A stretch of 63,343 nucleotides of DNA, the filler included, from an uncultured bacterium (GTDB lineage Bacteria; CAYJRR01), in assembly GCA_964372275.1 (NCBI GenBank). It is 3 parts of 3 records of this genome, joined end to end, with 100 filler letters (N's around TTAATTAATTAA, not from the genome) between each part and the next. Parts side by side here need not be neighbours in the genome. Positions count along the whole stretch, not along the records: positions 21,663 to 42,514 come from CAYJRR010000080.1; 2 more parts are not named here. One strand, given 5' to 3'. Positions 1-63,343 of the stretch are shown piece by piece. The stretch's first letter is position 1, and the number at the start of each line of letters is the position of its first letter. Under the pieces are notes generated by a model. That model saw nothing but the letters and a program-made list of their open reading frames with translations, was not told where the DNA came from and did no database searches. The position numbers and the translations under genes were made by a program.

Positions 1-38
1 CAGGCGCCAAATGTTCCTGAGTTTCGAGGGGAGGAACG

Positions 39-2384
39 ATGGGGCGCTCGCGAGTCATGGCGTGGTTGATCGCAATCACGGTGGTGGTCAGCGGGTGCCG
101 CCCAAAACCCGACGAGGGGGACGACGACATCGAGACGCCGACACTCGAGTCGATCGAGGTCACGCCCTCCATGGTCAGTGTCCCCAAGGTGGTCGCGACG
201 CAGCTTCACGCGACGGGTCACTACTCCGACAGCTCGACACAAGACCTCACCGCGGCGGTCGTCTGGAGCTCGTCCGACGCCTCGATCGTGACCGTCGGCG
301 CGGACGGCTTGACCCGGGCGGTCGCCCCGGGAACGGCGACGATCACGGCCGTATTCGAAGCCACCGAGGAGTTCGAGGCCGTCTCCGGAACGGCGACGGT
401 CGAAGTGACGGCGCCGCTGCCGAGCGCCGGCTTTGCCTATGTTCCGAACTACACCACCAACGCGATCTCCACCTACGCCGTGGCCGCCACGAGCGGTCAG
501 CTCGTCTTTCGGGGGATGGAGGACTCCGGATCGAATCCTTCGGCGATCGCGGTCGATCCGTGGGGCCGCTTCGTCTATGCCTCCAACTTCGGTTCGAACG
601 TCCTCTCCGCCTTCGTGGTCGGGACGAGCGGGAGGCTGGGACAGCAGACGCTGGTCGAGGCCGGCACGACTCCGGTGGCGGTCGCCATCGATCCGACGGG
701 CCGTTACCTCTACGCCGCCAACAAGGGTTCCAACGACGTCAGCGCCTTCGCCATAAACCCGGTCACCGGTGCCTTGACCGGCAATGTCAAGGCGACGGCG
801 GGGACGAGGCCGCGGGCGATCGCCGTCGAGCCGTCCGGACGCTTCGTCTACGCCGTGAACGAGGGATCGAACGACGTCGCCCAGTTCGAGATCGATTCGA
901 CCGACGGGACGCTCACCGCGTTGGGGACGGTGGCCACCGGAACCACCGGGTCGTCGATCGCCTTCGATCCGATGGGGCGCTTTGCCTACGTCACCAACCA
1001 GGGCGCGAACAACGTCTCGGTCTACGCCGTCGATGCGGCGAGCGGCGCGCTCAGCCCCGGAACGGCGGTCGCCGCCGGGACCTCGCCTCGCTCGATCGTG
1101 GTCGATTCGTCGGGGCGTTTCGCCTACGCCGCCAACTTCGGCTCCAACAACGTGTCGGTCTTCACCATCGACCCGACGACCGGGGCGCTGACGGCCGGCA
1201 CGGCGGTGGCGGCCGGAACCGGGACCGCCTTTCTGGCAATCGATCCCAACGCCGACTTCCTCTACGCGACGAACCTGACCTCCAACACCGTCTCCCAGTT
1301 CTCGATCAACCCGTCGACGGGCGCGCTGACGCTGGTGCGGACGCTCTACGGACTGAACGGGCCCTACGCCCCGGCGATCTCCCGCCGGGCGGCGGCCAAG
1401 AGCTACCTGCCGAAAACGCTCTACGTGGCGAACAACGGGTCGGCGAACGTCTCGGTCTATTCGATCAACGCCACGACCGGGGCGCTCACCGCCGCCGGCA
1501 CGGCGAGCGCGGGGACCAACCCGTTCCGGGTGGCGATCGATCCGACGGAGCGATTCGCCTACGTCACCAACAACGGCTCGAACAACGTCTCGGCCTTCGT
1601 CATCGGGACGGCCGGACAGCTCACCTCGATCGGCGCGGCCGTCGCGGCGGGGACCACGCCCCGCCACATGACCTTCCACCCCACCGGCAGGTTCGCCTAC
1701 GTGGCCAACCAGGGCACGAACGACGTGTCGGTCTATTCGATCAACCAGACCACCGGCGCCCTTACCGCGATCGCCACCACCGCGGCGGGCACCGGCGCCC
1801 GCGGAGCGGCGGTCGACCCGACCGGACGCTTTCTCTACGTGGCGAACAACGGCGCGAACAACGTCTCGGTCTTCACCATCAACCAGACGGCCGGGACGCT
1901 CACCGCGGGGACGGCGGTGGCCGCCGGCACGGGGCCCAGTTCGATCGCGGTCGATCCGTCGGGCCGATTCGTCTATGTCTCCAACAGCAACAGCAACAAC
2001 GTCTCGGTCTTCACCATCAACCAGACGACGGGAGCGCTCACGGCAGGGACGGCGGTGGCCGCTGGCACGGCGCCCAACGACGTCCGGGCCGAGCCGACCG
2101 GCCGCTTCCTCTACACGGTCAACGGCACGACCAGCAACGCCTCGGTCTACACCATCAACCAGACCACCGGGGCACTGACCGCGGGTACCGCGGTGGCGAC
2201 CGGCACGACTCCGATCGGCCTGGCCGCCGACCCCACGGGGAAGTTCCTCTACTCCGCGAACCAGAACACCAACAATGTCTCGGTCTTTTCGATAAACCAG
2301 ACGACCGGCGCGCTGACCGCGGGTACGGCGATCGCGGGCGGCACCACACCGTTCGGTCCGGCTGTGCTCGGAGGCCTACAGTAG
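39..2384 (+). CDS. Lipoprotein with Ig-like (Big_2-type) domain and two 7-bladed lactonase-family beta-propellers
   Basis: GGAGG RBS; lipobox VSGC; SIEVTP..VWSSSDASIVTV..GTATITA Ig motif; 14 repeats of the type 'AIDPxGRFxYVxNxGSNNVSVF'. Confidence 0.85.
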   Translation: MGRSRVMAWLIAITVVVSGCRPKPDEGDDDIETPTLESIEVTPSMVSVPKVVATQLHATGHYSDSSTQDLTAAVVWSSSDASIVTVGADGLTRAVAPGTATITAVFEATEEFEAVSGTATVEVTAPLPSAGFAYVPNYTTNAISTYAVAATSGQLVFRGMEDSGSNPSAIAVDPWGRFVYASNFGSNVLSAFVVGTSGRLGQQTLVEAGTTPVAVAIDPTGRYLYAANKGSNDVSAFAINPVTGALTGNVKATAGTRPRAIAVEPSGRFVYAVNEGSNDVAQFEIDSTDGTLTALGTVATGTTGSSIAFDPMGRFAYVTNQGANNVSVYAVDAASGALSPGTAVAAGTSPRSIVVDSSGRFAYAANFGSNNVSVFTIDPTTGALTAGTAVAAGTGTAFLAIDPNADFLYATNLTSNTVSQFSINPSTGALTLVRTLYGLNGPYAPAISRRAAAKSYLPKTLYVANNGSANVSVYSINATTGALTAAGTASAGTNPFRVAIDPTERFAYVTNNGSNNVSAFVIGTAGQLTSIGAAVAAGTTPRHMTFHPTGRFAYVANQGTNDVSVYSINQTTGALTAIATTAAGTGARGAAVDPTGRFLYVANNGANNVSVFTINQTAGTLTAGTAVAAGTGPSSIAVDPSGRFVYVSNSNSNNVSVFTINQTTGALTAGTAVAAGTAPNDVRAEPTGRFLYTVNGTTSNASVYTINQTTGALTAGTAVATGTTPIGLAADPTGKFLYSANQNTNNVSVFSINQTTGALTAGTAIAGGTTPFGPAVLGGLQ

Positions 2385-2440
2385 GCGGCGAACGGTTCGC
2401 CACCCTGGAGAACGGGCCCCTCGTGGTAGGCTCCGGGGAA

Positions 2441-2947
2441 ATGCGAGCGGCACGCTCGATGCGAGCCAAGAACACTCTTCCGAACGACGACCGGATCGCG
2501 ATCCCCCCGCTCGGGCGGACTCTCGAGTTCCTGCGGCTCATCTGGAGCGTCGACCACCGCCTTCACAGGGTGTCGAAGAGGATGCAGTCCAGGCTCGGCA
2601 TCACCGGACCGCAGCGGCTTGCCTTGCGGATCCTGGGACGCGTTCCCGGGGTCACGGCCGGACAGCTGGCCGAGATCCTGCACCTGCATCCGAGCACGCT
2701 GACCGGGATCCTGGCGCGCCTCGAGGAGCGCGGGCTGGTGACGCGGAGGACGAGCGCCTACGACCGGCGGCGCGTCTCTCTGGAGCTCACCGAGCGCGGA
2801 CGCGAGATCGAGAAGCAGAGCGCCGGGACGGTCGAGAACGCCGTGGAGCGGACGTTGGCGGAGTTGGGAGACGCGGAGGCGTCGGCGGCAAGACGGGCGC
2901 TGATGCTGCTGGTGCGGGTTCTCGACCGATCGATCCAAATCGGCTGA
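2441..2947 (+). CDS. MarR family transcriptional regulator
   Basis: GITGPQRLALRIL..LAEILHLHPSTLTGILARLEERGLVTR..DRRRVSLELTERG wHTH; start 2441 or 2459 (3' part of the 11..2947 ORF). Confidence 0.9.
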   Translation: MRAARSMRAKNTLPNDDRIAIPPLGRTLEFLRLIWSVDHRLHRVSKRMQSRLGITGPQRLALRILGRVPGVTAGQLAEILHLHPSTLTGILARLEERGLVTRRTSAYDRRRVSLELTERGREIEKQSAGTVENAVERTLAELGDAEASAARRALMLLVRVLDRSIQIG

Positions 2948-2950
2948 GTC

Positions 2951-4414
2951 TCACCTCCCGGCGGCGGCCTTTTCGCGGACCTTTTCGTAGAGCGCGAGGT
3001 ATCGCTTCGCCGCGCGCGCCCAGGAGAAGTCGGCGGTCATCGCCCGGAAGCACAGGTCCGACCACCGGTTCGCATCCCGCCGCGCGGCGATCGCCCGGTC
3101 GACCGCCGCGAGCATCTCATCGGCGTCGTAGCGCTCGAACTTGAAGCCGGTGCCGCGCAGCGGATCGGCGTCGGCGTCGATCACGGTGTCGTCGAGCCCG
3201 CCGGTGGCGCGCACCACGGGCGGCGTGCCGTAGCGCATGGAGTAGATCTGGTTCAGACCGCAGGGCTCGTACGCCGACGGCATCAGGAAGAGGTCGGCCC
3301 CCGCCTCGATGCGGTGCGCGAGCCCCTCGTCGTAGCCGATCCGGACCGCCAGCCGGTCGGGCCGCTTCCGGGCCCAGGCCCGAAAGCGGTCCTCGTACTT
3401 CCATTCGCCCGTTCCGAGGATCACCAGCCTCACGCGGTCGAGCAGGCGATCCAGCGCGGCGTCGATCAGGTCGAACCCTTTCTGGGGAACCAGGCGGCTG
3501 ACGCATCCGGCGAGCGGATAGTTGTCGCCGCGGGGCAGACCCATCTCCCGCAGCAGCGCGCGCGTGCAGAGGCTCTTCGGCGACGGATTGGCGGCGGTGT
3601 AACGGGCCGGCAGGAAGGTATCGGTCTCGGGGTTCCAGGTGTCGTAGTCGGCGCCGTTGAGCACGCCGAACAACTCCTCGCGGCGCCCGGCGAGCACCCC
3701 CTCCAGCCCGTACCCGAGCTCCGGGGCCAGGATCTCGCGCGCGTATCGTTCGGAGACGGTGCTCAGCAGGTCGGCGTGGATGAGTCCCAGCTTCAGGTAG
3801 TTGGTCCGGCCGTAGAACTCGGCAGACGCCCAGTAGGACTCGTGCGGCAAACCGGTGACCGCGAATTCGGATGCGGGAAAGCTCCCCTGGTAGGCGAGGT
3901 TGTGGATCGTGAACAGCGTCCCGGGGACCGCCGTCCCGGGCCTGCGGCCGGCATCGAGGCTCGCCGCGCGCGCGACGCGCAGGTGGGCCGCGACGGGCCC
4001 GGTCTGCCAGTCGTTGGCATGGACGACGTCGTACGGACGGCCGTCGGGAGGGGAGAGGGCCATCTCCGCCACCACCCGCGAGAAGAAGGCAAAACGCGCC
4101 GCTTCGTCGGGCTGGTCGTAGAGATCGTTCCCCTTGAAGAACCGATCGCACTCGACCAACAGCGCGTTTCCGAACGGCGTCGTCGCGCGCCACAACGTTG
4201 CGCGGAACGCCTGGCCGCCGACGGGGATGTCGTAGACGCGGCTGGTACGGGAGAGGCCGTGACGGGTCCGGTCGACCGAACCGTAGAGCGGCGTGACCAG
4301 GTCGACCTCCGCGCCGGCCTGCCCCAACGCCTTGGGAAGCGATCCGAGCACGTCCCCAAGTCCCCCCGTCTTGGAGAACGGTACCGCTTCGGTCCCCGCG
4401 AGCAGGACGCGCAC
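2951..4414 (-). CDS. glgA: Glycogen synthase (GT5)
   Basis: KTGGLGDV, HANDWQ, TIHNLAYQG, SRLVPQKG, PSAYEPCGLNQ motifs; GTG start overlaps galT stop (TAGTG). Confidence 0.95.
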   Translation of the reverse strand: MRVLLAGTEAVPFSKTGGLGDVLGSLPKALGQAGAEVDLVTPLYGSVDRTRHGLSRTSRVYDIPVGGQAFRATLWRATTPFGNALLVECDRFFKGNDLYDQPDEAARFAFFSRVVAEMALSPPDGRPYDVVHANDWQTGPVAAHLRVARAASLDAGRRPGTAVPGTLFTIHNLAYQGSFPASEFAVTGLPHESYWASAEFYGRTNYLKLGLIHADLLSTVSERYAREILAPELGYGLEGVLAGRREELFGVLNGADYDTWNPETDTFLPARYTAANPSPKSLCTRALLREMGLPRGDNYPLAGCVSRLVPQKGFDLIDAALDRLLDRVRLVILGTGEWKYEDRFRAWARKRPDRLAVRIGYDEGLAHRIEAGADLFLMPSAYEPCGLNQIYSMRYGTPPVVRATGGLDDTVIDADADPLRGTGFKFERYDADEMLAAVDRAIAARRDANRWSDLCFRAMTADFSWARAAKRYLALYEKVREKAAAGR

Positions 4415-5412
4415 TACGGCTTCACCTCCCGGAGGAACTGCGCCGCCTCCTCCGGCGGGGTCGGATTGATGTAGAAGCCGCTTCCCCACTCAAAGCCGCC
4501 GACGGAGGTCAGCTTGGGAACGATCTCCATGTGCCAGTGAAAGTGAGGAAGGTTTCGCTCCCGCATCGGCGCGGTATGGAGCACGAAGTTGTAGGGCGGG
4601 GTGTCGAGCGTCCGTTCGAGCCGCCGGAAGGTCGCTTTCAGGAGGCGCGCCAGCTCGGTGAACTCGGGGCGCTGGCTGTCCTCGAAGTTCGAGGTGTGGT
4701 GCCGCGGGAGGATCCAGGTCTCGAACGGGAATCGCGGGGCGTAGGGGCAAAGCGCCACGAAGTTCTCGCTCTGGTCGATGATTCGCGTCTCGTCGGCGAG
4801 CTCTTGCGCGAGGACGTCACAGAAGACGCAGCGCTCCTTGTACTCGAAGTACTCTTTCGCGCTCTTGAGCTCCTCGCGCACGGCGCGCGGAACGATCGGT
4901 AGAGCGATCAACTGGCAATGGGTATGCTCGAGCGAGGCCCCGGCCGCCTCGCCGTGGTTCTTGAAAATGAGGCAGTACTGCAGCCGGGTGTCGCGCGTCA
5001 GGTCGACGATCCGGTCGCGGAAGGCCCAGAGGGCGTCCTCCATTCCGGCATCCGACAGGTCGGCGAAGCTCTTGTCGTGCTCGGGGGTCTCGATGATCAC
5101 CTCGTGCGCGCCGATCCCGTTCATCCGGTCGAACATCCCGTCCCCTTTTCGATCGAGCTTTCCCTCGATCGCCAGCGCCGGGAATCGGTTCGGAATGACG
5201 CGCGTCCGCCAGCCGGGGGCGTTCGGCGCCGTCCCCTCCTGCCGGTAGGCGAGGATCTCGGGCGGCGTCTTGTCCTCGTTGCCGGGACAAAAGGGGCAGA
5301 AGCCGGGCTTGGTGTGCGGCCGTTGTGGCTTGAAGTCGCTCGGCCGCTTGGCCCGCTCGGTCGAAATGATCACCCACCGCCCGACGATCGGGTCCTTCCG
5401 TAGCTCGGACAT
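4414..5412 (-). CDS. galT: GalT-family hexose-1-phosphate nucleotidyltransferase
   Basis: ELRKDP..RAKRP, CPFCPGNE, NRFPAL, KNHGEAAGASLEHTHCQ (HxHxQ), HWHMEIVP. Confidence 0.9.
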   Translation of the reverse strand: MSELRKDPIVGRWVIISTERAKRPSDFKPQRPHTKPGFCPFCPGNEDKTPPEILAYRQEGTAPNAPGWRTRVIPNRFPALAIEGKLDRKGDGMFDRMNGIGAHEVIIETPEHDKSFADLSDAGMEDALWAFRDRIVDLTRDTRLQYCLIFKNHGEAAGASLEHTHCQLIALPIVPRAVREELKSAKEYFEYKERCVFCDVLAQELADETRIIDQSENFVALCPYAPRFPFETWILPRHHTSNFEDSQRPEFTELARLLKATFRRLERTLDTPPYNFVLHTAPMRERNLPHFHWHMEIVPKLTSVGGFEWGSGFYINPTPPEEAAQFLREVKP

Positions 5413-5466
5413 GCGAGCGGTTGGTAGCCCTTCGGGCCGGTCCACGTCAAGCGGACCCTCCGATTC

Positions 5467-6987
5467 GTGGTAAGCAACGGCGCCGTGCTTTCGCGTCTCC
5501 TGGTGCGCGCGTTCTCACGCCTCGCGGCGTCGCTCTCGACGCCGGCGTTGATGCGGTTGGGGGCGGCGATCGGACTCCTCTGGTACCGCGTCGTGCCGGT
5601 CCGGCGGGGGCACGTGCGCCGGGCGGTGGCGCGGGCCTTTCCGGAGCTCGAGGCCGCTTCGCGGGAACGGATCGTGCGCGGGAGCTTCGTGCACCTCGGC
5701 CGATCGTTGCTCGAGGCGATCGCCATCCCGTCCTATCCGGACGCGCGTCTGGCGGCGCTGGTGCGCTTTGAAGGGATCCCCGCCTCGGTGGAGCGCGCGC
5801 GGGCCGACGGGAAGGGGACGGTGCTCGTCTCCGGTCACCTGGGGGCGTTCGAGACCTGCATGTCGGCGTTCGGCGTGATCGCCCGCCAGATCCCGCGGAT
5901 CATCATCGCCCGCCTCCCGACCGTCGGATTTGCGCGAGCAATGCTCGACGCCATCCGCGCGCGCACCGGGATCGAGGTCTATCCGCCGCGTGGCTCCGGC
6001 GAGGCGATCGCGCGGCGCCTCGACGGTGGAGCTTGCATGGTCTTTGCCATGGACCAGAACATGGCCCGCCATCGCGGTCTGTTCGTCCCGTTCCTCGGAG
6101 AGCTGGCCTGCAGCACGCCGGGCTTCTCGATCCTCTTGCGGCGCTCCCGCTCCCAATGGGTGCCGGGCTTCTGCGAGCGCCTGGACGACGGAACGCACGC
6201 GAGCCGCTGGTTCGATCCGGTCCCGGTCTCCGATCATCCGCACCCGCGGGTTGCGACGCTCAACGACACGTTCGCCATGGCGAAGCTCCTCGAAGGCTAC
6301 GTCCGCCGCCGGCCCGAGCAGTACTTCTGGGTGCACCGCCGCTGGAAGACGCGGCCCGAACCGGGAGACCTGGTCCGAACCGATCGCGGGATCGAGTTTT
6401 TTGGCGAGACCGGCCGTGTCGGTGCGCTGCTCGACCGCGACGGGACGACCAACGTCGAGCTCGGCCGCTCGGTGCTCGACCCGTCCGAGATCTCGCTCGT
6501 GCCGGGCGCGGCCGAGGGGATCCGGCGCCTCAACGGGGCGGGGATCCCGGTGATCGTGTTGACCAATCAGGCGGCGATCGCCCGCGGCCAGCTCGACGAG
6601 GCTGGGCTCGAGGCGATCCACGCCCGGCTGCGAGCGCTGCTTGCCGCGGAAGGTGCGAGAATCGATGCGATCTACTATTGTCCCCATCACCCGACCGACG
6701 GCGTCGGTCCCTTGAGACGGGCGTGCGATTGTCGCAAGCCCGCGCCAGGTCTGGGGATCCGCGCGGCGGCCGAGTGGGGGCTGAATCTCCGCCGGTCGCT
6801 GTTCGTCGGAGATCGGGAGACCGATGCGGCGTGCGCGAAGGCGCTTGGTATGAGAGCGACACGGGTGACCAACGGATGGGCCGACGGCGGGCGCGACCCG
6901 GACGAAGCGAGCGCCGACGAGGTGCAGCCAAGCCTCGTCGCCGCGGTCGACGCCTACCTCAATCGCGTCGTGGGGGCGGAGCGATGA
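5467..6987 (+). CDS. Fusion of LpxL-type lipid A acyltransferase and GmhB-type D,D-heptose 1,7-bisphosphate phosphatase
   Basis: N-term GHLGAFE, DQN, VPFLG, PEQYFWVHRRWKTRP; C-term LDRDGT, TNQAAIARG, YYCPH, CDCRKPAPG, FVGDRETD; one continuous frame; start uncertain. Confidence 0.85.
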   Translation: MVSNGAVLSRLLVRAFSRLAASLSTPALMRLGAAIGLLWYRVVPVRRGHVRRAVARAFPELEAASRERIVRGSFVHLGRSLLEAIAIPSYPDARLAALVRFEGIPASVERARADGKGTVLVSGHLGAFETCMSAFGVIARQIPRIIIARLPTVGFARAMLDAIRARTGIEVYPPRGSGEAIARRLDGGACMVFAMDQNMARHRGLFVPFLGELACSTPGFSILLRRSRSQWVPGFCERLDDGTHASRWFDPVPVSDHPHPRVATLNDTFAMAKLLEGYVRRRPEQYFWVHRRWKTRPEPGDLVRTDRGIEFFGETGRVGALLDRDGTTNVELGRSVLDPSEISLVPGAAEGIRRLNGAGIPVIVLTNQAAIARGQLDEAGLEAIHARLRALLAAEGARIDAIYYCPHHPTDGVGPLRRACDCRKPAPGLGIRAAAEWGLNLRRSLFVGDRETDAACAKALGMRATRVTNGWADGGRDPDEASADEVQPSLVAAVDAYLNRVVGAER

Positions 6988-7895
6988 CGGCGCGCGCAGC
7001 GCTCCTCGGCGGGATCCTCTCTGGCCTGTCGGCCGGCGTGGCGAGTGGAGCCGCGATCGGCCTCGCCGCGCCGCTGGCGGAGCCGGCGATGATCGCCCCA
7101 CCGACGGCGCGGACGCCGCGGTCGATGGCGACGATCGACGGCGTCGAGGTGACGCCCAGTGCGCCACCGTTCGCGCACGGGGAGACCCTCACCTTCGAGG
7201 CGAGCTGGAACCGGATCAACGTCGGACAGGCGACGATGACGGTCGACACCGGCGGCACGTTCGAGGGGCGGCCGGCGATCCACCTGAAGGCGTCGGCGAA
7301 GTCGAACCGCGCCTTCTCGCTCTTCTTCAGCATCAAGGACGCCGGCGAGTCGTGGGTCGATCCGGTCGGTCTCTATTCGCTCGGATTCGTCTCCGACCAG
7401 AAGGAGGGGAGCATCGACGACCTGCAGCGGTGGGTGATCGACAACGATCGAGGGATCGCCACCCGCCACCGCGTGCGGCAGAAGGGGTCCGAGCCGGCGA
7501 AGAAGGGGACGAAGGAGTTCCCGATGACGGCGACCCACGTCCAGGACGCCTTCTCGATGCTCTACTACTTCCGCGCGTTCGACCTGAAGGTCGGCCAGAA
7601 GCTGGTGAGCGACGTCTTCGTCTCCCGGAAGGTCTGGACGCTCGAGGTGGAGGCGATCGGCAAGGAACGGGTGAAGACGCCGGCCGGGACGTTCGACTGC
7701 CTGAAGGTGAAGCCGCGGGTGACCTTGAACGGCGTCGAGCAGAAGAAGGGCCAGATGACGATCTGGGTGACGGAGGACGCGCGGCGGATGCCGGTCAAGA
7801 TCCAGTCGGACATCCCGCTGGGGAAGATCAACGCGGTGCTGCACAAGTTCACGGAGGGACAGGTGGCGGAGGCCGCCGTGCCCGCGAAGGAGTGA
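6984..7895 (+). CDS. DUF3108-like exported protein
   Basis: ATGA overlap with upstream gene; GETLTFEASW, QDAFSMLYYFR, KERVKTPAGTFDCLKV, IWVTEDARRMPVKI. Confidence 0.8.
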   Translation: MTARAALLGGILSGLSAGVASGAAIGLAAPLAEPAMIAPPTARTPRSMATIDGVEVTPSAPPFAHGETLTFEASWNRINVGQATMTVDTGGTFEGRPAIHLKASAKSNRAFSLFFSIKDAGESWVDPVGLYSLGFVSDQKEGSIDDLQRWVIDNDRGIATRHRVRQKGSEPAKKGTKEFPMTATHVQDAFSMLYYFRAFDLKVGQKLVSDVFVSRKVWTLEVEAIGKERVKTPAGTFDCLKVKPRVTLNGVEQKKGQMTIWVTEDARRMPVKIQSDIPLGKINAVLHKFTEGQVAEAAVPAKE

Positions 7896-7902
7896 TCGAA
7901 GG

Positions 7903-8079
7903 ATGCCGGTCGACGAGAGGCTGCTCAAGATCCTGGTCTGCCCGAAGTGCAAGGGGGCGATCCAGCCGGTGAAGACGGGCGATGGCGGGGAGGGGCTCCG
8001 CTGCGATGCCTGCCGTCTGCTCTACCCGGTCAAGGACGACATCCCGGTGATGCTGATCGACGAGGCGACCAAGGTGTGA
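7903..8079 (+). CDS. Trm112/YcaR family protein (58 aa, absent from the ORF track)
   Basis: Hand translation MPVDERLLKILVCPKCKGAIQPVKTGDGGEGLRCDACRLLYPVKDDIPVMLIDEATKV. Confidence 0.9.
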   Translation: MPVDERLLKILVCPKCKGAIQPVKTGDGGEGLRCDACRLLYPVKDDIPVMLIDEATKV

Positions 8080-8921
8080 TCCGGCCGGTCGTCGTCGGGC
8101 CCTTCCGGGGTCTGGTGCGCGCTCCGGCGACCGACCTTCCGCCCCGCCTCCTGGAGGATCCGGCCGCGGCGCTGGCCGGCGGACGCCTGCTGCGGTCGAA
8201 GAAGAACACCGTGGTGGAGATCGCGTCCCCGGAGGGGCCGGGCTGGATCGTGCGCCGCTACCGCCCGCGCGGACTGCATTCGCTGGTACGCAACTCGGTG
8301 ATGGTGTCGAAGGAGCGGAACGCCTTCACCTTCGCGCTGGAGTACGAGCGCCGGGGCGTGCCGACGGCGCCGGTCCTCGCCATCCTCGAGCGCCGGACGA
8401 AGGGGGTCTTCCGCGAGAGCCTGCTCGTCGTGCGCAAGGTGCCGTCGACGACGCTGAAGGAGCGGCTGCACGAGGCGTCCGGGCGCGATCCGGACGGGCC
8501 TGCGTCCGGACGCGACGAGCGGGACGTCGGGCCGGAGGCCGAGGCATGGTGGAGGGCCTTCGCGGCTTTCGTGCGGCGGGCCCACGCGGCGGGCGTCTAC
8601 CACGGCGATCTGAACGCGGCGAACGTGCTGGTGCGCGCGGAGGCGGAACGACCGGGCCCCGACGCGTTCGTGCTGATCGACGTCAACCGGACACGATTTG
8701 GGTCCCCCTTCGACGGCGGGCGGGTCGTCGCCGATCTCTCGCGCATCGGCCGCACCGAGGCGGAACGGCGGTTCTTCGTCGGGTGCTACGCCGTGGACGC
8801 CGGGGAGCGCCGGCGCCTGGAGGCGGCGGTACTCCGGCGCCGGCGGCTCCACGACCTGCGGAAGCGCCTCAACCGCTCGCTGGGGATCAAGCGGACGCTC
8901 GTCGCGCTGAAGCTCAAGTGA
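8076..8921 (+). CDS. Lipopolysaccharide kinase (Kdo/WaaP/InaA family)
   Basis: GTGA overlap; GVPTAPVLA, HAAGVYHGDLNAANVLV, VLIDVNR; LPS gene context. Confidence 0.8.
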   Translation: MIRPVVVGPFRGLVRAPATDLPPRLLEDPAAALAGGRLLRSKKNTVVEIASPEGPGWIVRRYRPRGLHSLVRNSVMVSKERNAFTFALEYERRGVPTAPVLAILERRTKGVFRESLLVVRKVPSTTLKERLHEASGRDPDGPASGRDERDVGPEAEAWWRAFAAFVRRAHAAGVYHGDLNAANVLVRAEAERPGPDAFVLIDVNRTRFGSPFDGGRVVADLSRIGRTEAERRFFVGCYAVDAGERRRLEAAVLRRRRLHDLRKRLNRSLGIKRTLVALKLK

Positions 8922-9576
8922 CGCGGCGGAGCAGCGCGAGCCGCTGCGCATGGAGACCGGGCATCGGGGCGCGGAGCTCGAGGAGCGTGAACCCCGCGGC
9001 GGTCGCTTCGCGGAGGAACGACGGCGTGCCGAAGAAGAAGATCTTCGAGCGACGCCGTTTCGGGAGCACCGCGCCGGAGAGCCAGCGCTGCCAGCGGTGG
9101 AGGGGCGTGCGTTCGTAGAAGGAGATCAGCACGTGCCCGCGCGTGACGCGCGCCAGCTCCCGGAACATCGCCGCGCGGTCGGCCGGATCGTGGAGGTGGT
9201 GCAGCAGCCGCATTGACAGCACGACGTCAAACGACCGGTCGGCGAACGGAAGGAAGCGGATGTCGGCGACGCCGGCGTCGGCCGGCACCCCCCCGATCGC
9301 CTGGGCCCGGGCAAGGGCGCGCGCCGCCATCGAATCGGAACGGTCGAAATCGACCAGCCAGGAGGCGATCTCAACGAGCGCGGAGGAGAACCGGCCGAAG
9401 CCGCACGGCAGGTCGAGCGCCACCAGGTCCCGCCGGCCGGCGGCGGCGGCCGCCAGGAGCTCGCGCACGATCGCCTGCTCGCGGCGGTCGATCCACTTCT
9501 GGTCCCCCCGGTACCGCGTCGCCTCGTACCGCGCGACGTCGGTCGGCGCGAGCCGCTCGGAGATCTTTCGGGCCAT
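8914..9576 (-). CDS. Class I SAM-dependent methyltransferase
   Basis: ALDLPCGFGRF, DIRFLPFADRSFDVVLSMRLLHHL, ELARVT; start 9576 or 9594. Confidence 0.85.
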   Translation of the reverse strand: MARKISERLAPTDVARYEATRYRGDQKWIDRREQAIVRELLAAAAAGRRDLVALDLPCGFGRFSSALVEIASWLVDFDRSDSMAARALARAQAIGGVPADAGVADIRFLPFADRSFDVVLSMRLLHHLHDPADRAAMFRELARVTRGHVLISFYERTPLHRWQRWLSGAVLPKRRRSKIFFFGTPSFLREATAAGFTLLELRAPMPGLHAQRLALLRRVT

Positions 9577-9611
9577 CGGGGCGCGTTGTAGCATGTCTTT
9601 GCCCCTCGACC

Positions 9612-10778
9612 GTGCAGGCCCCGTCCGTCGCGAAAAGAGTGGAGATCCTCGGGCGGCGCGCGCTGCGCGCCGTGATTCGCGCCGTGCTCCCGCGGCCGCC
9701 CTCCGGCCTGCCGCCGGCGCCGGGCCTGCCGCCGGCGCCGCCCGGCCGGGTAACGAAGGTCCTGGTCGTCCGTCAGGACAGTCGCATCGGGAACCTGGTG
9801 ATGCTGACACCGATGCTCGACGACGCGCGCCGCGCCTGGCCTGGCGCGCGGATCGACGTCCTGACCTCCGACGCCTACCCGGTCGTCTTCGAGAACCATC
9901 CCTCGGTCGACCGCGTCCTCGCCGCCCCCAAGAAGGCGTTCTTGGCGAACCCCCTCCGCTTCGTCTCGTTCGTCCGCCGCCTCCGCGCCGAACGGTACGA
10001 CCTGGCGATCGACGCCAGTCACGTGCAGACCTTCTCCTTCTCCTCGGCGGCGGCCACCCGGATCTCCGGCGCGCGGGTGACGGTGGGCTATCGGCGCGGG
10101 GATGCCGAGCTCTACCTCACCGACCCGATCGAGCCACCGGCGCCGTCGACGCACGAGACGGCGGTCCACCGCCGCCTGGTATGGAGCGTCCGGCGCCTCG
10201 CCCACCCGCCGGCCGGCGCCGACGGCGCGGCGACGGGCGACGGACCCGACGACGGTCCGGCCCGCCCGACGTGGCACGTCCGCGCGGACGAGGCGGGCGC
10301 GGCGGCCGCGCGGTGGCGGGCGTGGGGGTTCGATCCCTCCGGGTCGGTCGGGATTTTCGTCGGCGCCCGCGGGGACAAGCGCTGGCCGATCGACCGGTTC
10401 GCGCGCGTGGCCGCGGCCCTCGCCGCCGGCGTCGGCGGACACGCATGGCGCGTCGTTTTCTTCGGTGGCCCGGCCGAGCGGGGGATGCTGGAGCGACTTA
10501 CGGCGATCCCCGGGACGAGGATCGCCGAGCCTCTTCCATTGCGGGACTTCGCGGCGACGGTACGGGGGACCGCCGCGATCGTCACCGCCGACTGTGGACC
10601 GATGCACGTGGCGGTGGCGGCGGGGGCCCGGACGGTGGCGATCTTCACCGCGTCGGAACCGGAGCGGTACGGCTACGCCCACCTGCCGGACCAGCGGGTC
10701 GTCGGCGGTCTCGGCCGGGAGGTGTCGCCGGAGGCGGTGATCGCCGCGCTCGACGATCTCCTCGGGGGGGCGCCGTGA
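9612..10778 (+). CDS. GT9 ADP-heptose:LPS heptosyltransferase
   Basis: KVLVVRQDSRIGNLVMLTP, RYDLAID, KRWPIDRF, TADCGPMHVAVAAGARTVAIF; start approximate. Confidence 0.85.
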   Translation: MQAPSVAKRVEILGRRALRAVIRAVLPRPPSGLPPAPGLPPAPPGRVTKVLVVRQDSRIGNLVMLTPMLDDARRAWPGARIDVLTSDAYPVVFENHPSVDRVLAAPKKAFLANPLRFVSFVRRLRAERYDLAIDASHVQTFSFSSAAATRISGARVTVGYRRGDAELYLTDPIEPPAPSTHETAVHRRLVWSVRRLAHPPAGADGAATGDGPDDGPARPTWHVRADEAGAAAARWRAWGFDPSGSVGIFVGARGDKRWPIDRFARVAAALAAGVGGHAWRVVFFGGPAERGMLERLTAIPGTRIAEPLPLRDFAATVRGTAAIVTADCGPMHVAVAAGARTVAIFTASEPERYGYAHLPDQRVVGGLGREVSPEAVIAALDDLLGGAP

Positions 10779-11944
10779 ACGGCGGCGGACCGGCGCTGCT
10801 GTCGATCGTCAAGATCTCGGACGCCTGGGACGACGCCGCCGAGGCCGACAACCTCTACCGGATGGCGCGGGAACTTCGCGCGCGCGGGCACGCCGTCGTC
10901 GTCGCCTGCACCGCGGGGACGCCGCTGGCGCGCCGCGCCGCCGGCGCCGGGATCGAGACGCGGACGCTGCCCGGCCTGCGGCCTCGAGGGAACCCGATCG
11001 CCTTCGCGCGCGGGCTCGCCGCGGCGCGCGCGCTCGTTCGCGCGCTCCGTCCGCAGGTCGTCCACGCCTATCGTTCGCCGCCGCACTGGCTCTCCGCGTT
11101 CGCCTGCGCGGGGCTCGACGGGACGCGCCTGGTGCGCACCCGCGGGACGATGGTCCCGCCGCGCCGCGGTCCGCTCAACCGCTGGCTTCTGGCCCGGACC
11201 GACCTGACGATCGTCACCGCCGAGGCGGTGCGGCGGCAGTACCTGGAGAAGGGGTTCGACGCCTCGCGGCTGGTGACCGTCTACGGCGCGCTGGAGCTCG
11301 ACCGGTTCGATCCGGCGGCGCACGACGGCCGCGCGGTCCGCGGACGGCTGGGGATCCCCCTCGACGCGCCGGTGGTCGGTCACCTGGCGCGGCTGGCGCC
11401 GGTGAAGGGACACCGGCACCTGCTCGACGCGATGCCGGGGCTCCTCCGGTGGAATCCGGAGACCCGCCTGGTGCTCGCCGGTCCGCCGCGCGGCGGGATG
11501 GAGGCGACGATCCGGGTCTGGGCGCGGGAGCTCGGAATCGCCGACCGCGTCCTGTTCCTCGGTGCGGTCGAGGACGTTCCGTCGACGCTGTCGGCGTTCG
11601 ACGTCGGAGTCGTGGCGAGCGTCGGATCGGAGGCGCTCTCGCGCGCGGCGATCGAATACCTGGCGATGGCGATCCCGGTCGTCGCCACCCGGGTCGGAAG
11701 CCTTCCCGAGCTCGTCGACGACGGACGCACCGGCCGCCTGGTGCCACCGGGAGATGCCGCCGCGTTGGAGGCGGCGCTGCGTTCGATCCTCCAGGAGGCC
11801 GGCCGCCGTCAAGCCTGGAGCGCGGCGGCCCGCGCCGACGCCGTGCGGCGTTTCGGGGCCGCCGCCCAGGCAGAGCGACTGGAATCTCTTTACAGGTCGC
11901 TCGTGTATGGTGCCTCGGTCGGAACCGACCGTTCGGCCGGGTAG
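10775..11944 (+). CDS. GT4 glycosyltransferase
   Basis: GTGA overlap; ARLAPVKGH, SEALSRAAIEYLAMAIPVVATRVGSLPELV. Confidence 0.9.
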   Translation: MNGGGPALLSIVKISDAWDDAAEADNLYRMARELRARGHAVVVACTAGTPLARRAAGAGIETRTLPGLRPRGNPIAFARGLAAARALVRALRPQVVHAYRSPPHWLSAFACAGLDGTRLVRTRGTMVPPRRGPLNRWLLARTDLTIVTAEAVRRQYLEKGFDASRLVTVYGALELDRFDPAAHDGRAVRGRLGIPLDAPVVGHLARLAPVKGHRHLLDAMPGLLRWNPETRLVLAGPPRGGMEATIRVWARELGIADRVLFLGAVEDVPSTLSAFDVGVVASVGSEALSRAAIEYLAMAIPVVATRVGSLPELVDDGRTGRLVPPGDAAALEAALRSILQEAGRRQAWSAAARADAVRRFGAAAQAERLESLYRSLVYGASVGTDRSAG

Positions 11945-12107
11945 GGGACGAAGCGCCGGCGCGCCCGCCGCCCCTGTAATGCGCTGCATCAAATCGTACA
12001 CCTCGGCTCGAAACGACACGATCGGCGCGCCGCGCCGGACGTGATCGGCGTCACATCGATCGCCGTTCTCGTCGTCTTTACGCCGCCATGACGCAGCGCG
12101 TCCGTCC

Positions 12108-12123
12108 TGGCATCGACGGTGCT
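12108..12123 (+). promoter_or_regulatory. Putative sigma54 -24/-12 promoter of the transglutaminase-like lipoprotein gene
   Basis: TGGCATCGACGGTGCT, GG-N10-GC spacing, 40 nt upstream of the ATG. Confidence 0.6.
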
Positions 12124-12162
12124 CTAGCGCGCCCCCCACCGGAACGTTTCAGGGAGGCCGAC

Positions 12163-14522
12163 ATGAACCCCGCAGCTCGTTTCGCAGCGATCCTTCTCCT
12201 CGGCGGCGCCGCCGCCGGGCTCACCGCCTGCCGCGAACCCGTTGCCGTCGAGCTCGGCGGCCTCGCCCGGCCGTCGTGGTCGGTCGGCGACTCCTGGACG
12301 ATCGCCTCCAAGACCCTTCGCCAGCAGCACGGCGATTCGGTCTCCGGCGACTGGAGCCACGAGCGCCTGTTCACCTTCATCGTCAACGCCGAAGGGACGA
12401 TCGACGGCGTGCCGGTCCACCGCGTCGTCGTCGGCGACGTCGAGGCAGGCGACAACTACCTCACCCTCTACTTCCGCCGGGACGACGGCGCGCTGGTCCG
12501 CGTCGAGGAGTCGGCGCGCAACCGCCGCGGCGGCGCGAAGACGATCGCCGCGAACCTTTTCGGTCACGACGCATTCCCCGTCGTCGGTGACGACCTGCTG
12601 ATCGGTCTCGGGTGGCCCGCCTTCCACGGCCGGAGCGGCTCGTTCGCCTACGACGGCGTGCTGGAAGGGATCGGCGGCTTCGGCGGCGAGGTGGAGCAGC
12701 AGGTGCGCGACCTCGGGGACGGAATCGAGGTGACGCTGCGCCGCGGCTCGACCGAGCTCACGCAGACCTGGTCCAACGGAGAGCCCTGGTTCTCCACGCA
12801 GGTCGTCTCGGGCCGCGCGGCGGCGCGGCTGGTCGAGGTCCGCCGCAAGTCGGCCGACAACGCGGCGACCTCCGTCGAGCCCGTCTTCGCGATCGATACC
12901 TCCGAGGAGGGGGCCGATCGCCCGCTGGGCTGGCCCACCTCCGGCGAGGCCCGCTTCGTGCCGTGGGCGAACCCGGGGATCCTCCCCAACGCGTCGGGCG
13001 AGGCGAGCGGCGTCTGGTCGGGTCACTGGTGGCCGATGCTGGAGAGCGCGTCGACGACGCTCTACGCCGACAACGGCCCGCTCTCGAAGTACGACGCCTA
13101 CGTCCAGGCGGCCGGCTCCTCCAATCCGGGCTCGGTGGCGTGGGAGAAGTCGAACCACAAGACGACCGACTCGAAGAACAGCTGGTGGGGGCACTGCAAC
13201 GGTCTCGCCGCGGCCTCGATCCTCGAGGACGAGCCGAAGGTTCAAGGCCTCGGGAACGGGATCACCTTCACCGTCGGCGACAAGAAGGGGCTCCTCACGG
13301 AGATGAACAACGGCGGAGGCCTCGACCTGTGGGTCGGCTCGCGGAACGACTCCGAGGACGACACCACCTCGGCGGCCTTCAAGGACGTCGTCCCCTACGA
13401 CTTCCACCGCACGCTGGTCGAATGGATCGGCGTCCGCCGCGAGCCGGTGGTGATGGACCTGAACGCCGGACCGCAGGTCTGGAACTACCCCGTCTACCGC
13501 TACGAGATGACGAGCGCCCCGGTCGAGGGGGTGGCCCGCAAGATCAAGGTCACCACCAAGATCTGGAAGGTGAACTTCGCCTCCGCGAACTACGTCGGCG
13601 TGAACAGTGCGCAGACGACCTACACCTATACGCTCACCGTCGACGCGTCCGGGAACCCGGTGCAGGGTCCGTCGGAATGGACCGGCGGCAGCGTCTCCGA
13701 CCATCCCGACTTCATCTGGCATCCGAACGGCCGCGGCACGGGCAGTCCGATCCAGTGGTCGCGGGTCCAGGAGATCGTCCAGCTGGGCCTGGCCTCCTCC
13801 GACGACCATCCGAACTCGGCCTCGGGCGTCGGCGCGAACGACACGCTCGNNNNNNNNNNACCCCGATCAACGGCGTCTTCGAGACGGCGGGTGACGTCGA
13901 CTACTTCCGCTTCACGGCGGAACTGTCGGCCGAATACACGATCCTCACCTCGGGACTGTCCGGTGGCGCCGACACCTTCGTCCATCTCCTCGGGACGAAC
14001 GGCACCACCGAGCTCAAGTCGGACGACGACGGCGGAGTCGAGCAGTACGCGTCCAAGGTCGTCTTCCGCCCGACGGCCGCGGGGACCTACTTCGTCAAGG
14101 TCCGCCACTATTCGGCGAGCGGCACCGGCAGCTACAAGATCGCGGTGACCAAGCAGGCGCTGTCCGCGGGCGACGACCATCCGAACACCGCGGCCGCGAC
14201 CCGTCCGGAGGACACTCTCACGGCGGCCGGCGTGGCGGGCTCGATCGAGCAGGCGGGGGACGTCGACTACTTCCGATTCGATGCCGTGGCGGGGAAGACC
14301 TACACCGTCGAGACCTCCAATCTCGCCGGCGGAATGGACACCTACACCTACCTCTACGATGCCGCCGGCGCGGAGAAGAAGAAGGACGACGACTCCGGAG
14401 CCGAGCGGTGGTCCTCGAAGATGGTCTGGACCGCCCCCTCGGCCGGCACCTTCTACGTGAAGGTGAAGCACTACGACGCGGCCAAGACCGGCACCTACCG
14501 CATCAAGGTGACGTCGAACTGA
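12163..14522 (+). CDS. Lipoprotein with transglutaminase-elicitor-like catalytic domain and two PPC-like C-terminal domains (frame broken by the N gap at 13850-13859)
   Basis: GGGAGG RBS; lipobox LTAC; WSGHWWP, WWGHCNGLAAAS, QVWNYPVY, HPDFIWHP; two 'DDHPN..GDVDYFRF..DDD.G..YFVKV.HY' repeats continue in another frame after the gap. Confidence 0.7.
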
Positions 14523-14537
14523 GGTATCGTCCCTCCG

Positions 14538-15584
14538 ATGCAGGAAGGACAGCGAAGCATCGCCGGTCTACGTCGCCACGTGGACCGGTTCGCCTCGTGC
14601 GGGGTGCTGGTCGTCGGCGACGTGATGCTCGACGAGTACATCAGCGGTCCCGTCGACCGCATCTCGCCCGAGGCGCCGGTGGCGGTCATCCACGTCCGGG
14701 AGACCGACCACCGGCTGGGCGGCGCGGCGAACGTCACCCACAACGTGCGGACGCTGGGGGCGAAGGCCCGCCTCGCCGGGGTGGTCGGGGACGACGGCTA
14801 CGGGCGGCTGCTGCGGGATCGGATCCGCGCCCAGGGCGTCGACGGCGGCGCGGTGGTGGTCGACCCCGGCCGACCGACGTCGGTGAAGACGCGGGTGATC
14901 GCGCAGAAGCAGCAGATCGTCCGCTACGACCGCGAGTCACGCGCCCCGCTGTCCGACGAGGCGCGCGCGGCGCTGCTCCAGAACGTCCGCACCGTGCTGC
15001 CGCGTGCCCAGGCGCTGGTCCTCTCCGACTACGCCAAGGGGTGCCTTTCGCCGGAGCTGATCGGCGAGCTGATCGCGATGGGTCGCGCGGCGAAGCGGCC
15101 GGTGCTGGTCGATCCCAAGATCAAGAACTTCGCCGCCTACCGCGGCGCGACGCTGATCACGCCCAACTACAAGGAGGCGTGCGAGGCGGCGTCGCTGGTC
15201 GCCGGGATCCACGTCGAGGCGGCCAAGGACCTCGAGCGCGCGGCCGAGCGCCTGCTCGCCACGCTGGAGATCGAATCGCTGGTCGTGACCAAGGGGGAGG
15301 AGGGGATGTTCGTATTCGTCCCCGGAAAGGCCCCGTTGCACATCCCCACCGCCGCGCGCGAGGTGTTCGACGTCTCCGGCGCCGGCGATACGGTGGTCGC
15401 GACGCTGGCGGTCGCCCTCGCCGTCGGCGCGCCGCTGCCGGAAGCGGCGATGCTCGCCAACCACGCGGCGGGGATCGTGGTGGGGAAGTTCGGGACGGCG
15501 GCGGTGACGGCGGAGGAGCTGAAGGCGGCCCTCCCGGCCGACGAAGTGACGGAGACGAGGTCGAGTCGTCGCCGCGCCCGCTGA
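14538..15584 (+). CDS. rfaE1: D-glycero-beta-D-manno-heptose-7-phosphate kinase (HldE kinase domain only)
   Basis: GDVMLDEY..DRISPEAPV, GGAANV, LSDYAKG, VDPK, ITPNYKE, DVSGAGDTV. Confidence 0.93.
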   Translation: MQEGQRSIAGLRRHVDRFASCGVLVVGDVMLDEYISGPVDRISPEAPVAVIHVRETDHRLGGAANVTHNVRTLGAKARLAGVVGDDGYGRLLRDRIRAQGVDGGAVVVDPGRPTSVKTRVIAQKQQIVRYDRESRAPLSDEARAALLQNVRTVLPRAQALVLSDYAKGCLSPELIGELIAMGRAAKRPVLVDPKIKNFAAYRGATLITPNYKEACEAASLVAGIHVEAAKDLERAAERLLATLEIESLVVTKGEEGMFVFVPGKAPLHIPTAAREVFDVSGAGDTVVATLAVALAVGAPLPEAAMLANHAAGIVVGKFGTAAVTAEELKAALPADEVTETRSSRRRAR

Positions 15585-15615
15585 GCGGGAGAGGAGGACC
15601 CGGGTCGGGCGTGCG

Positions 15616-17226
15616 TCAGCGTCTCGGGAGACGACTCCGGATCGCCGACGCGATCGCGGCGACCTCGGGGACTCCGAGCCCCTTCGCCGACGCGAGGTAG
15701 GCGATGCCGAACGCGATCAGAACCGGCGGCGCGCCGGCGATCGGTGTCAATCCGGCGGTGAGGTGTTTCACCGCCATTCCCGCCGCCGATCCGGCCAGCG
15801 CCGCGGTGACCAGCCTCGCCGCCAGGCCGGCCGGCAACCCCGCCCCTCCGATCCGGGCGACCACCGCGCGGCGCAACAGCCCCCATTCGAGCCACGCGGC
15901 GGCGCTCCCCGCCAGCGCCAGCCCCGCCGCGCCGTGGCGCGGGTCGACCCCGAGCCACGACGGCCCGTGGAAGGCGAAGAGCCATCCGAGCGCGCCCGCC
16001 ACGGCGACCCGCGTGAGCGCAATGCGGAACGGCGTGCGCGTGTCGCGCAGGGCGTAGAAGGTGGAGGCGTAGAGGCGCCCGGAGGTCGCCGCCAGGAGTC
16101 CGACCGACGAAGCCCCGACGATCGCCCACACGCGCCGCACGTCGTCGGGACCGAAGCGCCCGGTTTGGAACAGCAGCGCGGTGATCGAGTCGCCGAGCAG
16201 GAGGAAGGCGGCGACCGACGGCACGATCAGGAAGGCCACGCGGCGGAGCGACGAGTCGAGGCGCGCGCGCAGGAGGGCCGGCGCCCCCTCGGCATCGCCG
16301 GCGTCGCGGGCCATCTCCGGCAGCTCGGAGGCGGCGATCGACATCCCGAACAGCGAGACCGGAAGGGTGTGGAGCGTCTGGGCGTAGCCCAGGGCGGAGA
16401 TGGCATTGCCGGGAAGGAAGCTGGCGAGGAACTGATCGACGTAACCGGACACCTGGAGCGCGCCACGGCCGAAGACGACGGGAAGGAAGGTGCGGCGGAT
16501 CTCCGCGACGTGCGGGGATCCCGTCCCGAGCGACGGACGGAAGCTCCGCAACCGCGCGAAGACCGCCGGCAGTTGAACGGCGAACTGGAGGAGGCTTCCG
16601 GCGAGCGCCCCCCAGGCCACGACCGCCGCGAGACGATAGCCGCCCGCGCGCGATCCGAAGACGACGAGCACCGCGATGATCGCCAGGTTCCAGACGACCG
16701 GCGCGGCGTAGGAGAGGAAGAAGCGGCGATGGCTGTTGAGGATGCCGAGACACCAGGCCGACAGCACCAGCAGGCCGGTCGCGGGGTAGAAGATCCGGAC
16801 CAGCGCGACCGTCTCCGCCTGCTTTACCGCCGGGAAGCCGGCCTGGAAGATCGCGACCAGCCACGGCGCCGCCGCCATCCCGACGATCACCACGATCGAC
16901 AGGACGAGCGCCAGCAGTCCGAAGACCGCCCCCGCCACGCGGTCGGCCTCCTCGTCCTCCTTGCGCGAGAGGAGCTGGGCGTAGACGGGGATGAACGAGG
17001 CGGAGAGGACCCCTTCGCCGAGGAGGTTCTGGACCAGGTTGGGGACCTTCTGCGCCGCGCGCCAGACGTCGAGCGCGTCGGAGTTTCCAAAATAATGGGC
17101 GAAGACGCGCTCGCGCACGAAGCCGGCGACGCGGCTGGCGAGGATCCCGGTCCCGGCGAGGAGCGCCCCCCATCGGGGGGCGATGCGCGGCGTGGCCGGC
17201 GTGGTGAGGTCGACGGGGGCCGTCAC
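15616..17226 (-). CDS. murJ: Lipid II flippase MurJ (MviN)
   Basis: SRVAGFVRE..AHYFG, PNLVQNLLGEGVLSASFIPVY, many TM segments, FYALRDTRTP. Confidence 0.93.
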   Translation of the reverse strand: MTAPVDLTTPATPRIAPRWGALLAGTGILASRVAGFVRERVFAHYFGNSDALDVWRAAQKVPNLVQNLLGEGVLSASFIPVYAQLLSRKEDEEADRVAGAVFGLLALVLSIVVIVGMAAAPWLVAIFQAGFPAVKQAETVALVRIFYPATGLLVLSAWCLGILNSHRRFFLSYAAPVVWNLAIIAVLVVFGSRAGGYRLAAVVAWGALAGSLLQFAVQLPAVFARLRSFRPSLGTGSPHVAEIRRTFLPVVFGRGALQVSGYVDQFLASFLPGNAISALGYAQTLHTLPVSLFGMSIAASELPEMARDAGDAEGAPALLRARLDSSLRRVAFLIVPSVAAFLLLGDSITALLFQTGRFGPDDVRRVWAIVGASSVGLLAATSGRLYASTFYALRDTRTPFRIALTRVAVAGALGWLFAFHGPSWLGVDPRHGAAGLALAGSAAAWLEWGLLRRAVVARIGGAGLPAGLAARLVTAALAGSAAGMAVKHLTAGLTPIAGAPPVLIAFGIAYLASAKGLGVPEVAAIASAIRSRLPRR

Positions 17227-17274
17227 GTTTGGACGCTAACGAATGCGGCTTGACAGAACAAGGGCGTACCCGAT

Positions 17275-17292
17275 TGATTGACCGGTCGATCA
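17275..17292. promoter_or_regulatory. Putative TetR operator overlapping the TetR start codon
   Basis: Near-perfect palindrome TGATTGACCGGTCGATCA (16/18 symmetric); TTGACA at 17250-17255. Confidence 0.6.
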
Positions 17293-17909
17293 TGCGCGCA
17301 CGTGGAAACAAACTGGAGGACCGGCGACGTCAACTTCGCGAGGCTGCGACACGGGTCTTCGCCCGGAAAGGATTCCACGAGTCGCGCATCGCCGACATCG
17401 CCACCGAAGCGGGCGTGGCCTACGGCCTCGTCTACCACTACTTCAAGAACAAGGAAGAGATCCTCAACGCCATCTTCGAGGAGAACTGGTCGTTCTTCGT
17501 GCGCGCCATCGAAGGGCTCCGCGCCGGAGAGGGAACCTTCGCCCAGCGTCTGGACGCCTGCGTCGCGCTGATGCTCGAGTCGTATCGCGTCGCGCCCGAC
17601 GTGGTGAGCGTGATGGTGGTCGAAGTGGTGCGGAGTCCGAAGGCGCTCGACGAGCACCGGCTCGCGGGATTCCGCCGCAGCTTCACCGCGCTCGCCGAGC
17701 TGATCGCGGAGGGGAAGAAGTCGGGGGACGTGCGCAAGGACGTCGACCCGATCCTCGCCTCCATCTGCCTGATCGGGTCGCTGGAGACGATCCTGACCGG
17801 CGTGGTGCTGAAGCTCGTCCCGGCCACCCACGACAACATCGAGCGGGTCCGGCGCCAGGTGGTCGAGCTGTTCATGATCGGCCTGTCCCCGAAGGCGCAC
17901 GCCGCCTGA
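17292..17909 (+). CDS. TetR/AcrR family regulator
   Basis: AATRVFARKGFHESRIADIATEAGVAYGLVYHYFKNKEEIL HTH. Confidence 0.93.
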   Translation: MRARGNKLEDRRRQLREAATRVFARKGFHESRIADIATEAGVAYGLVYHYFKNKEEILNAIFEENWSFFVRAIEGLRAGEGTFAQRLDACVALMLESYRVAPDVVSVMVVEVVRSPKALDEHRLAGFRRSFTALAELIAEGKKSGDVRKDVDPILASICLIGSLETILTGVVLKLVPATHDNIERVRRQVVELFMIGLSPKAHAA

Positions 17910-17937
17910 CGGTCGTACGGCCACGAAAGGAGACCCC

Positions 17938-18657
17938 ATGAATCTCGTCCCGTCGCCCGAACAGCAGGCGCTCGCCGAGGCAGGCCTCCGGCTCGGACGC
18001 GAGTGCCGCTCGTTGAGCCCCGCGAACGCCGCCGAGTACTGGCGACGCGCCGGCGTGCCGGAGATCCTCCGTCGATCGAACCGGGTGGGTGCGGCGCTCT
18101 TCCTCGACGCCTATGCGCGCGAGCGGGGAAGCCTGCGCGCGGTGCGCCAGCACGCCGAGGCGGCGATCGCCACGGCGCCGGCGGCGCTGGAAGGGGCGCT
18201 TCTGGCGGGCGGACTCGTCGGTCTGACGCGCGAGGTGATCGAGAACGTGCGGTTGCCGGAGGGGAAGCGCCCGGCCGGTTTCCCGACCGAGAAGGATCCG
18301 CACGTCCGGCGCGCGCTGGCCGATGCCTCGGCCTGGGCGACGATCGCACAGACGCTGGCGCTCCGCGCCGCGTGGGCCGCCGACCGTTTCGACGGCGGCC
18401 TCGCCGGATCGGGCGCGCCGGACGACGCGGGGGCGAGTGATGCGCCGGCGTCCCGGGAGGAGGTCGCGCAGGCGGCGGCGATGGCGCTGTCGGCGGCGTG
18501 CGACGCGGTCCTTTCGTCGTGGGCGGCGCTGTCACGCCTGCTGATCGGCGAGGAGATCTACGCCGCGTTCGAAACCGACCTGTTCCGCGCGGCGACGAAA
18601 GCCAAGCCCGGCGCGCAGGACGCGATCGCCGAGTCGGTCATCGGAGGGATCTCGTGA
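17938..18657 (+). CDS. Short, divergent acyl-CoA dehydrogenase-like protein
   Basis: GGAG RBS; MNLVPSPEQQAL resembles an ACAD N-terminus; C-terminal helical part (HVRRALAD..LALRAAWAAD); coupled to the next ACAD. Confidence 0.55.
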   Translation: MNLVPSPEQQALAEAGLRLGRECRSLSPANAAEYWRRAGVPEILRRSNRVGAALFLDAYARERGSLRAVRQHAEAAIATAPAALEGALLAGGLVGLTREVIENVRLPEGKRPAGFPTEKDPHVRRALADASAWATIAQTLALRAAWAADRFDGGLAGSGAPDDAGASDAPASREEVAQAAAMALSAACDAVLSSWAALSRLLIGEEIYAAFETDLFRAATKAKPGAQDAIAESVIGGIS

Positions 18658-19808
18658 TCGACTTCGGCTACACCAAGGAACAACGCGCATTCGCCGACTC
18701 GTTCCGCGCCTTCTGCGATCGGGAAGTGGCGCCGCATGCCGACGAGGCCGACAAGAAGGCGGCTTGGCCGGAGAAGAGCGTGCGCGCCCTGGCGCGCTTC
18801 GGATACCTCGGACTCCCGATCCCCGGCGCCTACGGCGGGCAGTCGGAGGAGGCCGATCCGGTGGTGCGTTGCCTGGCGCAGGAGATCGTCGCCCGCGCCT
18901 GCCCGGCGAGCTTCTTCGTCACCGGCGCGTCGAACGGACTGTTCGCATCGCCGGTGGTCCGCTTCGGGAGCGAGGCGCAGAAGCGGCGCTGGCTTCCCGG
19001 CATCGCCTCGGGGGAGATCCTGGGGGCGATGGCCTTGACCGAGCCCCACGCGGGCAGCGACGCCGCGGCGATTCGAACCCGTGCCGAACGGAGAGGCGAC
19101 CGTTTCGTGATCACCGGGCAGAAGACGTTCATCACCAGCGCGCCGATCGCCGACGTCTTCCTGGTGCACGCGGTGACCGATCCGTCGGCCGGGCCGCTCG
19201 GCGTGAGCTCCTTCCTGGTCGAACGGTCGGCCAAGGGGATGACCGTCGGGAAACCGATGGTGAAGATGGGGCTCCGCGGCTCGCCGACCTCCGAGCTGTT
19301 CTTCGACGGCTGCGAAGTGCCCGAGGAGAACCTGCTCGGCGGTCTGGGGCAGGGGTTCCTGCTGGCGATGGAGACCCTGGAATGGGGGCGGGTCGGGATC
19401 TCCAACTTCTGCATCGGGATCGCCCAGGCCTGCTTCGAGGACTCGCTGGCCTACGCCAAGGAGCGGACCTCGTTCGGCCGACCGCTGGCGAGGTTCGGCG
19501 ACATCCGCGCGATGCTGGCGACGATGGCGACGTCGATCGAGGCGGCGCGGCGCATGGCGACCCGCGTCGCGTGGACCAAGGAGAAGGTCGGTTCGTGCCC
19601 GGCCTGGGCCGCGGCATCCAAGCTCTACGCCAGCGAGATGGCGATGCGAACCGCCCACGACGCGGTGCAGATCCACGGCGGGATGGGGTTCATCGCCGAG
19701 ACCCGCGTGGAGCGCCTGTTCCGCGACATCCGCATCGCCGAGATCGGCGAGGGGACGAGCGAGATCCAGCGGCACATCCTGGCCAAGGACGCGCTGGAGA
19801 GGCGATAG
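18654..19808 (+). CDS. Acyl-CoA dehydrogenase
   Basis: GTGA overlap; ALTEPHAGSD, GQKTFIT, KMGLRGSPTSEL, QIHGGMGF, IGEGTSEIQR. Confidence 0.95.
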   Translation: MIDFGYTKEQRAFADSFRAFCDREVAPHADEADKKAAWPEKSVRALARFGYLGLPIPGAYGGQSEEADPVVRCLAQEIVARACPASFFVTGASNGLFASPVVRFGSEAQKRRWLPGIASGEILGAMALTEPHAGSDAAAIRTRAERRGDRFVITGQKTFITSAPIADVFLVHAVTDPSAGPLGVSSFLVERSAKGMTVGKPMVKMGLRGSPTSELFFDGCEVPEENLLGGLGQGFLLAMETLEWGRVGISNFCIGIAQACFEDSLAYAKERTSFGRPLARFGDIRAMLATMATSIEAARRMATRVAWTKEKVGSCPAWAAASKLYASEMAMRTAHDAVQIHGGMGFIAETRVERLFRDIRIAEIGEGTSEIQRHILAKDALERR

Positions 19809-19814
19809 CCGCGG

Positions 19815-20411
19815 CTACGGGTCGGCGCGGAGCGTGTCGAGGAGCGCCTTGACCTGGCGCCGCGTGTCCTCGAGGCCGCCGCCGTTGTCGATCACGTGCG
19901 TGGCGCGGGCGCGCTTCTCGGCGAGGGGCATCTGGCTCGCGATGCGCCGCCGGGCGTCGTCCTCCGCCGTGCCGCGGTCGACGAGGCGCTTGAGCTGGAG
20001 CTCGGGCGGGCAGTCGACCACCACCACTCCGGCGAAGTCGTCGGCCCATCCGGTCTCGATCATCAGCGCGGCATCGACGAAGACGAGCGACGCGCCGCGG
20101 CCGGCGGCGGCGAGGATCCGCTGCCCGATCTCATCGCGGATCCGTGGATGGGTGATCGCCTCGAGCCGGCGCCGCGCCTCCGCGTCCTGGAAGACGATCT
20201 GCGCCAGCTTCGCGCGGTCGAGGGTCTGGTCCTCCCTCAGCACCTCCTGGCCGAAGGTCTGGACGATCTGTCGCCAGGCGGGCTGTCCCGGCACGACGAT
20301 CTCCCGCGCGATCCGGTCGGCGTCGTAGACGGGGGGGCCCTCCTGCCGGATCATCTCCGCCACCGTCGACTTGCCGGTGGCGATCCCGCCGGTGAGCCCG
20401 AAGACCTTCAC
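19815..20411 (-). CDS. coaE: Dephospho-CoA kinase
   Basis: GLTGGIATGKSTV, DADRIARE, LDRAKLAQIVF, LEAITHP, SQMPLAEK. Confidence 0.95.
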   Translation of the reverse strand: MKVFGLTGGIATGKSTVAEMIRQEGPPVYDADRIAREIVVPGQPAWRQIVQTFGQEVLREDQTLDRAKLAQIVFQDAEARRRLEAITHPRIRDEIGQRILAAAGRGASLVFVDAALMIETGWADDFAGVVVVDCPPELQLKRLVDRGTAEDDARRRIASQMPLAEKRARATHVIDNGGGLEDTRRQVKALLDTLRADP

Positions 20412-20436
20412 GACGGCGTGGTTCGAGGCAGCAGGG

Positions 20437-21562
20437 TCATCCCTCGGACTCGGTCTCGGTCGCGGCCCCGCCCGCGGCCGCGCTTCCGGTCTCGGACGCG
20501 GCCCCGACCGCGGACGCCGCCTCGCCGCCGTCGCCGTCCGCCCCGTCTTCGCCCGGCCGTTTCTTCTCCAGGTGCCGGAACACCGTCCGCGGGTCGACGT
20601 CGAGATCGCGGGCGGTCTTGGTGCGGTTGCCGTTGTTGAGCTCGAGAACCTCGTCGATGTAGCGGACGCGGAACTCCTCGATCGCCTGGGTCAGCGGGAG
20701 GATCTTCTTCTGGTAGCCGCGCGCGAGCTCCAGGTCCTCGACGGTGAGCCTCGGCCGTTCGGCCATCACCACCGCCTTCTTCACCTTGTTCTCGAGCTGC
20801 CGGATGTTCCCCGGCCAGGCCGACTTGCGGACGGCGAGGATCGCGTCGGGGGTGAACCCTTTCACCGGCGAGTTGAACTCCTTCACGTACTTCTTGAGGA
20901 AGAAGTTGGCGAGCATCAGCACGTCGTCCCCTCGATCGCGAAGCGGTGGAACGCGGATCGCGACCTCATTGAGACGGTAGAAGAGATCCTCCCGGAACCG
21001 GCCCGCGGCGACCTCGTCCTGCAGCACCTTGTTCGTGGCGCACACGACGCGGATGTCGACGGATCGGGGCCGGTTCTCCCCGACGCGCTCGACGGTGCGC
21101 TCCTGCAGCGCCCGGAGCAGCTTCACCTGCAGGATCGGGTTCATCTCCCCGATCTCGTCCAGGAAGAGGGTCCCCTTGTTCGCGGCCTCGAACTTCCCCG
21201 CCTTGTCGCCGACGGCGCCGGTGAAGGCCCCGCGCACGTGCCCGAACAGCTCGCTCTCGAGCAGGTTCTCCGGGATGGCGCCGCAGTTGATCGAAATGAA
21301 GGGGCCCTTGGAACGCGGTCCGCGGCGGTGGATCTCGCGGGCGATCAGCTCCTTGCCGGTCCCGGTCTCGCCCTCGATCAGCACCGTGATGTCGGTGGTC
21401 GCGATCTTCTCGATGGTGCGGAAGATGGCGCGCATCCCCGGCGCGCCGCCGATCAGGTCGCCGAACGCCGATTCGGCACTCTCCGCCTTGAGTTGCTGGA
21501 CGTCGCGCCGGAGGTCTCGGATGTGGAAGGCGTTCTGGATCGCCATCGCCGCCTGTCCGGCG
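20437..21562 (-). CDS. sigma54-dependent Fis-family activator (5' truncated at contig end, probably preceded by a GAF domain)
   Basis: GETGTGKE, ESELFGH, GAFTGA, LFLDEIG, FREDLFYRL, WPGNIRQL, C-terminal Fis HTH; frame open to the gap (AGQAAMAIQNA). Confidence 0.93.
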
Positions 21563-21662
21563 NNNNNNNNNNNNNNNNNNNNNNNNNNNNNNNNNNNNNN
21601 NNNNNNTTAATTAATTAANNNNNNNNNNNNNNNNNNNNNNNNNNNNNNNNNNNNNNNNNNNN
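21563..21662. other. Artificial contig spacer
   Basis: N-run + TTAATTAATTAA (21607-21618, stops in all six frames) + N-run. Confidence 0.97.
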
Positions 21663-24600
21663 ACGGCGGCATCGCCAACGCCGGCGTCGACACCAGCGAT
21701 CCGCAGACCTTCACCCTGCTGGTCACCGCCGTGAACGACGCGCCCGTCTTCACCGTCGGCGCCAACCAGGTCGTCGACGAAGACGCGGGCGCGCAGACCG
21801 CCACCGGCGCAACCGGCATCGGGCCCGGTGGCGGATCCGACGAAACCGGCCAGAGTCTCGCCTTCACCGTCGTGGCGAGCGATCCCGCGCTCTTCTCCGC
21901 CGGTCCGGCGATCTCCTCCGCCGGCGTCCTCACCTACACGCCGGCGACCCACAAGAACGGCGTCGCGACCGTCACCGTGACGCTCGTCGACGGAGGAAGC
22001 GGAACGCCGCCCGACGTCAACACCAGCGCCCCGCAGACCCTCACCATCACCGTCAACGCCGTCAACGACGCGCCGGTCTTCACCGTCGGCGCCAACCAGA
22101 CCGTCGCCGAGGACGCCGGCGCGCAGACCGCCACCGGCGCCACCGGAATCGGTCCGGGCGGAGGCGCCGACGAGGCCGGTCAGACGGTCTCCTTCACCAC
22201 CGTCCCCAGCGATCCGGCGCTCTTCTCCGCCGGCCCGGCGATCTCCCCTGCCGGTGTCCTCACCTACACCCCGGCCGCCGACGCGTACGGCATCGCGACC
22301 GTTACCGTCACGCTCACCGACAGCGGCAGCGGGACGTCGCCGAACGTCAATGCCAGCAGCCCGCAGACCTTCACCCTCACCATCGGCTCGGTCAACGACG
22401 CCCCGAGCTTCACCAAGGGCCCGAACAAGACGGTCAACGAGGACAGCGGGCCGGCGAGCTACGCGAATTGGGCGACGGCGATCTCTCCCGGCCCGGCCAA
22501 CGAGGTGGCCGAGCCGCAGACCGTCACCTTCCTCGTCGAGACCGACAGCCCCGGCCTCTTCAAGCCGGGGGCCGGCCAACCGGCGGTCGCGTCCAACGGC
22601 ACCCTCACCTTCGAGCCGGAGCTGAACCAGTTCGGCACGGCGCTGGTCTCGGTCCGTATCCAGGACAGCGGAGGGACGGCGAACGGTGGCGTCGACACCA
22701 GTGCGGCGCAGACGTTCACCATCACCCTCGAACCGGTCAACGACGAGCCGTCGTTCGACGATTCGCTGACCAACAAGACGGAGAACGAGGACTGCGGGCC
22801 GAAGTCCTACGCGAACTTCGCTTCGGGGATGTACGCCGGCGCGCCCAACGAGACGTCGCAACAGCTCTCGTTCGTCGTCGTGTTCAACAACAACGCCGGG
22901 CTATTCACCGGTCCCGGCCAGCCGGCGATCGACGCCTCAACCGGGACGTTGACCTTCACGCCGGCGCTGAACGCCAACGGCTCGGCGACGATCAGCGTCG
23001 TGATTCGCGACGACGGAGGGACCAGCCCCGGCGACGACGAGAGCCCGCCGCGCATGTTCACCATCACCATCAACCCGGTGAACGACGCTCCGGTGGCCGT
23101 GGCGAACAGCCACTCGGTCTACGAAGACCAGGTGCTCAACGTCGCCGCACCGGGGGTGCTCGGCAACGACTCCGACGTCGAAAACGACACGTTGCAGGCG
23201 GTCCTCGTCGCCACGACGCCGAACGGGACGCTCTCGCTCAACGCGGCCGACGGCTCGTTCACCTATACGCCGGACGGCAACTTCCACGGAACCGACACCT
23301 TCACCTACAAGGCGAAGGAGACCGGAACGCCCGAGCTCCTCGAGTCGTCGACGGTATCCGTGACGATCACCGTCAATCCCGTCAACGACGAGCCGTTCTT
23401 CGTCGAGGGGGCCAGCCAGACGGTCGACGAGGACGCCGCGCCGCAGAGCCTCGCCAACTGGGCGACCGGGATCACCGCCGGTCCGAACGAGGCGTCGCAA
23501 GGGTTCGACTTCACGGTCACCAACTCGCGGCCGTCGCTGTTCTCGGCGCAGCCGGCGGTCGACGACTCCGGCCGGCTCACCTACACGGCGGCGGCGCACC
23601 ACTACGGGACGGCGACGGTCAGCGTGGTGATGACCGACGACGGCAACACCGGCGCCCCGGGCGACGACAACGAGTACGGACCGCGGACCTTCGTCATCGA
23701 GATCCGGTCGCTGAACGACGCCCCGAGCTTCACGCTCGCCGGCGGCGTCACGGTGCTTGAGGACGCGCCGGCGCAGACGATCGCAGGACACGCCTTCAAC
23801 ATCTCGGTCGGCCCCACGACGGCGGGTGGTTGCGCGGTCGGCGAGTGCTCCGAGAGCGGGCAGGCGGTCGACTTCATCGACATCACCCATACCAACACCG
23901 GGCTGTTCACGGCCGGCGGCAAGCCGGCAATCCTCACCGATGGAACGCTCACCTTCACGCCGGTCGTCGACGTCTATGGCAGCTCCACCGTCTCGGTTCG
24001 GGCCACCGACGACGGCGGCGTCGCAAACGGGGGGGTCGACAAGAGCGGCTGGCTTTCCTTCGTCATCACCGTTCAGGCGGTCAACGATCCGCCGGTCGCG
24101 GCCAACGACGCCCATGGCACCGACGAGGACATCCCACTGACCGTTGCCGCGGCCGGGGTGCTCGCCAACGACACCGACACCGACATCGCCACCGAGCCCG
24201 GGGAGTACCTCACCGCGCATTTGGTGGCCGGACCGGTCAACGGAACGGTGACCCTCAGCACCAGCGGCTCGTTCACCTACACTCCCAACGCGAACTTCAA
24301 CGGCACCGACAGCTTCACCTACGTCGCCCGGGACAACGCGGCGCGGGCGGCGGCCGGTGCGGATTCAAACGTGGCGACGGTGACGATCACCGTCGACCCG
24401 GTCAACGACAAGCCGACCTTTGCCAAGGGGGCCCAACCGACGGTGTCCGAGGACGGCGGCGCGTCGACGCTCACCGGCTGGGCGGTGTTCGACGCCGGTC
24501 CGGCCGATGAGGACGCGGGAGGCGCCAACCAGCAGGCCGTGCTGGACTACCTGGTCTCGAACGACAACCCCGCCCTCTTCTCGGCGGCTCCGGACGTGGC

Positions 24601-27600
24601 GAACGACGGCACGCTGACGTTCACGCTCGCCGCCAACCAGAACGGCAGCGCCGTCGTGACGGTGCGAGTCCAAGACGACGGCGGAACCGCCAGCGGCGGT
24701 ATCGACGTGAGCGATCCGCAGACCATCACCATCACCGTCACCCCGGTCAACGACAAGCCCTCCTTCGTCAAGGGAACCGACCGGACGGTGTTGGAGGACA
24801 GCGGAACGACGAACGTCGCGGGTTGGGCGACCTCCTTCGACGCCGGCCCCCCCGACGAAGACGCGGGCGGCGCCAACCAACAGGCGGTCCTCGACTACCT
24901 GGTGTCCACCGACAACCCCTCGCTCTTCGCGACGCTCGACGTACTGAACGACGGGACGCTGACCTTCGCGCCGGCCGGCGACCAGAACGGCTCCGCCGTC
25001 GTGACCGTCCGCGTCAAGGACGACGGCGGAACGGCCGGCGGCGGCGTCGACACCGGCGACCCGCAGACCTTCAACATCGTCGTCACCCCGGTCAACGACA
25101 AGCCGTCGTTCGTGAAGGGGGCCGACGCGACCGTCGCGGAGGACAGCGGCGCGACGACGGTCGTGGGTTGGGCCACCGGCTTCGACGCCGGGCCCTCCGA
25201 CGAGGACGCCGGCGGCGCGAACCAACAGGTGCTGCTCGACTATCTCGTCTCCAGCAACAACCCGGCCCTCTTCTCGACGCCGCCCGATGTCGCCAACGAC
25301 GGCACGCTGACCTTTGCGGCCGCCCCCAACCAGAACGGCGTGGCCGTCGTCACCGTCCGCGTCCAGGACGATGGAGGGACCTCGGGCGGCGGCGTCGACG
25401 CCAGCGACCCGCAGACCTTTACGATCACGGTGAACTCGGTCAACGACAAGCCGACCTTCGCCAAGGGAGCCGACCAGACGGTGCTCGAGGACGCGTCGGC
25501 AACGACGGTCGCGGGATGGGCGTCCGGCTTCGACGCCGGGCCCGCCGACGAGGACCCGGGCGGTGCCAACCAGCAGGCGCTGCTCGACTACCTCGTCTCC
25601 AACGACAACCCCGGTCTGTTCGTCACGCAGCCGGACGTCGCCAACGACGGCACGCTGACCTTTGCCGTCGCCGCCAACCAGAACGGCGTGGCCGTCGTCA
25701 CCGTCCGCGTCCAGGACGACGGGGGGACCGCCGGCGGCGGAGTCGACACCAGCGACCCGCAGACCTTCACGATCACCGTGAACTCGGTCAACGACAAGCC
25801 GACGTTCGTCAAAGGGGCCGATCAGACGGTGCTCGAGGATTCGGCGGCCACGACCGTCGCGGGATGGGCCACCGGCTTCGACGCCGGGCCGCCCGACGAG
25901 GATCCGGGCGGCGCCAACCAGCAGGCACTCCTCGACTACCTCGTGTCGAACGACAACCCCGGACTGTTCTCGGTTCCGCCCGACATCGCCAACGACGGCA
26001 CGCTCACGTTCACCATCGCCGCGAATCAGAACGGTTCCGCCGTCGTCACCGTGCGCGTTCAGGACGACGGCGGAACGGCCGGCGGCGGCGTCGACACCAG
26101 CGATCCGCAGACATTCACCATCGTCGTCACCCCGGTCAACGACAAACCCTCCTTCGTGAAGGGGGCCGATCAGACGGTTCTCGAGGACTCCGGCCTGTCC
26201 AACGTCGCCGGATGGGCCACCGGATTCGACGCCGGGCCCGCGGACGAGGATCCCGGCGGATCGAATCAGCAGGCGCTCCTCGACTACCTGGTCTCCACCG
26301 ACAATCCTGGACTCTTCGCCGCGCTCGACGTGCTGAACGACGGCACGTTGACCTTCACTCCGGCGGCGAACCAGAACGGCGCCGCGGTGGTCACGGTGCG
26401 GGTGCAGGACGACGGCGGGACCGCCGGCGGTGGCGTCGACACCGGCGATCCCCAGACGTTCAACATCGTCGTCACCCCGGTCAACGACAAGCCTTCCTTC
26501 GTCAAGGGGGCCGACGCGTCGGTGCTGGAGGACGGCGGCTCCACCACGGTCGCCGGGTGGGCCAGCGGCTTCGACGCCGGACCTGCCGACGAGGATGCCG
26601 GCGGCGCCAACCAACAGACGCTGCTCGACTACCTCGTCTCGAACGACAACCCGGGCCTCTTCGCGGCGCAGCCGGACGTGGCGAACGACGGCACGCTGAC
26701 CTTCACCCTCGCCGGCGACCAGAACGGCGCCGCGGTGGTCACGGTGCGGGTGAAGGACGACGGCGGCACCGCCAACGGCGGCGTCGACACCGGCGATCCG
26801 CAGACCTTCAACATCGTCGTCACCCCGGTCAACGACAAGCCCTCCTTCGTCAAGGGTGCCGATCAGACGGTTCTCGAGGACTCCGGCGTGACCAGCGTCG
26901 CCGGGTGGGCGACCGGCTTCGATGCCGGTCCCGCCGACGAGGACCCCGGCGGCGCCAACCAGCAGGCGCTGCTCGACTACCTCGTCTCGACGGACAACCC
27001 TGGCCTGTTCGCGGCGCTCGACGTGCTGAACGACGGCACGCTGACCTTCACGCCCGCGGCGAATCAGAACGGCGCCGCGGTGGTGACCGTCCGCGTCAAG
27101 GACGACGGAGGCGCCGCCAACGGCGGCGTCGACACCGGCGATCCGCAGACCTTCGCCATCACCGTCACCCCGGTCAACGACAAGCCGGCCTTCGTGAAGG
27201 GGGCCGACTCGTCGGTCTTGGAGGACAGCGGCGCCACGACGATTGCCGGATGGGCCACCGGATTCGACGCCGGTCCCGCCGACGAAGACCCCGGCGGCGC
27301 CAATCAGCAGGCGCTGCTCGACTACCTCGTCTCCAACGACAACCCCGGCCTGTTCTCCACGCAGCCGGACGTCGCCAACGACGGCACACTCACCTTCGCC
27401 GTCGCCGCCGACCAGAACGGCGTCGCCACCGTGACCGTCCGGGTGATGGACGACGGCGGAACCGCCAACGGCGGCGTCGACACCGGCGACCCGCAAACCG
27501 TCACCATCACCGTCACCCCGGTCAACGACAAGCCGGTCTTCGTGAAAGGGGCCGACCAGACCGTCTTCGAAGACAACGGCGCGGCGACCGTCGTGGGATG

Positions 27601-30600
27601 GGCCACCGGCTTCGATGCCGGCCCCGCCGACGAGGACGCCGGTGGCGCGAACCAGCAGGCGCTGCTCGACTACCTGGTCTCCACGGACAACCCCGCCCTT
27701 TTCGCGGCGCTCGACGTGCTGAACGACGGCACGCTGACCTTCACGCCGGCGGCGAACCAGAACGGCGCGGCGACCGTGACCGTCCGCGTGATGGACGACG
27801 GCGGAACCGCCAACGGCGGCGTCGACACCGGCGACCCGCAGACGTTCACCATCGTGGTCGACGCGGTCAACGATCCGCCGGAGTTCACCGTCGGCGCGAA
27901 CCAGACGGTGAACGAGGACGCCGCGCCGCAGACGGTGGCCGGGTGGGCGACCGGCATCCGTGCCGGGCCGGCCACCGCCGGCGACGAGAATGCCTCGCAG
28001 ACGGTCACCTTCTCCACCGCGACGACCAACGACGCCCTCTTCTCCATCCTCCCGGACGTGGATGAAGCGACCGGAGACCTCACCTACACCGCGGCTCCCC
28101 AGGCCAACGGCGTCGCCACGGTGACGGTGACCCTCACCGACAGCGGAAGCAACTCGCCGCCGAACGTCAACAACAGCACCCAGACCTTCACCATCACCGT
28201 CGCCGCCGTGAACGACCCACCGAGCTTCGCGGCCGGCCCCAATCCGTCGGTGACCGAAGATTCGCCCCTGCAGACGCTCCTCTGGGCGACCTCGATCTCC
28301 CCCGGTCCGGCCGACGAAGCCGCCCAGGTCGTCTCGTTCCTCGTCGACTCCACCGCGCCTGCGAAGTTTTCGGTCGTCCCGACGATCGGTACCAACGGCG
28401 TGCTTACGTTCCAGCCGGCGGCCGACGCAAACGGAATGGTCACGGTGACGGTCGTCGCCAAGGACGACGGCGGAACGGCGGTCGGTGGAGACGACGACAC
28501 CGATCCGATCACGTTCACCATCGAGATCCGCCCGGTGAACGACGTCCCGAGCTTCGTCGCGGGCGCCAACCAGACCGTCGCCGAGGACGCGGGGGTCGTC
28601 AACGTTCCCAACTGGGCGACGTCGATCAGCCGCGGACCGGCGGACGAGAGCGGCCAGGCGGTCGACTTCCAGGTGTCGCTCTCCACGGCCAGCTACACCA
28701 CCGTCGACGCCTCGCTAACCGCCGGAAATCCCAGTCTCTTCAGCGCCGGTCCGACGATCGACTCCGCGGGCAACCTGACGTTCACCACGGCCGCCAATCT
28801 GAACGGCGTCGTGACGGTCACGGTGCGGTTCCACGACGACGGCGGGACGGTCGACGGCGGCGTCGACACCAGCGGACCGCAGGAGTTCACGATCACCATC
28901 ACGCCCGTCAACGACCAGCCGGTGGCGAACGCGCAGTCGGTGACGACCGACGAGGACGTCGACCTGCCGATCGTCCTCACCGGTTTCGACGCCGATGGAA
29001 ACGCGCTCACCTACGCGATCGACACGCCGCCGGCGAACGGCGTGCTGACCGGCACGTTGCCGAACGTCACCTACGAGCCCGACCAGGACTACAACGGTTC
29101 CGACAGCTTCGCCTTCCACGTCAGCGACGGCGCGCTCAACTCCGCCTCCGCGCTGATTTCGATCACGCTCAACCCGGTCAACGACATGCCGTTCGCCACC
29201 CCCGGCAGCGACACCACCAACGAGGACGTGGCGAAGGCCCTGACCCTCACCGGGACCGACGTCGACGGCGACCCGCTCCAACTGCTGATCGTCGTCTCCC
29301 CAACCAACGGCGCGCTCGCCGGCTCCTCGCCAACCTACACCTACACCCCGAACGCGCACTTCTGGGGTACCGACTCCTTCACCTTCCAGGCGTTCGACGG
29401 CGAGCTCTACTCGCCGGCCGTCACCTTCTCGCTGACGATCAATCCGATCCCCGATCCGCCGATCGCCACCGACCAGACGGTGACGGTGGTCGAGGACACC
29501 TGGATCGACGTCACCTTCACCGGCTGGGATCCGGACGGCGACCCGATCACCTTTGCCCGGACGAGTGGCGCGGCGAACGGCGCCGTGGCCGACCTTTCCA
29601 CGACGATCGCCCGCTACACGCCGAACACGGACTTCTTCGGGACCGACACCTTCACCTTCAAGACCAACGACGGCGTCTCCGACTCGGCGCCCGGCACGAT
29701 CACCGTCAACGTCCTCCCCGTCGACGACGCGCCGATCGCCAACGGACAGTCGGTGACGACCGACGAGGACACGCCGCTGGCGATCACCCTCACCGGGGTC
29801 GACGTCGACGCCCAGGGCCTGGACTTCATCCTCGCTCTCCAGCCGACGAAAGGGACGCTGACGGCAGGGGCGACGACCTCGACCAGCCAGCTCTTCGTCT
29901 ACCAGCCGAACCTCAACGTCAACGGCTCGGACAGCTTCAAGTTCCGCGTCTACGACGGGATCAGCGTCTCGCCCACGGCGACCGTCTCGGTGACGATCAA
30001 CTCGGTCGACGACGTTCCGGTGGCCCAGGCGCAGTCGATCACCACCAACGAGGACCAGCCCAAGGCGATCACCCTGATCGGAACCGACGGCGACGGCGAT
30101 CCGACGTTCTGCTCCCTCGACACCCTTCCCGCCAACGGCGTTCTCACCGGCAGTTCGCCCGACTACACCTACACCCCGAACCTCGAATACTCCGGACCCG
30201 ACAGCTTCACCTACACTTGCACCGACGGCACCTACACCTCGCCGGCGGGACTGGTCAGCATCAACGTGCTGATGATCGACGACCCGCCGACGGCGAACTC
30301 CCAGACCGTCACCACCGACGAGGAGGTGAACGTCGGAATCACCCTCACCGGCTCGGATCCGGAGGGGTTCCCGGTCACCTTCAAGCTCCTGACCACGCCC
30401 GCGAAGGGGACGCTGTCCGGCACGGTTCCCAACCTCACCTACAAGCCGAAGTACAACGCCTGGGGCACCGACGTCTTCTGGTTCCGTGTCCGGGACGCCT
30501 CGCAGTGGTCCGCGACCGGGTACATCACGATCAACATCAACCCGATCGACGACGGCGCTCCAACCGCGCAGACCAAGACGGTCGCCGTCACCGAGGACAC

Positions 30601-33600
30601 CCTGCGGACCTTCTCGATCTACGCCGCGGACGTCGACGGCGATCCCCTGACCTACACCATCCTTTCCTCCCCGAACAACGGCTCGCTCGTCACCACCGGC
30701 ACCGTGAACTCCACCGGCGCGGTCGTGAAGTACACCCCGAACCTGAACTTCTTCGGTACCGACACCTTCACCTTCAAGGCCAACGACGGGACGACCGACT
30801 CGAACGTCGCGACGATCACCCTCACGGTGTCGGCGGTGAACGACCCGCCGGTGGCCAACCCGGTGGCGGCGTCGGTGCCGGAGGACGCCGGTGGACCGAT
30901 CACGCTCGACGGGTCCGACCCCGTCGAAGGGAGCCCGGTCTTCTACATGCTGGTCTCCAGCCCGGTGAACGGGACGCTCTCGGGTACCGCCCCGAACCTC
31001 ACCTACACCCCGAAGGCCGACTACTGGGGACCCGACACCTTCCGCTACAAGGTCCGGGACGGCGTCCTCGGTCAGGGCGGCGTCGTCTCGGCGGTCGCGA
31101 CGGTGACGGTGACCGTGACGCCGGTCAACGATCAGCCCCCCGTCGCCTCGCCGATGACGATCAAGACGACGGAGGACGTGCCGAAGATCTTTGTCGTGCG
31201 CGCGACCGACTTCGACAAGGACCCGCTCGCGTACAGCATCGTCGATCCTCCCGTGAACGGCGTGATCACCGGGACCGGTCCGACCTTCACCTACACGCCG
31301 AACGCGAACTGGAACGGGACGGAGACGTTCACCTTCAAGGCGAACGACGGAACGCTCGATTCCAACGTGGCGACGGTCACCGCCGTGGTCAAGACGTTCA
31401 ACGACAAGCCGGTCGCCGAGGCGCAAGGAGTCACGACCGCCGAAGACACGCCGCTGCCGATCGTTCTCGGCGCCTCCGACGCCGACGGGAACACGCTCTC
31501 TTGGTCGATCGTCACCTATCCGGTCAACGGAACGCTCACCGGAAGCGGCCCGAACCGGACCTACCTGCCGAAGGCGAACTTCAACGGCGCGGACAGCTTC
31601 GTCTTCCGCGTCCGGGACGCCTCCACCAGCAGCCAGGCAACGGTCACGATCAACGTCACCTCGGTTCCCGACGACCCGGTCGCGCAGGCGAAATCGGTCA
31701 CGCTCCTCGAGGACCAGGCGACGGCGATCTCGGTAATCGCCACCGACGCCGACGGCGATGCCCTCACCTACACGCTCGTCTCGGGACCGACGTACGGCGC
31801 GCTCACCGGCGTCCTCCCGAACGTCACCTACACCCCCAACCTGAACGTCACCGGACCCGACGGCTTCACCTACAAGGCCAACGACGGCTCCGTCGACTCG
31901 AACGTGGCGACCGTCTCGCTCACGATAACCGCGGTGAACGACCCGCCCGTCGCCGACAACAAGGCGGTCAGCACCGACGAGGAGGTCGCCGTCGGCGTCG
32001 TCCTCACCGGCTCCGACGTCGAAGGGGCGAGCCTCACCTTCTCGATCGCCGCCGCTCCGAAGAAGGGGGCGCTCACCGGGGCGCCGCCGAACCTCACCTA
32101 CACCCCCGGCGCGAACTTCTTCGGCGTCGATACCTTCACCTATCTCGCCAACGACGGCGCGGCGAACTCGACGCCGGGCACGGTGACGATCACCGTCACC
32201 CCGGTGCTCGATTCCACGCTCCTCGCGAACGACCAGACGGTGATCACCGACGAGGAGGTCCCGGTCGACCTGACGCTCGTCGGTTCGGACCTTCTCGGCA
32301 CGCCGCCGGACTTCGAGTTGCTGACGATGCCGGCGAACGGCACCTTGACCGGCACGGCGCCCGACCTGACCTACGATCCCGACCTGAACTTCGCAGGGAC
32401 CGACAGCTTCACCTTCCGCACCACGGTCGGCGGGGACAACTCCGCGCCTGCCACCGTCACCATCCAGGTCCTCCAGGTGAACGATCCGCCGACGGCAGGG
32501 ACGGCGTCGTACCTGGTGTCGGAGGACGTTCCGATGTCGATCACGCTCACCGGCGCCGACGTGGAAGGGGATACCCTCCACTTCCAGATCCTCAATCGGC
32601 CCAAGAAGGGGAGCCTGCTCGGCACGCCTCCGAACGTCGTCTACCGCGCCGCGCGCAACTACATCGGTCCCGACAGCTTCACCTTCCGCACCCGGAGCTA
32701 CGCCGCCCCGAACACGGCCGCGATGTACTCCAGCGCGGCGACGGTCTCGCTCACGGTGCTCGACATCAACGATCCGCCGGTCGCCAACGCGGCGACGGTG
32801 GTCGTGGTGGAGGACACGCCGAAGACGCTCTCGCTCACCGCCAGCGACCCCGACGCCGACCTCCTCACCTTCACGGTACTCACCAATCCGACCAAGGGGA
32901 CGCTGGCCGGAACGCCTCCCAACCTGCTCTTCACGCCGAATCCGAACGCCAACGGGCTCGACAGCTTCACCTTCAAGGCCAACGACGGAGAGCTCGACTC
33001 GGAGGTGAAGACGCTCACGCTGTCGATCACCGCGGTGAACGACCCGCCGGTCGCGGGCGACATCCTCACCGCCACGGCGGAGGACACGCCGATTCCGTTG
33101 GTCCTCACCGGATCCGACCCGATCGAAGGATCGGCGGTGACCTACAAGATCGTTACGCCGCCCGCCAACGGGACGCTGTCGGGTCTGGCTCCGAATCTCA
33201 CCTACACGCCAAATCCCAACTGGTCCGGAACCGAGACCTTCACCTACAAGTCGAAGGACGCCGTCCTCTACTCGGCGCTTGCAATCGTCGAGATTGCGGT
33301 CACGCCGGTGGCCGACGCCCCTGTCGCCGCGGCGCAGACCGTCCAGGTCAACGAGGACGTGCCGAAGTCGATCGTCCTCGCCGGAACGGACGGCGACGGC
33401 GATCCGTTGAGCTTCGTCATCGTCGACACGCCGACCAAGGGCGCCCTGTCGGGGGCCGGGCCGACGATCCTCTACACGCCGGCCGCCAACGCGAACGGCC
33501 CCGACTCCTTCACCTACAAGGCCGTCGACGCCGTCCTGGAGTCGTCCGTCGAGACGGTCACCATCAACATCGTTCCGACCAACGACCCGCCGGTCGCCGA

Positions 33601-36600
33601 CGCGAAGTCGATCACCACCAACGAAGACCAGCCGGTGGCGATCACGCTCAGCGGGACCGACACGGAAGGGAGCGCGCTCACCTACCTGGTCGTCGACGCC
33701 CCCGATCACGGGACGCTCTCCGGGACCTACCCGAACGTCGTCTACACGCCGGTCCTCAACTACAACGGCGCCGACTCGTTCCAATACAAGACCCGCGACG
33801 GCCTCCTCTACTCCGCGGCGGCCACCGTTACCATCACCCTGACGGCGGTCAACGATCCGCCGGTCGGCACCACTCCGACGCTCCAGGCGATCGAGGACAC
33901 CGCCGCGCCGCTCACTCTCACCGCAACCGATCCGGAAGGGGATCCGCTCACCTTCACCCTCGTGACCCTCCCGTCGAAGGGAAGCCTCGGCGGCGTGGCA
34001 CCCAACTTCACCTACACGCCCGGTCCGAACCTGATCGGAACCGACACCTTCACCTACAAGGCCAACGACGGCGCCGCCGACTCCGCGGTGGCGACGGCCA
34101 CGGTCGTCATCGCGGGACGCAACGACGCGCCGACCGCCAATCCCGTCGCCGCCGCCACCAACGAAGAGACGCCGGTCGTGATCACGCTCGACGGCTTCGA
34201 CCTGGAGGCGACGCCGCTCACCTACGCCATCGTCACGCAGCCGGCGAACGGCACGGTCAGCGGCGGATTCGGCGCCAGCCGCACCTACACACCGAAGCCC
34301 AACTTCTTCGGCGTCGACACCTTCACCTACAAGGCGATGGAGCCGACGCTGTCGAGCACGCCGGGTACGGTCACGATCACCGTCACCAACGTCCCCGACG
34401 CGCCGGCGGGCCAGGCGCAGGCGGTGACGGTCGTGGAGGACACTCCGACGGCGATCACGCTCTCCGCGACCGACCCCGACGGCGATGCGGTCACGTACAG
34501 CCTCGTCGGTCCCGCTCCAGCGAAGGGCTCGCTCTCCGGCACGCTGCCGAACCTGACCTACACGCCGACCGCGAACCTCAACGGTCCGGACGGCTTCGTC
34601 TTCCGCGCCAGCGATGGGACGCTCTTCTCCGACACCACGATCTCGATCTCGATCACCGCCGTGAACGATCCGCCGGTCGCCGACGATCAGCCGGGGGTTG
34701 CGACCCTCGAGGACACCGCCGTCGGCATCACCCTCACCGGGTCGGACCCGGTCGAGGGAAGCACGGTCACGTTCCTGCTCGGACCGGCTCCGCCGAACGG
34801 AACGGTTACCGGCACCGCGCCGAACATCACCTATACGCCGAAGCCCGACTTCAACGGCGTCGACAGCTTCACCTTCCAGGTCAAGGACGGGCAGCTCACC
34901 GGAACCGGAACGGTCACCGTCACCGTCGGCGCCGTGCCCGACGCCCCGGTCGCGCAGAACCAGACGGTCTCGGCGACCGAAGACGTGCCCAAGGCGATCA
35001 CCCTCGTCGGTACCGACGGCGACGGCGATCCGCTCATCTACCAGGTCGTGGCGAATCCGACGCTCGGCGCGCTCTCCTCGAACACCGAGTCGGCGATCAC
35101 CTACACGCCGAATCCGAACGTCAACGGCACCGACACCTTCACCTTCAAGGTCAACGACGGGAGCGGGGACTCCAACGTCGCGACCGTCACGGTCAACATC
35201 GCCGGCGTGAACGACCCGCCGTCGGCCGATTCGTTCGCCAAGGTCACCAACGAGGACACCGCGGTCGCCGTCACGCTCACCGGATCGGACGCCGAGGGCG
35301 CCAGCGTGAGCTTCGTGGTGGTGAACATGCCGCCGAACGGGAAGCTGACCGGGACCAAGCCCAACCTCACCTACACGCCGAACCCCAACTTCAACGGTCT
35401 CGACAGCTTCACCTACCGCACCAGCGACGGGACGCAGCAGTCGGCGGTCGCCACGGTGTCGATCACGGTCAATCCGGTCAACGACGCGCCGACGCCCAAC
35501 GCCCAAGTCGCCACGACCAACGAGGATACGCCCAAGGCGATCACGCTCACGGCCACCGATCCCGAGGGCGATCCGATCACCTACACCGTCGTCACCGCTC
35601 CCGGCCATGGGTCGCTGTCCGGGACGGAGCCGAACCTGACCTACTCGCCCGCGCTGAACTACAACGGCGTCGACAGTTTCACCTTCAAGGCGACCGACAG
35701 CTTCGGCGCCGAGTCGACGACCAAGACCGTTTCGCTGACGATCACCGCCGTCAACGACGCGCCGGTCGCCTACGCACAGGCGGTGAGCACCGACGAGGAC
35801 ATCGCAAAGGGGATCACCCTCACGAGCTCGGACGTCGAGGGGGCCGTCGTCAGCTACATCATCACCGACTCGCCCGACAACGGTTCGCTCGGTGGCAACG
35901 GGGCGAGCCGCGTCTACACGCCGTCCGCGAACTTCAACGGCGTCGACAGCTTCAGCTTCCTCGTCAACGACGGCGTCGTGAACTCCGATCCGGTCGTCGT
36001 CTCCATCACCGTCAATGCCATCAACGACCCGCCGGTCGCCTACGCCCAGTCGCTGACGGCCGTCGTCGGATCGGCGCGCTCGATCACGCTCGCCGGGACG
36101 GACGTCGAGGGCAGCCCGCTGACCTTCGCCGTCCTCGCCTCCCCGACGAAGGGGACCCTCACCGGGACGGCGCCGAACCTGACCTACACCGCGACCGCCA
36201 CCGGGGCCGATAGCTTCACCTACCGCGTGAACGACGGCTCGCTCGATTCCAACACCGCGACGATCTCCCTCACCAACGTCAACGCGATCGTGGCCTCCGG
36301 CGGAGAACAGAACCCGCCGCCGACGGTCACGCTCGCCGGGACGCTGCTGGCGACTCCGACGGGCGATCGGCTGGCGATCGCGGCGACGGTCGAGGACGAG
36401 ATCGAAGGGGCGGAGACGGCGTACCTCCTCGGGTGGGACTGGGGAGACGGCTCCGAGATCGAGCGGCAGGTGGTGACGGGAGGTGGAACGTTCCTTCGCG
36501 TCCACCACTACGTGGGCGGCGCCGGAGATGCCCTCGTCGCCCTGACCGTCACCGACCGCGTCGATCCTTCGACCGGACTGCCGGGACCGAGCTCCGCCGC

Positions 36601-38008
36601 CGCCGTCGCCTCGCGCCGCGCCGATCCGGAGGTCCGGACGCGCGAGGTGGAGCTCGTCGCCGCCAACGACCCGGCGGAGGGCCTGCAGCCGGCGCCGGAC
36701 CGGTACCAGTTCCAGCTCTTCGCCGACGAATCGCTCGAGCAGCTGCTGCACCAAGAGGTGGTCGCCGCCGGCGCCGGCGGCCGAACCACGCTCCGCCTCG
36801 GAGGCGTCGACCTGGAGGACGACCGCCGCTACGCGTGGCGCGTGCGGACCACCGACGGAACGCGGCACGGTCCCTGGCGGCAGGCCTGCGAACTGTTCTT
36901 CAATCCCGAGAACGACCCGCCGGCCGCTCCCCGGCAGAGCTTCCCGCTGGACGGCGCACGCGTCCCCGACCGGGTCCCCACCTTCGCCGCCGGTCCTGCA
37001 TTCGACGTCGACGACGAACTCCTTCTCTACCGCTACGAACTGCGGCCCGACGAGCCGGCCTCGGCCCCGATCGCCGCCTCCGCCTGGCTCGCCGGAGACG
37101 AGGTCGGCTCGCGCTGGACGTCCGACGCCGTTCTCGCCGAGGGTCGCCGCTATCGCTGGCGCGTCGCAGCGGCCGACCCGGACGGCGCGGTGCGCTGGAG
37201 CGACGAGCGGGTCTTCGCCGTCGACGGAAAGAACCTCCCGCCGGAGGCACCGGTCCTGACCGTGCCGTCCGATCTGACGGTGTCCGGCGAGACGGTCACG
37301 CTGTCGATCCACGCGCTGCCCGATCCCGACGGGGATCCGCTGTGGGCGGTCTTCGAGCTCGACCCCGCCGCACCGGGGAACGGAGCGTCGTCCGCCGGGA
37401 CGCCGCTCGCCGTTTCGGAGGCCGTCCCCGTCGACGCAGACGGCGGCGCGGCGTGGTCCCCGACGGGGCTGGAGGAGAACCGCCGGTACCGATGGCGCGC
37501 CCGACTCACCGACGGGGGAGCATCGAGTGGATGGAGCGTCGGCCGCCTGTTCGTCGACCGTCGCAACGATCCGCCCGGTCGTGCCGTCGCCCTCGATCCG
37601 ACGGACGATCGGACGGTCACGACCGCGACGCCCACCCTCTCGGTCCGAAACGCGGTCGATCCGGAAGCGGACCCGCTCTCGTACGCCTTCGAAGTGCGCG
37701 TCGGCGACGTCGACGGGCCTGTCGTTGCGTCGATCGACGGGGTCGAGGAGGGAACGTCGCGCACCCGCTTCACGCCGTCGGCGGAGCCGCTCGTCTCCGG
37801 CGTCTATGTCTGGCGCGTCCGTGCCCGTGACGCGCGCGGCGGCGTGGGTGAATGGTCGGCGCCGGAGCAGTTCGTCGTCGACACGTCGGCCGAGCGGGCC
37901 GGTGGATTCGGCTGCCGCGTGGCGGCGGCACCGGCACGAGCGACCGGTGGGCTGTGGTGGATGGCGGTCGCCGCCGTCCTGGCGTTCCGCCGACGCCAGC
38001 GGCGATAG
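21663..38008 (+). CDS. Giant (>5400 aa, 5' truncated) Ig/cadherin-like tandem-repeat surface adhesin with C-terminal beta-sandwich domains and MYXO-CTERM-like anchor
   Basis: Frame open from the contig edge; dozens of 'VNDxP..ED..YTP..NxNGxDSFTF' repeats; WDWGDG PKD-like motif; Y.WRV FN3-like units; ends GGFGCRVAAAPARATGGLWWMAVAAVLAFRRRQRR. Confidence 0.9.
24401..27866 (+). repeat. Ten tandem ~345-348 bp closely similar intragenic repeats
   Basis: Units start VNDKP(S/T/A/V)F(V/A)KG at approx. 24401, 24746, 25091, 25439, 25787, 26135, 26480, 26828, 27173, 27521. Confidence 0.9.
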
Positions 38009-38264
38009 GGCCGTGGTCACCGCACGCGGCGCGACAGGCTGTCGCGAGACCGGCTGAATCTTCGACGGATCATGCGTGCGCCGCAGCGCCTGCGCCGATC
38101 GCCCTTCGGCGCATCGATCTGCGATCGCTGTCGACGATCTGGTCGCGCGGCCTGTGCATCCAACGGCGGATGAAATGGGGATGCTCTGTGGATGGCCGTA
38201 CGAGTTCCCGTCCTCACGAGACTTTTTGCCGTTGACGACGGGCGCGCTACGACGCCGATTCCTC

Positions 38265-38280
38265 TGGCACGTCGGCTGCT
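38265..38280 (+). promoter_or_regulatory. sigma54 -24/-12 promoter driving the candidate large ncRNA
   Basis: TGGCACGTCGGCTGCT: GG 38266-67, GC 38278-79 (GG-N10-GC); predicted +1 near 38291, next to the 5' strand of the terminal helix. Confidence 0.8.
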
Positions 38281-38292
38281 ATTACTCCAGTC

Positions 38293-39219
38293 GACAACGC
38301 GGTTGGTTGTCGGGTCCGCGGCAGGGACGTGAGACTCGTGGAGCCGTAAGGTAGGAACGCGAAAGGTTTCGTAGAGATCGGAAGGCAGGCGGCGACGCCG
38401 GCCGGAGGATCGAGGGGCAACCCAGAAGCCCGGTAGTCGTTCCGCGTCCACGAGCCTTGAACGTCGGCCAAGAACCTCAAGGGGGCCGGTGGCCGGTCGC
38501 GATCCGGCAAACCGATCTTCCGGTGATCGAGACTCTGCATCGCCGTTCGGAACCCGCTTCGCGAGTGGTCGGGCATCGATCGACGAACGAGAGGAGGATC
38601 CGCCAACACGGATCCATCGCCGGAGGGGGGAACGCCCCGAAGAGGAGACCCGGGCGTCCGTCGCCCTGCCTTGGCCGCAAGGCCTCGGCGAGCGCGGAAG
38701 GTCCGGGGGAACCCCAAGAGCGCAGCGGGGATGAAACAAGCCCTGCAGGGTCGTGGGTGATGCAAGCCGTCGAGAGGGTGTGAAACCCTGCGGGCGGGAC
38801 GCGACCGGAGGTCGGAATCTCCGGACGATGCGGGTACCCACTTCTGTCGAGCGCTGTAGGGGACGGAACCCCAGGAGAGGTGCTTCCGCCTTCGGGCGGG
38901 AGCGGTCGTACGGTGGTTGACGCTTCGAGGAGAGCGGCAACCCGAAGAGAGGAGAGTCGTCCGGGTAAAACCGGGCGGCGACGTCGGGACGAGAAGACCC
39001 GAAGGGCCTGATGCGCCGGAAACGGCGCGGGTCGAACGGGGAGGACCGAAGAGCTACTTCCAGCTCCGAGGGCCTATCGACTTCGACGCGGAACCTCTGG
39101 ACGGGAGCCCAATCTCGCGGAAGCGCCGGGTTGCGCGCTGCAGCCGCGCGATGCCGCCCATCGTCCGGCTCACACCTCTGAAGGGGCCCGGCGGGTTCGA
39201 CCTCTTCCACCGCGTTGTT
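38293..39219 (+). ncRNA. Candidate ~925-nt highly structured non-coding RNA of unrecognised family
   Basis: ACAACGCGGT (38294-38303) is the exact reverse complement of 39209-39218; further nested long-range helices; GNRA and cUUCGg tetraloops; promoter upstream, T-run and terminator downstream; no credible ORF. Confidence 0.8.
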
Positions 39220-39236
39220 TTTTTTTGAGCCGTTCG

Positions 39237-39276
39237 AGAGCCCGGGCCGGCGCTGCCGCCCCGGGCTCTTTTCTTT
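39237..39276 (+). terminator. Intrinsic terminator after the candidate ncRNA
   Basis: AGAGCCCGGG-C-CGGC-GCT-GCCG-C-CCCGGGCTCT followed by TTTCTTT; preceded by T9 at 39218-39226. Confidence 0.8.
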
Positions 39277-39291
39277 CCGCTCTCGCGACGG

Positions 39292-39441
39292 TCCCCTTCC
39301 TTCCCTCCCCTTCTCCCTCGCTCCTCCTTCTCCTTCTCCTCGAATCTTCCCCCTGCTCCTTCTCCTCTACGCTGCTCCTCGAGGAGGAGCGGAAAGGAGG
39401 AGGAGGAGGAGGAGGAGCGAGGAGGGTGACGGGGAAGGGGT
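39292..39441. repeat. Pyrimidine-tract / purine-tract imperfect inverted repeat containing (GGA)7
   Basis: CTCGCTCCTCCT 39317-39328 pairs with AGGAGGAGCGAG 39410-39421; inner hairpin GCTCCTC-GAG-GAGGAGC 39374-39390; (GGA)7 at 39396-39416. Confidence 0.7.
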
Positions 39442-39467
39442 CGTGGCCGCGCGGCCGGCCCGAATCG

Positions 39468-41236
39468 TCAGCCGGCGAAGGCGGCGGCGAGGAGGGGTTC
39501 CTCGGTCGTTTCCAGACCGGCGGCGTGGCTGGCGCCCGCAACGAGCGACGCCGACGGTCGGCATAGCAGCCGGCGGCCGGCGGCCAGCGATGCGTCGCGC
39601 AGGGTGGAATGCGCGGCGTTCTCGAGCAGCAGCGCCAGGGTTAGCGTCCGGCCGGTGCAGTCGATCCAGGGACGGATCGCGCGCGCGGCGTCGTCGTCGC
39701 CCAATGTCGCAATCCCGGCGAGCGATCGCCGGTCCTCGTCCAGCCGCCGGCGCACCTCGTCGGCCAACGCCGCGGCCTCGGGGCCCGACGGGGTCGCGTC
39801 GAGCGCCCGTGCGATCCGATCGAGTAGCGCCGGTCCCGCCTCCTCCTTCCGGACCGCCCGGAGGACGTCGAGGGCCAGCACGTTGGAGGTGCCCTCCCAG
39901 ATCGGGAGAACCTGGCAATCGCGCAGAAGCCTCGGCAGCACGCTCTCTTCGACGTAGGCGTTGCCGCCGATCGCCTCCATCGCCTCGCTCACCACGTTCA
40001 CGGACAGCCGCCCGNNNNNNNNNNGTAGAGGAGCTTCACCATCGGGATCTGCGCCCGAATGCGAGCGGTCGCCGACCGCCCCACCGCTTCGCCGCCGGGC
40101 GCGGCGATGGCGTCGGCAAGGTCGAGCCCCCGCACCGCGTCGAAGGTGGCGCAGAAGGCGCCGATCGTCTCGGCCACCAGATCGGCCATGCACGAGCGCC
40201 ACAGCGGGAGATGGCGCAGCGTGCGACCGAAGGCGCGCCGCTCGGCTCCGTAGGCCAGCGCTTCCAGCGTCGCGCGCCGCATCCCCGAGACGCTGGCGCA
40301 CGCGTTGTAGAGGCGCGAGAGGTTGAGCATCTCCGCCATCCGCCGAAAGCCTTCGCCGACCCCGCCGACGAGGTGTCCGACGGTGCCGTCAAACGTCACC
40401 TCCCCCGTCGGCATCGACCGAACGCCGAGCTTGTCCTTCAAGCGATGCACCACGATCGTACGGTCGTTTCCTTCGGGGTCGTGGCGCAGCACCAGGAACA
40501 GACCGAGGCCCTTCGTCCCGGGAGGTCCGCCGGGCATCCGCGCCAGCGCGAGGATCGCCTCCGCGTCGACGTTCGAGCAAAACCACTTGTCGCCTCGCAG
40601 CCGCCAGCGGCCGTCCCCGGCGGTCGCGCTCGTTGAGGGGGCTCCCGCCGGAGCCTCCTCCGCCGTGACTCGGTTCGCTCCGACATCCGAACCACCCTGC
40701 TTCTCGGTCAGGAACATCGCCCCTTGCCACAGGCGGGAGAGGTCGGAGGTGGTCAGCCGCGAAAGCGCCTCCCGCGCCGCCGCCCCTTCTCCGAACCTCT
40801 CCAGCACGCGCGCCGCGCCGTCGGTCATGCAGATCGGGCAGGCCAGGCCCAGCTCCGCCTGACCAAAGAGATAGGCGCCGCCGAAACCGACCAGGTGCCG
40901 TCGCGGCCGATGGGCGGCGAGGAACGCCGGATCGTACTTGATCGACACGATCCCCGCGCCGTAGGAGAGCTCCTCCATCCGCTGGTAGTCGGGATGGTAG
41001 ACGACCCGGTCGATCCGGGAACCCGCCGGATCGTGCGTGACGAGCCTCGGAGACTCCCGGTCGGCGCGCGCGGCGAGTGGCACGGCGGCCGCGGCGTTTC
41101 TCCCGAGCCGCTCGAGGTGCGGTCGGACCGCGTCGTACGACGAGCCGATCCACGCCTGGAAGGCGCGCCATCCGAATGGATCGGCATGGAGGAGGTTTTC
41201 GAATCGAGGCTGCGGAATCGTCCGGTCGTCACCCAT
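39468..41236 (-). CDS. AidB-like acyl-CoA dehydrogenase (frame broken by the N gap at 40015-40024)
   Basis: CPICMTDGA, MFLTEKQGGSDV, GDKWFCSN, RLKDKLGVRSMPTGE, EAIGGNAYVEE, LPIWEGTSNVLALD. Confidence 0.88.
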
Positions 41237-41300
41237 CGACGGCGACGATCGATCGAACGTCTCGACACGGTCAAGGGAGGACCACTATCCTCCGGTCGCC

Positions 41301-41738
41301 ATGAGCGTCCCCGAGGGTTCCGCGTCCGAGGTACTGATGATCCGCCTGGGGGAGTCGGGTCCCGGCTTCCCCGCCCCGGAAGAGGCGATGCGTCTCCTGA
41401 ACGAACAGTCGACGAACAGCCCCCACAAGCTGGCTCTCCTTCCGACGAGGATGAAGCCGGCCGCTCGCGCGGAGGGGAGCCGCATTCTCCTCGAGGCCGG
41501 CGGCACCGTCCTGGCGGACGCGCAGATCGTACGCGTCGACGCCCGGAGAGACTTCGCGCCGGAGATGCGCGAGCAATGGGCCGCCTCCGGAGTGGCCGAC
41601 GCCAAAGCTTGGGTGATCCTCAAAGGGTTGCAGACGATCGACCGACCGCTCGCCGAGATGGCCGACACCGCCGACGGCAAACCGCTCGATCGCACCGTCG
41701 GCAATCGCCAGTTCCGCTGGATGCGCCTCAAGGCCTGA
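41301..41738 (+). CDS. Hypothetical protein (145 aa)
   Basis: Globular-looking sequence with normal codon use; divergent from the AidB-like gene; TATCCT -10-like hexamer 9 nt before the ATG. Confidence 0.65.
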   Translation: MSVPEGSASEVLMIRLGESGPGFPAPEEAMRLLNEQSTNSPHKLALLPTRMKPAARAEGSRILLEAGGTVLADAQIVRVDARRDFAPEMREQWAASGVADAKAWVILKGLQTIDRPLAEMADTADGKPLDRTVGNRQFRWMRLKA

Positions 41739-41910
41739 TCGCCGTGGCGCCGAGGGGATTGGGAGACCCCGGGGAATCCAACGAGGAGAACCGGCTCGCT
41801 GGCGTTCGTTGCGGGCGCACGCGGATCTTTCGAGTTGCGCGCCTTCGACCCGGTGGGCAGGTGCCGGTCGAAGAGGATCCTTCGCGCGCCCGCGCGGGAC
41901 TCTACTGCCG

Positions 41911-42514
41911 ATGCCACGACGACGATTGCGCTCCACCCTTCCCGCCGCCCTTCTCACCGCCACCTTCGCCGCCGGCTGTTCGCCGCCGGTGGAGCCGAAC
42001 GGGACGAACGATCCGACGCCGACGCCGACCGCGACCGAGCCGCCGGCGCCGTGCGCGCCGACCGCCTCCGGAACGCTCGCCGTCCTCGAGGGGGAGACGG
42101 CGTTCTTCACGGTGACCTGCGCCACCGGGCGCACACTCGACGGGCTGACGCCGGAGATCTCCCCCTTTCCGCCGGGGGCGACGTTCGATCCCGTCGCGGG
42201 CCGGTTCTCGTGGACCACCGGGCTCGCCGACGCCGCGACGTGGCACGTACGGATCCACCTCCCGGAGACGGCCGAGGACGGCGAGGTGACGGTCGCCGTC
42301 ACCGATCATTGGGAGCATCCCGAAAACGTCCCGCTCGTCGACCCGATCCGATACGAGCAGGAGTTCGGTCTGCCGGTGATTCATCTGTCGCCGGCGCCGG
42401 AGGACGACGACCTCTACGCGCCGACCACGATCCTCTACCGCGGACACGTCTACGAGGCGCTCGCGAAGAAGCGCGGCTGGACCTCGATCCATTATCCGAA
42501 GAACAGCTACACGC
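41911..42514 (+). CDS. Lipoprotein with putative Ig domain and start of a CotH-like kinase domain (3' truncated)
   Basis: Lipobox AAGC; PPGATFDPVAGRFSWT; GLPVIHL..KKRGWTSIHYPKNSY. Confidence 0.7.
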
Positions 42515-42614
42515 NNNNNNNNNNNNNNNNNNNNNNNNNNNNNNNNNNNNNNNNNNNNTTAATTAATTAANNNNNNNNNNNNNNNNNNNNNNNNNNNNNN
42601 NNNNNNNNNNNNNN
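42515..42614. other. Artificial contig spacer
   Basis: N-run + TTAATTAATTAA (42559-42570) + N-run. Confidence 0.97.
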
Positions 42615-42662
42615 CGGGGCTCTGGTTGAACAACGGGTCGCCTGGTTTGAAAGGCGACGATA

Positions 42663-42738
42663 TGGCTCCCGCGAGAGGACTCGAACCTCTGGCCCGGTGA
42701 TTAACAGTCACCTGCTCTACCAACTGAGCTACGCGGGA
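42663..42738 (-). tRNA. tRNA-Asn (GTT)
   Basis: TCCCGCGTAGCTCAGTTGGTAGAGCAGGTGACTGTTAATCACCGGGCCAGAGGTTCGAGTCCTCTCGCGGGAGCCA; full cloverleaf with encoded CCA. Confidence 0.97.
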
Positions 42739-42814
42739 AGACGTTCCTCTCGGAACGGCCGAGGATCCTAACGGACGGGAGGGGCAAGTCAAGAAAGCGT
42801 GCTAGTACGGGGGG

Positions 42815-43702
42815 ATGTTCGTGCCGGAGAGGGCCTCGCTCGACGACCCGGACGGGGAGGGGATCCCGGGGGCGCAGCTGGGGGCGGCGGTCGTCGACGC
42901 GCACGTGCACCTCTTCCCCGACCGGGTGTTCGACGCCATCTGGGCCTGGTTCGACACGCACGGGTGGCCGATCCGGCGGAAGCTCTACTCCGACGCGGTC
43001 GTCGACTTCCTGCAGGCGCGCGGGGTGGAGACGGTGGTGGCGTTGCACTACGCGCACCGGCCGGGGATGGCGGCGACGCTCAACGAGTACGTCCTGGAGA
43101 TCGCCCGGCGCCGGCCCGGCGTGATTCCGACGGCGACGGTGCTTCCGGGGGAGCCGGGGGATCGCGAGATCCTGCGACGCGCGCTCGGGGAGGGGGCGCG
43201 CGGGGTGAAGATCCACTGTCACGTGCAGAACGTCGCCCCCGACGACCCGCGTCTCGACGCCGTCTTCGAGGAGGCGGCGTCGGCGCGGGTCCCGCTGGTG
43301 ATCCACTCCGGCCGCGAACCGTCGTCGGACGCCTACGGGGTCGACACGCGCTCGCTCTGCTCGGCGGAGAAGGTCGAACGGATGCTGGAGCGCCACCCGG
43401 AGACGACCGTCGTGGTGCCGCATCTCGGCGCGGACGAGTTCGAGCGGTTCGACGCGATGCTCGACCGCCATCCGCACCTTCACCTCGACACGACGATGGC
43501 AATCGCCGACTACTTCCCCGTGGGGCCGGCGCCCGGCTTCCTGGAACGGCGGGCAGGGCGATTGCTCTATGGAACCGACTTTCCGAACCTGCCCTACGCC
43601 TGGGATCGCGAGCTCAAGCGGCTGGCCGAAGCCGGACTTTCGGACGAGGCGGTGAAAGCGATCGCCGGCGGAAACGCGCGGCGTCTCTTCGGGATCGGAT
43701 GA
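42815..43702 (+). CDS. Amidohydrolase_2 family protein
   Basis: DAHVH, GVKIH, PLVIHSG, VPHLG, LLYGTDFP. Confidence 0.9.
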   Translation: MFVPERASLDDPDGEGIPGAQLGAAVVDAHVHLFPDRVFDAIWAWFDTHGWPIRRKLYSDAVVDFLQARGVETVVALHYAHRPGMAATLNEYVLEIARRRPGVIPTATVLPGEPGDREILRRALGEGARGVKIHCHVQNVAPDDPRLDAVFEEAASARVPLVIHSGREPSSDAYGVDTRSLCSAEKVERMLERHPETTVVVPHLGADEFERFDAMLDRHPHLHLDTTMAIADYFPVGPAPGFLERRAGRLLYGTDFPNLPYAWDRELKRLAEAGLSDEAVKAIAGGNARRLFGIG

Positions 43703-43744
43703 AGGTTCTCCGCGTCCGAGGACCCGTCGGGTGGCGAATGCCGT

Positions 43745-45655
43745 TCAATCGACCTTGGCGATGACGCCCGCGTCGAGGTGCCGCTTCAACGCCTCGTGGA
43801 TCTCCCGCTCCGGAATCGGGCAGATCTGCGTCAGCTCCGAGATCGTCATCTCGCGCGTCGCCAGCCGCGTGAGCAGGAAGGCGTCATTGGCGGGGATCTT
43901 CTTGCCGACCAGCTTCTGAATCGGGATCGCGAGCCGCACCTTCGTCCCCGGGGCGAGCCCCGCGGTGGCCGACTCCGAGGCCATCGCTTCGTCGACTTCG
44001 GCCAGGCGTTGTCGCGCCAGCGGGTTCATCGGATCGACCTCGAGCGCGGAGAGGAGGCCCGCCCGCGCGCCGGCGAGGTCTCCGGCGCGGAACAGCACCA
44101 ACGCCCTCGTCAGCAGCGGGACGATCGACGACTCCTCCGGCGGCGGCGGCTCCGGCGCCGCCGCGGCGGCCAGCGACTCGAGCTCCGCGGCGATCTTCCC
44201 CAGCCCGAAAGGATCGGTGTCGGTCGGCGGCGAGAGGGTCGGCACGGCGGGCGGGGCGGACCGGCCCTCCCTCCGGGGCGCCGCCGGCGCTCGATGGACG
44301 GACGGGCCGCTCGTCATGGGCGACGAGGGGGGCGGTTCGGCCGTCTCGTGGATCACGAGCCCCTCGTCTTCGTCGTCGTCCGGCGCCGGCATCGGCATCG
44401 GCGGCGCGGGGGGCGGGCGTCGCGCGGACTCCGCCGGCGGAGCGGGCGCCTGCGAGATCGCCGGCGGCGCGCTCGTCGACGGATCGGGCGAGTCGCCGAA
44501 CATCGTCGCGAGCGCGTCGTCGATGTCGAGGTCGAGCGACGGCGCCTCCTTGACCTCCTTGCCGGAGAACCCGGTGTTCGCCACGACCTTGAGCGCCCGC
44601 GCCTTCACCAGTCCGGCGAGCCGCGTCATCACGGCGAAGTCCTGACCGCGCAACTCGATGAGGATCTCCTCGATCGAGCGCCCGGCCTCCACGTGTCTGG
44701 CGAGGACCCGGTCCCCCTCGTTCTTCGGGAATCCGGTCGGCCACGATCCTCCGACCACTTCGAAACGGGCCGTCGGATCGGGCAGCAGGCGCTGCACCTC
44801 CAGCCAGCGGAAGCGCCGCATGATCCCTTCGGCGCAGATCGGCTCGAGGTCGATCGCCAGCGGAATCGGGCGTTCGGGCTGCACCACGCCGCCGGCTGCG
44901 TACTCGACCTGTCCCGCCCGCCACAGGAACAGCTCCAGCACCGACTCGCGCACCTTTTTCTCGAAGACGCGCTGGCACTGTTCGGGCGTCACCTTGCGCA
45001 GGGCGGTAAGGATCGCCCCCAACGGCTCCGCGGCGTCGTGGCCCGCGCGATAGGTGAAGGCGGCGGACAGGTCCTTCTCCGTCACCAGCCCCGCGCGCAC
45101 GAACGCCTGACCGATCGTCTCCCGCGGATCGTTGGAGGCGGCGAAGGCGACCGTCCCTTCTCGGAAGACGACCCGCTTCACCTTCTGTCCCTGGACGGCG
45201 GTGAGGATCCCCGTCTCCCCGTCCGACGCCACCTGCGCCAGGATCCGGTCGAGTGAGTCGGGCAAGGTGCCGCTGTCGACGCGGATCATCCCCATCGCCG
45301 CTTGCGCCGTGCGCAACAGGTCCGCCTTCGGGATCGGCTTCAGGAGCAGCTTGTCGTGACCGAGCTTCTGCGCGATCAGGATCTCGTCCTCGGCCGTCGC
45401 GCCGGACAGGAAGACGACGGGCGTCTGTGCGTGGACCTTTTGCCGCCGCAACTCGTCGCGCAGGGCGAAGCCGTCCATCTCCGGCAGGTTGACGTCGAGG
45501 AGGAAGAGGTCGAACCGTCCACCGGCCGCCTGCCGGAGCGCCTCCGAGGGGCGGCTCGCGTAGACGACGTCGTGTCCGTCCTGCCGGAGAACCTCTTCGA
45601 CCAGGCGTGGCACCGTCTCGTCGTCGTCCACCAGAAGGATGCGGCGAGCGCCCAC
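43745..45655 (-). CDS. Response regulator with DUF4388-like domain, Pro-rich linker and TPR-like C-terminus
   Basis: ILLVDDD, LLDVNLPEMDG, PVVFLSG, KP; ETGILT..KRVVFREG..FAASNDPRETIGQ..LFLWRAG. Confidence 0.85.
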   Translation of the reverse strand: MGARRILLVDDDETVPRLVEEVLRQDGHDVVYASRPSEALRQAAGGRFDLFLLDVNLPEMDGFALRDELRRQKVHAQTPVVFLSGATAEDEILIAQKLGHDKLLLKPIPKADLLRTAQAAMGMIRVDSGTLPDSLDRILAQVASDGETGILTAVQGQKVKRVVFREGTVAFAASNDPRETIGQAFVRAGLVTEKDLSAAFTYRAGHDAAEPLGAILTALRKVTPEQCQRVFEKKVRESVLELFLWRAGQVEYAAGGVVQPERPIPLAIDLEPICAEGIMRRFRWLEVQRLLPDPTARFEVVGGSWPTGFPKNEGDRVLARHVEAGRSIEEILIELRGQDFAVMTRLAGLVKARALKVVANTGFSGKEVKEAPSLDLDIDDALATMFGDSPDPSTSAPPAISQAPAPPAESARRPPPAPPMPMPAPDDDEDEGLVIHETAEPPPSSPMTSGPSVHRAPAAPRREGRSAPPAVPTLSPPTDTDPFGLGKIAAELESLAAAAAPEPPPPEESSIVPLLTRALVLFRAGDLAGARAGLLSALEVDPMNPLARQRLAEVDEAMASESATAGLAPGTKVRLAIPIQKLVGKKIPANDAFLLTRLATREMTISELTQICPIPEREIHEALKRHLDAGVIAKVD

Positions 45656-45664
45656 GTTCGTATC

Positions 45665-46099
45665 CTACACGAGCGTCGCGATCCGGGCGCGCGCCAGCTC
45701 GAGCACGCGGCGCTCGTTCGCGAAGGTAAGGGTCTTCACCGCCTCGTCGATCGGGAACCATTGCGCGTCGAGGCATTCGTCGTCGTGGTCCCGTGTGTCG
45801 CCGCCGACGAACCGGAGCAGGTAGAGGTGTACCGACTTGTGCCGCCGCTGCCGCCGCGTGCCGGCGGAGAACCAGTATTCGATCGTCTCCAACGGCTCGA
45901 TCACCTCGCCGTCGATCCCCGTCTCCTCGCGGACCTCGCGCCGAGCGGCCTGCTCGCGCGTCTCGCCGGGCTCGATCGCCCCCTTGGCGAGCTGCCACCG
46001 GTCGGGGCGGGTCTGGATCAGGACCACCTCCACCCGGTCTTCGAGCCGCCGGAACAGCACGCCTCCCGCGGAGACGTCGTGCTGGACGTTGGCGCTCAC
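45665..46099 (-). CDS. NUDIX hydrolase
   Basis: SAGGV; intact Nudix box GAIEPGETREQAARREVREETG. Confidence 0.92.
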   Translation of the reverse strand: MSANVQHDVSAGGVLFRRLEDRVEVVLIQTRPDRWQLAKGAIEPGETREQAARREVREETGIDGEVIEPLETIEYWFSAGTRRQRRHKSVHLYLLRFVGGDTRDHDDECLDAQWFPIDEAVKTLTFANERRVLELARARIATLV

Positions 46100-46183
46100 C
46101 TCCTCTTTATCTCTCGCGCGCTGCTAGGCCGGCAAGCGCCGAACGCATTGACTTTGCTTCCCGGCGATCGACAAACTCCGCGC

Positions 46184-46831
46184 ATGCAAACGGCGGCCGA
46201 CAAGCGGCACTTCGCGCTTCGAAAGCTCCACTCGCTGACCGGTCTTCTCCCGATCGGCGGCTATCTCTTCTTCCACCTTTTCGAGAACTCGATGGTGCGC
46301 TTCCGCGGCGCGGAAGGGTTCAACGAGCAGGCGAAGTGGATCGGCGAGCTTCCGCTCCTGCAGGTGGTGGAGGCGATCCTCCTCGGATCGATCCTGTTCC
46401 ACGGGTTCTACGGGCTGGTCATCACCATGGACATGAAGGTGAACGTCACCCGTTATCCGAAGGCCCGGAACTGGATGTACGTCCTGCAGCGCGTCACCGG
46501 ACTGATCGCGTTCGCCTTCATCGGCTGGCACTTCTACCAGACGCGCTGGCAGTACTACGCCGGCGAATTCGGGTTCCAGGCGCCGGTCGAGGTCTCGGCC
46601 GCGTGGATGCGGGACAACATCTGGGGACACGGCTGGGCGGTGGCGGCCTACCTGGTCGGCGTCGTCTCCAGCGTCTTCCACCTGACCAACGGGATCTGGA
46701 ACATGCTGATCTCCTGGGGCGTCACCGTCGGCCCGACGGCGCAGCGCGTCTCCGCCTGGGCGTGCAACTCGGTGTTCGTCGTCGTCTCCGCCTTCGGGGT
46801 GTGGGTCGTCTTCGGCTTCCGGAACGTCTGA
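46184..46831 (+). CDS. sdhC: Succinate dehydrogenase cytochrome b558 subunit (Bacillus-type single anchor)
   Basis: RKLHSLTGLLPIG.YLFFHL, FHG.YG, LQRVTG, WH, FHLTNG.W. Confidence 0.92.
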   Translation: MQTAADKRHFALRKLHSLTGLLPIGGYLFFHLFENSMVRFRGAEGFNEQAKWIGELPLLQVVEAILLGSILFHGFYGLVITMDMKVNVTRYPKARNWMYVLQRVTGLIAFAFIGWHFYQTRWQYYAGEFGFQAPVEVSAAWMRDNIWGHGWAVAAYLVGVVSSVFHLTNGIWNMLISWGVTVGPTAQRVSAWACNSVFVVVSAFGVWVVFGFRNV

Positions 46832-46842
46832 GGAAAAATCGA

Positions 46843-48621
46843 ATGGCTTTCGGTCGCGTCAGCGTCATCGGTGGAGGCCTCGCCGGCCTCATGACCACCA
46901 TCAAGATCTGCGAGCTCGGGGTGCCGGTCGACCTCTTCTCGTTCGTGCCGGTGAAGCGCAGCCACTCGGTCTGCGCGCAGGGCGGAATCAACGGCGCGGT
47001 GAACACCAAAGGAGAAGGGGACCATCCCGACATCCACTTCAAGGACACCTGCAAGGGGGGCGACTACCTCGCCGACCAGCCGCTGGTGAAGGGGATGTGC
47101 TACGCGGCGCCGGGGATCATCTACCTCCTCGACCGGATGGGGGTGCCATTCAACCGCACCGCCGAGGGGCTGATCGACTTCCGCCGCTTCGGCGGCACGC
47201 TCCACCACCGCACCGCCTTCGCCGGCGCCACCACCGGCCAGCAGCTCCTCTACGCGCTCGACGAGCAGGTGCGGCGTTTCGAGAGCGAGGGGCTGGTGAA
47301 GAAGTACGAATTCTGGGAGTTCCTGGGCCTGGTCCGCGACGAGAAGGGGATCGTCCGCGGCCACGTGGCGATGAACCTCCACGACATGCGGATCGAGACG
47401 TTCCGCGCCGACGCGGTGAACCTCTGCACCGGCGGTCCCGGGCTGATCTTCGGGAAGTCGACGCAGTCGATGATCTGCAACGGCACCGCCGCCTCGATCG
47501 CCTACCAGCAGGGGGCGTGGTACGCGAACGGCGAGTTCATCCAGATCCACCCCACCGCCATCCCCGCCGACGACAAGCTGCGGCTGATGAGCGAGTCGCT
47601 GCGCGGCGAGGGCGGGCGCGTCTGGACCTACAAGGACGGGAAGCCGTGGTACTTCCTGGAGGAGCGTTATCCGAAGTACCGGAACCTGGTCCCGCGCGAC
47701 ATCGCCACCCGCGAGATCTTCCAGGTGGTGCGCGAGATGGGCTTGGGCGTCGACGGCAAGGACCAGGTCTACCTCGACGTCAGCCACATCCCCGAGGAGA
47801 CGCTGCGGCGCAAGCTCGAAGGGGTGATCGAGATCTACGAGAAGTTCGTCGGCGACAATCCGGCAAAGGTCCCGATGCGGGTCTTCCCCGCCGTTCACTA
47901 TTCGATGGGCGGGATCTGGGTGAACTACAAGGCCGGCGCCGACGGATTCCCGGTGGTGGGGGCGCCGGAGAACCAGCAGACCAATGTCCCCGGCCTGTTC
48001 GCGGGGGGCGAGGCCGATTCGCAGTACCACGGCGCCAACCGCCTCGGCGCGAACTCGCTGCTCTCCTGCATCTACGCCGGGATGGTCGGCGGGCCGGCGA
48101 TGGTCTCCTGGTCGAAGTCGCTCGAGAAGGGGGCCGACGCGGTGTCCTCGTCGACCTTCGACGCGGAGAAGCGCCGCTGGGAGGAGAGCTTCGCCGAGAT
48201 CCGATCGATGCGCGGGCGGGAGAACCCCTACAAAATGTGGCGCGAGCTGGGCGAGATGATGACCAGCCACTGCACCGTCGTCCGCAACAACAAGGACCTG
48301 ACGTGGCTTTCCGGCAAGCTCGACGAGATGTCGACCCGCTGGGAGCAGATCGACGTGCTCGACACCGGTCCGGTCGCCAACCAGTCGGTGCCGTTCGTCA
48401 ACCAGCTCTGGAACATGATCGAATTGGCGAAGGTGATCGCCAAGGGGGCGCTGGCCCGCGACGAGAGCCGCGGCGCGCACTACAAGCCCGAGTTCCCCAA
48501 GCGCGACGACGAACGCTGGATGAAGACGACGCTCGCCTCCTGGACGCCGACCGGTCCGAAGCTCGACTACCGGTCGGTCGACGTGTCGCTCCAGAAGCCC
48601 GAAGAGAGGAAGTACACATGA
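46843..48621 (+). CDS. sdhA: Succinate dehydrogenase flavoprotein subunit
   Basis: GGGLAG, RSHSVCAQGGIN, QIHPT, SESLRGEGG, HYSMGG, HGANRLGANSL, ESRGAH. Confidence 0.96.
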   Translation: MAFGRVSVIGGGLAGLMTTIKICELGVPVDLFSFVPVKRSHSVCAQGGINGAVNTKGEGDHPDIHFKDTCKGGDYLADQPLVKGMCYAAPGIIYLLDRMGVPFNRTAEGLIDFRRFGGTLHHRTAFAGATTGQQLLYALDEQVRRFESEGLVKKYEFWEFLGLVRDEKGIVRGHVAMNLHDMRIETFRADAVNLCTGGPGLIFGKSTQSMICNGTAASIAYQQGAWYANGEFIQIHPTAIPADDKLRLMSESLRGEGGRVWTYKDGKPWYFLEERYPKYRNLVPRDIATREIFQVVREMGLGVDGKDQVYLDVSHIPEETLRRKLEGVIEIYEKFVGDNPAKVPMRVFPAVHYSMGGIWVNYKAGADGFPVVGAPENQQTNVPGLFAGGEADSQYHGANRLGANSLLSCIYAGMVGGPAMVSWSKSLEKGADAVSSSTFDAEKRRWEESFAEIRSMRGRENPYKMWRELGEMMTSHCTVVRNNKDLTWLSGKLDEMSTRWEQIDVLDTGPVANQSVPFVNQLWNMIELAKVIAKGALARDESRGAHYKPEFPKRDDERWMKTTLASWTPTGPKLDYRSVDVSLQKPEERKYT

Positions 48622-49364
48622 GCCGAACGGTGGAGTTCCGGATCTGGCGGCAGGAGCGCGAGGGGGCCCCGGCTCGGTGGGAGGAGTTCCAGGTCCCCTG
48701 GTCGCCGTCGCTCAACGTCATCAGCGCCCTGATGAAGATCCGGGAGAACCCGGTGACGCGCGACGGACGGACGACGTCGCCGCCGTCCTACGACGCGGCG
48801 TGCCTGGAGGAGGTCTGCGGCTCCTGCACCATGAACATCAACGGCAAGGCGATGCAGGCCTGCTCGACGCTGGTCGACCACCTGGAGCAGCCGATCACCC
48901 TCGAGCCGATGCGCAAGTTCCCGTTGGTGCGCGACCTGACGGTGAACCGCCAGCGGATGTTCGACGGGCTGGTGAAGACCAAGTCGTGGATCCCGATCGA
49001 CGGATCGCACGACCTGGGACCGGGTCCGCGCCAGGATCCGCACGAGCAGGAGTGGCGCTACGTGTTGTCGACCTGCATGACCTGCGGCTGCTGCCTGGAG
49101 GCCTGCCCCAACTACGGTCCCCACTCCGCTTTCATCGGCCCCCAGGTGATCAGCCAGGTGCGGCTGATGAACACCCATCCGACCGGCTCGATGCACGCCG
49201 ACGATCGCCTCGACGCGATAATGGGGGACGGCGGCGTCACCGACTGCGGCAACGCCCAGAACTGCGTCGTCGCCTGCCCCAAGGAGATCCCGCTGACGAC
49301 GTCGCTCGCCGACATGTTCCGCGCGACGACGGCCAAGGCGGTCCGCGATCTCTTCGGCCGGTAG
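48618..49364 (+). CDS. sdhB: Succinate dehydrogenase iron-sulfur subunit
   Basis: CLEEVCGSC, CMTCGCCLEACP, CGNAQNCVVACP; ATGA overlap. Confidence 0.96.
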   Translation: MSRTVEFRIWRQEREGAPARWEEFQVPWSPSLNVISALMKIRENPVTRDGRTTSPPSYDAACLEEVCGSCTMNINGKAMQACSTLVDHLEQPITLEPMRKFPLVRDLTVNRQRMFDGLVKTKSWIPIDGSHDLGPGPRQDPHEQEWRYVLSTCMTCGCCLEACPNYGPHSAFIGPQVISQVRLMNTHPTGSMHADDRLDAIMGDGGVTDCGNAQNCVVACPKEIPLTTSLADMFRATTAKAVRDLFGR

Positions 49365-49377
49365 CCGCGAGAAGCAA

Positions 49378-49809
49378 TTACCCTGCGGGGACGATCGGCT
49401 CGAACCCCTCCGCTTCGGCGGCGGCGGCGAGGCGGGAGTCTCCCGTGACGAACGACCGTCCACGCGGACGGCCCTGGGCCATTGCGAGTGCGGCCCCGAG
49501 CTGCAGCGCATCGGCGGAGCGGAGCGGGTGGACGGCGACGAGCCGCTCGGCGTGATCGCGGACGACGCCGACCTGCTCGATCTCCGTCCAGGAGGTCGCG
49601 AGGCGCTGCATTCTCCGCAACGAGTCGGTGAGCGGGCCCGGGTCCAGATCCCCGTCGCGTGCCTTGCGCCGCAGTGCGCAGACGATCTCGACGCGCGTCA
49701 GGATCCAGATGGCCACACGATCGTCCTGGCGCAGCACGCGGCGATACGCGGCGCTGCCCGGCTCCTCGACAACGAGGGGGACCAGCGCGGACGAATCCCA
49801 GAACCTCAT
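49378..49809 (-). CDS. vapC: VapC-family PIN domain toxin
   Basis: FWDSSALVPL..E, LRSADALQLGAAL, FVTGDSRLAAAA..EG. Confidence 0.9.
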   Translation of the reverse strand: MRFWDSSALVPLVVEEPGSAAYRRVLRQDDRVAIWILTRVEIVCALRRKARDGDLDPGPLTDSLRRMQRLATSWTEIEQVGVVRDHAERLVAVHPLRSADALQLGAALAMAQGRPRGRSFVTGDSRLAAAAEAEGFEPIVPAG

Positions 49810-50105
49810 CGCCCCGACCGCCGCTCCTCGATGATCAGCTCCGAGAGCGGTCGGCCGCGCGCTCGCGGACCGGGGCGAAAGATCTCCTTCGGAACGCTGC
49901 CTCGACCGCGACGAATCACGCCCAGGCGCTCTAGCTCCTCGAGCTCGGCCTCCTCGTCGGCCGGAGCGTCGCTTCCGGCTCCGACGGGAACGAGGTCGGC
50001 GACCGGAACGCCGCGGACGAGGATCCGGACCGATTCGCCGGACCGTACCCGGGCGACGTAGCGCGACAGGTGGTCCTTCGCCTCGGAGAGCGGGATCGTC
50101 TTCAC
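49806..50105 (-). CDS. Phd/YefM-family antitoxin
   Basis: KTIPLSEAKDHLSRYVARVRSGESVRILVRGVPVADLVP; ATGA overlap with the toxin. Confidence 0.9.
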   Translation of the reverse strand: MKTIPLSEAKDHLSRYVARVRSGESVRILVRGVPVADLVPVGAGSDAPADEEAELEELERLGVIRRGRGSVPKEIFRPGPRARGRPLSELIIEERRSGR

Positions 50106-50106
50106 A

Positions 50107-50144
50107 TGGCTAATCTAGCCAGAATCACGTAGCTAGTCAAGCTA
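50107..50144 (-). promoter_or_regulatory. TA promoter with two operator palindromes
   Basis: Minus strand TTGACT-N17-TAGATT-N6-GTG; palindromes TGGCTA-ATC-TAGCCA (50107-50121) and TAGCT-AGTCA-AGCTA (50130-50144). Confidence 0.75.
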
Positions 50145-50811
50145 GATCCTGCCGTGGGCCGGATGCCACGTGCCGGCCGACGGGCTGATCGGCGGGGATT
50201 CTCCGGCTCAGGGCCGGCGAATCGGCGGCGCAGAAGCGCCAGGGCCGGTCGACGGCCTTCGTGATCCCGATGCGGGGGCCGGCCGCGATCCGGCGGAAGC
50301 GCGCGCGTGCGGATCGCCCGGGGTCGTAGAGGGCGATCGGTCCAGTGACGAGGTCGAGGCCGTTCTGGTCCCGGCCGATGGCGAGTGCGCGGGCGAGGTT
50401 TCCCGGGCCGCGACAGAGACGGGCCATGCTCGTGGCGCCGCGGCGGCGAGACATGGCGTCGATCCCCCCGACCGGCTCGAGGGCACGGATCAGCACCGCC
50501 GAGCCGCGGCCCGCGCGGCCGGTGACGGCGTTCATGCACCAGTGGACGCCGTAGCTGAGGTAGACGTAAGCGATTCCGGGCGGACCGAACATCACCCCAT
50601 TGCGCGGCGTGCGGCCGCGGAACGAGTGGCTCGCCGGGTCGTCCTGGTCGTAGGCCTCGGTCTCGACCACGATCCCGGCGGCAAGCCCATCCGGGGCGTC
50701 GTGGGCCAGCACCATCCCGATCAGCGCGCGCGCCACGACTTCGGGCCGGCGGGCGAAGAAGTCGCGTCCGAGCCGGGAGCCGATGGCGCCGCGGGTCAGT
50801 ACTCCATCCAT
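50137..50811 (-). CDS. DNA-3-methyladenine glycosylase (MPG/AAG type)
   Basis: IVVETEAY, MFGPPG.AYVYLSYGVHWCMN, AVLIRALEP, GPG.L, PRIGI..PWRF; start approximate. Confidence 0.92.
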   Translation of the reverse strand: MDGVLTRGAIGSRLGRDFFARRPEVVARALIGMVLAHDAPDGLAAGIVVETEAYDQDDPASHSFRGRTPRNGVMFGPPGIAYVYLSYGVHWCMNAVTGRAGRGSAVLIRALEPVGGIDAMSRRRGATSMARLCRGPGNLARALAIGRDQNGLDLVTGPIALYDPGRSARARFRRIAAGPRIGITKAVDRPWRFCAADSPALSRRIPADQPVGRHVASGPRQDLA

Positions 50812-51485
50812 TCGGCGTTCGCCGGGACGGCGCCCGAGTCGAGCTCGGTGCCGGTCGCGACCTCGACCGTGCGGGTGACGTCCTTGTTCTCGCCGAGGTC
50901 GGGCCGCCGGGCGACGTCCACCTCGCGGAAGGCGAGGTAACGTCCGTCCCTGGACCATCGCGCGAGCGTCACCGCGCGCCGCCAGTCGTTGGAGTTCACC
51001 GTCTGGCTGCGGAACGGCTTCTCGGACACGCCGGCCGCATCGCCGATCCAGTAGTCGATCAACTGCTCGTTCTCGACGTCGCGCTCGGTCGTCCAGAAGG
51101 TCTTCTCGCCGTTCGGGCTGCGGATCGCCTTGATGCCGTCGACGCGGACGACGGTGTAGTCCTCCATCCCCGATCCGCTGGGGAAGGTCAGGTCCTCGGA
51201 GACGTCGTCCTGGGTGCGGTACTGCCCGTCCGGCCCCTTGGAGGCGATGCGGATTTGCCGGATTCCGAGCCGCTCGTAGACGTAGGGCGCCCCCCACGGA
51301 TCCTTCGGGCACCCGGCGACCTCGGTCAACTCGTCGAAGTGCGCCTGGCTTCCGGGGACGACCCCCTTCGACATCAGCACGCTCGCCTGGAGACCGATCT
51401 CCTTGCGCGCGAGATCGGACTTCCCCGCGGTGTTGCAGCCGGCGGCGACCAGGACGAGGACGGCGAGCGGAGGGCGAATCGACAT
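50796..51485 (-). CDS. Lipoprotein with GspG-like (T2SSG) segment
   Basis: Lipobox AAGC; PKDPWGAPYVY..IRIASKGPDGQYRTQDDV; C-terminal WSRDGRYLAF. Confidence 0.65.
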   Translation of the reverse strand: MSIRPPLAVLVLVAAGCNTAGKSDLARKEIGLQASVLMSKGVVPGSQAHFDELTEVAGCPKDPWGAPYVYERLGIRQIRIASKGPDGQYRTQDDVSEDLTFPSGSGMEDYTVVRVDGIKAIRSPNGEKTFWTTERDVENEQLIDYWIGDAAGVSEKPFRSQTVNSNDWRRAVTLARWSRDGRYLAFREVDVARRPDLGENKDVTRTVEVATGTELDSGAVPANAEWMEY

Positions 51486-51593
51486 GCGCGCCTTGTAGCA
51501 TCGGCCCACAGCGCGGCCAAGAGCGCCGGCCGGGGCGCGGGGGGCGTCGGATGCGTCCGGCGGCGTCGGCCGGTGCGGTAGGATCGGAGGCGG

Positions 51594-54500
51594 ATGAAGT
51601 GCCCCTCCTGCGGCTTCGAGAGCCCGGCCGGGTTCCGGTTCTGCGGCGCCTGCGGGACGGCCTTCGGCGCGGCCGCGCCGGCCGGTGGCGGGCAAGCGGC
51701 GCCGCCCACCGCGCCCCCCTCGGCTACCGACGCGGGCGCGGCGCTGCCGGCTGCGCCACCGCCGGTCGCCGGCGAATCGCGCCGGGGAGATCGCGGCGCG
51801 ACGCCGGAAACCGCGGACGGTGGCGCGCCGCGCGCCGCCTGGGACGGCATCGACCGCCGCGGGTCGCCGTCTGGCGCACCCCGGCCCTTGCCGCCGGCCG
51901 AGCCGCCAGCCCCCGCGCGCAGCGACGAACGGCGCACGGTCACGATCCTCTTCGCCGACATCTCCGGCTTCACGGCGATGAGCGAGAAGCTGGATCCCGA
52001 GACGGTGCAGGAGGTGATGGACCGTGCCTTCGAGCGGCTCACCGCGGTGATCACCGGATTCGGCGGGACGATCGACAAGTACATCGGCGACGCGATCATG
52101 GCCCTTTTCGGCGCGCCGGTGGCGCTCGGAGACGACCCGGAACGCGCGGTGCGCGCGGGTCTCGCGATGCAGAAGGTGATGTCCGACTACTCGCAGGAGC
52201 TGACGCGGACGCGCGGCATCCCGCTCGCCATGCGCGTCGGCATCAACACCGGGAAGGTGATCTGGGGGCGCGTCGGCGGAGCCGGCGAGAAGAGCTTCAC
52301 GGTGATGGGGGACGCGGTGAACCTGGCGAGCCGGTTGGAGCACGCCGCGCCGATCGGCGGCGTCCTGATCGGCGAGTCGACGCAGCGCCACGTGCGCTCG
52401 CGCTTCTCGCTGGAGGCGTTGGAGCCGATCCAGGTCAAGGGGAAGGCCGAGCCGCAGCGCGTCTACCGGGTGCTCGGCGAGCTCGGGGTGCCGGCGCGCG
52501 CGACGATGCTCGGGCCGCGCTCCCCCTTCGTCGGGCGCGACGAGGAGATGGGGGAGTTCCTCCCCCTCCTGCGCGAGGTGCGGAACGGAGGAACGGGGCG
52601 CGTGACGACGCTCGACGCCCCCGCCGGTTCGGGGAAGAGCCGGCTCGTGCTCGAGCTACGCGCCGAGGCCGACGATCTCGAGCTGCCGACGCTGTCGGCG
52701 CGCGCGGCGCCGTTCGGCCAGGGGGCGCCGTACTCTCCGTGGACCGACCTGATCGCGCGTGGCGCCGGGCTGGGAGGGCTCCCCGCCGGCACCGCGAGGG
52801 AACGCCTGCGGGAGTGGCTGCAAGGGACCGCCGGTTCGCCGGAGGTCGATCCACGCTGGTTCGACGAGCTGGCGAACGTGGTCGACCCGAGCGATCCGGA
52901 GATCCAGCGGCGGCGCGAGCAGCCGGCGCAGTTCCGCAAAGGACTGGCCGAGGCGCTGGTGGCGTGGCTGCGCGCCTACGCCGGCCGCCGCGGACTCCTG
53001 TTCATCGCCGAAGACCTGCACTGGTGGCCGGCCCCGGCGCTCGACCTGCTGGTGCGGGCGGCGGAGGTGGCGCGCGCGGGTCCGATCCTCTTGGTCGCGA
53101 CGCGGCGGCCCGAGCCGGTGGCGGTGCCGTGGCCGCCGGACGCCGCCGACCGCGTCTGGAACCTGGGGCCCCTCGACGGAGCGGCGCTCCACGCCCTGGC
53201 CCACGGCGTGCTGGGCGGCGAACCGCCGTCGGCGCTGATCCGGCGCCTGCAATCGACGAGCGGCGGGAACCCGTTCTTCGCCGAGGAGCTGGTGCAGGCG
53301 TTCATCGACACCGGCGCGCTTTCGCCACGCGGCGACCGGAAAGGCTGGACCTGGGACGAAGCCAAGGCCGAGCGCGCCCAACTGCCGACGACCGTCGAGG
53401 GGGTCACCCAAGCCCGCATCGACGCGCTCCCGGCGCGCGAGCGGCGCGTCTTGCAGATGGCCGCCGTCGCGGGGCGCACCTTCTGGCTGGGGCTGCTCAA
53501 GGCGATGGGGGAGCCTTTGGCGCACGAGGCCGTTCAGCAGCTCGTCGGCCGCGACCTGATCCACGGCCGCCGCTCGCGCCTCGCCGGCGAGACCGAGTAC
53601 ACCTTCAAGCACCCGATCATCCAGTCGGTCGCCTACGAGAACGCGCTCAAGCGCGAGCGCCTGAACGACCACCGGCGGGTGGCGGAATGGCTAGAGGCCC
53701 GGGCCGGCGAAGCGGCCACCGAGTTCGCGCCGATCATCGCCGAGCACTACCAGCGTGCCGACCTCAAGCCGAAGGCGCTCCCGTTCCTGCTGCGCGCCGC
53801 CACCGACGCCGCCATCGCCTTTGCCCGGCTGGAGGAAGCGACCGCCGTCGAGGAGGCGGTTCGCGTCGCGGAGGAGGTTCGGGACGACGGGGCTCTCGGC
53901 CAGGCCCTCGGTCTCCGCGGCCGCCTCCGCCGCCGCGCCAGCCACCCCGATGCCGAGTCCGACCTGCGCCGCGCCATCGAGATCGCCGAGCGCCGGGAGG
54001 ACGCCATGCTGCTCGCCGAAGCCGGAATGGACCTGACGGGCGTCGTCTACTATCGCGGCGACCTCGCCGAGGCGGAGGCGCTCGCCCGCAAGACAGAAGA
54101 GGCCGCGAAGCGCGCCGGCTCGGCGAGGATTCAGGCGATATCACTCAACGTGCTCGGTAGCATTGCGCAGGCCCGCGGAGAGCTCGACGCGGCGATCGCG
54201 TTCAAGTCGAACGCTCTACGACGGGCGGAGGAAGCGTCCATCGATCGGGTGATCGGTCTCGTTCTCATTTCGCTCGGCTGGGTGCACCTTGCCGCCGGTC
54301 GGTTTCAAGACTGCATCGCGGTTTGCGAGCGGGCGCTTCAGATGTCGGTCGGTAGCGAAAACGAGGTCCACCTGCGGAGCAACCTGGGCGCCTCCCTGCT
54401 GGGACTCGATCAGCTCGATCGAGCGCTCTCCGAACTCAGCGGAGGACTGGAAAAATCGGAGCGCATCGGATCCCGGATGATGACCGCCGAACTTCTCGTT

Positions 54501-54758
54501 CGACGGGGCGAGGTCCGGATCCGCCTCGGCGAAAAATCGGCCGGCTACGAGGAGATCGATCGAGGGATCGCTCTCGCGCGCGAAATCGATGCCGCGGAGC
54601 CGCTGATCGAGGGGCTCTGTCGAAAAGCAGAAGTCCTCATGGGTGAGAATCGCATCGCGGCCAAGGATGCCGCTCTGGAAGCCCGGTCCCTTTCGGCCCG
54701 TCGTGGTCTTCGCCAGTTCCTCGTGCGCGCGGATGAACTGCTGCAACGTCTGGGCTAG
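51594..54758 (+). CDS. Zinc-ribbon + class III adenylate/guanylate cyclase + STAND-type ATPase + TPR protein
   Basis: CPSCG..FCGACG; FADISGFT, KYIGDAIM, GDAVNLASRL; FVGRDEE, PAGSGKS, EDLHW, GGNPFFAEE; TPR-like tail. Confidence 0.92.
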   Translation: MKCPSCGFESPAGFRFCGACGTAFGAAAPAGGGQAAPPTAPPSATDAGAALPAAPPPVAGESRRGDRGATPETADGGAPRAAWDGIDRRGSPSGAPRPLPPAEPPAPARSDERRTVTILFADISGFTAMSEKLDPETVQEVMDRAFERLTAVITGFGGTIDKYIGDAIMALFGAPVALGDDPERAVRAGLAMQKVMSDYSQELTRTRGIPLAMRVGINTGKVIWGRVGGAGEKSFTVMGDAVNLASRLEHAAPIGGVLIGESTQRHVRSRFSLEALEPIQVKGKAEPQRVYRVLGELGVPARATMLGPRSPFVGRDEEMGEFLPLLREVRNGGTGRVTTLDAPAGSGKSRLVLELRAEADDLELPTLSARAAPFGQGAPYSPWTDLIARGAGLGGLPAGTARERLREWLQGTAGSPEVDPRWFDELANVVDPSDPEIQRRREQPAQFRKGLAEALVAWLRAYAGRRGLLFIAEDLHWWPAPALDLLVRAAEVARAGPILLVATRRPEPVAVPWPPDAADRVWNLGPLDGAALHALAHGVLGGEPPSALIRRLQSTSGGNPFFAEELVQAFIDTGALSPRGDRKGWTWDEAKAERAQLPTTVEGVTQARIDALPARERRVLQMAAVAGRTFWLGLLKAMGEPLAHEAVQQLVGRDLIHGRRSRLAGETEYTFKHPIIQSVAYENALKRERLNDHRRVAEWLEARAGEAATEFAPIIAEHYQRADLKPKALPFLLRAATDAAIAFARLEEATAVEEAVRVAEEVRDDGALGQALGLRGRLRRRASHPDAESDLRRAIEIAERREDAMLLAEAGMDLTGVVYYRGDLAEAEALARKTEEAAKRAGSARIQAISLNVLGSIAQARGELDAAIAFKSNALRRAEEASIDRVIGLVLISLGWVHLAAGRFQDCIAVCERALQMSVGSENEVHLRSNLGASLLGLDQLDRALSELSGGLEKSERIGSRMMTAELLVRRGEVRIRLGEKSAGYEEIDRGIALAREIDAAEPLIEGLCRKAEVLMGENRIAAKDAALEARSLSARRGLRQFLVRADELLQRLG

Positions 54759-56344
54759 GGAACCGCCGCCGCGACCGTCACCTTCTCCGGCACGCTGTTG
54801 ACGTTCAGGTAGAACATCAGGTCGACGAAGAGATTCAACTGCGTCTCGGTCAGGCCTTCCGGGTTCATGATGTCCTGGGCGTAGATGTAGGTCTGCTCCC
54901 ACGTTCCCGGAATCTCGATCGATCCCTCGTAGAGCCGGCGCCGGATCTCGCCATGGCTCCAGAACGACTCGTTGGAGTTGAACTCCTGCTGGACCTGCTC
55001 GCTCTGGGTTTCGGCAAAACCGCCGACGTCGTACACCAGACTCGGATCGAGCGAGGCCTGGAAGGCGAAGTTCGAATAGATGTCGTTGGCCGCCCGGTAC
55101 CACTCCATGACCACCGCGCTTCCGGCGCTGTTGACGATGGCGGTGCGCAGACCTTCCAGCGAATTGCGGATCGAGGCGTCGCCACAGGCGTCCATGGTGG
55201 GGCCGACCGAATCTCCGCAGGGCGATTGTCCGTCGTCGGGGAACTCGTTCGTCGTCTGCCAGCAGGTGACGGCGTGCTCGATCCGGGCGAACGCGTTCTC
55301 GAACCGGAGCATCTGGGACGTGCGGTACTGCGCAAGCTCCCGGGGTGTTGCCGGGTTGGGGTCGTCGGAGTCGAACCGAAGCTGGAAGCGCTGCGCGAAC
55401 GCCTGCAGATGCTCGTGGAAACGCCGGTTGCCGCCAAAGTCGATCCCCGAACTCTCGGCGTTGCGTGCCATCCACGCGTAGCGCGCGAACTCCGCCCGTC
55501 GCTGCGCCGCGTCGTCGAAGGGATCGGCCTCGTTCCGTGCCCGGTCGACCTCCTCCTCCGCCGCCTCCCGCAGCGCGGCGAACTTCTGGCGCTGCTCCTC
55601 GGCGTTCGGGCCGGCTGGGGCGCCGGAGATCCCCTGGATGCCGTCGAGGTAGGTGTCCCGGATCAACGTCTTCAGCTCCTCGACGAAGCTCGAGTCCCAG
55701 TCGCCAAGGTTGCCGAGGAGCTCGGTCGAGATGGCGGCCTTGACGTCGGCCAGTAGCGCGAGATCTTCGAACTCGTCTTCCGTCAGCCGGCAAGCGACGA
55801 TCGATTCCAGCGTCGATTCGTTGTCGACGAGCTCGGAGGAGGCGACGACCATCGGCGATACCGGGATCGGATCGTCGGCCGTTCCCTCGGCGGCCGGCCG
55901 TGCCAGCGCGACCATCACCAGCGTCTTGCCCTCGCCGTCCAGGATCCGGATGTGAAGCGGCTTGCCGGCGAAGTCGTCCTTGATGGTGACGGTGTAGGTG
56001 CCGATGTTGCCGTCGACAACCAGCAAGGACTTGTCACTCGCGGGATCGGGTTCCGCGGAAAAAGTAATCTCGCCACCGGGCTCGCTGATCTCCGGGCAGG
56101 CACTCTCCCCGGACCCGGTACCGGGGGACGCTTCGATTTCCGGAAGGTGGATCGCCTGAGCGTAGTAGGTCGTCTCGGCGTCGGCGAACGAGAAGGTCGC
56201 CGGAAGCTCGACCTGTCCCGTCGCGGCACAGCAGGGATCACCGCCACTTTGGGGTCCCTTGCCCGCGCAGGCCTGCAGCGCCGTTGCGCATCCCCACAAG
56301 GTGACGAATCGAATCGCCGCGCGCGTCACGTCCGAACCGGTCAT
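54755..56344 (-). CDS. Hypothetical exported protein / probable lipoprotein
   Basis: GAGG RBS; ALQAC lipobox-like; ~530 aa, acidic, helical C-terminal half; no recognised family. Confidence 0.65.
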   Translation of the reverse strand: MTGSDVTRAAIRFVTLWGCATALQACAGKGPQSGGDPCCAATGQVELPATFSFADAETTYYAQAIHLPEIEASPGTGSGESACPEISEPGGEITFSAEPDPASDKSLLVVDGNIGTYTVTIKDDFAGKPLHIRILDGEGKTLVMVALARPAAEGTADDPIPVSPMVVASSELVDNESTLESIVACRLTEDEFEDLALLADVKAAISTELLGNLGDWDSSFVEELKTLIRDTYLDGIQGISGAPAGPNAEEQRQKFAALREAAEEEVDRARNEADPFDDAAQRRAEFARYAWMARNAESSGIDFGGNRRFHEHLQAFAQRFQLRFDSDDPNPATPRELAQYRTSQMLRFENAFARIEHAVTCWQTTNEFPDDGQSPCGDSVGPTMDACGDASIRNSLEGLRTAIVNSAGSAVVMEWYRAANDIYSNFAFQASLDPSLVYDVGGFAETQSEQVQQEFNSNESFWSHGEIRRRLYEGSIEIPGTWEQTYIYAQDIMNPEGLTETQLNLFVDLMFYLNVNSVPEKVTVAAAVP

Positions 56345-56385
56345 CCGAGACCTCGATGAAAATTGGGAGCGGGGAGAGACCCAGG

Positions 56386-56401
56386 TGCACCCGCCATGCC
56401 G
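56386..56401 (-). promoter_or_regulatory. Putative sigma54 promoter
   Basis: Minus strand CGGCATGGCGGGTGCA, GG-N10-GC, ~40 nt upstream of ATG 56344. Confidence 0.45.
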
Positions 56402-56561
56402 AGGAATCACCCGGTTGGCGCCCGAAGCGCAAGGGAATTTCCCGATCGGGGCGTGAGGCGGATCACGTGGCGATCGGGAGGCGAGGGGCGTACGCCCCGG
56501 GCTGACAGCGGTGTCGCGAAGTGTGGTTAGATAGGCGGCCGCTGGCGAAGGGGGGCGCACG

Positions 56562-57143
56562 ATGAACTCCGGCAAGCGATCGCAGGCGTCACGTGATCTC
56601 CACTTCTTCGTGGTGGGAACGGCCTGGGGGCCGGCGCTTCTGGTGTGGTCGGAGACCGGGGTGGCGCGATTCGAGCTGCCGGATCCGACAGGCGCGGCGA
56701 TCACGGCGCGCGGTGAGGCGATCGCGAAGCCCGGGAAGCCCTCCGGATTCGCCGCCGAAGCGGTGCGTCGGATCCGTGCCTATTTCGACGGCCACGCCGT
56801 CGAGCTCGACGGTCTGCCGCTCGACCTCGGGGCGGCGGCGCCGTTCGCGCGACGCGTCTACGAGGAGACCCGGCGCGTCGCGCGCGGGCAGGTCTCGACC
56901 TACGGCGAAATCGCCGAGCGCATCGGCTCCCCGGGAGCGGCCCGTTCGGTCGGCGGGGCGCTGGCGCACAATCCGATCGGACTGATCGTCCCCTGCCACC
57001 GCATCCTGGCCGCCGGCGGAAAGGTCGGCGGATTCAGCGCCGCGGGCGGGGTCCCCCTCAAGCGCCGGATGCTTGCGCTCGAAGGGGCTCCGGCGGTGCC
57101 GAAACGGCGATCACCGCGCCGACCGCTCCTTCGTATTCTCTAG
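56562..57143 (+). CDS. ogt: Methylated-DNA--protein-cysteine S-methyltransferase
   Basis: STYGEIA..ARSVGGAL..NPIGLIVPCHRIL..GGF..KRRMLALEG. Confidence 0.93.
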   Translation: MNSGKRSQASRDLHFFVVGTAWGPALLVWSETGVARFELPDPTGAAITARGEAIAKPGKPSGFAAEAVRRIRAYFDGHAVELDGLPLDLGAAAPFARRVYEETRRVARGQVSTYGEIAERIGSPGAARSVGGALAHNPIGLIVPCHRILAAGGKVGGFSAAGGVPLKRRMLALEGAPAVPKRRSPRRPLLRIL

Positions 57144-57639
57144 TTCGGGCTCGCGCCGGCGGGCGCGCCGGGATCGCCGGTTCGAAGAGCGGCGACGCGA
57201 ACGGGCGAAGGGCCTGCGTCCGCCGGCAGGCGCGCGCCGCCCGCCGGGTCAGCGCACGTCGCGCAGAGCGGACGGCCATGCGCTCGGCGGACGTGACAAG
57301 CCTTCGTTCGGCCTCGTCGATCGGGACCCAGGTCACGAACGGCGCGCCCGGCGCATGAGGGCCGGTCGACGCCCGCAGCAGGAAGAAGAAGGCGATCCCG
57401 TCCGAAAGCTCGGCGCGCGCCAGACGACGAGGTCCCCGGCCGATGTGTCCGGTCCGGTCCAGCATCTGCCGCGCCGACGCGTCGGCGAGACGTTCGTCCT
57501 CGCGCACCGGTCCGCGCGGCAGGACGCACGCCCCCTCGGCATCGCCTGCGAGAGGGACGAGGCACACTTCGACTCCGTGATCGTGCTCCCGCCAGAGCAC
57601 GCCCCCCGCGGTGACCGTCGGTGTCGTCGGAGCAACCAT
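57058..57639 (-). CDS. Degenerate NUDIX-fold protein
   Basis: TAGGVLWRE..VEVCLV..LPRG, WVPIDEAERRL; Nudix box reads GPVREDERLADASARQMLDRTG; tail overlaps ogt. Confidence 0.55.
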   Translation of the reverse strand: MVAPTTPTVTAGGVLWREHDHGVEVCLVPLAGDAEGACVLPRGPVREDERLADASARQMLDRTGHIGRGPRRLARAELSDGIAFFFLLRASTGPHAPGAPFVTWVPIDEAERRLVTSAERMAVRSARRALTRRAARACRRTQALRPFASPLFEPAIPARPPARARTREYEGAVGAVIAVSAPPEPLRAQASGA

Positions 57640-57726
57640 TCTTTCGCCCGAACAGCGCAACTCTAGGTCGCCGGGAGGTCTCGGCAAGGCGATCGCCGAA
57701 ATTTTCCGATACCATCGGCCCGGGTC

Positions 57727-58149
57727 ATGTCCGTCGACGGTTTCCCCTGCGTCGTCCCGGTCCGGGTTCGGTTCGCCGATTGCGATCCGCTGGGCCACCT
57801 CAACAACGCGCGCTACTTCACCTATCTCGAAGAGGCGCGTTTTGCGTGGTTCCGGGCCGTCTTCGGCGAAGGCGGCTTCCAGCGCCATTCGATCATCCTG
57901 GCCCATGCGGCGTGCTCGTTCCGCTCGGCGGCCGTCCCCTACGAGGAGCTGCGGGTCGGGATCCGCGTCGCCCGGATCGGACGAAGCTCCTTCACCCACG
58001 CCTACCGGATGGAATCGGCCGCGGACGGTCGACTCGTGGCGGAGGCGGAGACGGTCGGGGTCCGATTCGACTACGCGGCGAACGCTCCCTGTCCGCTCGG
58101 TGACGACTTTCGGAGCGCGGTCGAGGCGCACCAGGGTCCCGTTTCATGA
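57727..58149 (+). CDS. Acyl-CoA thioesterase (hot-dog, 4HBT/YbgC family)
   Basis: VRFADCDPLGHLNNARYFTYLEEAR, RIGRSSF. Confidence 0.92.
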   Translation: MSVDGFPCVVPVRVRFADCDPLGHLNNARYFTYLEEARFAWFRAVFGEGGFQRHSIILAHAACSFRSAAVPYEELRVGIRVARIGRSSFTHAYRMESAADGRLVAEAETVGVRFDYAANAPCPLGDDFRSAVEAHQGPVS

Positions 58150-59150
58150 CGGCCGATCTTCGGACCGAGGTCCGCGTCGCGCGCGAGTCGGCGGCGGTGT
58201 GCGATCGCTCCGACCGGGGGAAGCTCAGGGTCACGGGGGCCGACCGGCAGACGTTTCTCAACAACATGCTCAGCAACGACCTTGCTTCGCGTCCGCCCGG
58301 GAGCGGCTGCCGCGCCGAGCTGTTGGACGACCGCGGGCACGTCGTGGCCGACCTGCGGGTCTACGTCGGCGACACGGAGATCCTCCTCGACCTCGAGCCG
58401 GGCCTCGCGCCGGCGGCGAAACAGGCGCTCGAGAAGTTCGTGATCATGGACGACGCGGTCTTCGAGGACGTGAGCGAGGCGTATGCCCTCTTCACCGTCT
58501 GCGGGCCTCGAGCCGAAACGGTGGTCGCCTCCGCGACGAAGGGGATCGTTCCGTCCGACGCCCCCTATGCGCACCTACCGTGCGAGGTCGGAGGCGTCGC
58601 GGGCCGGGTGTCGCGCACGCGGTGGACCGCCGGCGGCGCTCGCGACTTCGATCTCCTCGTTCCGCGTGATCGCGCGGAGACGGCGCGCGATGCGTTGCGC
58701 GCGGCCGTGCTCGCGGTCGGAGGCGGCGTGATCTTCCGGGAGGCGTTCGAGACGCTCCGGATCGAGGCGGGGATTGCGCGGCAAGGGGCCGACCTCGATC
58801 AGGTGATCCCGCTCGAGGCGCGGCTGGAGCGGGAGGCGGTCTCCTTCACCAAGGGTTGCTACCTGGGACAGGAGATCGTGGCCCGGATCGTGGCCCGCGG
58901 GCACGTCAATCGCCTGCTCGTCGGGCTGGCGCTCGAGGGGGACGCGGTCCCCCGGGTGGGGGCGGCGGTCCGTCACGAGGGCAAGGAGGTCGGTCGCGTG
59001 ACCTCCGCCACCTCCTCGCCGACCGTCGGCCGACCGATCGCGCTCGCCTACGTGCGCCGCGAACACGCCGCCGCGGGAACGAAACTCTTCGTTTCGCTCC
59101 CGGCCGGCGAGGGCCCGGCCGTGGTGGCCGATCTGCCGTTCGTCCCGTAA
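58146..59150 (+). CDS. ygfZ: YgfZ/GcvT-family folate-binding protein
   Basis: VTGADRQTFL, RIEAG, SFTKGCYLGQEIVAR. Confidence 0.9.
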   Translation: MTADLRTEVRVARESAAVCDRSDRGKLRVTGADRQTFLNNMLSNDLASRPPGSGCRAELLDDRGHVVADLRVYVGDTEILLDLEPGLAPAAKQALEKFVIMDDAVFEDVSEAYALFTVCGPRAETVVASATKGIVPSDAPYAHLPCEVGGVAGRVSRTRWTAGGARDFDLLVPRDRAETARDALRAAVLAVGGGVIFREAFETLRIEAGIARQGADLDQVIPLEARLEREAVSFTKGCYLGQEIVARIVARGHVNRLLVGLALEGDAVPRVGAAVRHEGKEVGRVTSATSSPTVGRPIALAYVRREHAAAGTKLFVSLPAGEGPAVVADLPFVP

Positions 59151-59162
59151 TCGCTTCCGTGG

Positions 59163-59906
59163 TTATCGACTGACGCCGGCACCGTTGTTGAGAACGCCGC
59201 GCGGTCCGATCGTCGTCGGCCGATTGCGGATGATCTCGCCGGGGGTGGTGAGGACCGGGCGCGAGTCGCGATTGCGGGCGATGTTGGTCCCGGGCATCTC
59301 CCGAAGATCCGGGCGTTCCGGCGTCGGATCGGTCTCCACTGGGCTCCCGATTGTGCCGGTGTCGCGGGGAGGGAATAGCCGACCGGGGGTTTCGGGGATC
59401 GGGTGCTCGCGCCGACCGCCATTCAGGCCGGTTCCGTTGCCGTTTCCACCGGGACCACCGCCGGGGCCACCGCCGGGGCCGCCCCCGGGGCCGCCGTTCA
59501 ATCCGCCACCCACCGGCGGCGGCGGGGGGACCCCCCGTCCGAAACCACCGCCCTCTGGCGGCGTCGCCGCCTCTTCCTGCATCTGTCGCCATAGCTCATA
59601 GCCGCCCCACACGAGGAGACCCACGCCAAGTGCAACGCCGATTGCCGGAACCAAGAACGGAACGGAGACCCCGAAAAGTCCGAGTCCGACCGGTGCGAGC
59701 GGCGAGGCCACGGCCAATGCAACGCCGCCGGCCACCTTGCCGATCGGCGACGTCACCTTCTCCACGGCCCCTTTCACCGAGTCGACCAGGTCGCCGAAGC
59801 CCCACGCGTTCGCGGCCGGCGCCGACAGCAGCGTCACCGAGACGGCGACCGCCACCGTGCCGCCGCGCGCGACCTTCGCCATCCGACCGAACATTGCGAC
59901 CGCCAT
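59163..59906 (-). CDS. Hypothetical exported/membrane protein with Gly/Pro-rich tail
   Basis: GGGAGG RBS; signal peptide ending APAANA; long Gly-rich hydrophobic stretch; (GGGP)n tail. Confidence 0.7.
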   Translation of the reverse strand: MAVAMFGRMAKVARGGTVAVAVSVTLLSAPAANAWGFGDLVDSVKGAVEKVTSPIGKVAGGVALAVASPLAPVGLGLFGVSVPFLVPAIGVALGVGLLVWGGYELWRQMQEEAATPPEGGGFGRGVPPPPPVGGGLNGGPGGGPGGGPGGGPGGNGNGTGLNGGRREHPIPETPGRLFPPRDTGTIGSPVETDPTPERPDLREMPGTNIARNRDSRPVLTTPGEIIRNRPTTIGPRGVLNNGAGVSR

Positions 59907-59950
59907 GCGTCGACCTCCCCAGAGGGTTTCGAGCGAGCCGCCCGCAAGTC

Positions 59951-59966
59951 AGCAACCGGTGTGCCG
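59951..59966 (-). promoter_or_regulatory. sigma54 promoter of the 59906 gene
   Basis: Minus strand CGGCACACCGGTTGCT, near-consensus GGCAC-N5-TTGC. Confidence 0.75.
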
Positions 59967-60103
59967 GTCGGCCGGACGCCCCCCGACGCCCGGCAAATCG
60001 GGAATCGACGGCGGTTTTCGGCGCTTTTCGGGTGGCGACGAGCTGCCGACAAAAGGTCGCATTGAGAACCCCGAACCCCATCTGGTAGTGTGACCGTTTC
60101 TCG

Positions 60104-60433
60104 ATGGGCGAAGACGCGATCCAGATCGGTCCGGAGGAGCTTCGAACCAAGCTGCAGTCGGCGGCGCCGCCGCAGCTGATCGACGTCCGCTGGCCACAGG
60201 AGCACCAGATCTGCCGGATCGAGGGGGCGCGGCTGATCCCGCTCGACCGCCTGCCGGCATCGCTCGGGGAGCTCGATCCGGAGGCGGAGCTGGTCGTCTA
60301 CTGCCATCACGGAATGCGCTCGCTCAACGCGGTGCAGTTCCTCCGCGCGCAGGGTTTCGCGAACGCACGGAGCCTTTCGGGTGGGATCGACCTCTGGTCC
60401 CAGCGGATCGATCCGGCCGTTCCGCGTTACTGA
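60104..60433 (+). CDS. Rhodanese-like domain protein
   Basis: LIDVR..E..RIEGA, VVYCHHGMRS, SLSGGIDLWS..IDP. Confidence 0.92.
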   Translation: MGEDAIQIGPEELRTKLQSAAPPQLIDVRWPQEHQICRIEGARLIPLDRLPASLGELDPEAELVVYCHHGMRSLNAVQFLRAQGFANARSLSGGIDLWSQRIDPAVPRY

Positions 60434-60435
60434 CG

Positions 60436-61539
60436 ATGCGATTGCGCGATCTCACGATCGATGCCACCGCCGTCCTGGCTCCGATGGCGGGGGTCTCGGA
60501 CCTGGCCTTCCGGCGCCTGGTGCGCGAGCTCGGCTGCGGAATGGCCTACACCGAGTTCGTCTCCGCCGACGGCATCGTCCGCGGCGGCGACGGTTCGCTC
60601 CGACTGCTCCGCACCGAGCCGTCGGAGCGACCGCTCGGCGTGCAGCTGTTCGGCTCCGACCCCGCGGTGATTGCCGAGGCGGCGCGCATCGCGCAGCGGC
60701 GCACCGCGTGCGACGTCATCGACATCAACATGGGTTGTTGGGTGCCGAAGGTGATCCGGCGCGGCGCCGGGGCGGCCCTCCTTCGCGATCCGCGGCGGGT
60801 CGAAGCGATCGTCTCAGCGGTGGTGAAGGCCGTGCCGGTCCCGGTCACGGCGAAGATCCGCGCCGGCTTCTGCGCCGATCAGATCAATGCGCTCGAGATC
60901 TCGAAGGCGATCGAGGCGGGGGGCGCTTCGGCGGTCACGTTGCACGCCCGCGTTCGCACCCAGGCCCACTCCGGATCGCCGATGTGGGAGCTGATCGGCG
61001 AACTGAAGGCGGCGGTGTCGATCCCGGTGATCGGCAACGGCGGCGTGCAGAACGCCGCCGACGCCTTGGCGATGCGGCGCCAGACCGGGTGCGATGCGGT
61101 GATGATCGGACGCGCCGCGCTCTCCCAGCCGTGGATCTTCCGGCAGGTGAAGGAGCTGGAGGCCGCAGGGCTCGCGGGGAGCACCCCGGGAGAGCCCGGA
61201 CGGGCGAATCGTCCCGCGTGGATCCCGACCGGCGAGGAGCGCCTCGAGATCGTGCGGCGACACCTGACCTACGCGGTCGAACTGAACCGCGGCTGGCAGA
61301 CGAAGCGCTCGGTCCGGAGGGGCTGGGACGCGGAGCGCCACGCGGTCGCCAAGCTGCGCGGGATGCTCGTGAACTACACCGCCGGAATCCCCGGCGCGGT
61401 CGAGTTCCGCCGCACGCTGCAGGAGATCGACAGCGTCGAACGCGCCTTGGCTGGCTTGGCGAAAGTCTTCGAGCGCGCCGACGAAGCCGAGCCGCCCAAG
61501 GGATTCGCCGAGGGCCTCGATGCCTGTGCCGCCGCGTAG
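60436..61539 (+). CDS. dusB: tRNA-dihydrouridine synthase
   Basis: LAPMAGVSD, QLFGSD, IDINMGC..PK, KIRAG, VIGNG, DAVMIGR. Confidence 0.9.
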   Translation: MRLRDLTIDATAVLAPMAGVSDLAFRRLVRELGCGMAYTEFVSADGIVRGGDGSLRLLRTEPSERPLGVQLFGSDPAVIAEAARIAQRRTACDVIDINMGCWVPKVIRRGAGAALLRDPRRVEAIVSAVVKAVPVPVTAKIRAGFCADQINALEISKAIEAGGASAVTLHARVRTQAHSGSPMWELIGELKAAVSIPVIGNGGVQNAADALAMRRQTGCDAVMIGRAALSQPWIFRQVKELEAAGLAGSTPGEPGRANRPAWIPTGEERLEIVRRHLTYAVELNRGWQTKRSVRRGWDAERHAVAKLRGMLVNYTAGIPGAVEFRRTLQEIDSVERALAGLAKVFERADEAEPPKGFAEGLDACAAA

Positions 61540-62032
61540 CGCTCCGGTCTTCGCGGCGATGATCCTGCTCGCGCTTGCGACGGCCTGCGCGCGCAGTGTC
61601 GAGGGGCCGCTTCCGACGATCACCGCCAGCGATATCCGGGCGCGCCTCGCCGCCGACCGCGATCGCGGAAGGGTGGCGGTCGTCCACTACTGGGCGACCT
61701 GGTGCGGACCGTGTCTCGAGGAGTTCCCCAGCCTGGCCCGATTCCACCGCGACGAGCTGGCCTCCGCGCGCGACATCGACTTCTTCGCGGTGGCGGTCGA
61801 GGAGACCGCGCCGGAGGAGACGCGGCGATACGTACGGGCCCAGGGGGCGCGGTTTCCGGTCTTCCTCGCCGAGGCGCCGGACCCGAACGCGTTCGTCGCC
61901 GCCGTCGAGGCGCGGTGGCGCGGTGCGCTCCCGTCGACCTTCGTCTACGGCCGCGACGGAGCGCTCGCCTACTCCTACATCGGAGAGGTCGACGACCTCG
62001 CGACGTTTCGACGGCGGTTGTCGTCGCTCTAG
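61520..62032 (+). CDS. TlpA-family thioredoxin-like lipoprotein
   Basis: Lipobox ATAC; YWATWCGPCLEEFP; LPSTF. Confidence 0.88.
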   Translation: MPVPPRSAPVFAAMILLALATACARSVEGPLPTITASDIRARLAADRDRGRVAVVHYWATWCGPCLEEFPSLARFHRDELASARDIDFFAVAVEETAPEETRRYVRAQGARFPVFLAEAPDPNAFVAAVEARWRGALPSTFVYGRDGALAYSYIGEVDDLATFRRRLSSL

Positions 62033-62424
62033 AAACAGGAAAGACCGAGCAAGAGGAGGAGTCCCGTGACCGCCGCCTGGGCGATCCAGTAGCCGCGTGG
62101 AAGGCGAACCCCGGCGCGGCGTGCGAGTACCGGGGCCGGCCAGACGGTCACCGGATAGAGCACCCCGAGCCACAGATTGGCGGCGTCCGGCGGAGCGCAA
62201 CCCGCCGGGGGGGCGTTCATCCCGAGCAGGATTCCCGCCACGAGCCACGCGACGACCGAGGGGAGCCATGCGACGAGCAGGTCGAGCCCCGCGATCCGGG
62301 GCGCGTGCACGCGCGCGCGCGCCAACGCCAGGTGCAGCGCGAACGCCTGCACCACGGCGTCGAGCACCGCGATCACGGTGAGCACCACCACGTCGAACAG
62401 CCAGCGGCCGGCGAGGTCGTTCAC
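62029..62424 (-). CDS. Hypothetical membrane protein (about 4 TM)
   Basis: GTG overlapping the upstream stop; several hydrophobic segments. Confidence 0.6.
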   Translation of the reverse strand: MNDLAGRWLFDVVVLTVIAVLDAVVQAFALHLALARARVHAPRIAGLDLLVAWLPSVVAWLVAGILLGMNAPPAGCAPPDAANLWLGVLYPVTVWPAPVLARRAGVRLPRGYWIAQAAVTGLLLLLGLSCF

Positions 62425-62915
62425 GACCGGCCCGTCGGCCCGAAGTAGGCGAACGACTCGAACGCCTCCTCGATCGATCGCCGGTGGACGAGGAAGCGCT
62501 CGGCGGCGCAGGAGCCGGTGAGCAGGAAGACGGCGGCGGGGGGGACCGGGCCGGGGGCGATCAGGCGTCGCCGCTGCATCACGTCGACCCCTGCCGGCCG
62601 GCCCCGGAGCACCAGGTCGGCGACGATCGCCCCCACGCGCGGATCGACCCGCCGCTCGAGGATCTTCATCGGACGCAACGCCTCCTCGAGGCCCAGGATC
62701 ACGCCGTCGAGGATCTGCTCGAACTCCCCGACCGACCGGAGGACGAGGTCCGGTTTCCGGAACCGTTGCACCAGGAGGCGCAGGTCGCGATTCGGCGAGT
62801 CGAAGGCGACGGCCAGGAACGACTCCGAGTCGTCGACCACCGAGGGGGTCCAATCTCCGTCCGGCAACGCCAGGCGGAACTCGCCGGCTCGGTCCTCGTG
62901 GGTCCGCTGCGCCAT
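62421..62915 (-). CDS. Hypothetical protein (possibly PsbP/DcrB-like fold)
   Basis: EFRLALPDGDW start and ..LLTGSC..F..IEEAFESF end pattern; weak. Confidence 0.6.
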   Translation of the reverse strand: MAQRTHEDRAGEFRLALPDGDWTPSVVDDSESFLAVAFDSPNRDLRLLVQRFRKPDLVLRSVGEFEQILDGVILGLEEALRPMKILERRVDPRVGAIVADLVLRGRPAGVDVMQRRRLIAPGPVPPAAVFLLTGSCAAERFLVHRRSIEEAFESFAYFGPTGRS

Positions 62916-62969
62916 CGATGGTCGTAGCGTGCCCGCAATCCCGGCAATCGGCTAGGATCCAGGGCCCCG

Positions 62970-63343
62970 ATGCTCCCGTTGCCCGGAAGTCCGGAGTCGC
63001 TCGAAGGCGAGGTCGACCGGGTCGTCTTCGTCGCCGAGGAGAGCGGCTTCACGGTGGTGCGACTCCGGGTCGATCGTTACCGGGAATCGGTCACCGCCGT
63101 CGGCCGGATGGCCGAGGTGCGCGCGGGCGAGACGATCCGGGTGCAGGGTCGTTGGAAGAACGACTCGAAGTTCGGGCCGCAGCTCGAGGTGGAGAGCTAC
63201 CAGGCGGTGCTTCCGGCGACGGCGGAGGGGATCCGCCGATACCTCGGATCGGGGGAGGTGCGAGGGATCGGGGCGGAGCTCGCCAAACGCGTCGTCGCGG
63301 CGTTCGGCGAGCGGACACCGGAGGTCCTCGACCGGGAGCCGCA
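62970..63343 (+). CDS. recD2: ATP-dependent RecD-like DNA helicase, N-terminal part (runs off the window)
   Basis: Hand translation LEGEVDRVVFVAEESGFTVVRL..TAVG..GE..GRW..FGPQL..YLGSGEVRGIGAELAKRVV..FG. Confidence 0.92.
   Translation, partial: MLPLPGSPESLEGEVDRVVFVAEESGFTVVRLRVDRYRESVTAVGRMAEVRAGETIRVQGRWKNDSKFGPQLEVESYQAVLPATAEGIRRYLGSGEVRGIGAELAKRVVAAFGERTPEVLDREP

What the first reader, a model, noticed from the sequence alone, without database searches (positions are those of the whole stretch)
38265..39276. Unrecognised ~925-nt sigma54-transcribed, highly structured ncRNA forming its own transcription unit
Seen: the gap between two convergent genes holds a complete non-coding unit. (1) A sigma54 promoter TGGCAC-N5-CTGCT at 38265-38280 predicts +1 near 38291. 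(2) The first bases pair with the last: 38294-38303/39209-39218 (10 bp perfect) and 38309-38319/39191-39201 (11 bp, 3 G-U). (3) Long-range helices then nest in order: 38483-38489/39165-39171, 38497-38501/39147-39151, 38507-38514/39127-39134, 38517-38522/39118-39123, 38528-38532/39113-39117, 38543-38551/39096-39104; a side domain is closed by 38335-38342/38447-38454. (4) Stable tetraloop hairpins: GCC-GUAA-GGU 38343, GGCG-GCGA-CGCC 38388, GGG-GCAA-CCC 38414, GGCC-GCAA-GGCC 38673, GCUUCCGCC-UUCG-GGCGGGAGC 38882, GCGCCG-GAAA-CGGCGC 39013. (5) A T9 run and a GC hairpin terminator follow directly. G-U pairs and tetraloop polarity both point to the + strand. Known: end-closing helices and GNRA/UUCG loops typify large stable RNAs (RNase P, tmRNA, OLE, GOLLD, ROOL). 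I see none of the RNase P, tmRNA, rRNA or group I/II intron signatures. Inference: a large, possibly undescribed ncRNA (scaffold, ribozyme or RNP core) under enhancer-dependent control.
Basis: partly seen in the sequence, partly recalled or inferred. Interest (0 to 1): 0.93.

Follow-up and report, generated by a model that had tools for sequence, protein, structure and literature searches.

The report
New large structured RNA gene family
The gap between two convergent genes holds a real gene for a roughly 930-base, intricately folded non-coding RNA of a family found in no RNA catalogue searched, which also occurs in about a fifth of sampled myxobacterial genomes and whose function is unknown.

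Summary
The finding holds. Window 38291-39227 (+) encodes a ~0.93-kb structured non-coding RNA. Eight metagenome contigs carry 68-70% identical copies. A covariance model of its most conserved domain hit 39 of 147 genomes of one Myxococcota order and 28 of 151 genomes sampled across that phylum.

Covariation is strong. With 9 sequences, 274 pairs were predicted and 77 had compensatory changes, against 28.1±3.7 in shuffles. With 36 sequences, 199 of 261 pairs had them.

The antisense ORF is not conserved. Rfam 15 gives no hit.

The sigma54 promoter recurs at a fixed distance in 28 of 30 loci of that order, and in the window's closest relative. It was absent in 10 of 10 loci from other Myxococcota lineages. 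A 5'-3' closing stem is a family feature.

The RNA instead folds as five successive domains.

Function is unknown. My best guess is an end-protected scaffold or RNP-core RNA induced through an enhancer-binding protein. I found no description in print.

The parts
38150..38199 (+). Candidate enhancer (UAS): four TGTGGAT-like repeats, about -141 to -92 from the predicted start
   Evidence: This block is conserved between the window and L081 while its surroundings are not. A related word, TGTGGAC/GTCCACA, occurs upstream of the promoter in 15 of 28 order loci and in 0 of 28 background flanks. That a protein binds here is inferred.
38265..38280 (+). Sigma54-type promoter TGGCAC-N5-CTGCT (-24 GG, -12 GC)
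   Evidence: 2 matches in the window against 0.04 expected. The same element is in L081. It is also in 28 of 30 loci of one Myxococcota order, 463-496 nt upstream of domain 4. No sigma70-like site was found in 37900-39600.
38291..38308 (+). Predicted +1 and 5' leader; holds the outer closing-helix strand 38294-38303
   Evidence: The position of +1 is inferred from the promoter geometry. The leader is conserved letter for letter in L081. The 10-bp complement to 39209-39218 arose in 1 of 5000 shuffles.
38309..38319 (+). 5' strand of inner closing helix P1; homology with the metagenome copies begins here
   Evidence: Contigs L083 and L085 both begin at this aligned base. Per-sequence duplexes are present in win, L082, L083, L085 and L086.
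38320..38469 (+). Domain 1 (multi-stem; GUAA, GCGA and GCAA loops)
   Evidence: Helices 1-8 of the comparative structure are 92-100% paired, and 9 of their pairs carry compensatory changes.
38475..38645 (+). Domain 2 (most variable; lacks a hairpin that 7 of the other 8 copies form)
   Evidence: Helices 9-18.
38649..38707 (+). Domain 3 (GCAA-capped arm)
   Evidence: Helices 19-21, with 5 pairs carrying compensatory changes.
38712..38862 (+). Domain 4, the conserved core, including the invariant hairpin 38725-38746
   Evidence: It holds the longest invariant blocks. Model R1, built on it, scores the window at 190.7 bits as a single copy. R1 also finds the family in Myxococcota.
38869..39186 (+). 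Domain 5 (large branched domain; UUCG and GAAA hairpins; T-loop-like hairpin 38955-38980)
   Evidence: Helices 30-45. The T-loop-like sequence is limited to the metagenome copies.
39191..39201 (+). 3' strand of inner closing helix P1
39209..39226 (+). 3' strand of outer closing helix (39209-39218), running into nine T (39218-39226); first possible 3' end
   Evidence: Myxococcota copies have the same layout, with the stem strand followed by a UUUUCGG-type run.
39236..39277 (+). GC-rich hairpin with U-rich tail; back-up intrinsic terminator
   Evidence: The fold is. The simple scan did not list it, because its loop rule excludes it.

Best explanation
Window 38291 to about 39227 (or 39277), + strand, is the gene of a ~0.93-kb highly structured non-coding RNA. 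It belongs to a family that is absent from Rfam 15 and that I could not find in print.

Shown:
- The family exists in environmental contigs and in roughly one in five sampled Myxococcota genomes.
- It folds into five successive domains whose helices covary.
- It is not coding.
- In the window's clade and in one Myxococcota order it sits behind a sigma54 promoter at a fixed distance.
- Its two ends pair in a long closing stem that runs into a U tract.

Inferred mechanism:
- An enhancer-binding protein, bound at TGTGGA-type repeats about 100-140 bp upstream, switches on sigma54 transcription in response to a signal.
- The transcript folds so that the 5' leader and the 3' end form a stem. This stem shields both ends and may be trimmed by a double-strand-specific RNase.
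- The stable RNA then acts in trans through its near-invariant domain 4, as the scaffold or core of an RNA-protein or RNA-only particle.

My odds: real structured ncRNA gene of a new family, about 0.93. Sigma54 dependence of this copy, about 0.8. Scaffold or RNP-core function rather than ribozyme or protein sponge, about 0.5.
For: Homologues:
- 8 of 8 confirmed metagenome loci align over 38309-39187 at 68-70% identity.
- A profile of these hits three Myxococcota loci at E 1e-28 to 1e-12.
- Model R1 hits 39 of 147 genomes of one order, 28 of 151 across the phylum, and 0 of 88 in another phylum.

Structure:
- 9 sequences: 97.0% of cells paired; 77 pairs with changes on both sides, against 28.1±3.7 in shuffles (0 of 500 reached it) and 6-19 when partners are slid.
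- 36 sequences: 199 of 261 pairs, against 147±4.7 (0 of 500); 1422 cells against 473±18.

Strand: 346 G-U cells against 18 A-C cells on the + strand, and folding z -3.53 against -1.69.

Non-coding: 13-18 indels per homologue are not multiples of three, and the antisense ORF has no Pfam family.

Promoter: (28 of 30 loci). A diverged copy in runs X1-X3 also carries TGGCAT-N5-CTGCT just upstream. A bEBP gene lies at 20437-21546.

Closing stem: consensus helices 2-5 carry compensatory pairs. In 20 of 26 scored order loci the end duplex (-48 to -77 kcal/mol) was reached by at most 1 of 100 shuffles. L138 has a stem of different sequence.

Paralogues: six copies in G1158 are only 71-83% alike where they align, and match only within or just beside the RNA, so each appears to be kept separately.
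Against: - No transcript was shown. The predicted +1, the 3' end and any processing are inference.
- The sigma54 promoter is not a family-wide trait. It is missing in 2 of 30 order loci and in 10 of 10 loci from other Myxococcota lineages. L138 has an AT-rich upstream region instead.
- For the window itself the whole-end duplex energy is no better than shuffles (59 of 100). Column-wise counts of its two end helices across the 9-sequence alignment are poor (41-44% paired).
- In the 36-sequence MAFFT alignment only 133 of 212 consensus pairs with letters are canonical in the window, so parts of that alignment are unreliable for this copy.
- Nothing ties the RNA to a partner. The neighbouring HD-domain gene is present in 12 of 12 genomes with the RNA and 12 of 12 without it, and the window has a different neighbourhood.
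- The 0-of-500 shuffle figure is not a probability, because related sequences inflate it (tool note).
Confidence: 0.8

Rival explanations
1. The RNA is a large ribozyme, either self-processing at its closing stem or acting on another substrate. The invariant domain 4 would be the active site.
For: Its size, multi-domain fold and blocks of invariant unpaired or junction nucleotides are typical of large ribozymes. Two contigs (L083, L085) start at the same aligned base, 18 nt after the predicted +1, as a defined processed 5' end would.
Against: No group I, group II or RNase P model matches, even at E up to 10. No catalytic motif was recognised. The shared contig start can equally come from RNase trimming or from assembly.
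Confidence: 0.12
2. It is a protein-sequestering regulatory RNA, in the manner of 6S, CsrB/RsmZ or CrcZ, made under sigma54 control to titrate a regulator.
For: From general knowledge rather than a call, sigma54-driven decoy or sponge RNAs are known (CrcZ, GlmY, Qrr). Here the promoter is conserved, several diverged paralogues occur per genome, and purine-rich GGA-containing stretches recur.
Against: The GGA/GAGG stretches are mostly base-paired with CCUCU segments in the comparative structure (helices 31 and 37) rather than displayed in loops. About 260 conserved pairs is far more structure than known sponges need. Ordinary 6S RNA is present in 5 of 5 genomes that carry this RNA.
Confidence: 0.15
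3. It is a non-autonomous mobile element. The end complementarity would then be terminal inverted repeats at the DNA level, not an RNA stem.
For: The ends are complementary over up to about 35 bp in the order group. Some genomes hold 2-6 copies. Near-identical metagenome copies have unrelated flanks (L085 vs L086: 99.9% identical over 894 nt).
Against: Copies within one genome are only 71-83% alike, so they are not recent transpositions. Internal helices covary throughout. Mismatches in the stem are U-G on the + strand (L111). The promoter and U tract lie outside the repeats at fixed positions. The locus is syntenic beside the HD gene in 9 of 12 genomes. One contig with unrelated flanks also carries an SRP RNA, which points to chimeric assembly.
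Confidence: 0.03
4. The stretch is really the 397-aa antisense ORF (38017-39210, - strand) or another protein gene.
For: A long open frame exists. Gene callers have predicted such ORFs on homologous contigs.
Against: It has no Pfam family. Protein identity is only 33-37% over most of the frame while DNA identity is 68-70%. 13-18 frame-breaking indels separate each homologue from the window. The open frame moves between reading frames in the homologues. A purine-rich + strand explains why the - strand has few stop codons.
Confidence: 0.01
5. It is a very divergent member of a known RNA family (RNase P, 6S, tmRNA, OLE, GOLLD, ROOL, group I/II intron) that the models miss.
For: None, beyond a general resemblance in size and ornateness.
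Against: No match at gathering score in the window, in 8 metagenome loci or in 6 Myxococcota loci. Nothing relevant appears even at E up to 10. ARAGORN finds nothing. RNase P RNA and 6S RNA are found elsewhere in 5 of 5 genomes that carry this RNA.
Confidence: 0.02

Closest known systems
Ornate large bacterial ncRNAs of unknown function: GOLLD, ROOL, OLE (also raiA)
   Same: It is a stand-alone gene with hundreds of nucleotides, many multi-stem junctions, GNRA and UUCG loops, patches of invariant nucleotides and no known biochemical role. [quoted passage not shown] That puts a 0.9-1.0 kb RNA with about 260 conserved pairs at the top of that range.
   Different: It matches none of their Rfam models. 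It is found in Myxococcota and an unplaced high-GC lineage, not in Bacillota or phages. Two invariant-motif patterns found nothing in viral contigs. It carries a sigma54 promoter in two clades and a long 5'-3' closing stem. Whether it oligomerises, as reported for GOLLD, ROOL and OLE (PMC12286853, abstract start seen in listing only), is untested.
Sigma54-dependent regulatory RNAs (GlmY, Qrr1-5, CrcZ, Pxr; names recalled, not from a call)
   Same: It is an independent RNA gene behind a -24/-12 promoter with upstream activator sites, and there are several diverged paralogues per genome.
   Different: Those RNAs are about 100-400 nt with simple structures and known protein or mRNA targets. This one is 0.9-1.0 kb with five covarying domains.
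Bacterial Y RNAs in the sigma54/RtcR-controlled rsr-yrlBA-rtcBA operon
   Same: Both involve a sigma54-driven structured ncRNA. Y RNAs close with a 5'-3' stem and carry a tRNA-like module (recalled). I saw only the title and start of the abstract of PMC9879122 on the RpoN/RtcR RNA-repair operon, in the search listing. The metagenome copies here have a T-loop-like hairpin.
   Different: This RNA is about eight times longer. There is no Rfam match. No rsr or rtcB gene was seen among the neighbours examined. The T-loop-like hairpin is not conserved in the Myxococcota copies.
rRNA precursor processing stems (RNase III substrates; textbook knowledge)
   Same: A long, nearly perfect duplex formed by the sequences flanking a large structured RNA, about 35 bp in the order group.
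   Different: It is not an rRNA (no Rfam match). Cleavage was not shown. Here the 3' strand also doubles as a terminator hairpin.

Membership tests
Sigma54 (RpoN)-dependent promoter | GG at -24 and GC at -12 in TGGCAC-N5-TTGCW spacing | tested here: met
   38265-38280 reads TGGCAC-N5-CTGCT. The window has 2 matches against 0.04 expected.
Sigma54 (RpoN)-dependent promoter | Element conserved at the same place in homologues | tested here: met
   Present in L081 and in 28 of 30 loci of one Myxococcota order at 463-496 nt from domain 4. Absent in 10 of 10 loci from other lineages, so it is clade-specific.
Sigma54 (RpoN)-dependent promoter | Upstream activator (bEBP) binding sites | tested here: inconclusive
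   TGTGGAT-like repeats are conserved between the window and L081. TGTGGAC is enriched upstream in 15 of 28 loci against 0 of 28 background flanks. No binding data exist. A bEBP gene lies 17 kb away.
Sigma54 (RpoN)-dependent promoter | Transcription requires RpoN and an activator | not testable with these tools
   Needs rpoN and bEBP mutants or in vitro transcription.
Rho-independent terminator | GC-rich hairpin directly followed by a U tract | tested here: inconclusive
   The simple scan found 0. Folding gives the hairpin 39236-39270 followed by a UUCUUU-type tail. Nine T follow the closing-stem strand.
OLE, GOLLD, ROOL, raiA, HEARO and all other Rfam 15 families | Match to the family covariance model at its gathering score | tested here: not met
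   No match in 38290-39225 at gathering score, nor any relevant one at E up to 10. None in the homologous loci, except an SRP RNA hit in L084 just 3' of the RNA.
RNase P RNA / 6S RNA | Model match, with the RNA being the genome's only such gene | tested here: not met
   RF00010 and RF00013 match elsewhere in 5 of 5 genomes that carry this RNA.
tRNA / tmRNA | ARAGORN-detectable tRNA-like fold and tag | tested here: not met
   0 genes in 38000-39500.
Protein-coding gene (antisense ORF 38017-39210) | Reading frame and codon pattern conserved in homologues | tested here: not met
   13-18 indels per homologue are not multiples of 3, and the frame shifts between homologues. No Pfam family.
Non-autonomous transposon (MITE-like) | Near-identical dispersed copies bounded by inverted repeats | tested here: not met
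   Six copies in G1158 are 71-83% identical where they align. Inverted ends exist, but they carry + strand G-U pairs. Target-site duplications were not examined.
Structured ncRNA (general criterion) | Compensatory base changes above controls, on one strand | tested here: met
   (0 of 500 shuffles; slid controls far lower). 346 G-U against 18 A-C cells.

The most novel reading that the evidence does not exclude
This is a new class of giant bacterial RNA machine: either a ribozyme or a self-assembling RNA or RNP particle. It would be among the largest non-ribosomal structured RNAs known in bacteria. Myxobacteria and their relatives would produce it on demand through a dedicated sigma54 enhancer-binding protein, with diverged paralogues giving different specificities.
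Probability: 0.2. Interest if true: 0.97.

Novelty: categorically new. Interest (0 to 1): 0.88.

Why it matters
Large, intricately folded bacterial RNAs are rare. Those whose function is known are ribozymes or central RNP machines, and the rest (OLE, GOLLD, ROOL, raiA) are long-standing puzzles.

This family is longer than any of those. About 200 of its base pairs are supported by covariation. It occurs in roughly a fifth of sampled Myxococcota genomes, sometimes in several diverged copies, and it has escaped Rfam.

It also comes with an unusually clear regulatory handle: a sigma54 promoter with candidate enhancer sites. That makes its inducing signal and its function directly testable by genetics in culturable myxobacteria, and its structure a natural cryo-EM target.

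Tried and rejected
Tools and collections that gave nothing:
- No whole genome is held for the window.
- Synteny via the AidB-like neighbour: 80 loci fetched, none holds the RNA.
- Plasmid collection: no match.
- Two invariant-motif patterns in viral contigs: 0 matches.

BLAST of the window RNA in whole genomes:
- 0 of 5 handles.
- 13 of 401 genomes in the phylum of G005, but only short marginal hits that I treat as chance.
- 0 of 401 in the phylum of G409, 0 of 251 in the phylum of G812, 0 of 88 in the phylum of G003.
- These negatives are weak. The same BLAST found only 3 of 401 Myxococcota genomes, where the covariance model later found 28 of 151.

Taxonomic placement by SdhA: the best labelled relatives are only 63-68% identical and span several phyla. 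The window's organism stays unplaced.

Expression: no RNA holder is listed among the sequencing runs. The laid runs are DNA contigs only.

Partner search:
- The HD/HD_assoc_2 gene lies within 3 kb of the RNA in 9 of 12 genomes, but it is present in 12 of 12 genomes with the RNA and 12 of 12 without it.
- That neighbourhood is syntenic, and the gene is not in the window.
- The lipoprotein-like neighbour (18 of 30 loci) has a signal peptide and lipobox and no Pfam or NCBIfam family.
- I therefore drew no functional link from either.

Structure:
- The T-loop-like hairpin is not conserved in the Myxococcota copies.
- The window's whole-end duplex energy is no better than shuffles.

Rows left out:
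- Alignment A4 omits L118, L085 and L087 (near-duplicates).
- Alignment A3 omits L085.

Not used: structure prediction, complex prediction and the protein atlas, because no protein partner was in question.
Full report
**What is at the coordinates.**

The 1.46-kb gap lies between two convergent genes. Upstream, a 5425-aa cadherin/Big_9 protein ends at 38008. Downstream, an AidB-like acyl-CoA dehydrogenase on the - strand ends at 39468.

Within the gap, the + strand is purine-rich and has lower G+C than the flanks. The element TGGCAC-N5-CTGCT is at 38265-38280; the pattern occurs twice in the window against 0.04 expected. No sigma70-like site was found in 37900-39600.

The stretch 38291-39225 folds at -464.7 kcal/mol on the + strand (z -3.53; 0 of 20 shuffles as good). 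On the - strand the z-score is -1.69.

Rfam 15 has no match there at gathering score, and nothing relevant at E up to 10. ARAGORN finds nothing.

**Homologues in metagenomes.**

No genome is held for the window, and the neighbour-gene route gave no synteny. I therefore used the translation of the antisense ORF as a probe for the DNA.

- It brought in 8 metagenome loci. All 8 align with 38309-39187 at 68-70% nucleotide identity.
- Homology starts and stops at the same places in all of them.
- Near-identical copies have unrelated flanks: L085 and L086 are 99.9% identical over 894 nt.
- One contig carries an SRP RNA right after the element.
- Protein-database hits to the antisense frame come from contigs of 904-963 nt in 7 of 8 short hits.

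This fits contigs that are essentially the RNA itself. I did not establish what kind of libraries they came from.

**Covariation in the window's clade.**

On the 9-sequence alignment, RNAalifold predicts 274 pairs. Counting gives:
- 97.0% of cells paired.
- 77 pairs with changes on both sides, against 28.1±3.7 in shuffles (0 of 500 reached it).
- 6-19 such pairs when the partners are slid by 1-3 columns.

The fold is five successive domains: 38320-38469, 38475-38645, 38649-38707, 38712-38862 and 38869-39186.

- The side-domain helix is supported (100% paired).
- The six tetraloop hairpins all fall in supported helices.
- The six nested long-range helices are not supported. They are 35-82% paired, and many of their pairs form in the window only.

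**It is not coding.**

- Each homologue differs from the window by 13-18 indels that are not multiples of three.
- The longest open frame jumps between reading frames in the homologues.
- Amino-acid identity of the antisense frame is only 33-37% over most of it, while DNA identity is 68-70%.
- There is no Pfam family.
- The long antisense ORF is what a purine-rich + strand produces.

**The family in Myxococcota.**

BLAST with the window RNA found three weak hits among 401 genomes of the phylum that holds a MAG titled Polyangia bacterium. A profile of the 9 sequences confirmed them at E 1e-28 to 1e-12 over domains 4-5.

I then built covariance model R1 on domain 4 (187 positions, 46 pairs), from 11 sequences. 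Its results:
- 39 of 147 genomes of the order of G1301, at E 1e-16 to 1e-40, with 9 genomes holding two copies.
- 28 of 151 genomes drawn evenly from the phylum, with up to six copies in G1158.
- 0 of 88 genomes of another phylum, which serves as a specificity control.
- One copy in the window.

On a 36-sequence full-length alignment, 199 of 261 consensus pairs show changes on both sides. Shuffles gave 147±4.7 (0 of 500), and slid controls gave 97-124. That alignment is MAFFT-based. For the window row, only 133 of 212 pairs with letters are canonical, so the 9-sequence structure is the better guide for this copy.

The six copies in G1158 are 71-83% alike where they align, and they match only within or just beside the RNA. 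They are therefore old paralogues, not recent transpositions.

**Promoter and enhancer.**

The sigma54 element is shared with L081, the window's closest relative. So are the 5' leader and a block of four TGTGGAT-like repeats at about -141 to -92. A diverged copy in three DNA runs also has TGGCAT-N5-CTGCT just upstream (loose ends).

In the Myxococcota order, 28 of 30 loci have TGGCAC-N5-NTGCA/T, matching at least 9 of 11 consensus positions, 463-496 nt upstream of domain 4. The word TGTGGAC is enriched upstream of it: 15 of 28 loci against 0 of 28 background flanks.

The promoter is missing in L109 and L110, and in 10 of 10 loci from other Myxococcota lineages. L138 has an AT-rich upstream region instead. 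Sigma54 control is therefore a trait of two clades, not of the whole family.

The window encodes a bEBP at 20437-21546. A link between it and the RNA is only a possibility.

**The ends.**

In the window:
- 38294-38303 pairs perfectly with 39209-39218. A run that long arose in 1 of 5000 shuffles and in 4 of 1430 other windows.
- 38309-38319 pairs with 39191-39201.
- Nine T follow, and then a GC hairpin at 39236-39270 with a U-rich tail.

Each clade with both ends available has its own terminal helix.

In the Myxococcota order, the first ~45 nt and the last ~45 nt form a near-perfect duplex of up to about 35 bp:
- Energies run from -48 to -77 kcal/mol, reached by at most 1 of 100 shuffles in 20 of 26 scored loci.
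- The consensus fold contains this stem, with compensatory pairs (helices 2-5).
- Its mismatches are U-G on the + strand.
- Its 3' strand can also fold alone as a terminator hairpin before a UUUUCGG-type run.

L138 has a stem of different sequence plus a separate terminator.

For the window alone, the whole-end duplex energy was no better than shuffles.

**Genomic context.**

Within ±1 kb of the RNA, 18 of 30 order loci carry a Cys-rich lipoprotein-like gene and 15 of 30 carry an HD/HD_assoc_2 phosphohydrolase gene.
- The HD gene is single-copy and within 3 kb of the RNA in 9 of 12 genomes.
- It is equally present in 12 of 12 genomes that lack the RNA.
- The region is syntenic.
- The window's neighbourhood is different.

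I infer a conserved chromosomal address, not a partner.

**What it is, and how it most likely works.**

Shown: a real, + strand, non-coding, multi-domain RNA gene of a family spread through Myxococcota and an unplaced high-GC lineage.

Inferred:
- Activation by a bEBP at the TGTGGA repeats.
- Folding into an end-closed particle, whose stem protects the ends and may be trimmed.
- Action in trans through the near-invariant domain 4.

I put about 0.5 on a scaffold or RNP-core role, 0.15 on a protein sponge, 0.12 on a ribozyme, and a few per cent on everything else.

**Novelty.**

- There is no Rfam 15 match for the window, for 8 metagenome loci or for 6 Myxococcota loci.
- Six full-text searches found no description.
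- Two large surveys of bacterial ncRNAs do not mention Myxococcus, Sorangium, Haliangium or sigma54 in their main text.

**Limits.**

- There is no expression data.
- The taxon of the window and the name of the order are unknown.
- E-values from R1 are rough.
- Only 2000 genomes could be searched.

Noticed in passing
window 39293-39440: A ~150-nt near-perfect hairpin pairs a CU-rich arm with a GA-rich arm (z -5.68), just after the RNA's terminator. It draws spurious microRNA model hits. Contigs of the DNA runs break or diverge here, with similar CT-rich loose ends, so it may be a repeated element or a triplex-prone spacer.
   Followed up: partly
window 39468-41236 (- strand): The AidB-like acyl-CoA dehydrogenase is split over two overlapping frames. 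The N-terminal and middle domains are in 39998-41236, and the end of the C-terminal domain is in 39468-40301. This suggests a frameshift or a sequencing error.
   Followed up: no
window 20437-38008: A receiver-less sigma54 enhancer-binding protein (20437-21546, - strand) is transcribed divergently from a 5425-aa cadherin/Big_9 giant protein (21731-38008, + strand), which ends 257 nt before the RNA's promoter.
   Followed up: partly
window 12108-12123: This is the second exact match to the sigma54-type pattern TGGCAY-N6-TGCT in the window. It lies at the start of the ORF 12088-14148.
   Followed up: no
L082:850-1780 (- strand): Directly 3' of the RNA on this 3.5-kb metagenome contig lies another ~0.9-kb stretch rich in GNRA-capped hairpins. 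It folds far better than shuffles (z -5.79) and has no Rfam match and no Pfam-bearing ORF. It may be a second unknown structured RNA or a chimeric join.
   Followed up: partly
L084:169-348 (- strand): An SRP RNA (103 bits, best against the Metazoa_SRP model) sits immediately downstream of the RNA copy on a 1.46-kb contig. This suggests a chimeric assembly of abundant RNAs.
   Followed up: no
L148-L153 (genome G1158): One Myxococcota genome carries six diverged paralogues of the RNA on six contigs, 71-83% identical where they align.
   Followed up: partly
L081:881-1250 (- strand; upstream of its promoter): Three to four tandem copies of a ~14-nt unit (CCCCGCACCTCGCG-like) lie upstream of the enhancer-like block in the window's closest relative. 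They are absent from the window.
   Followed up: no
window 42666-42738 (- strand): An ordinary tRNA gene (70.3 bits) lies 3.4 kb downstream. It is the only Rfam match in the whole window.
   Followed up: no
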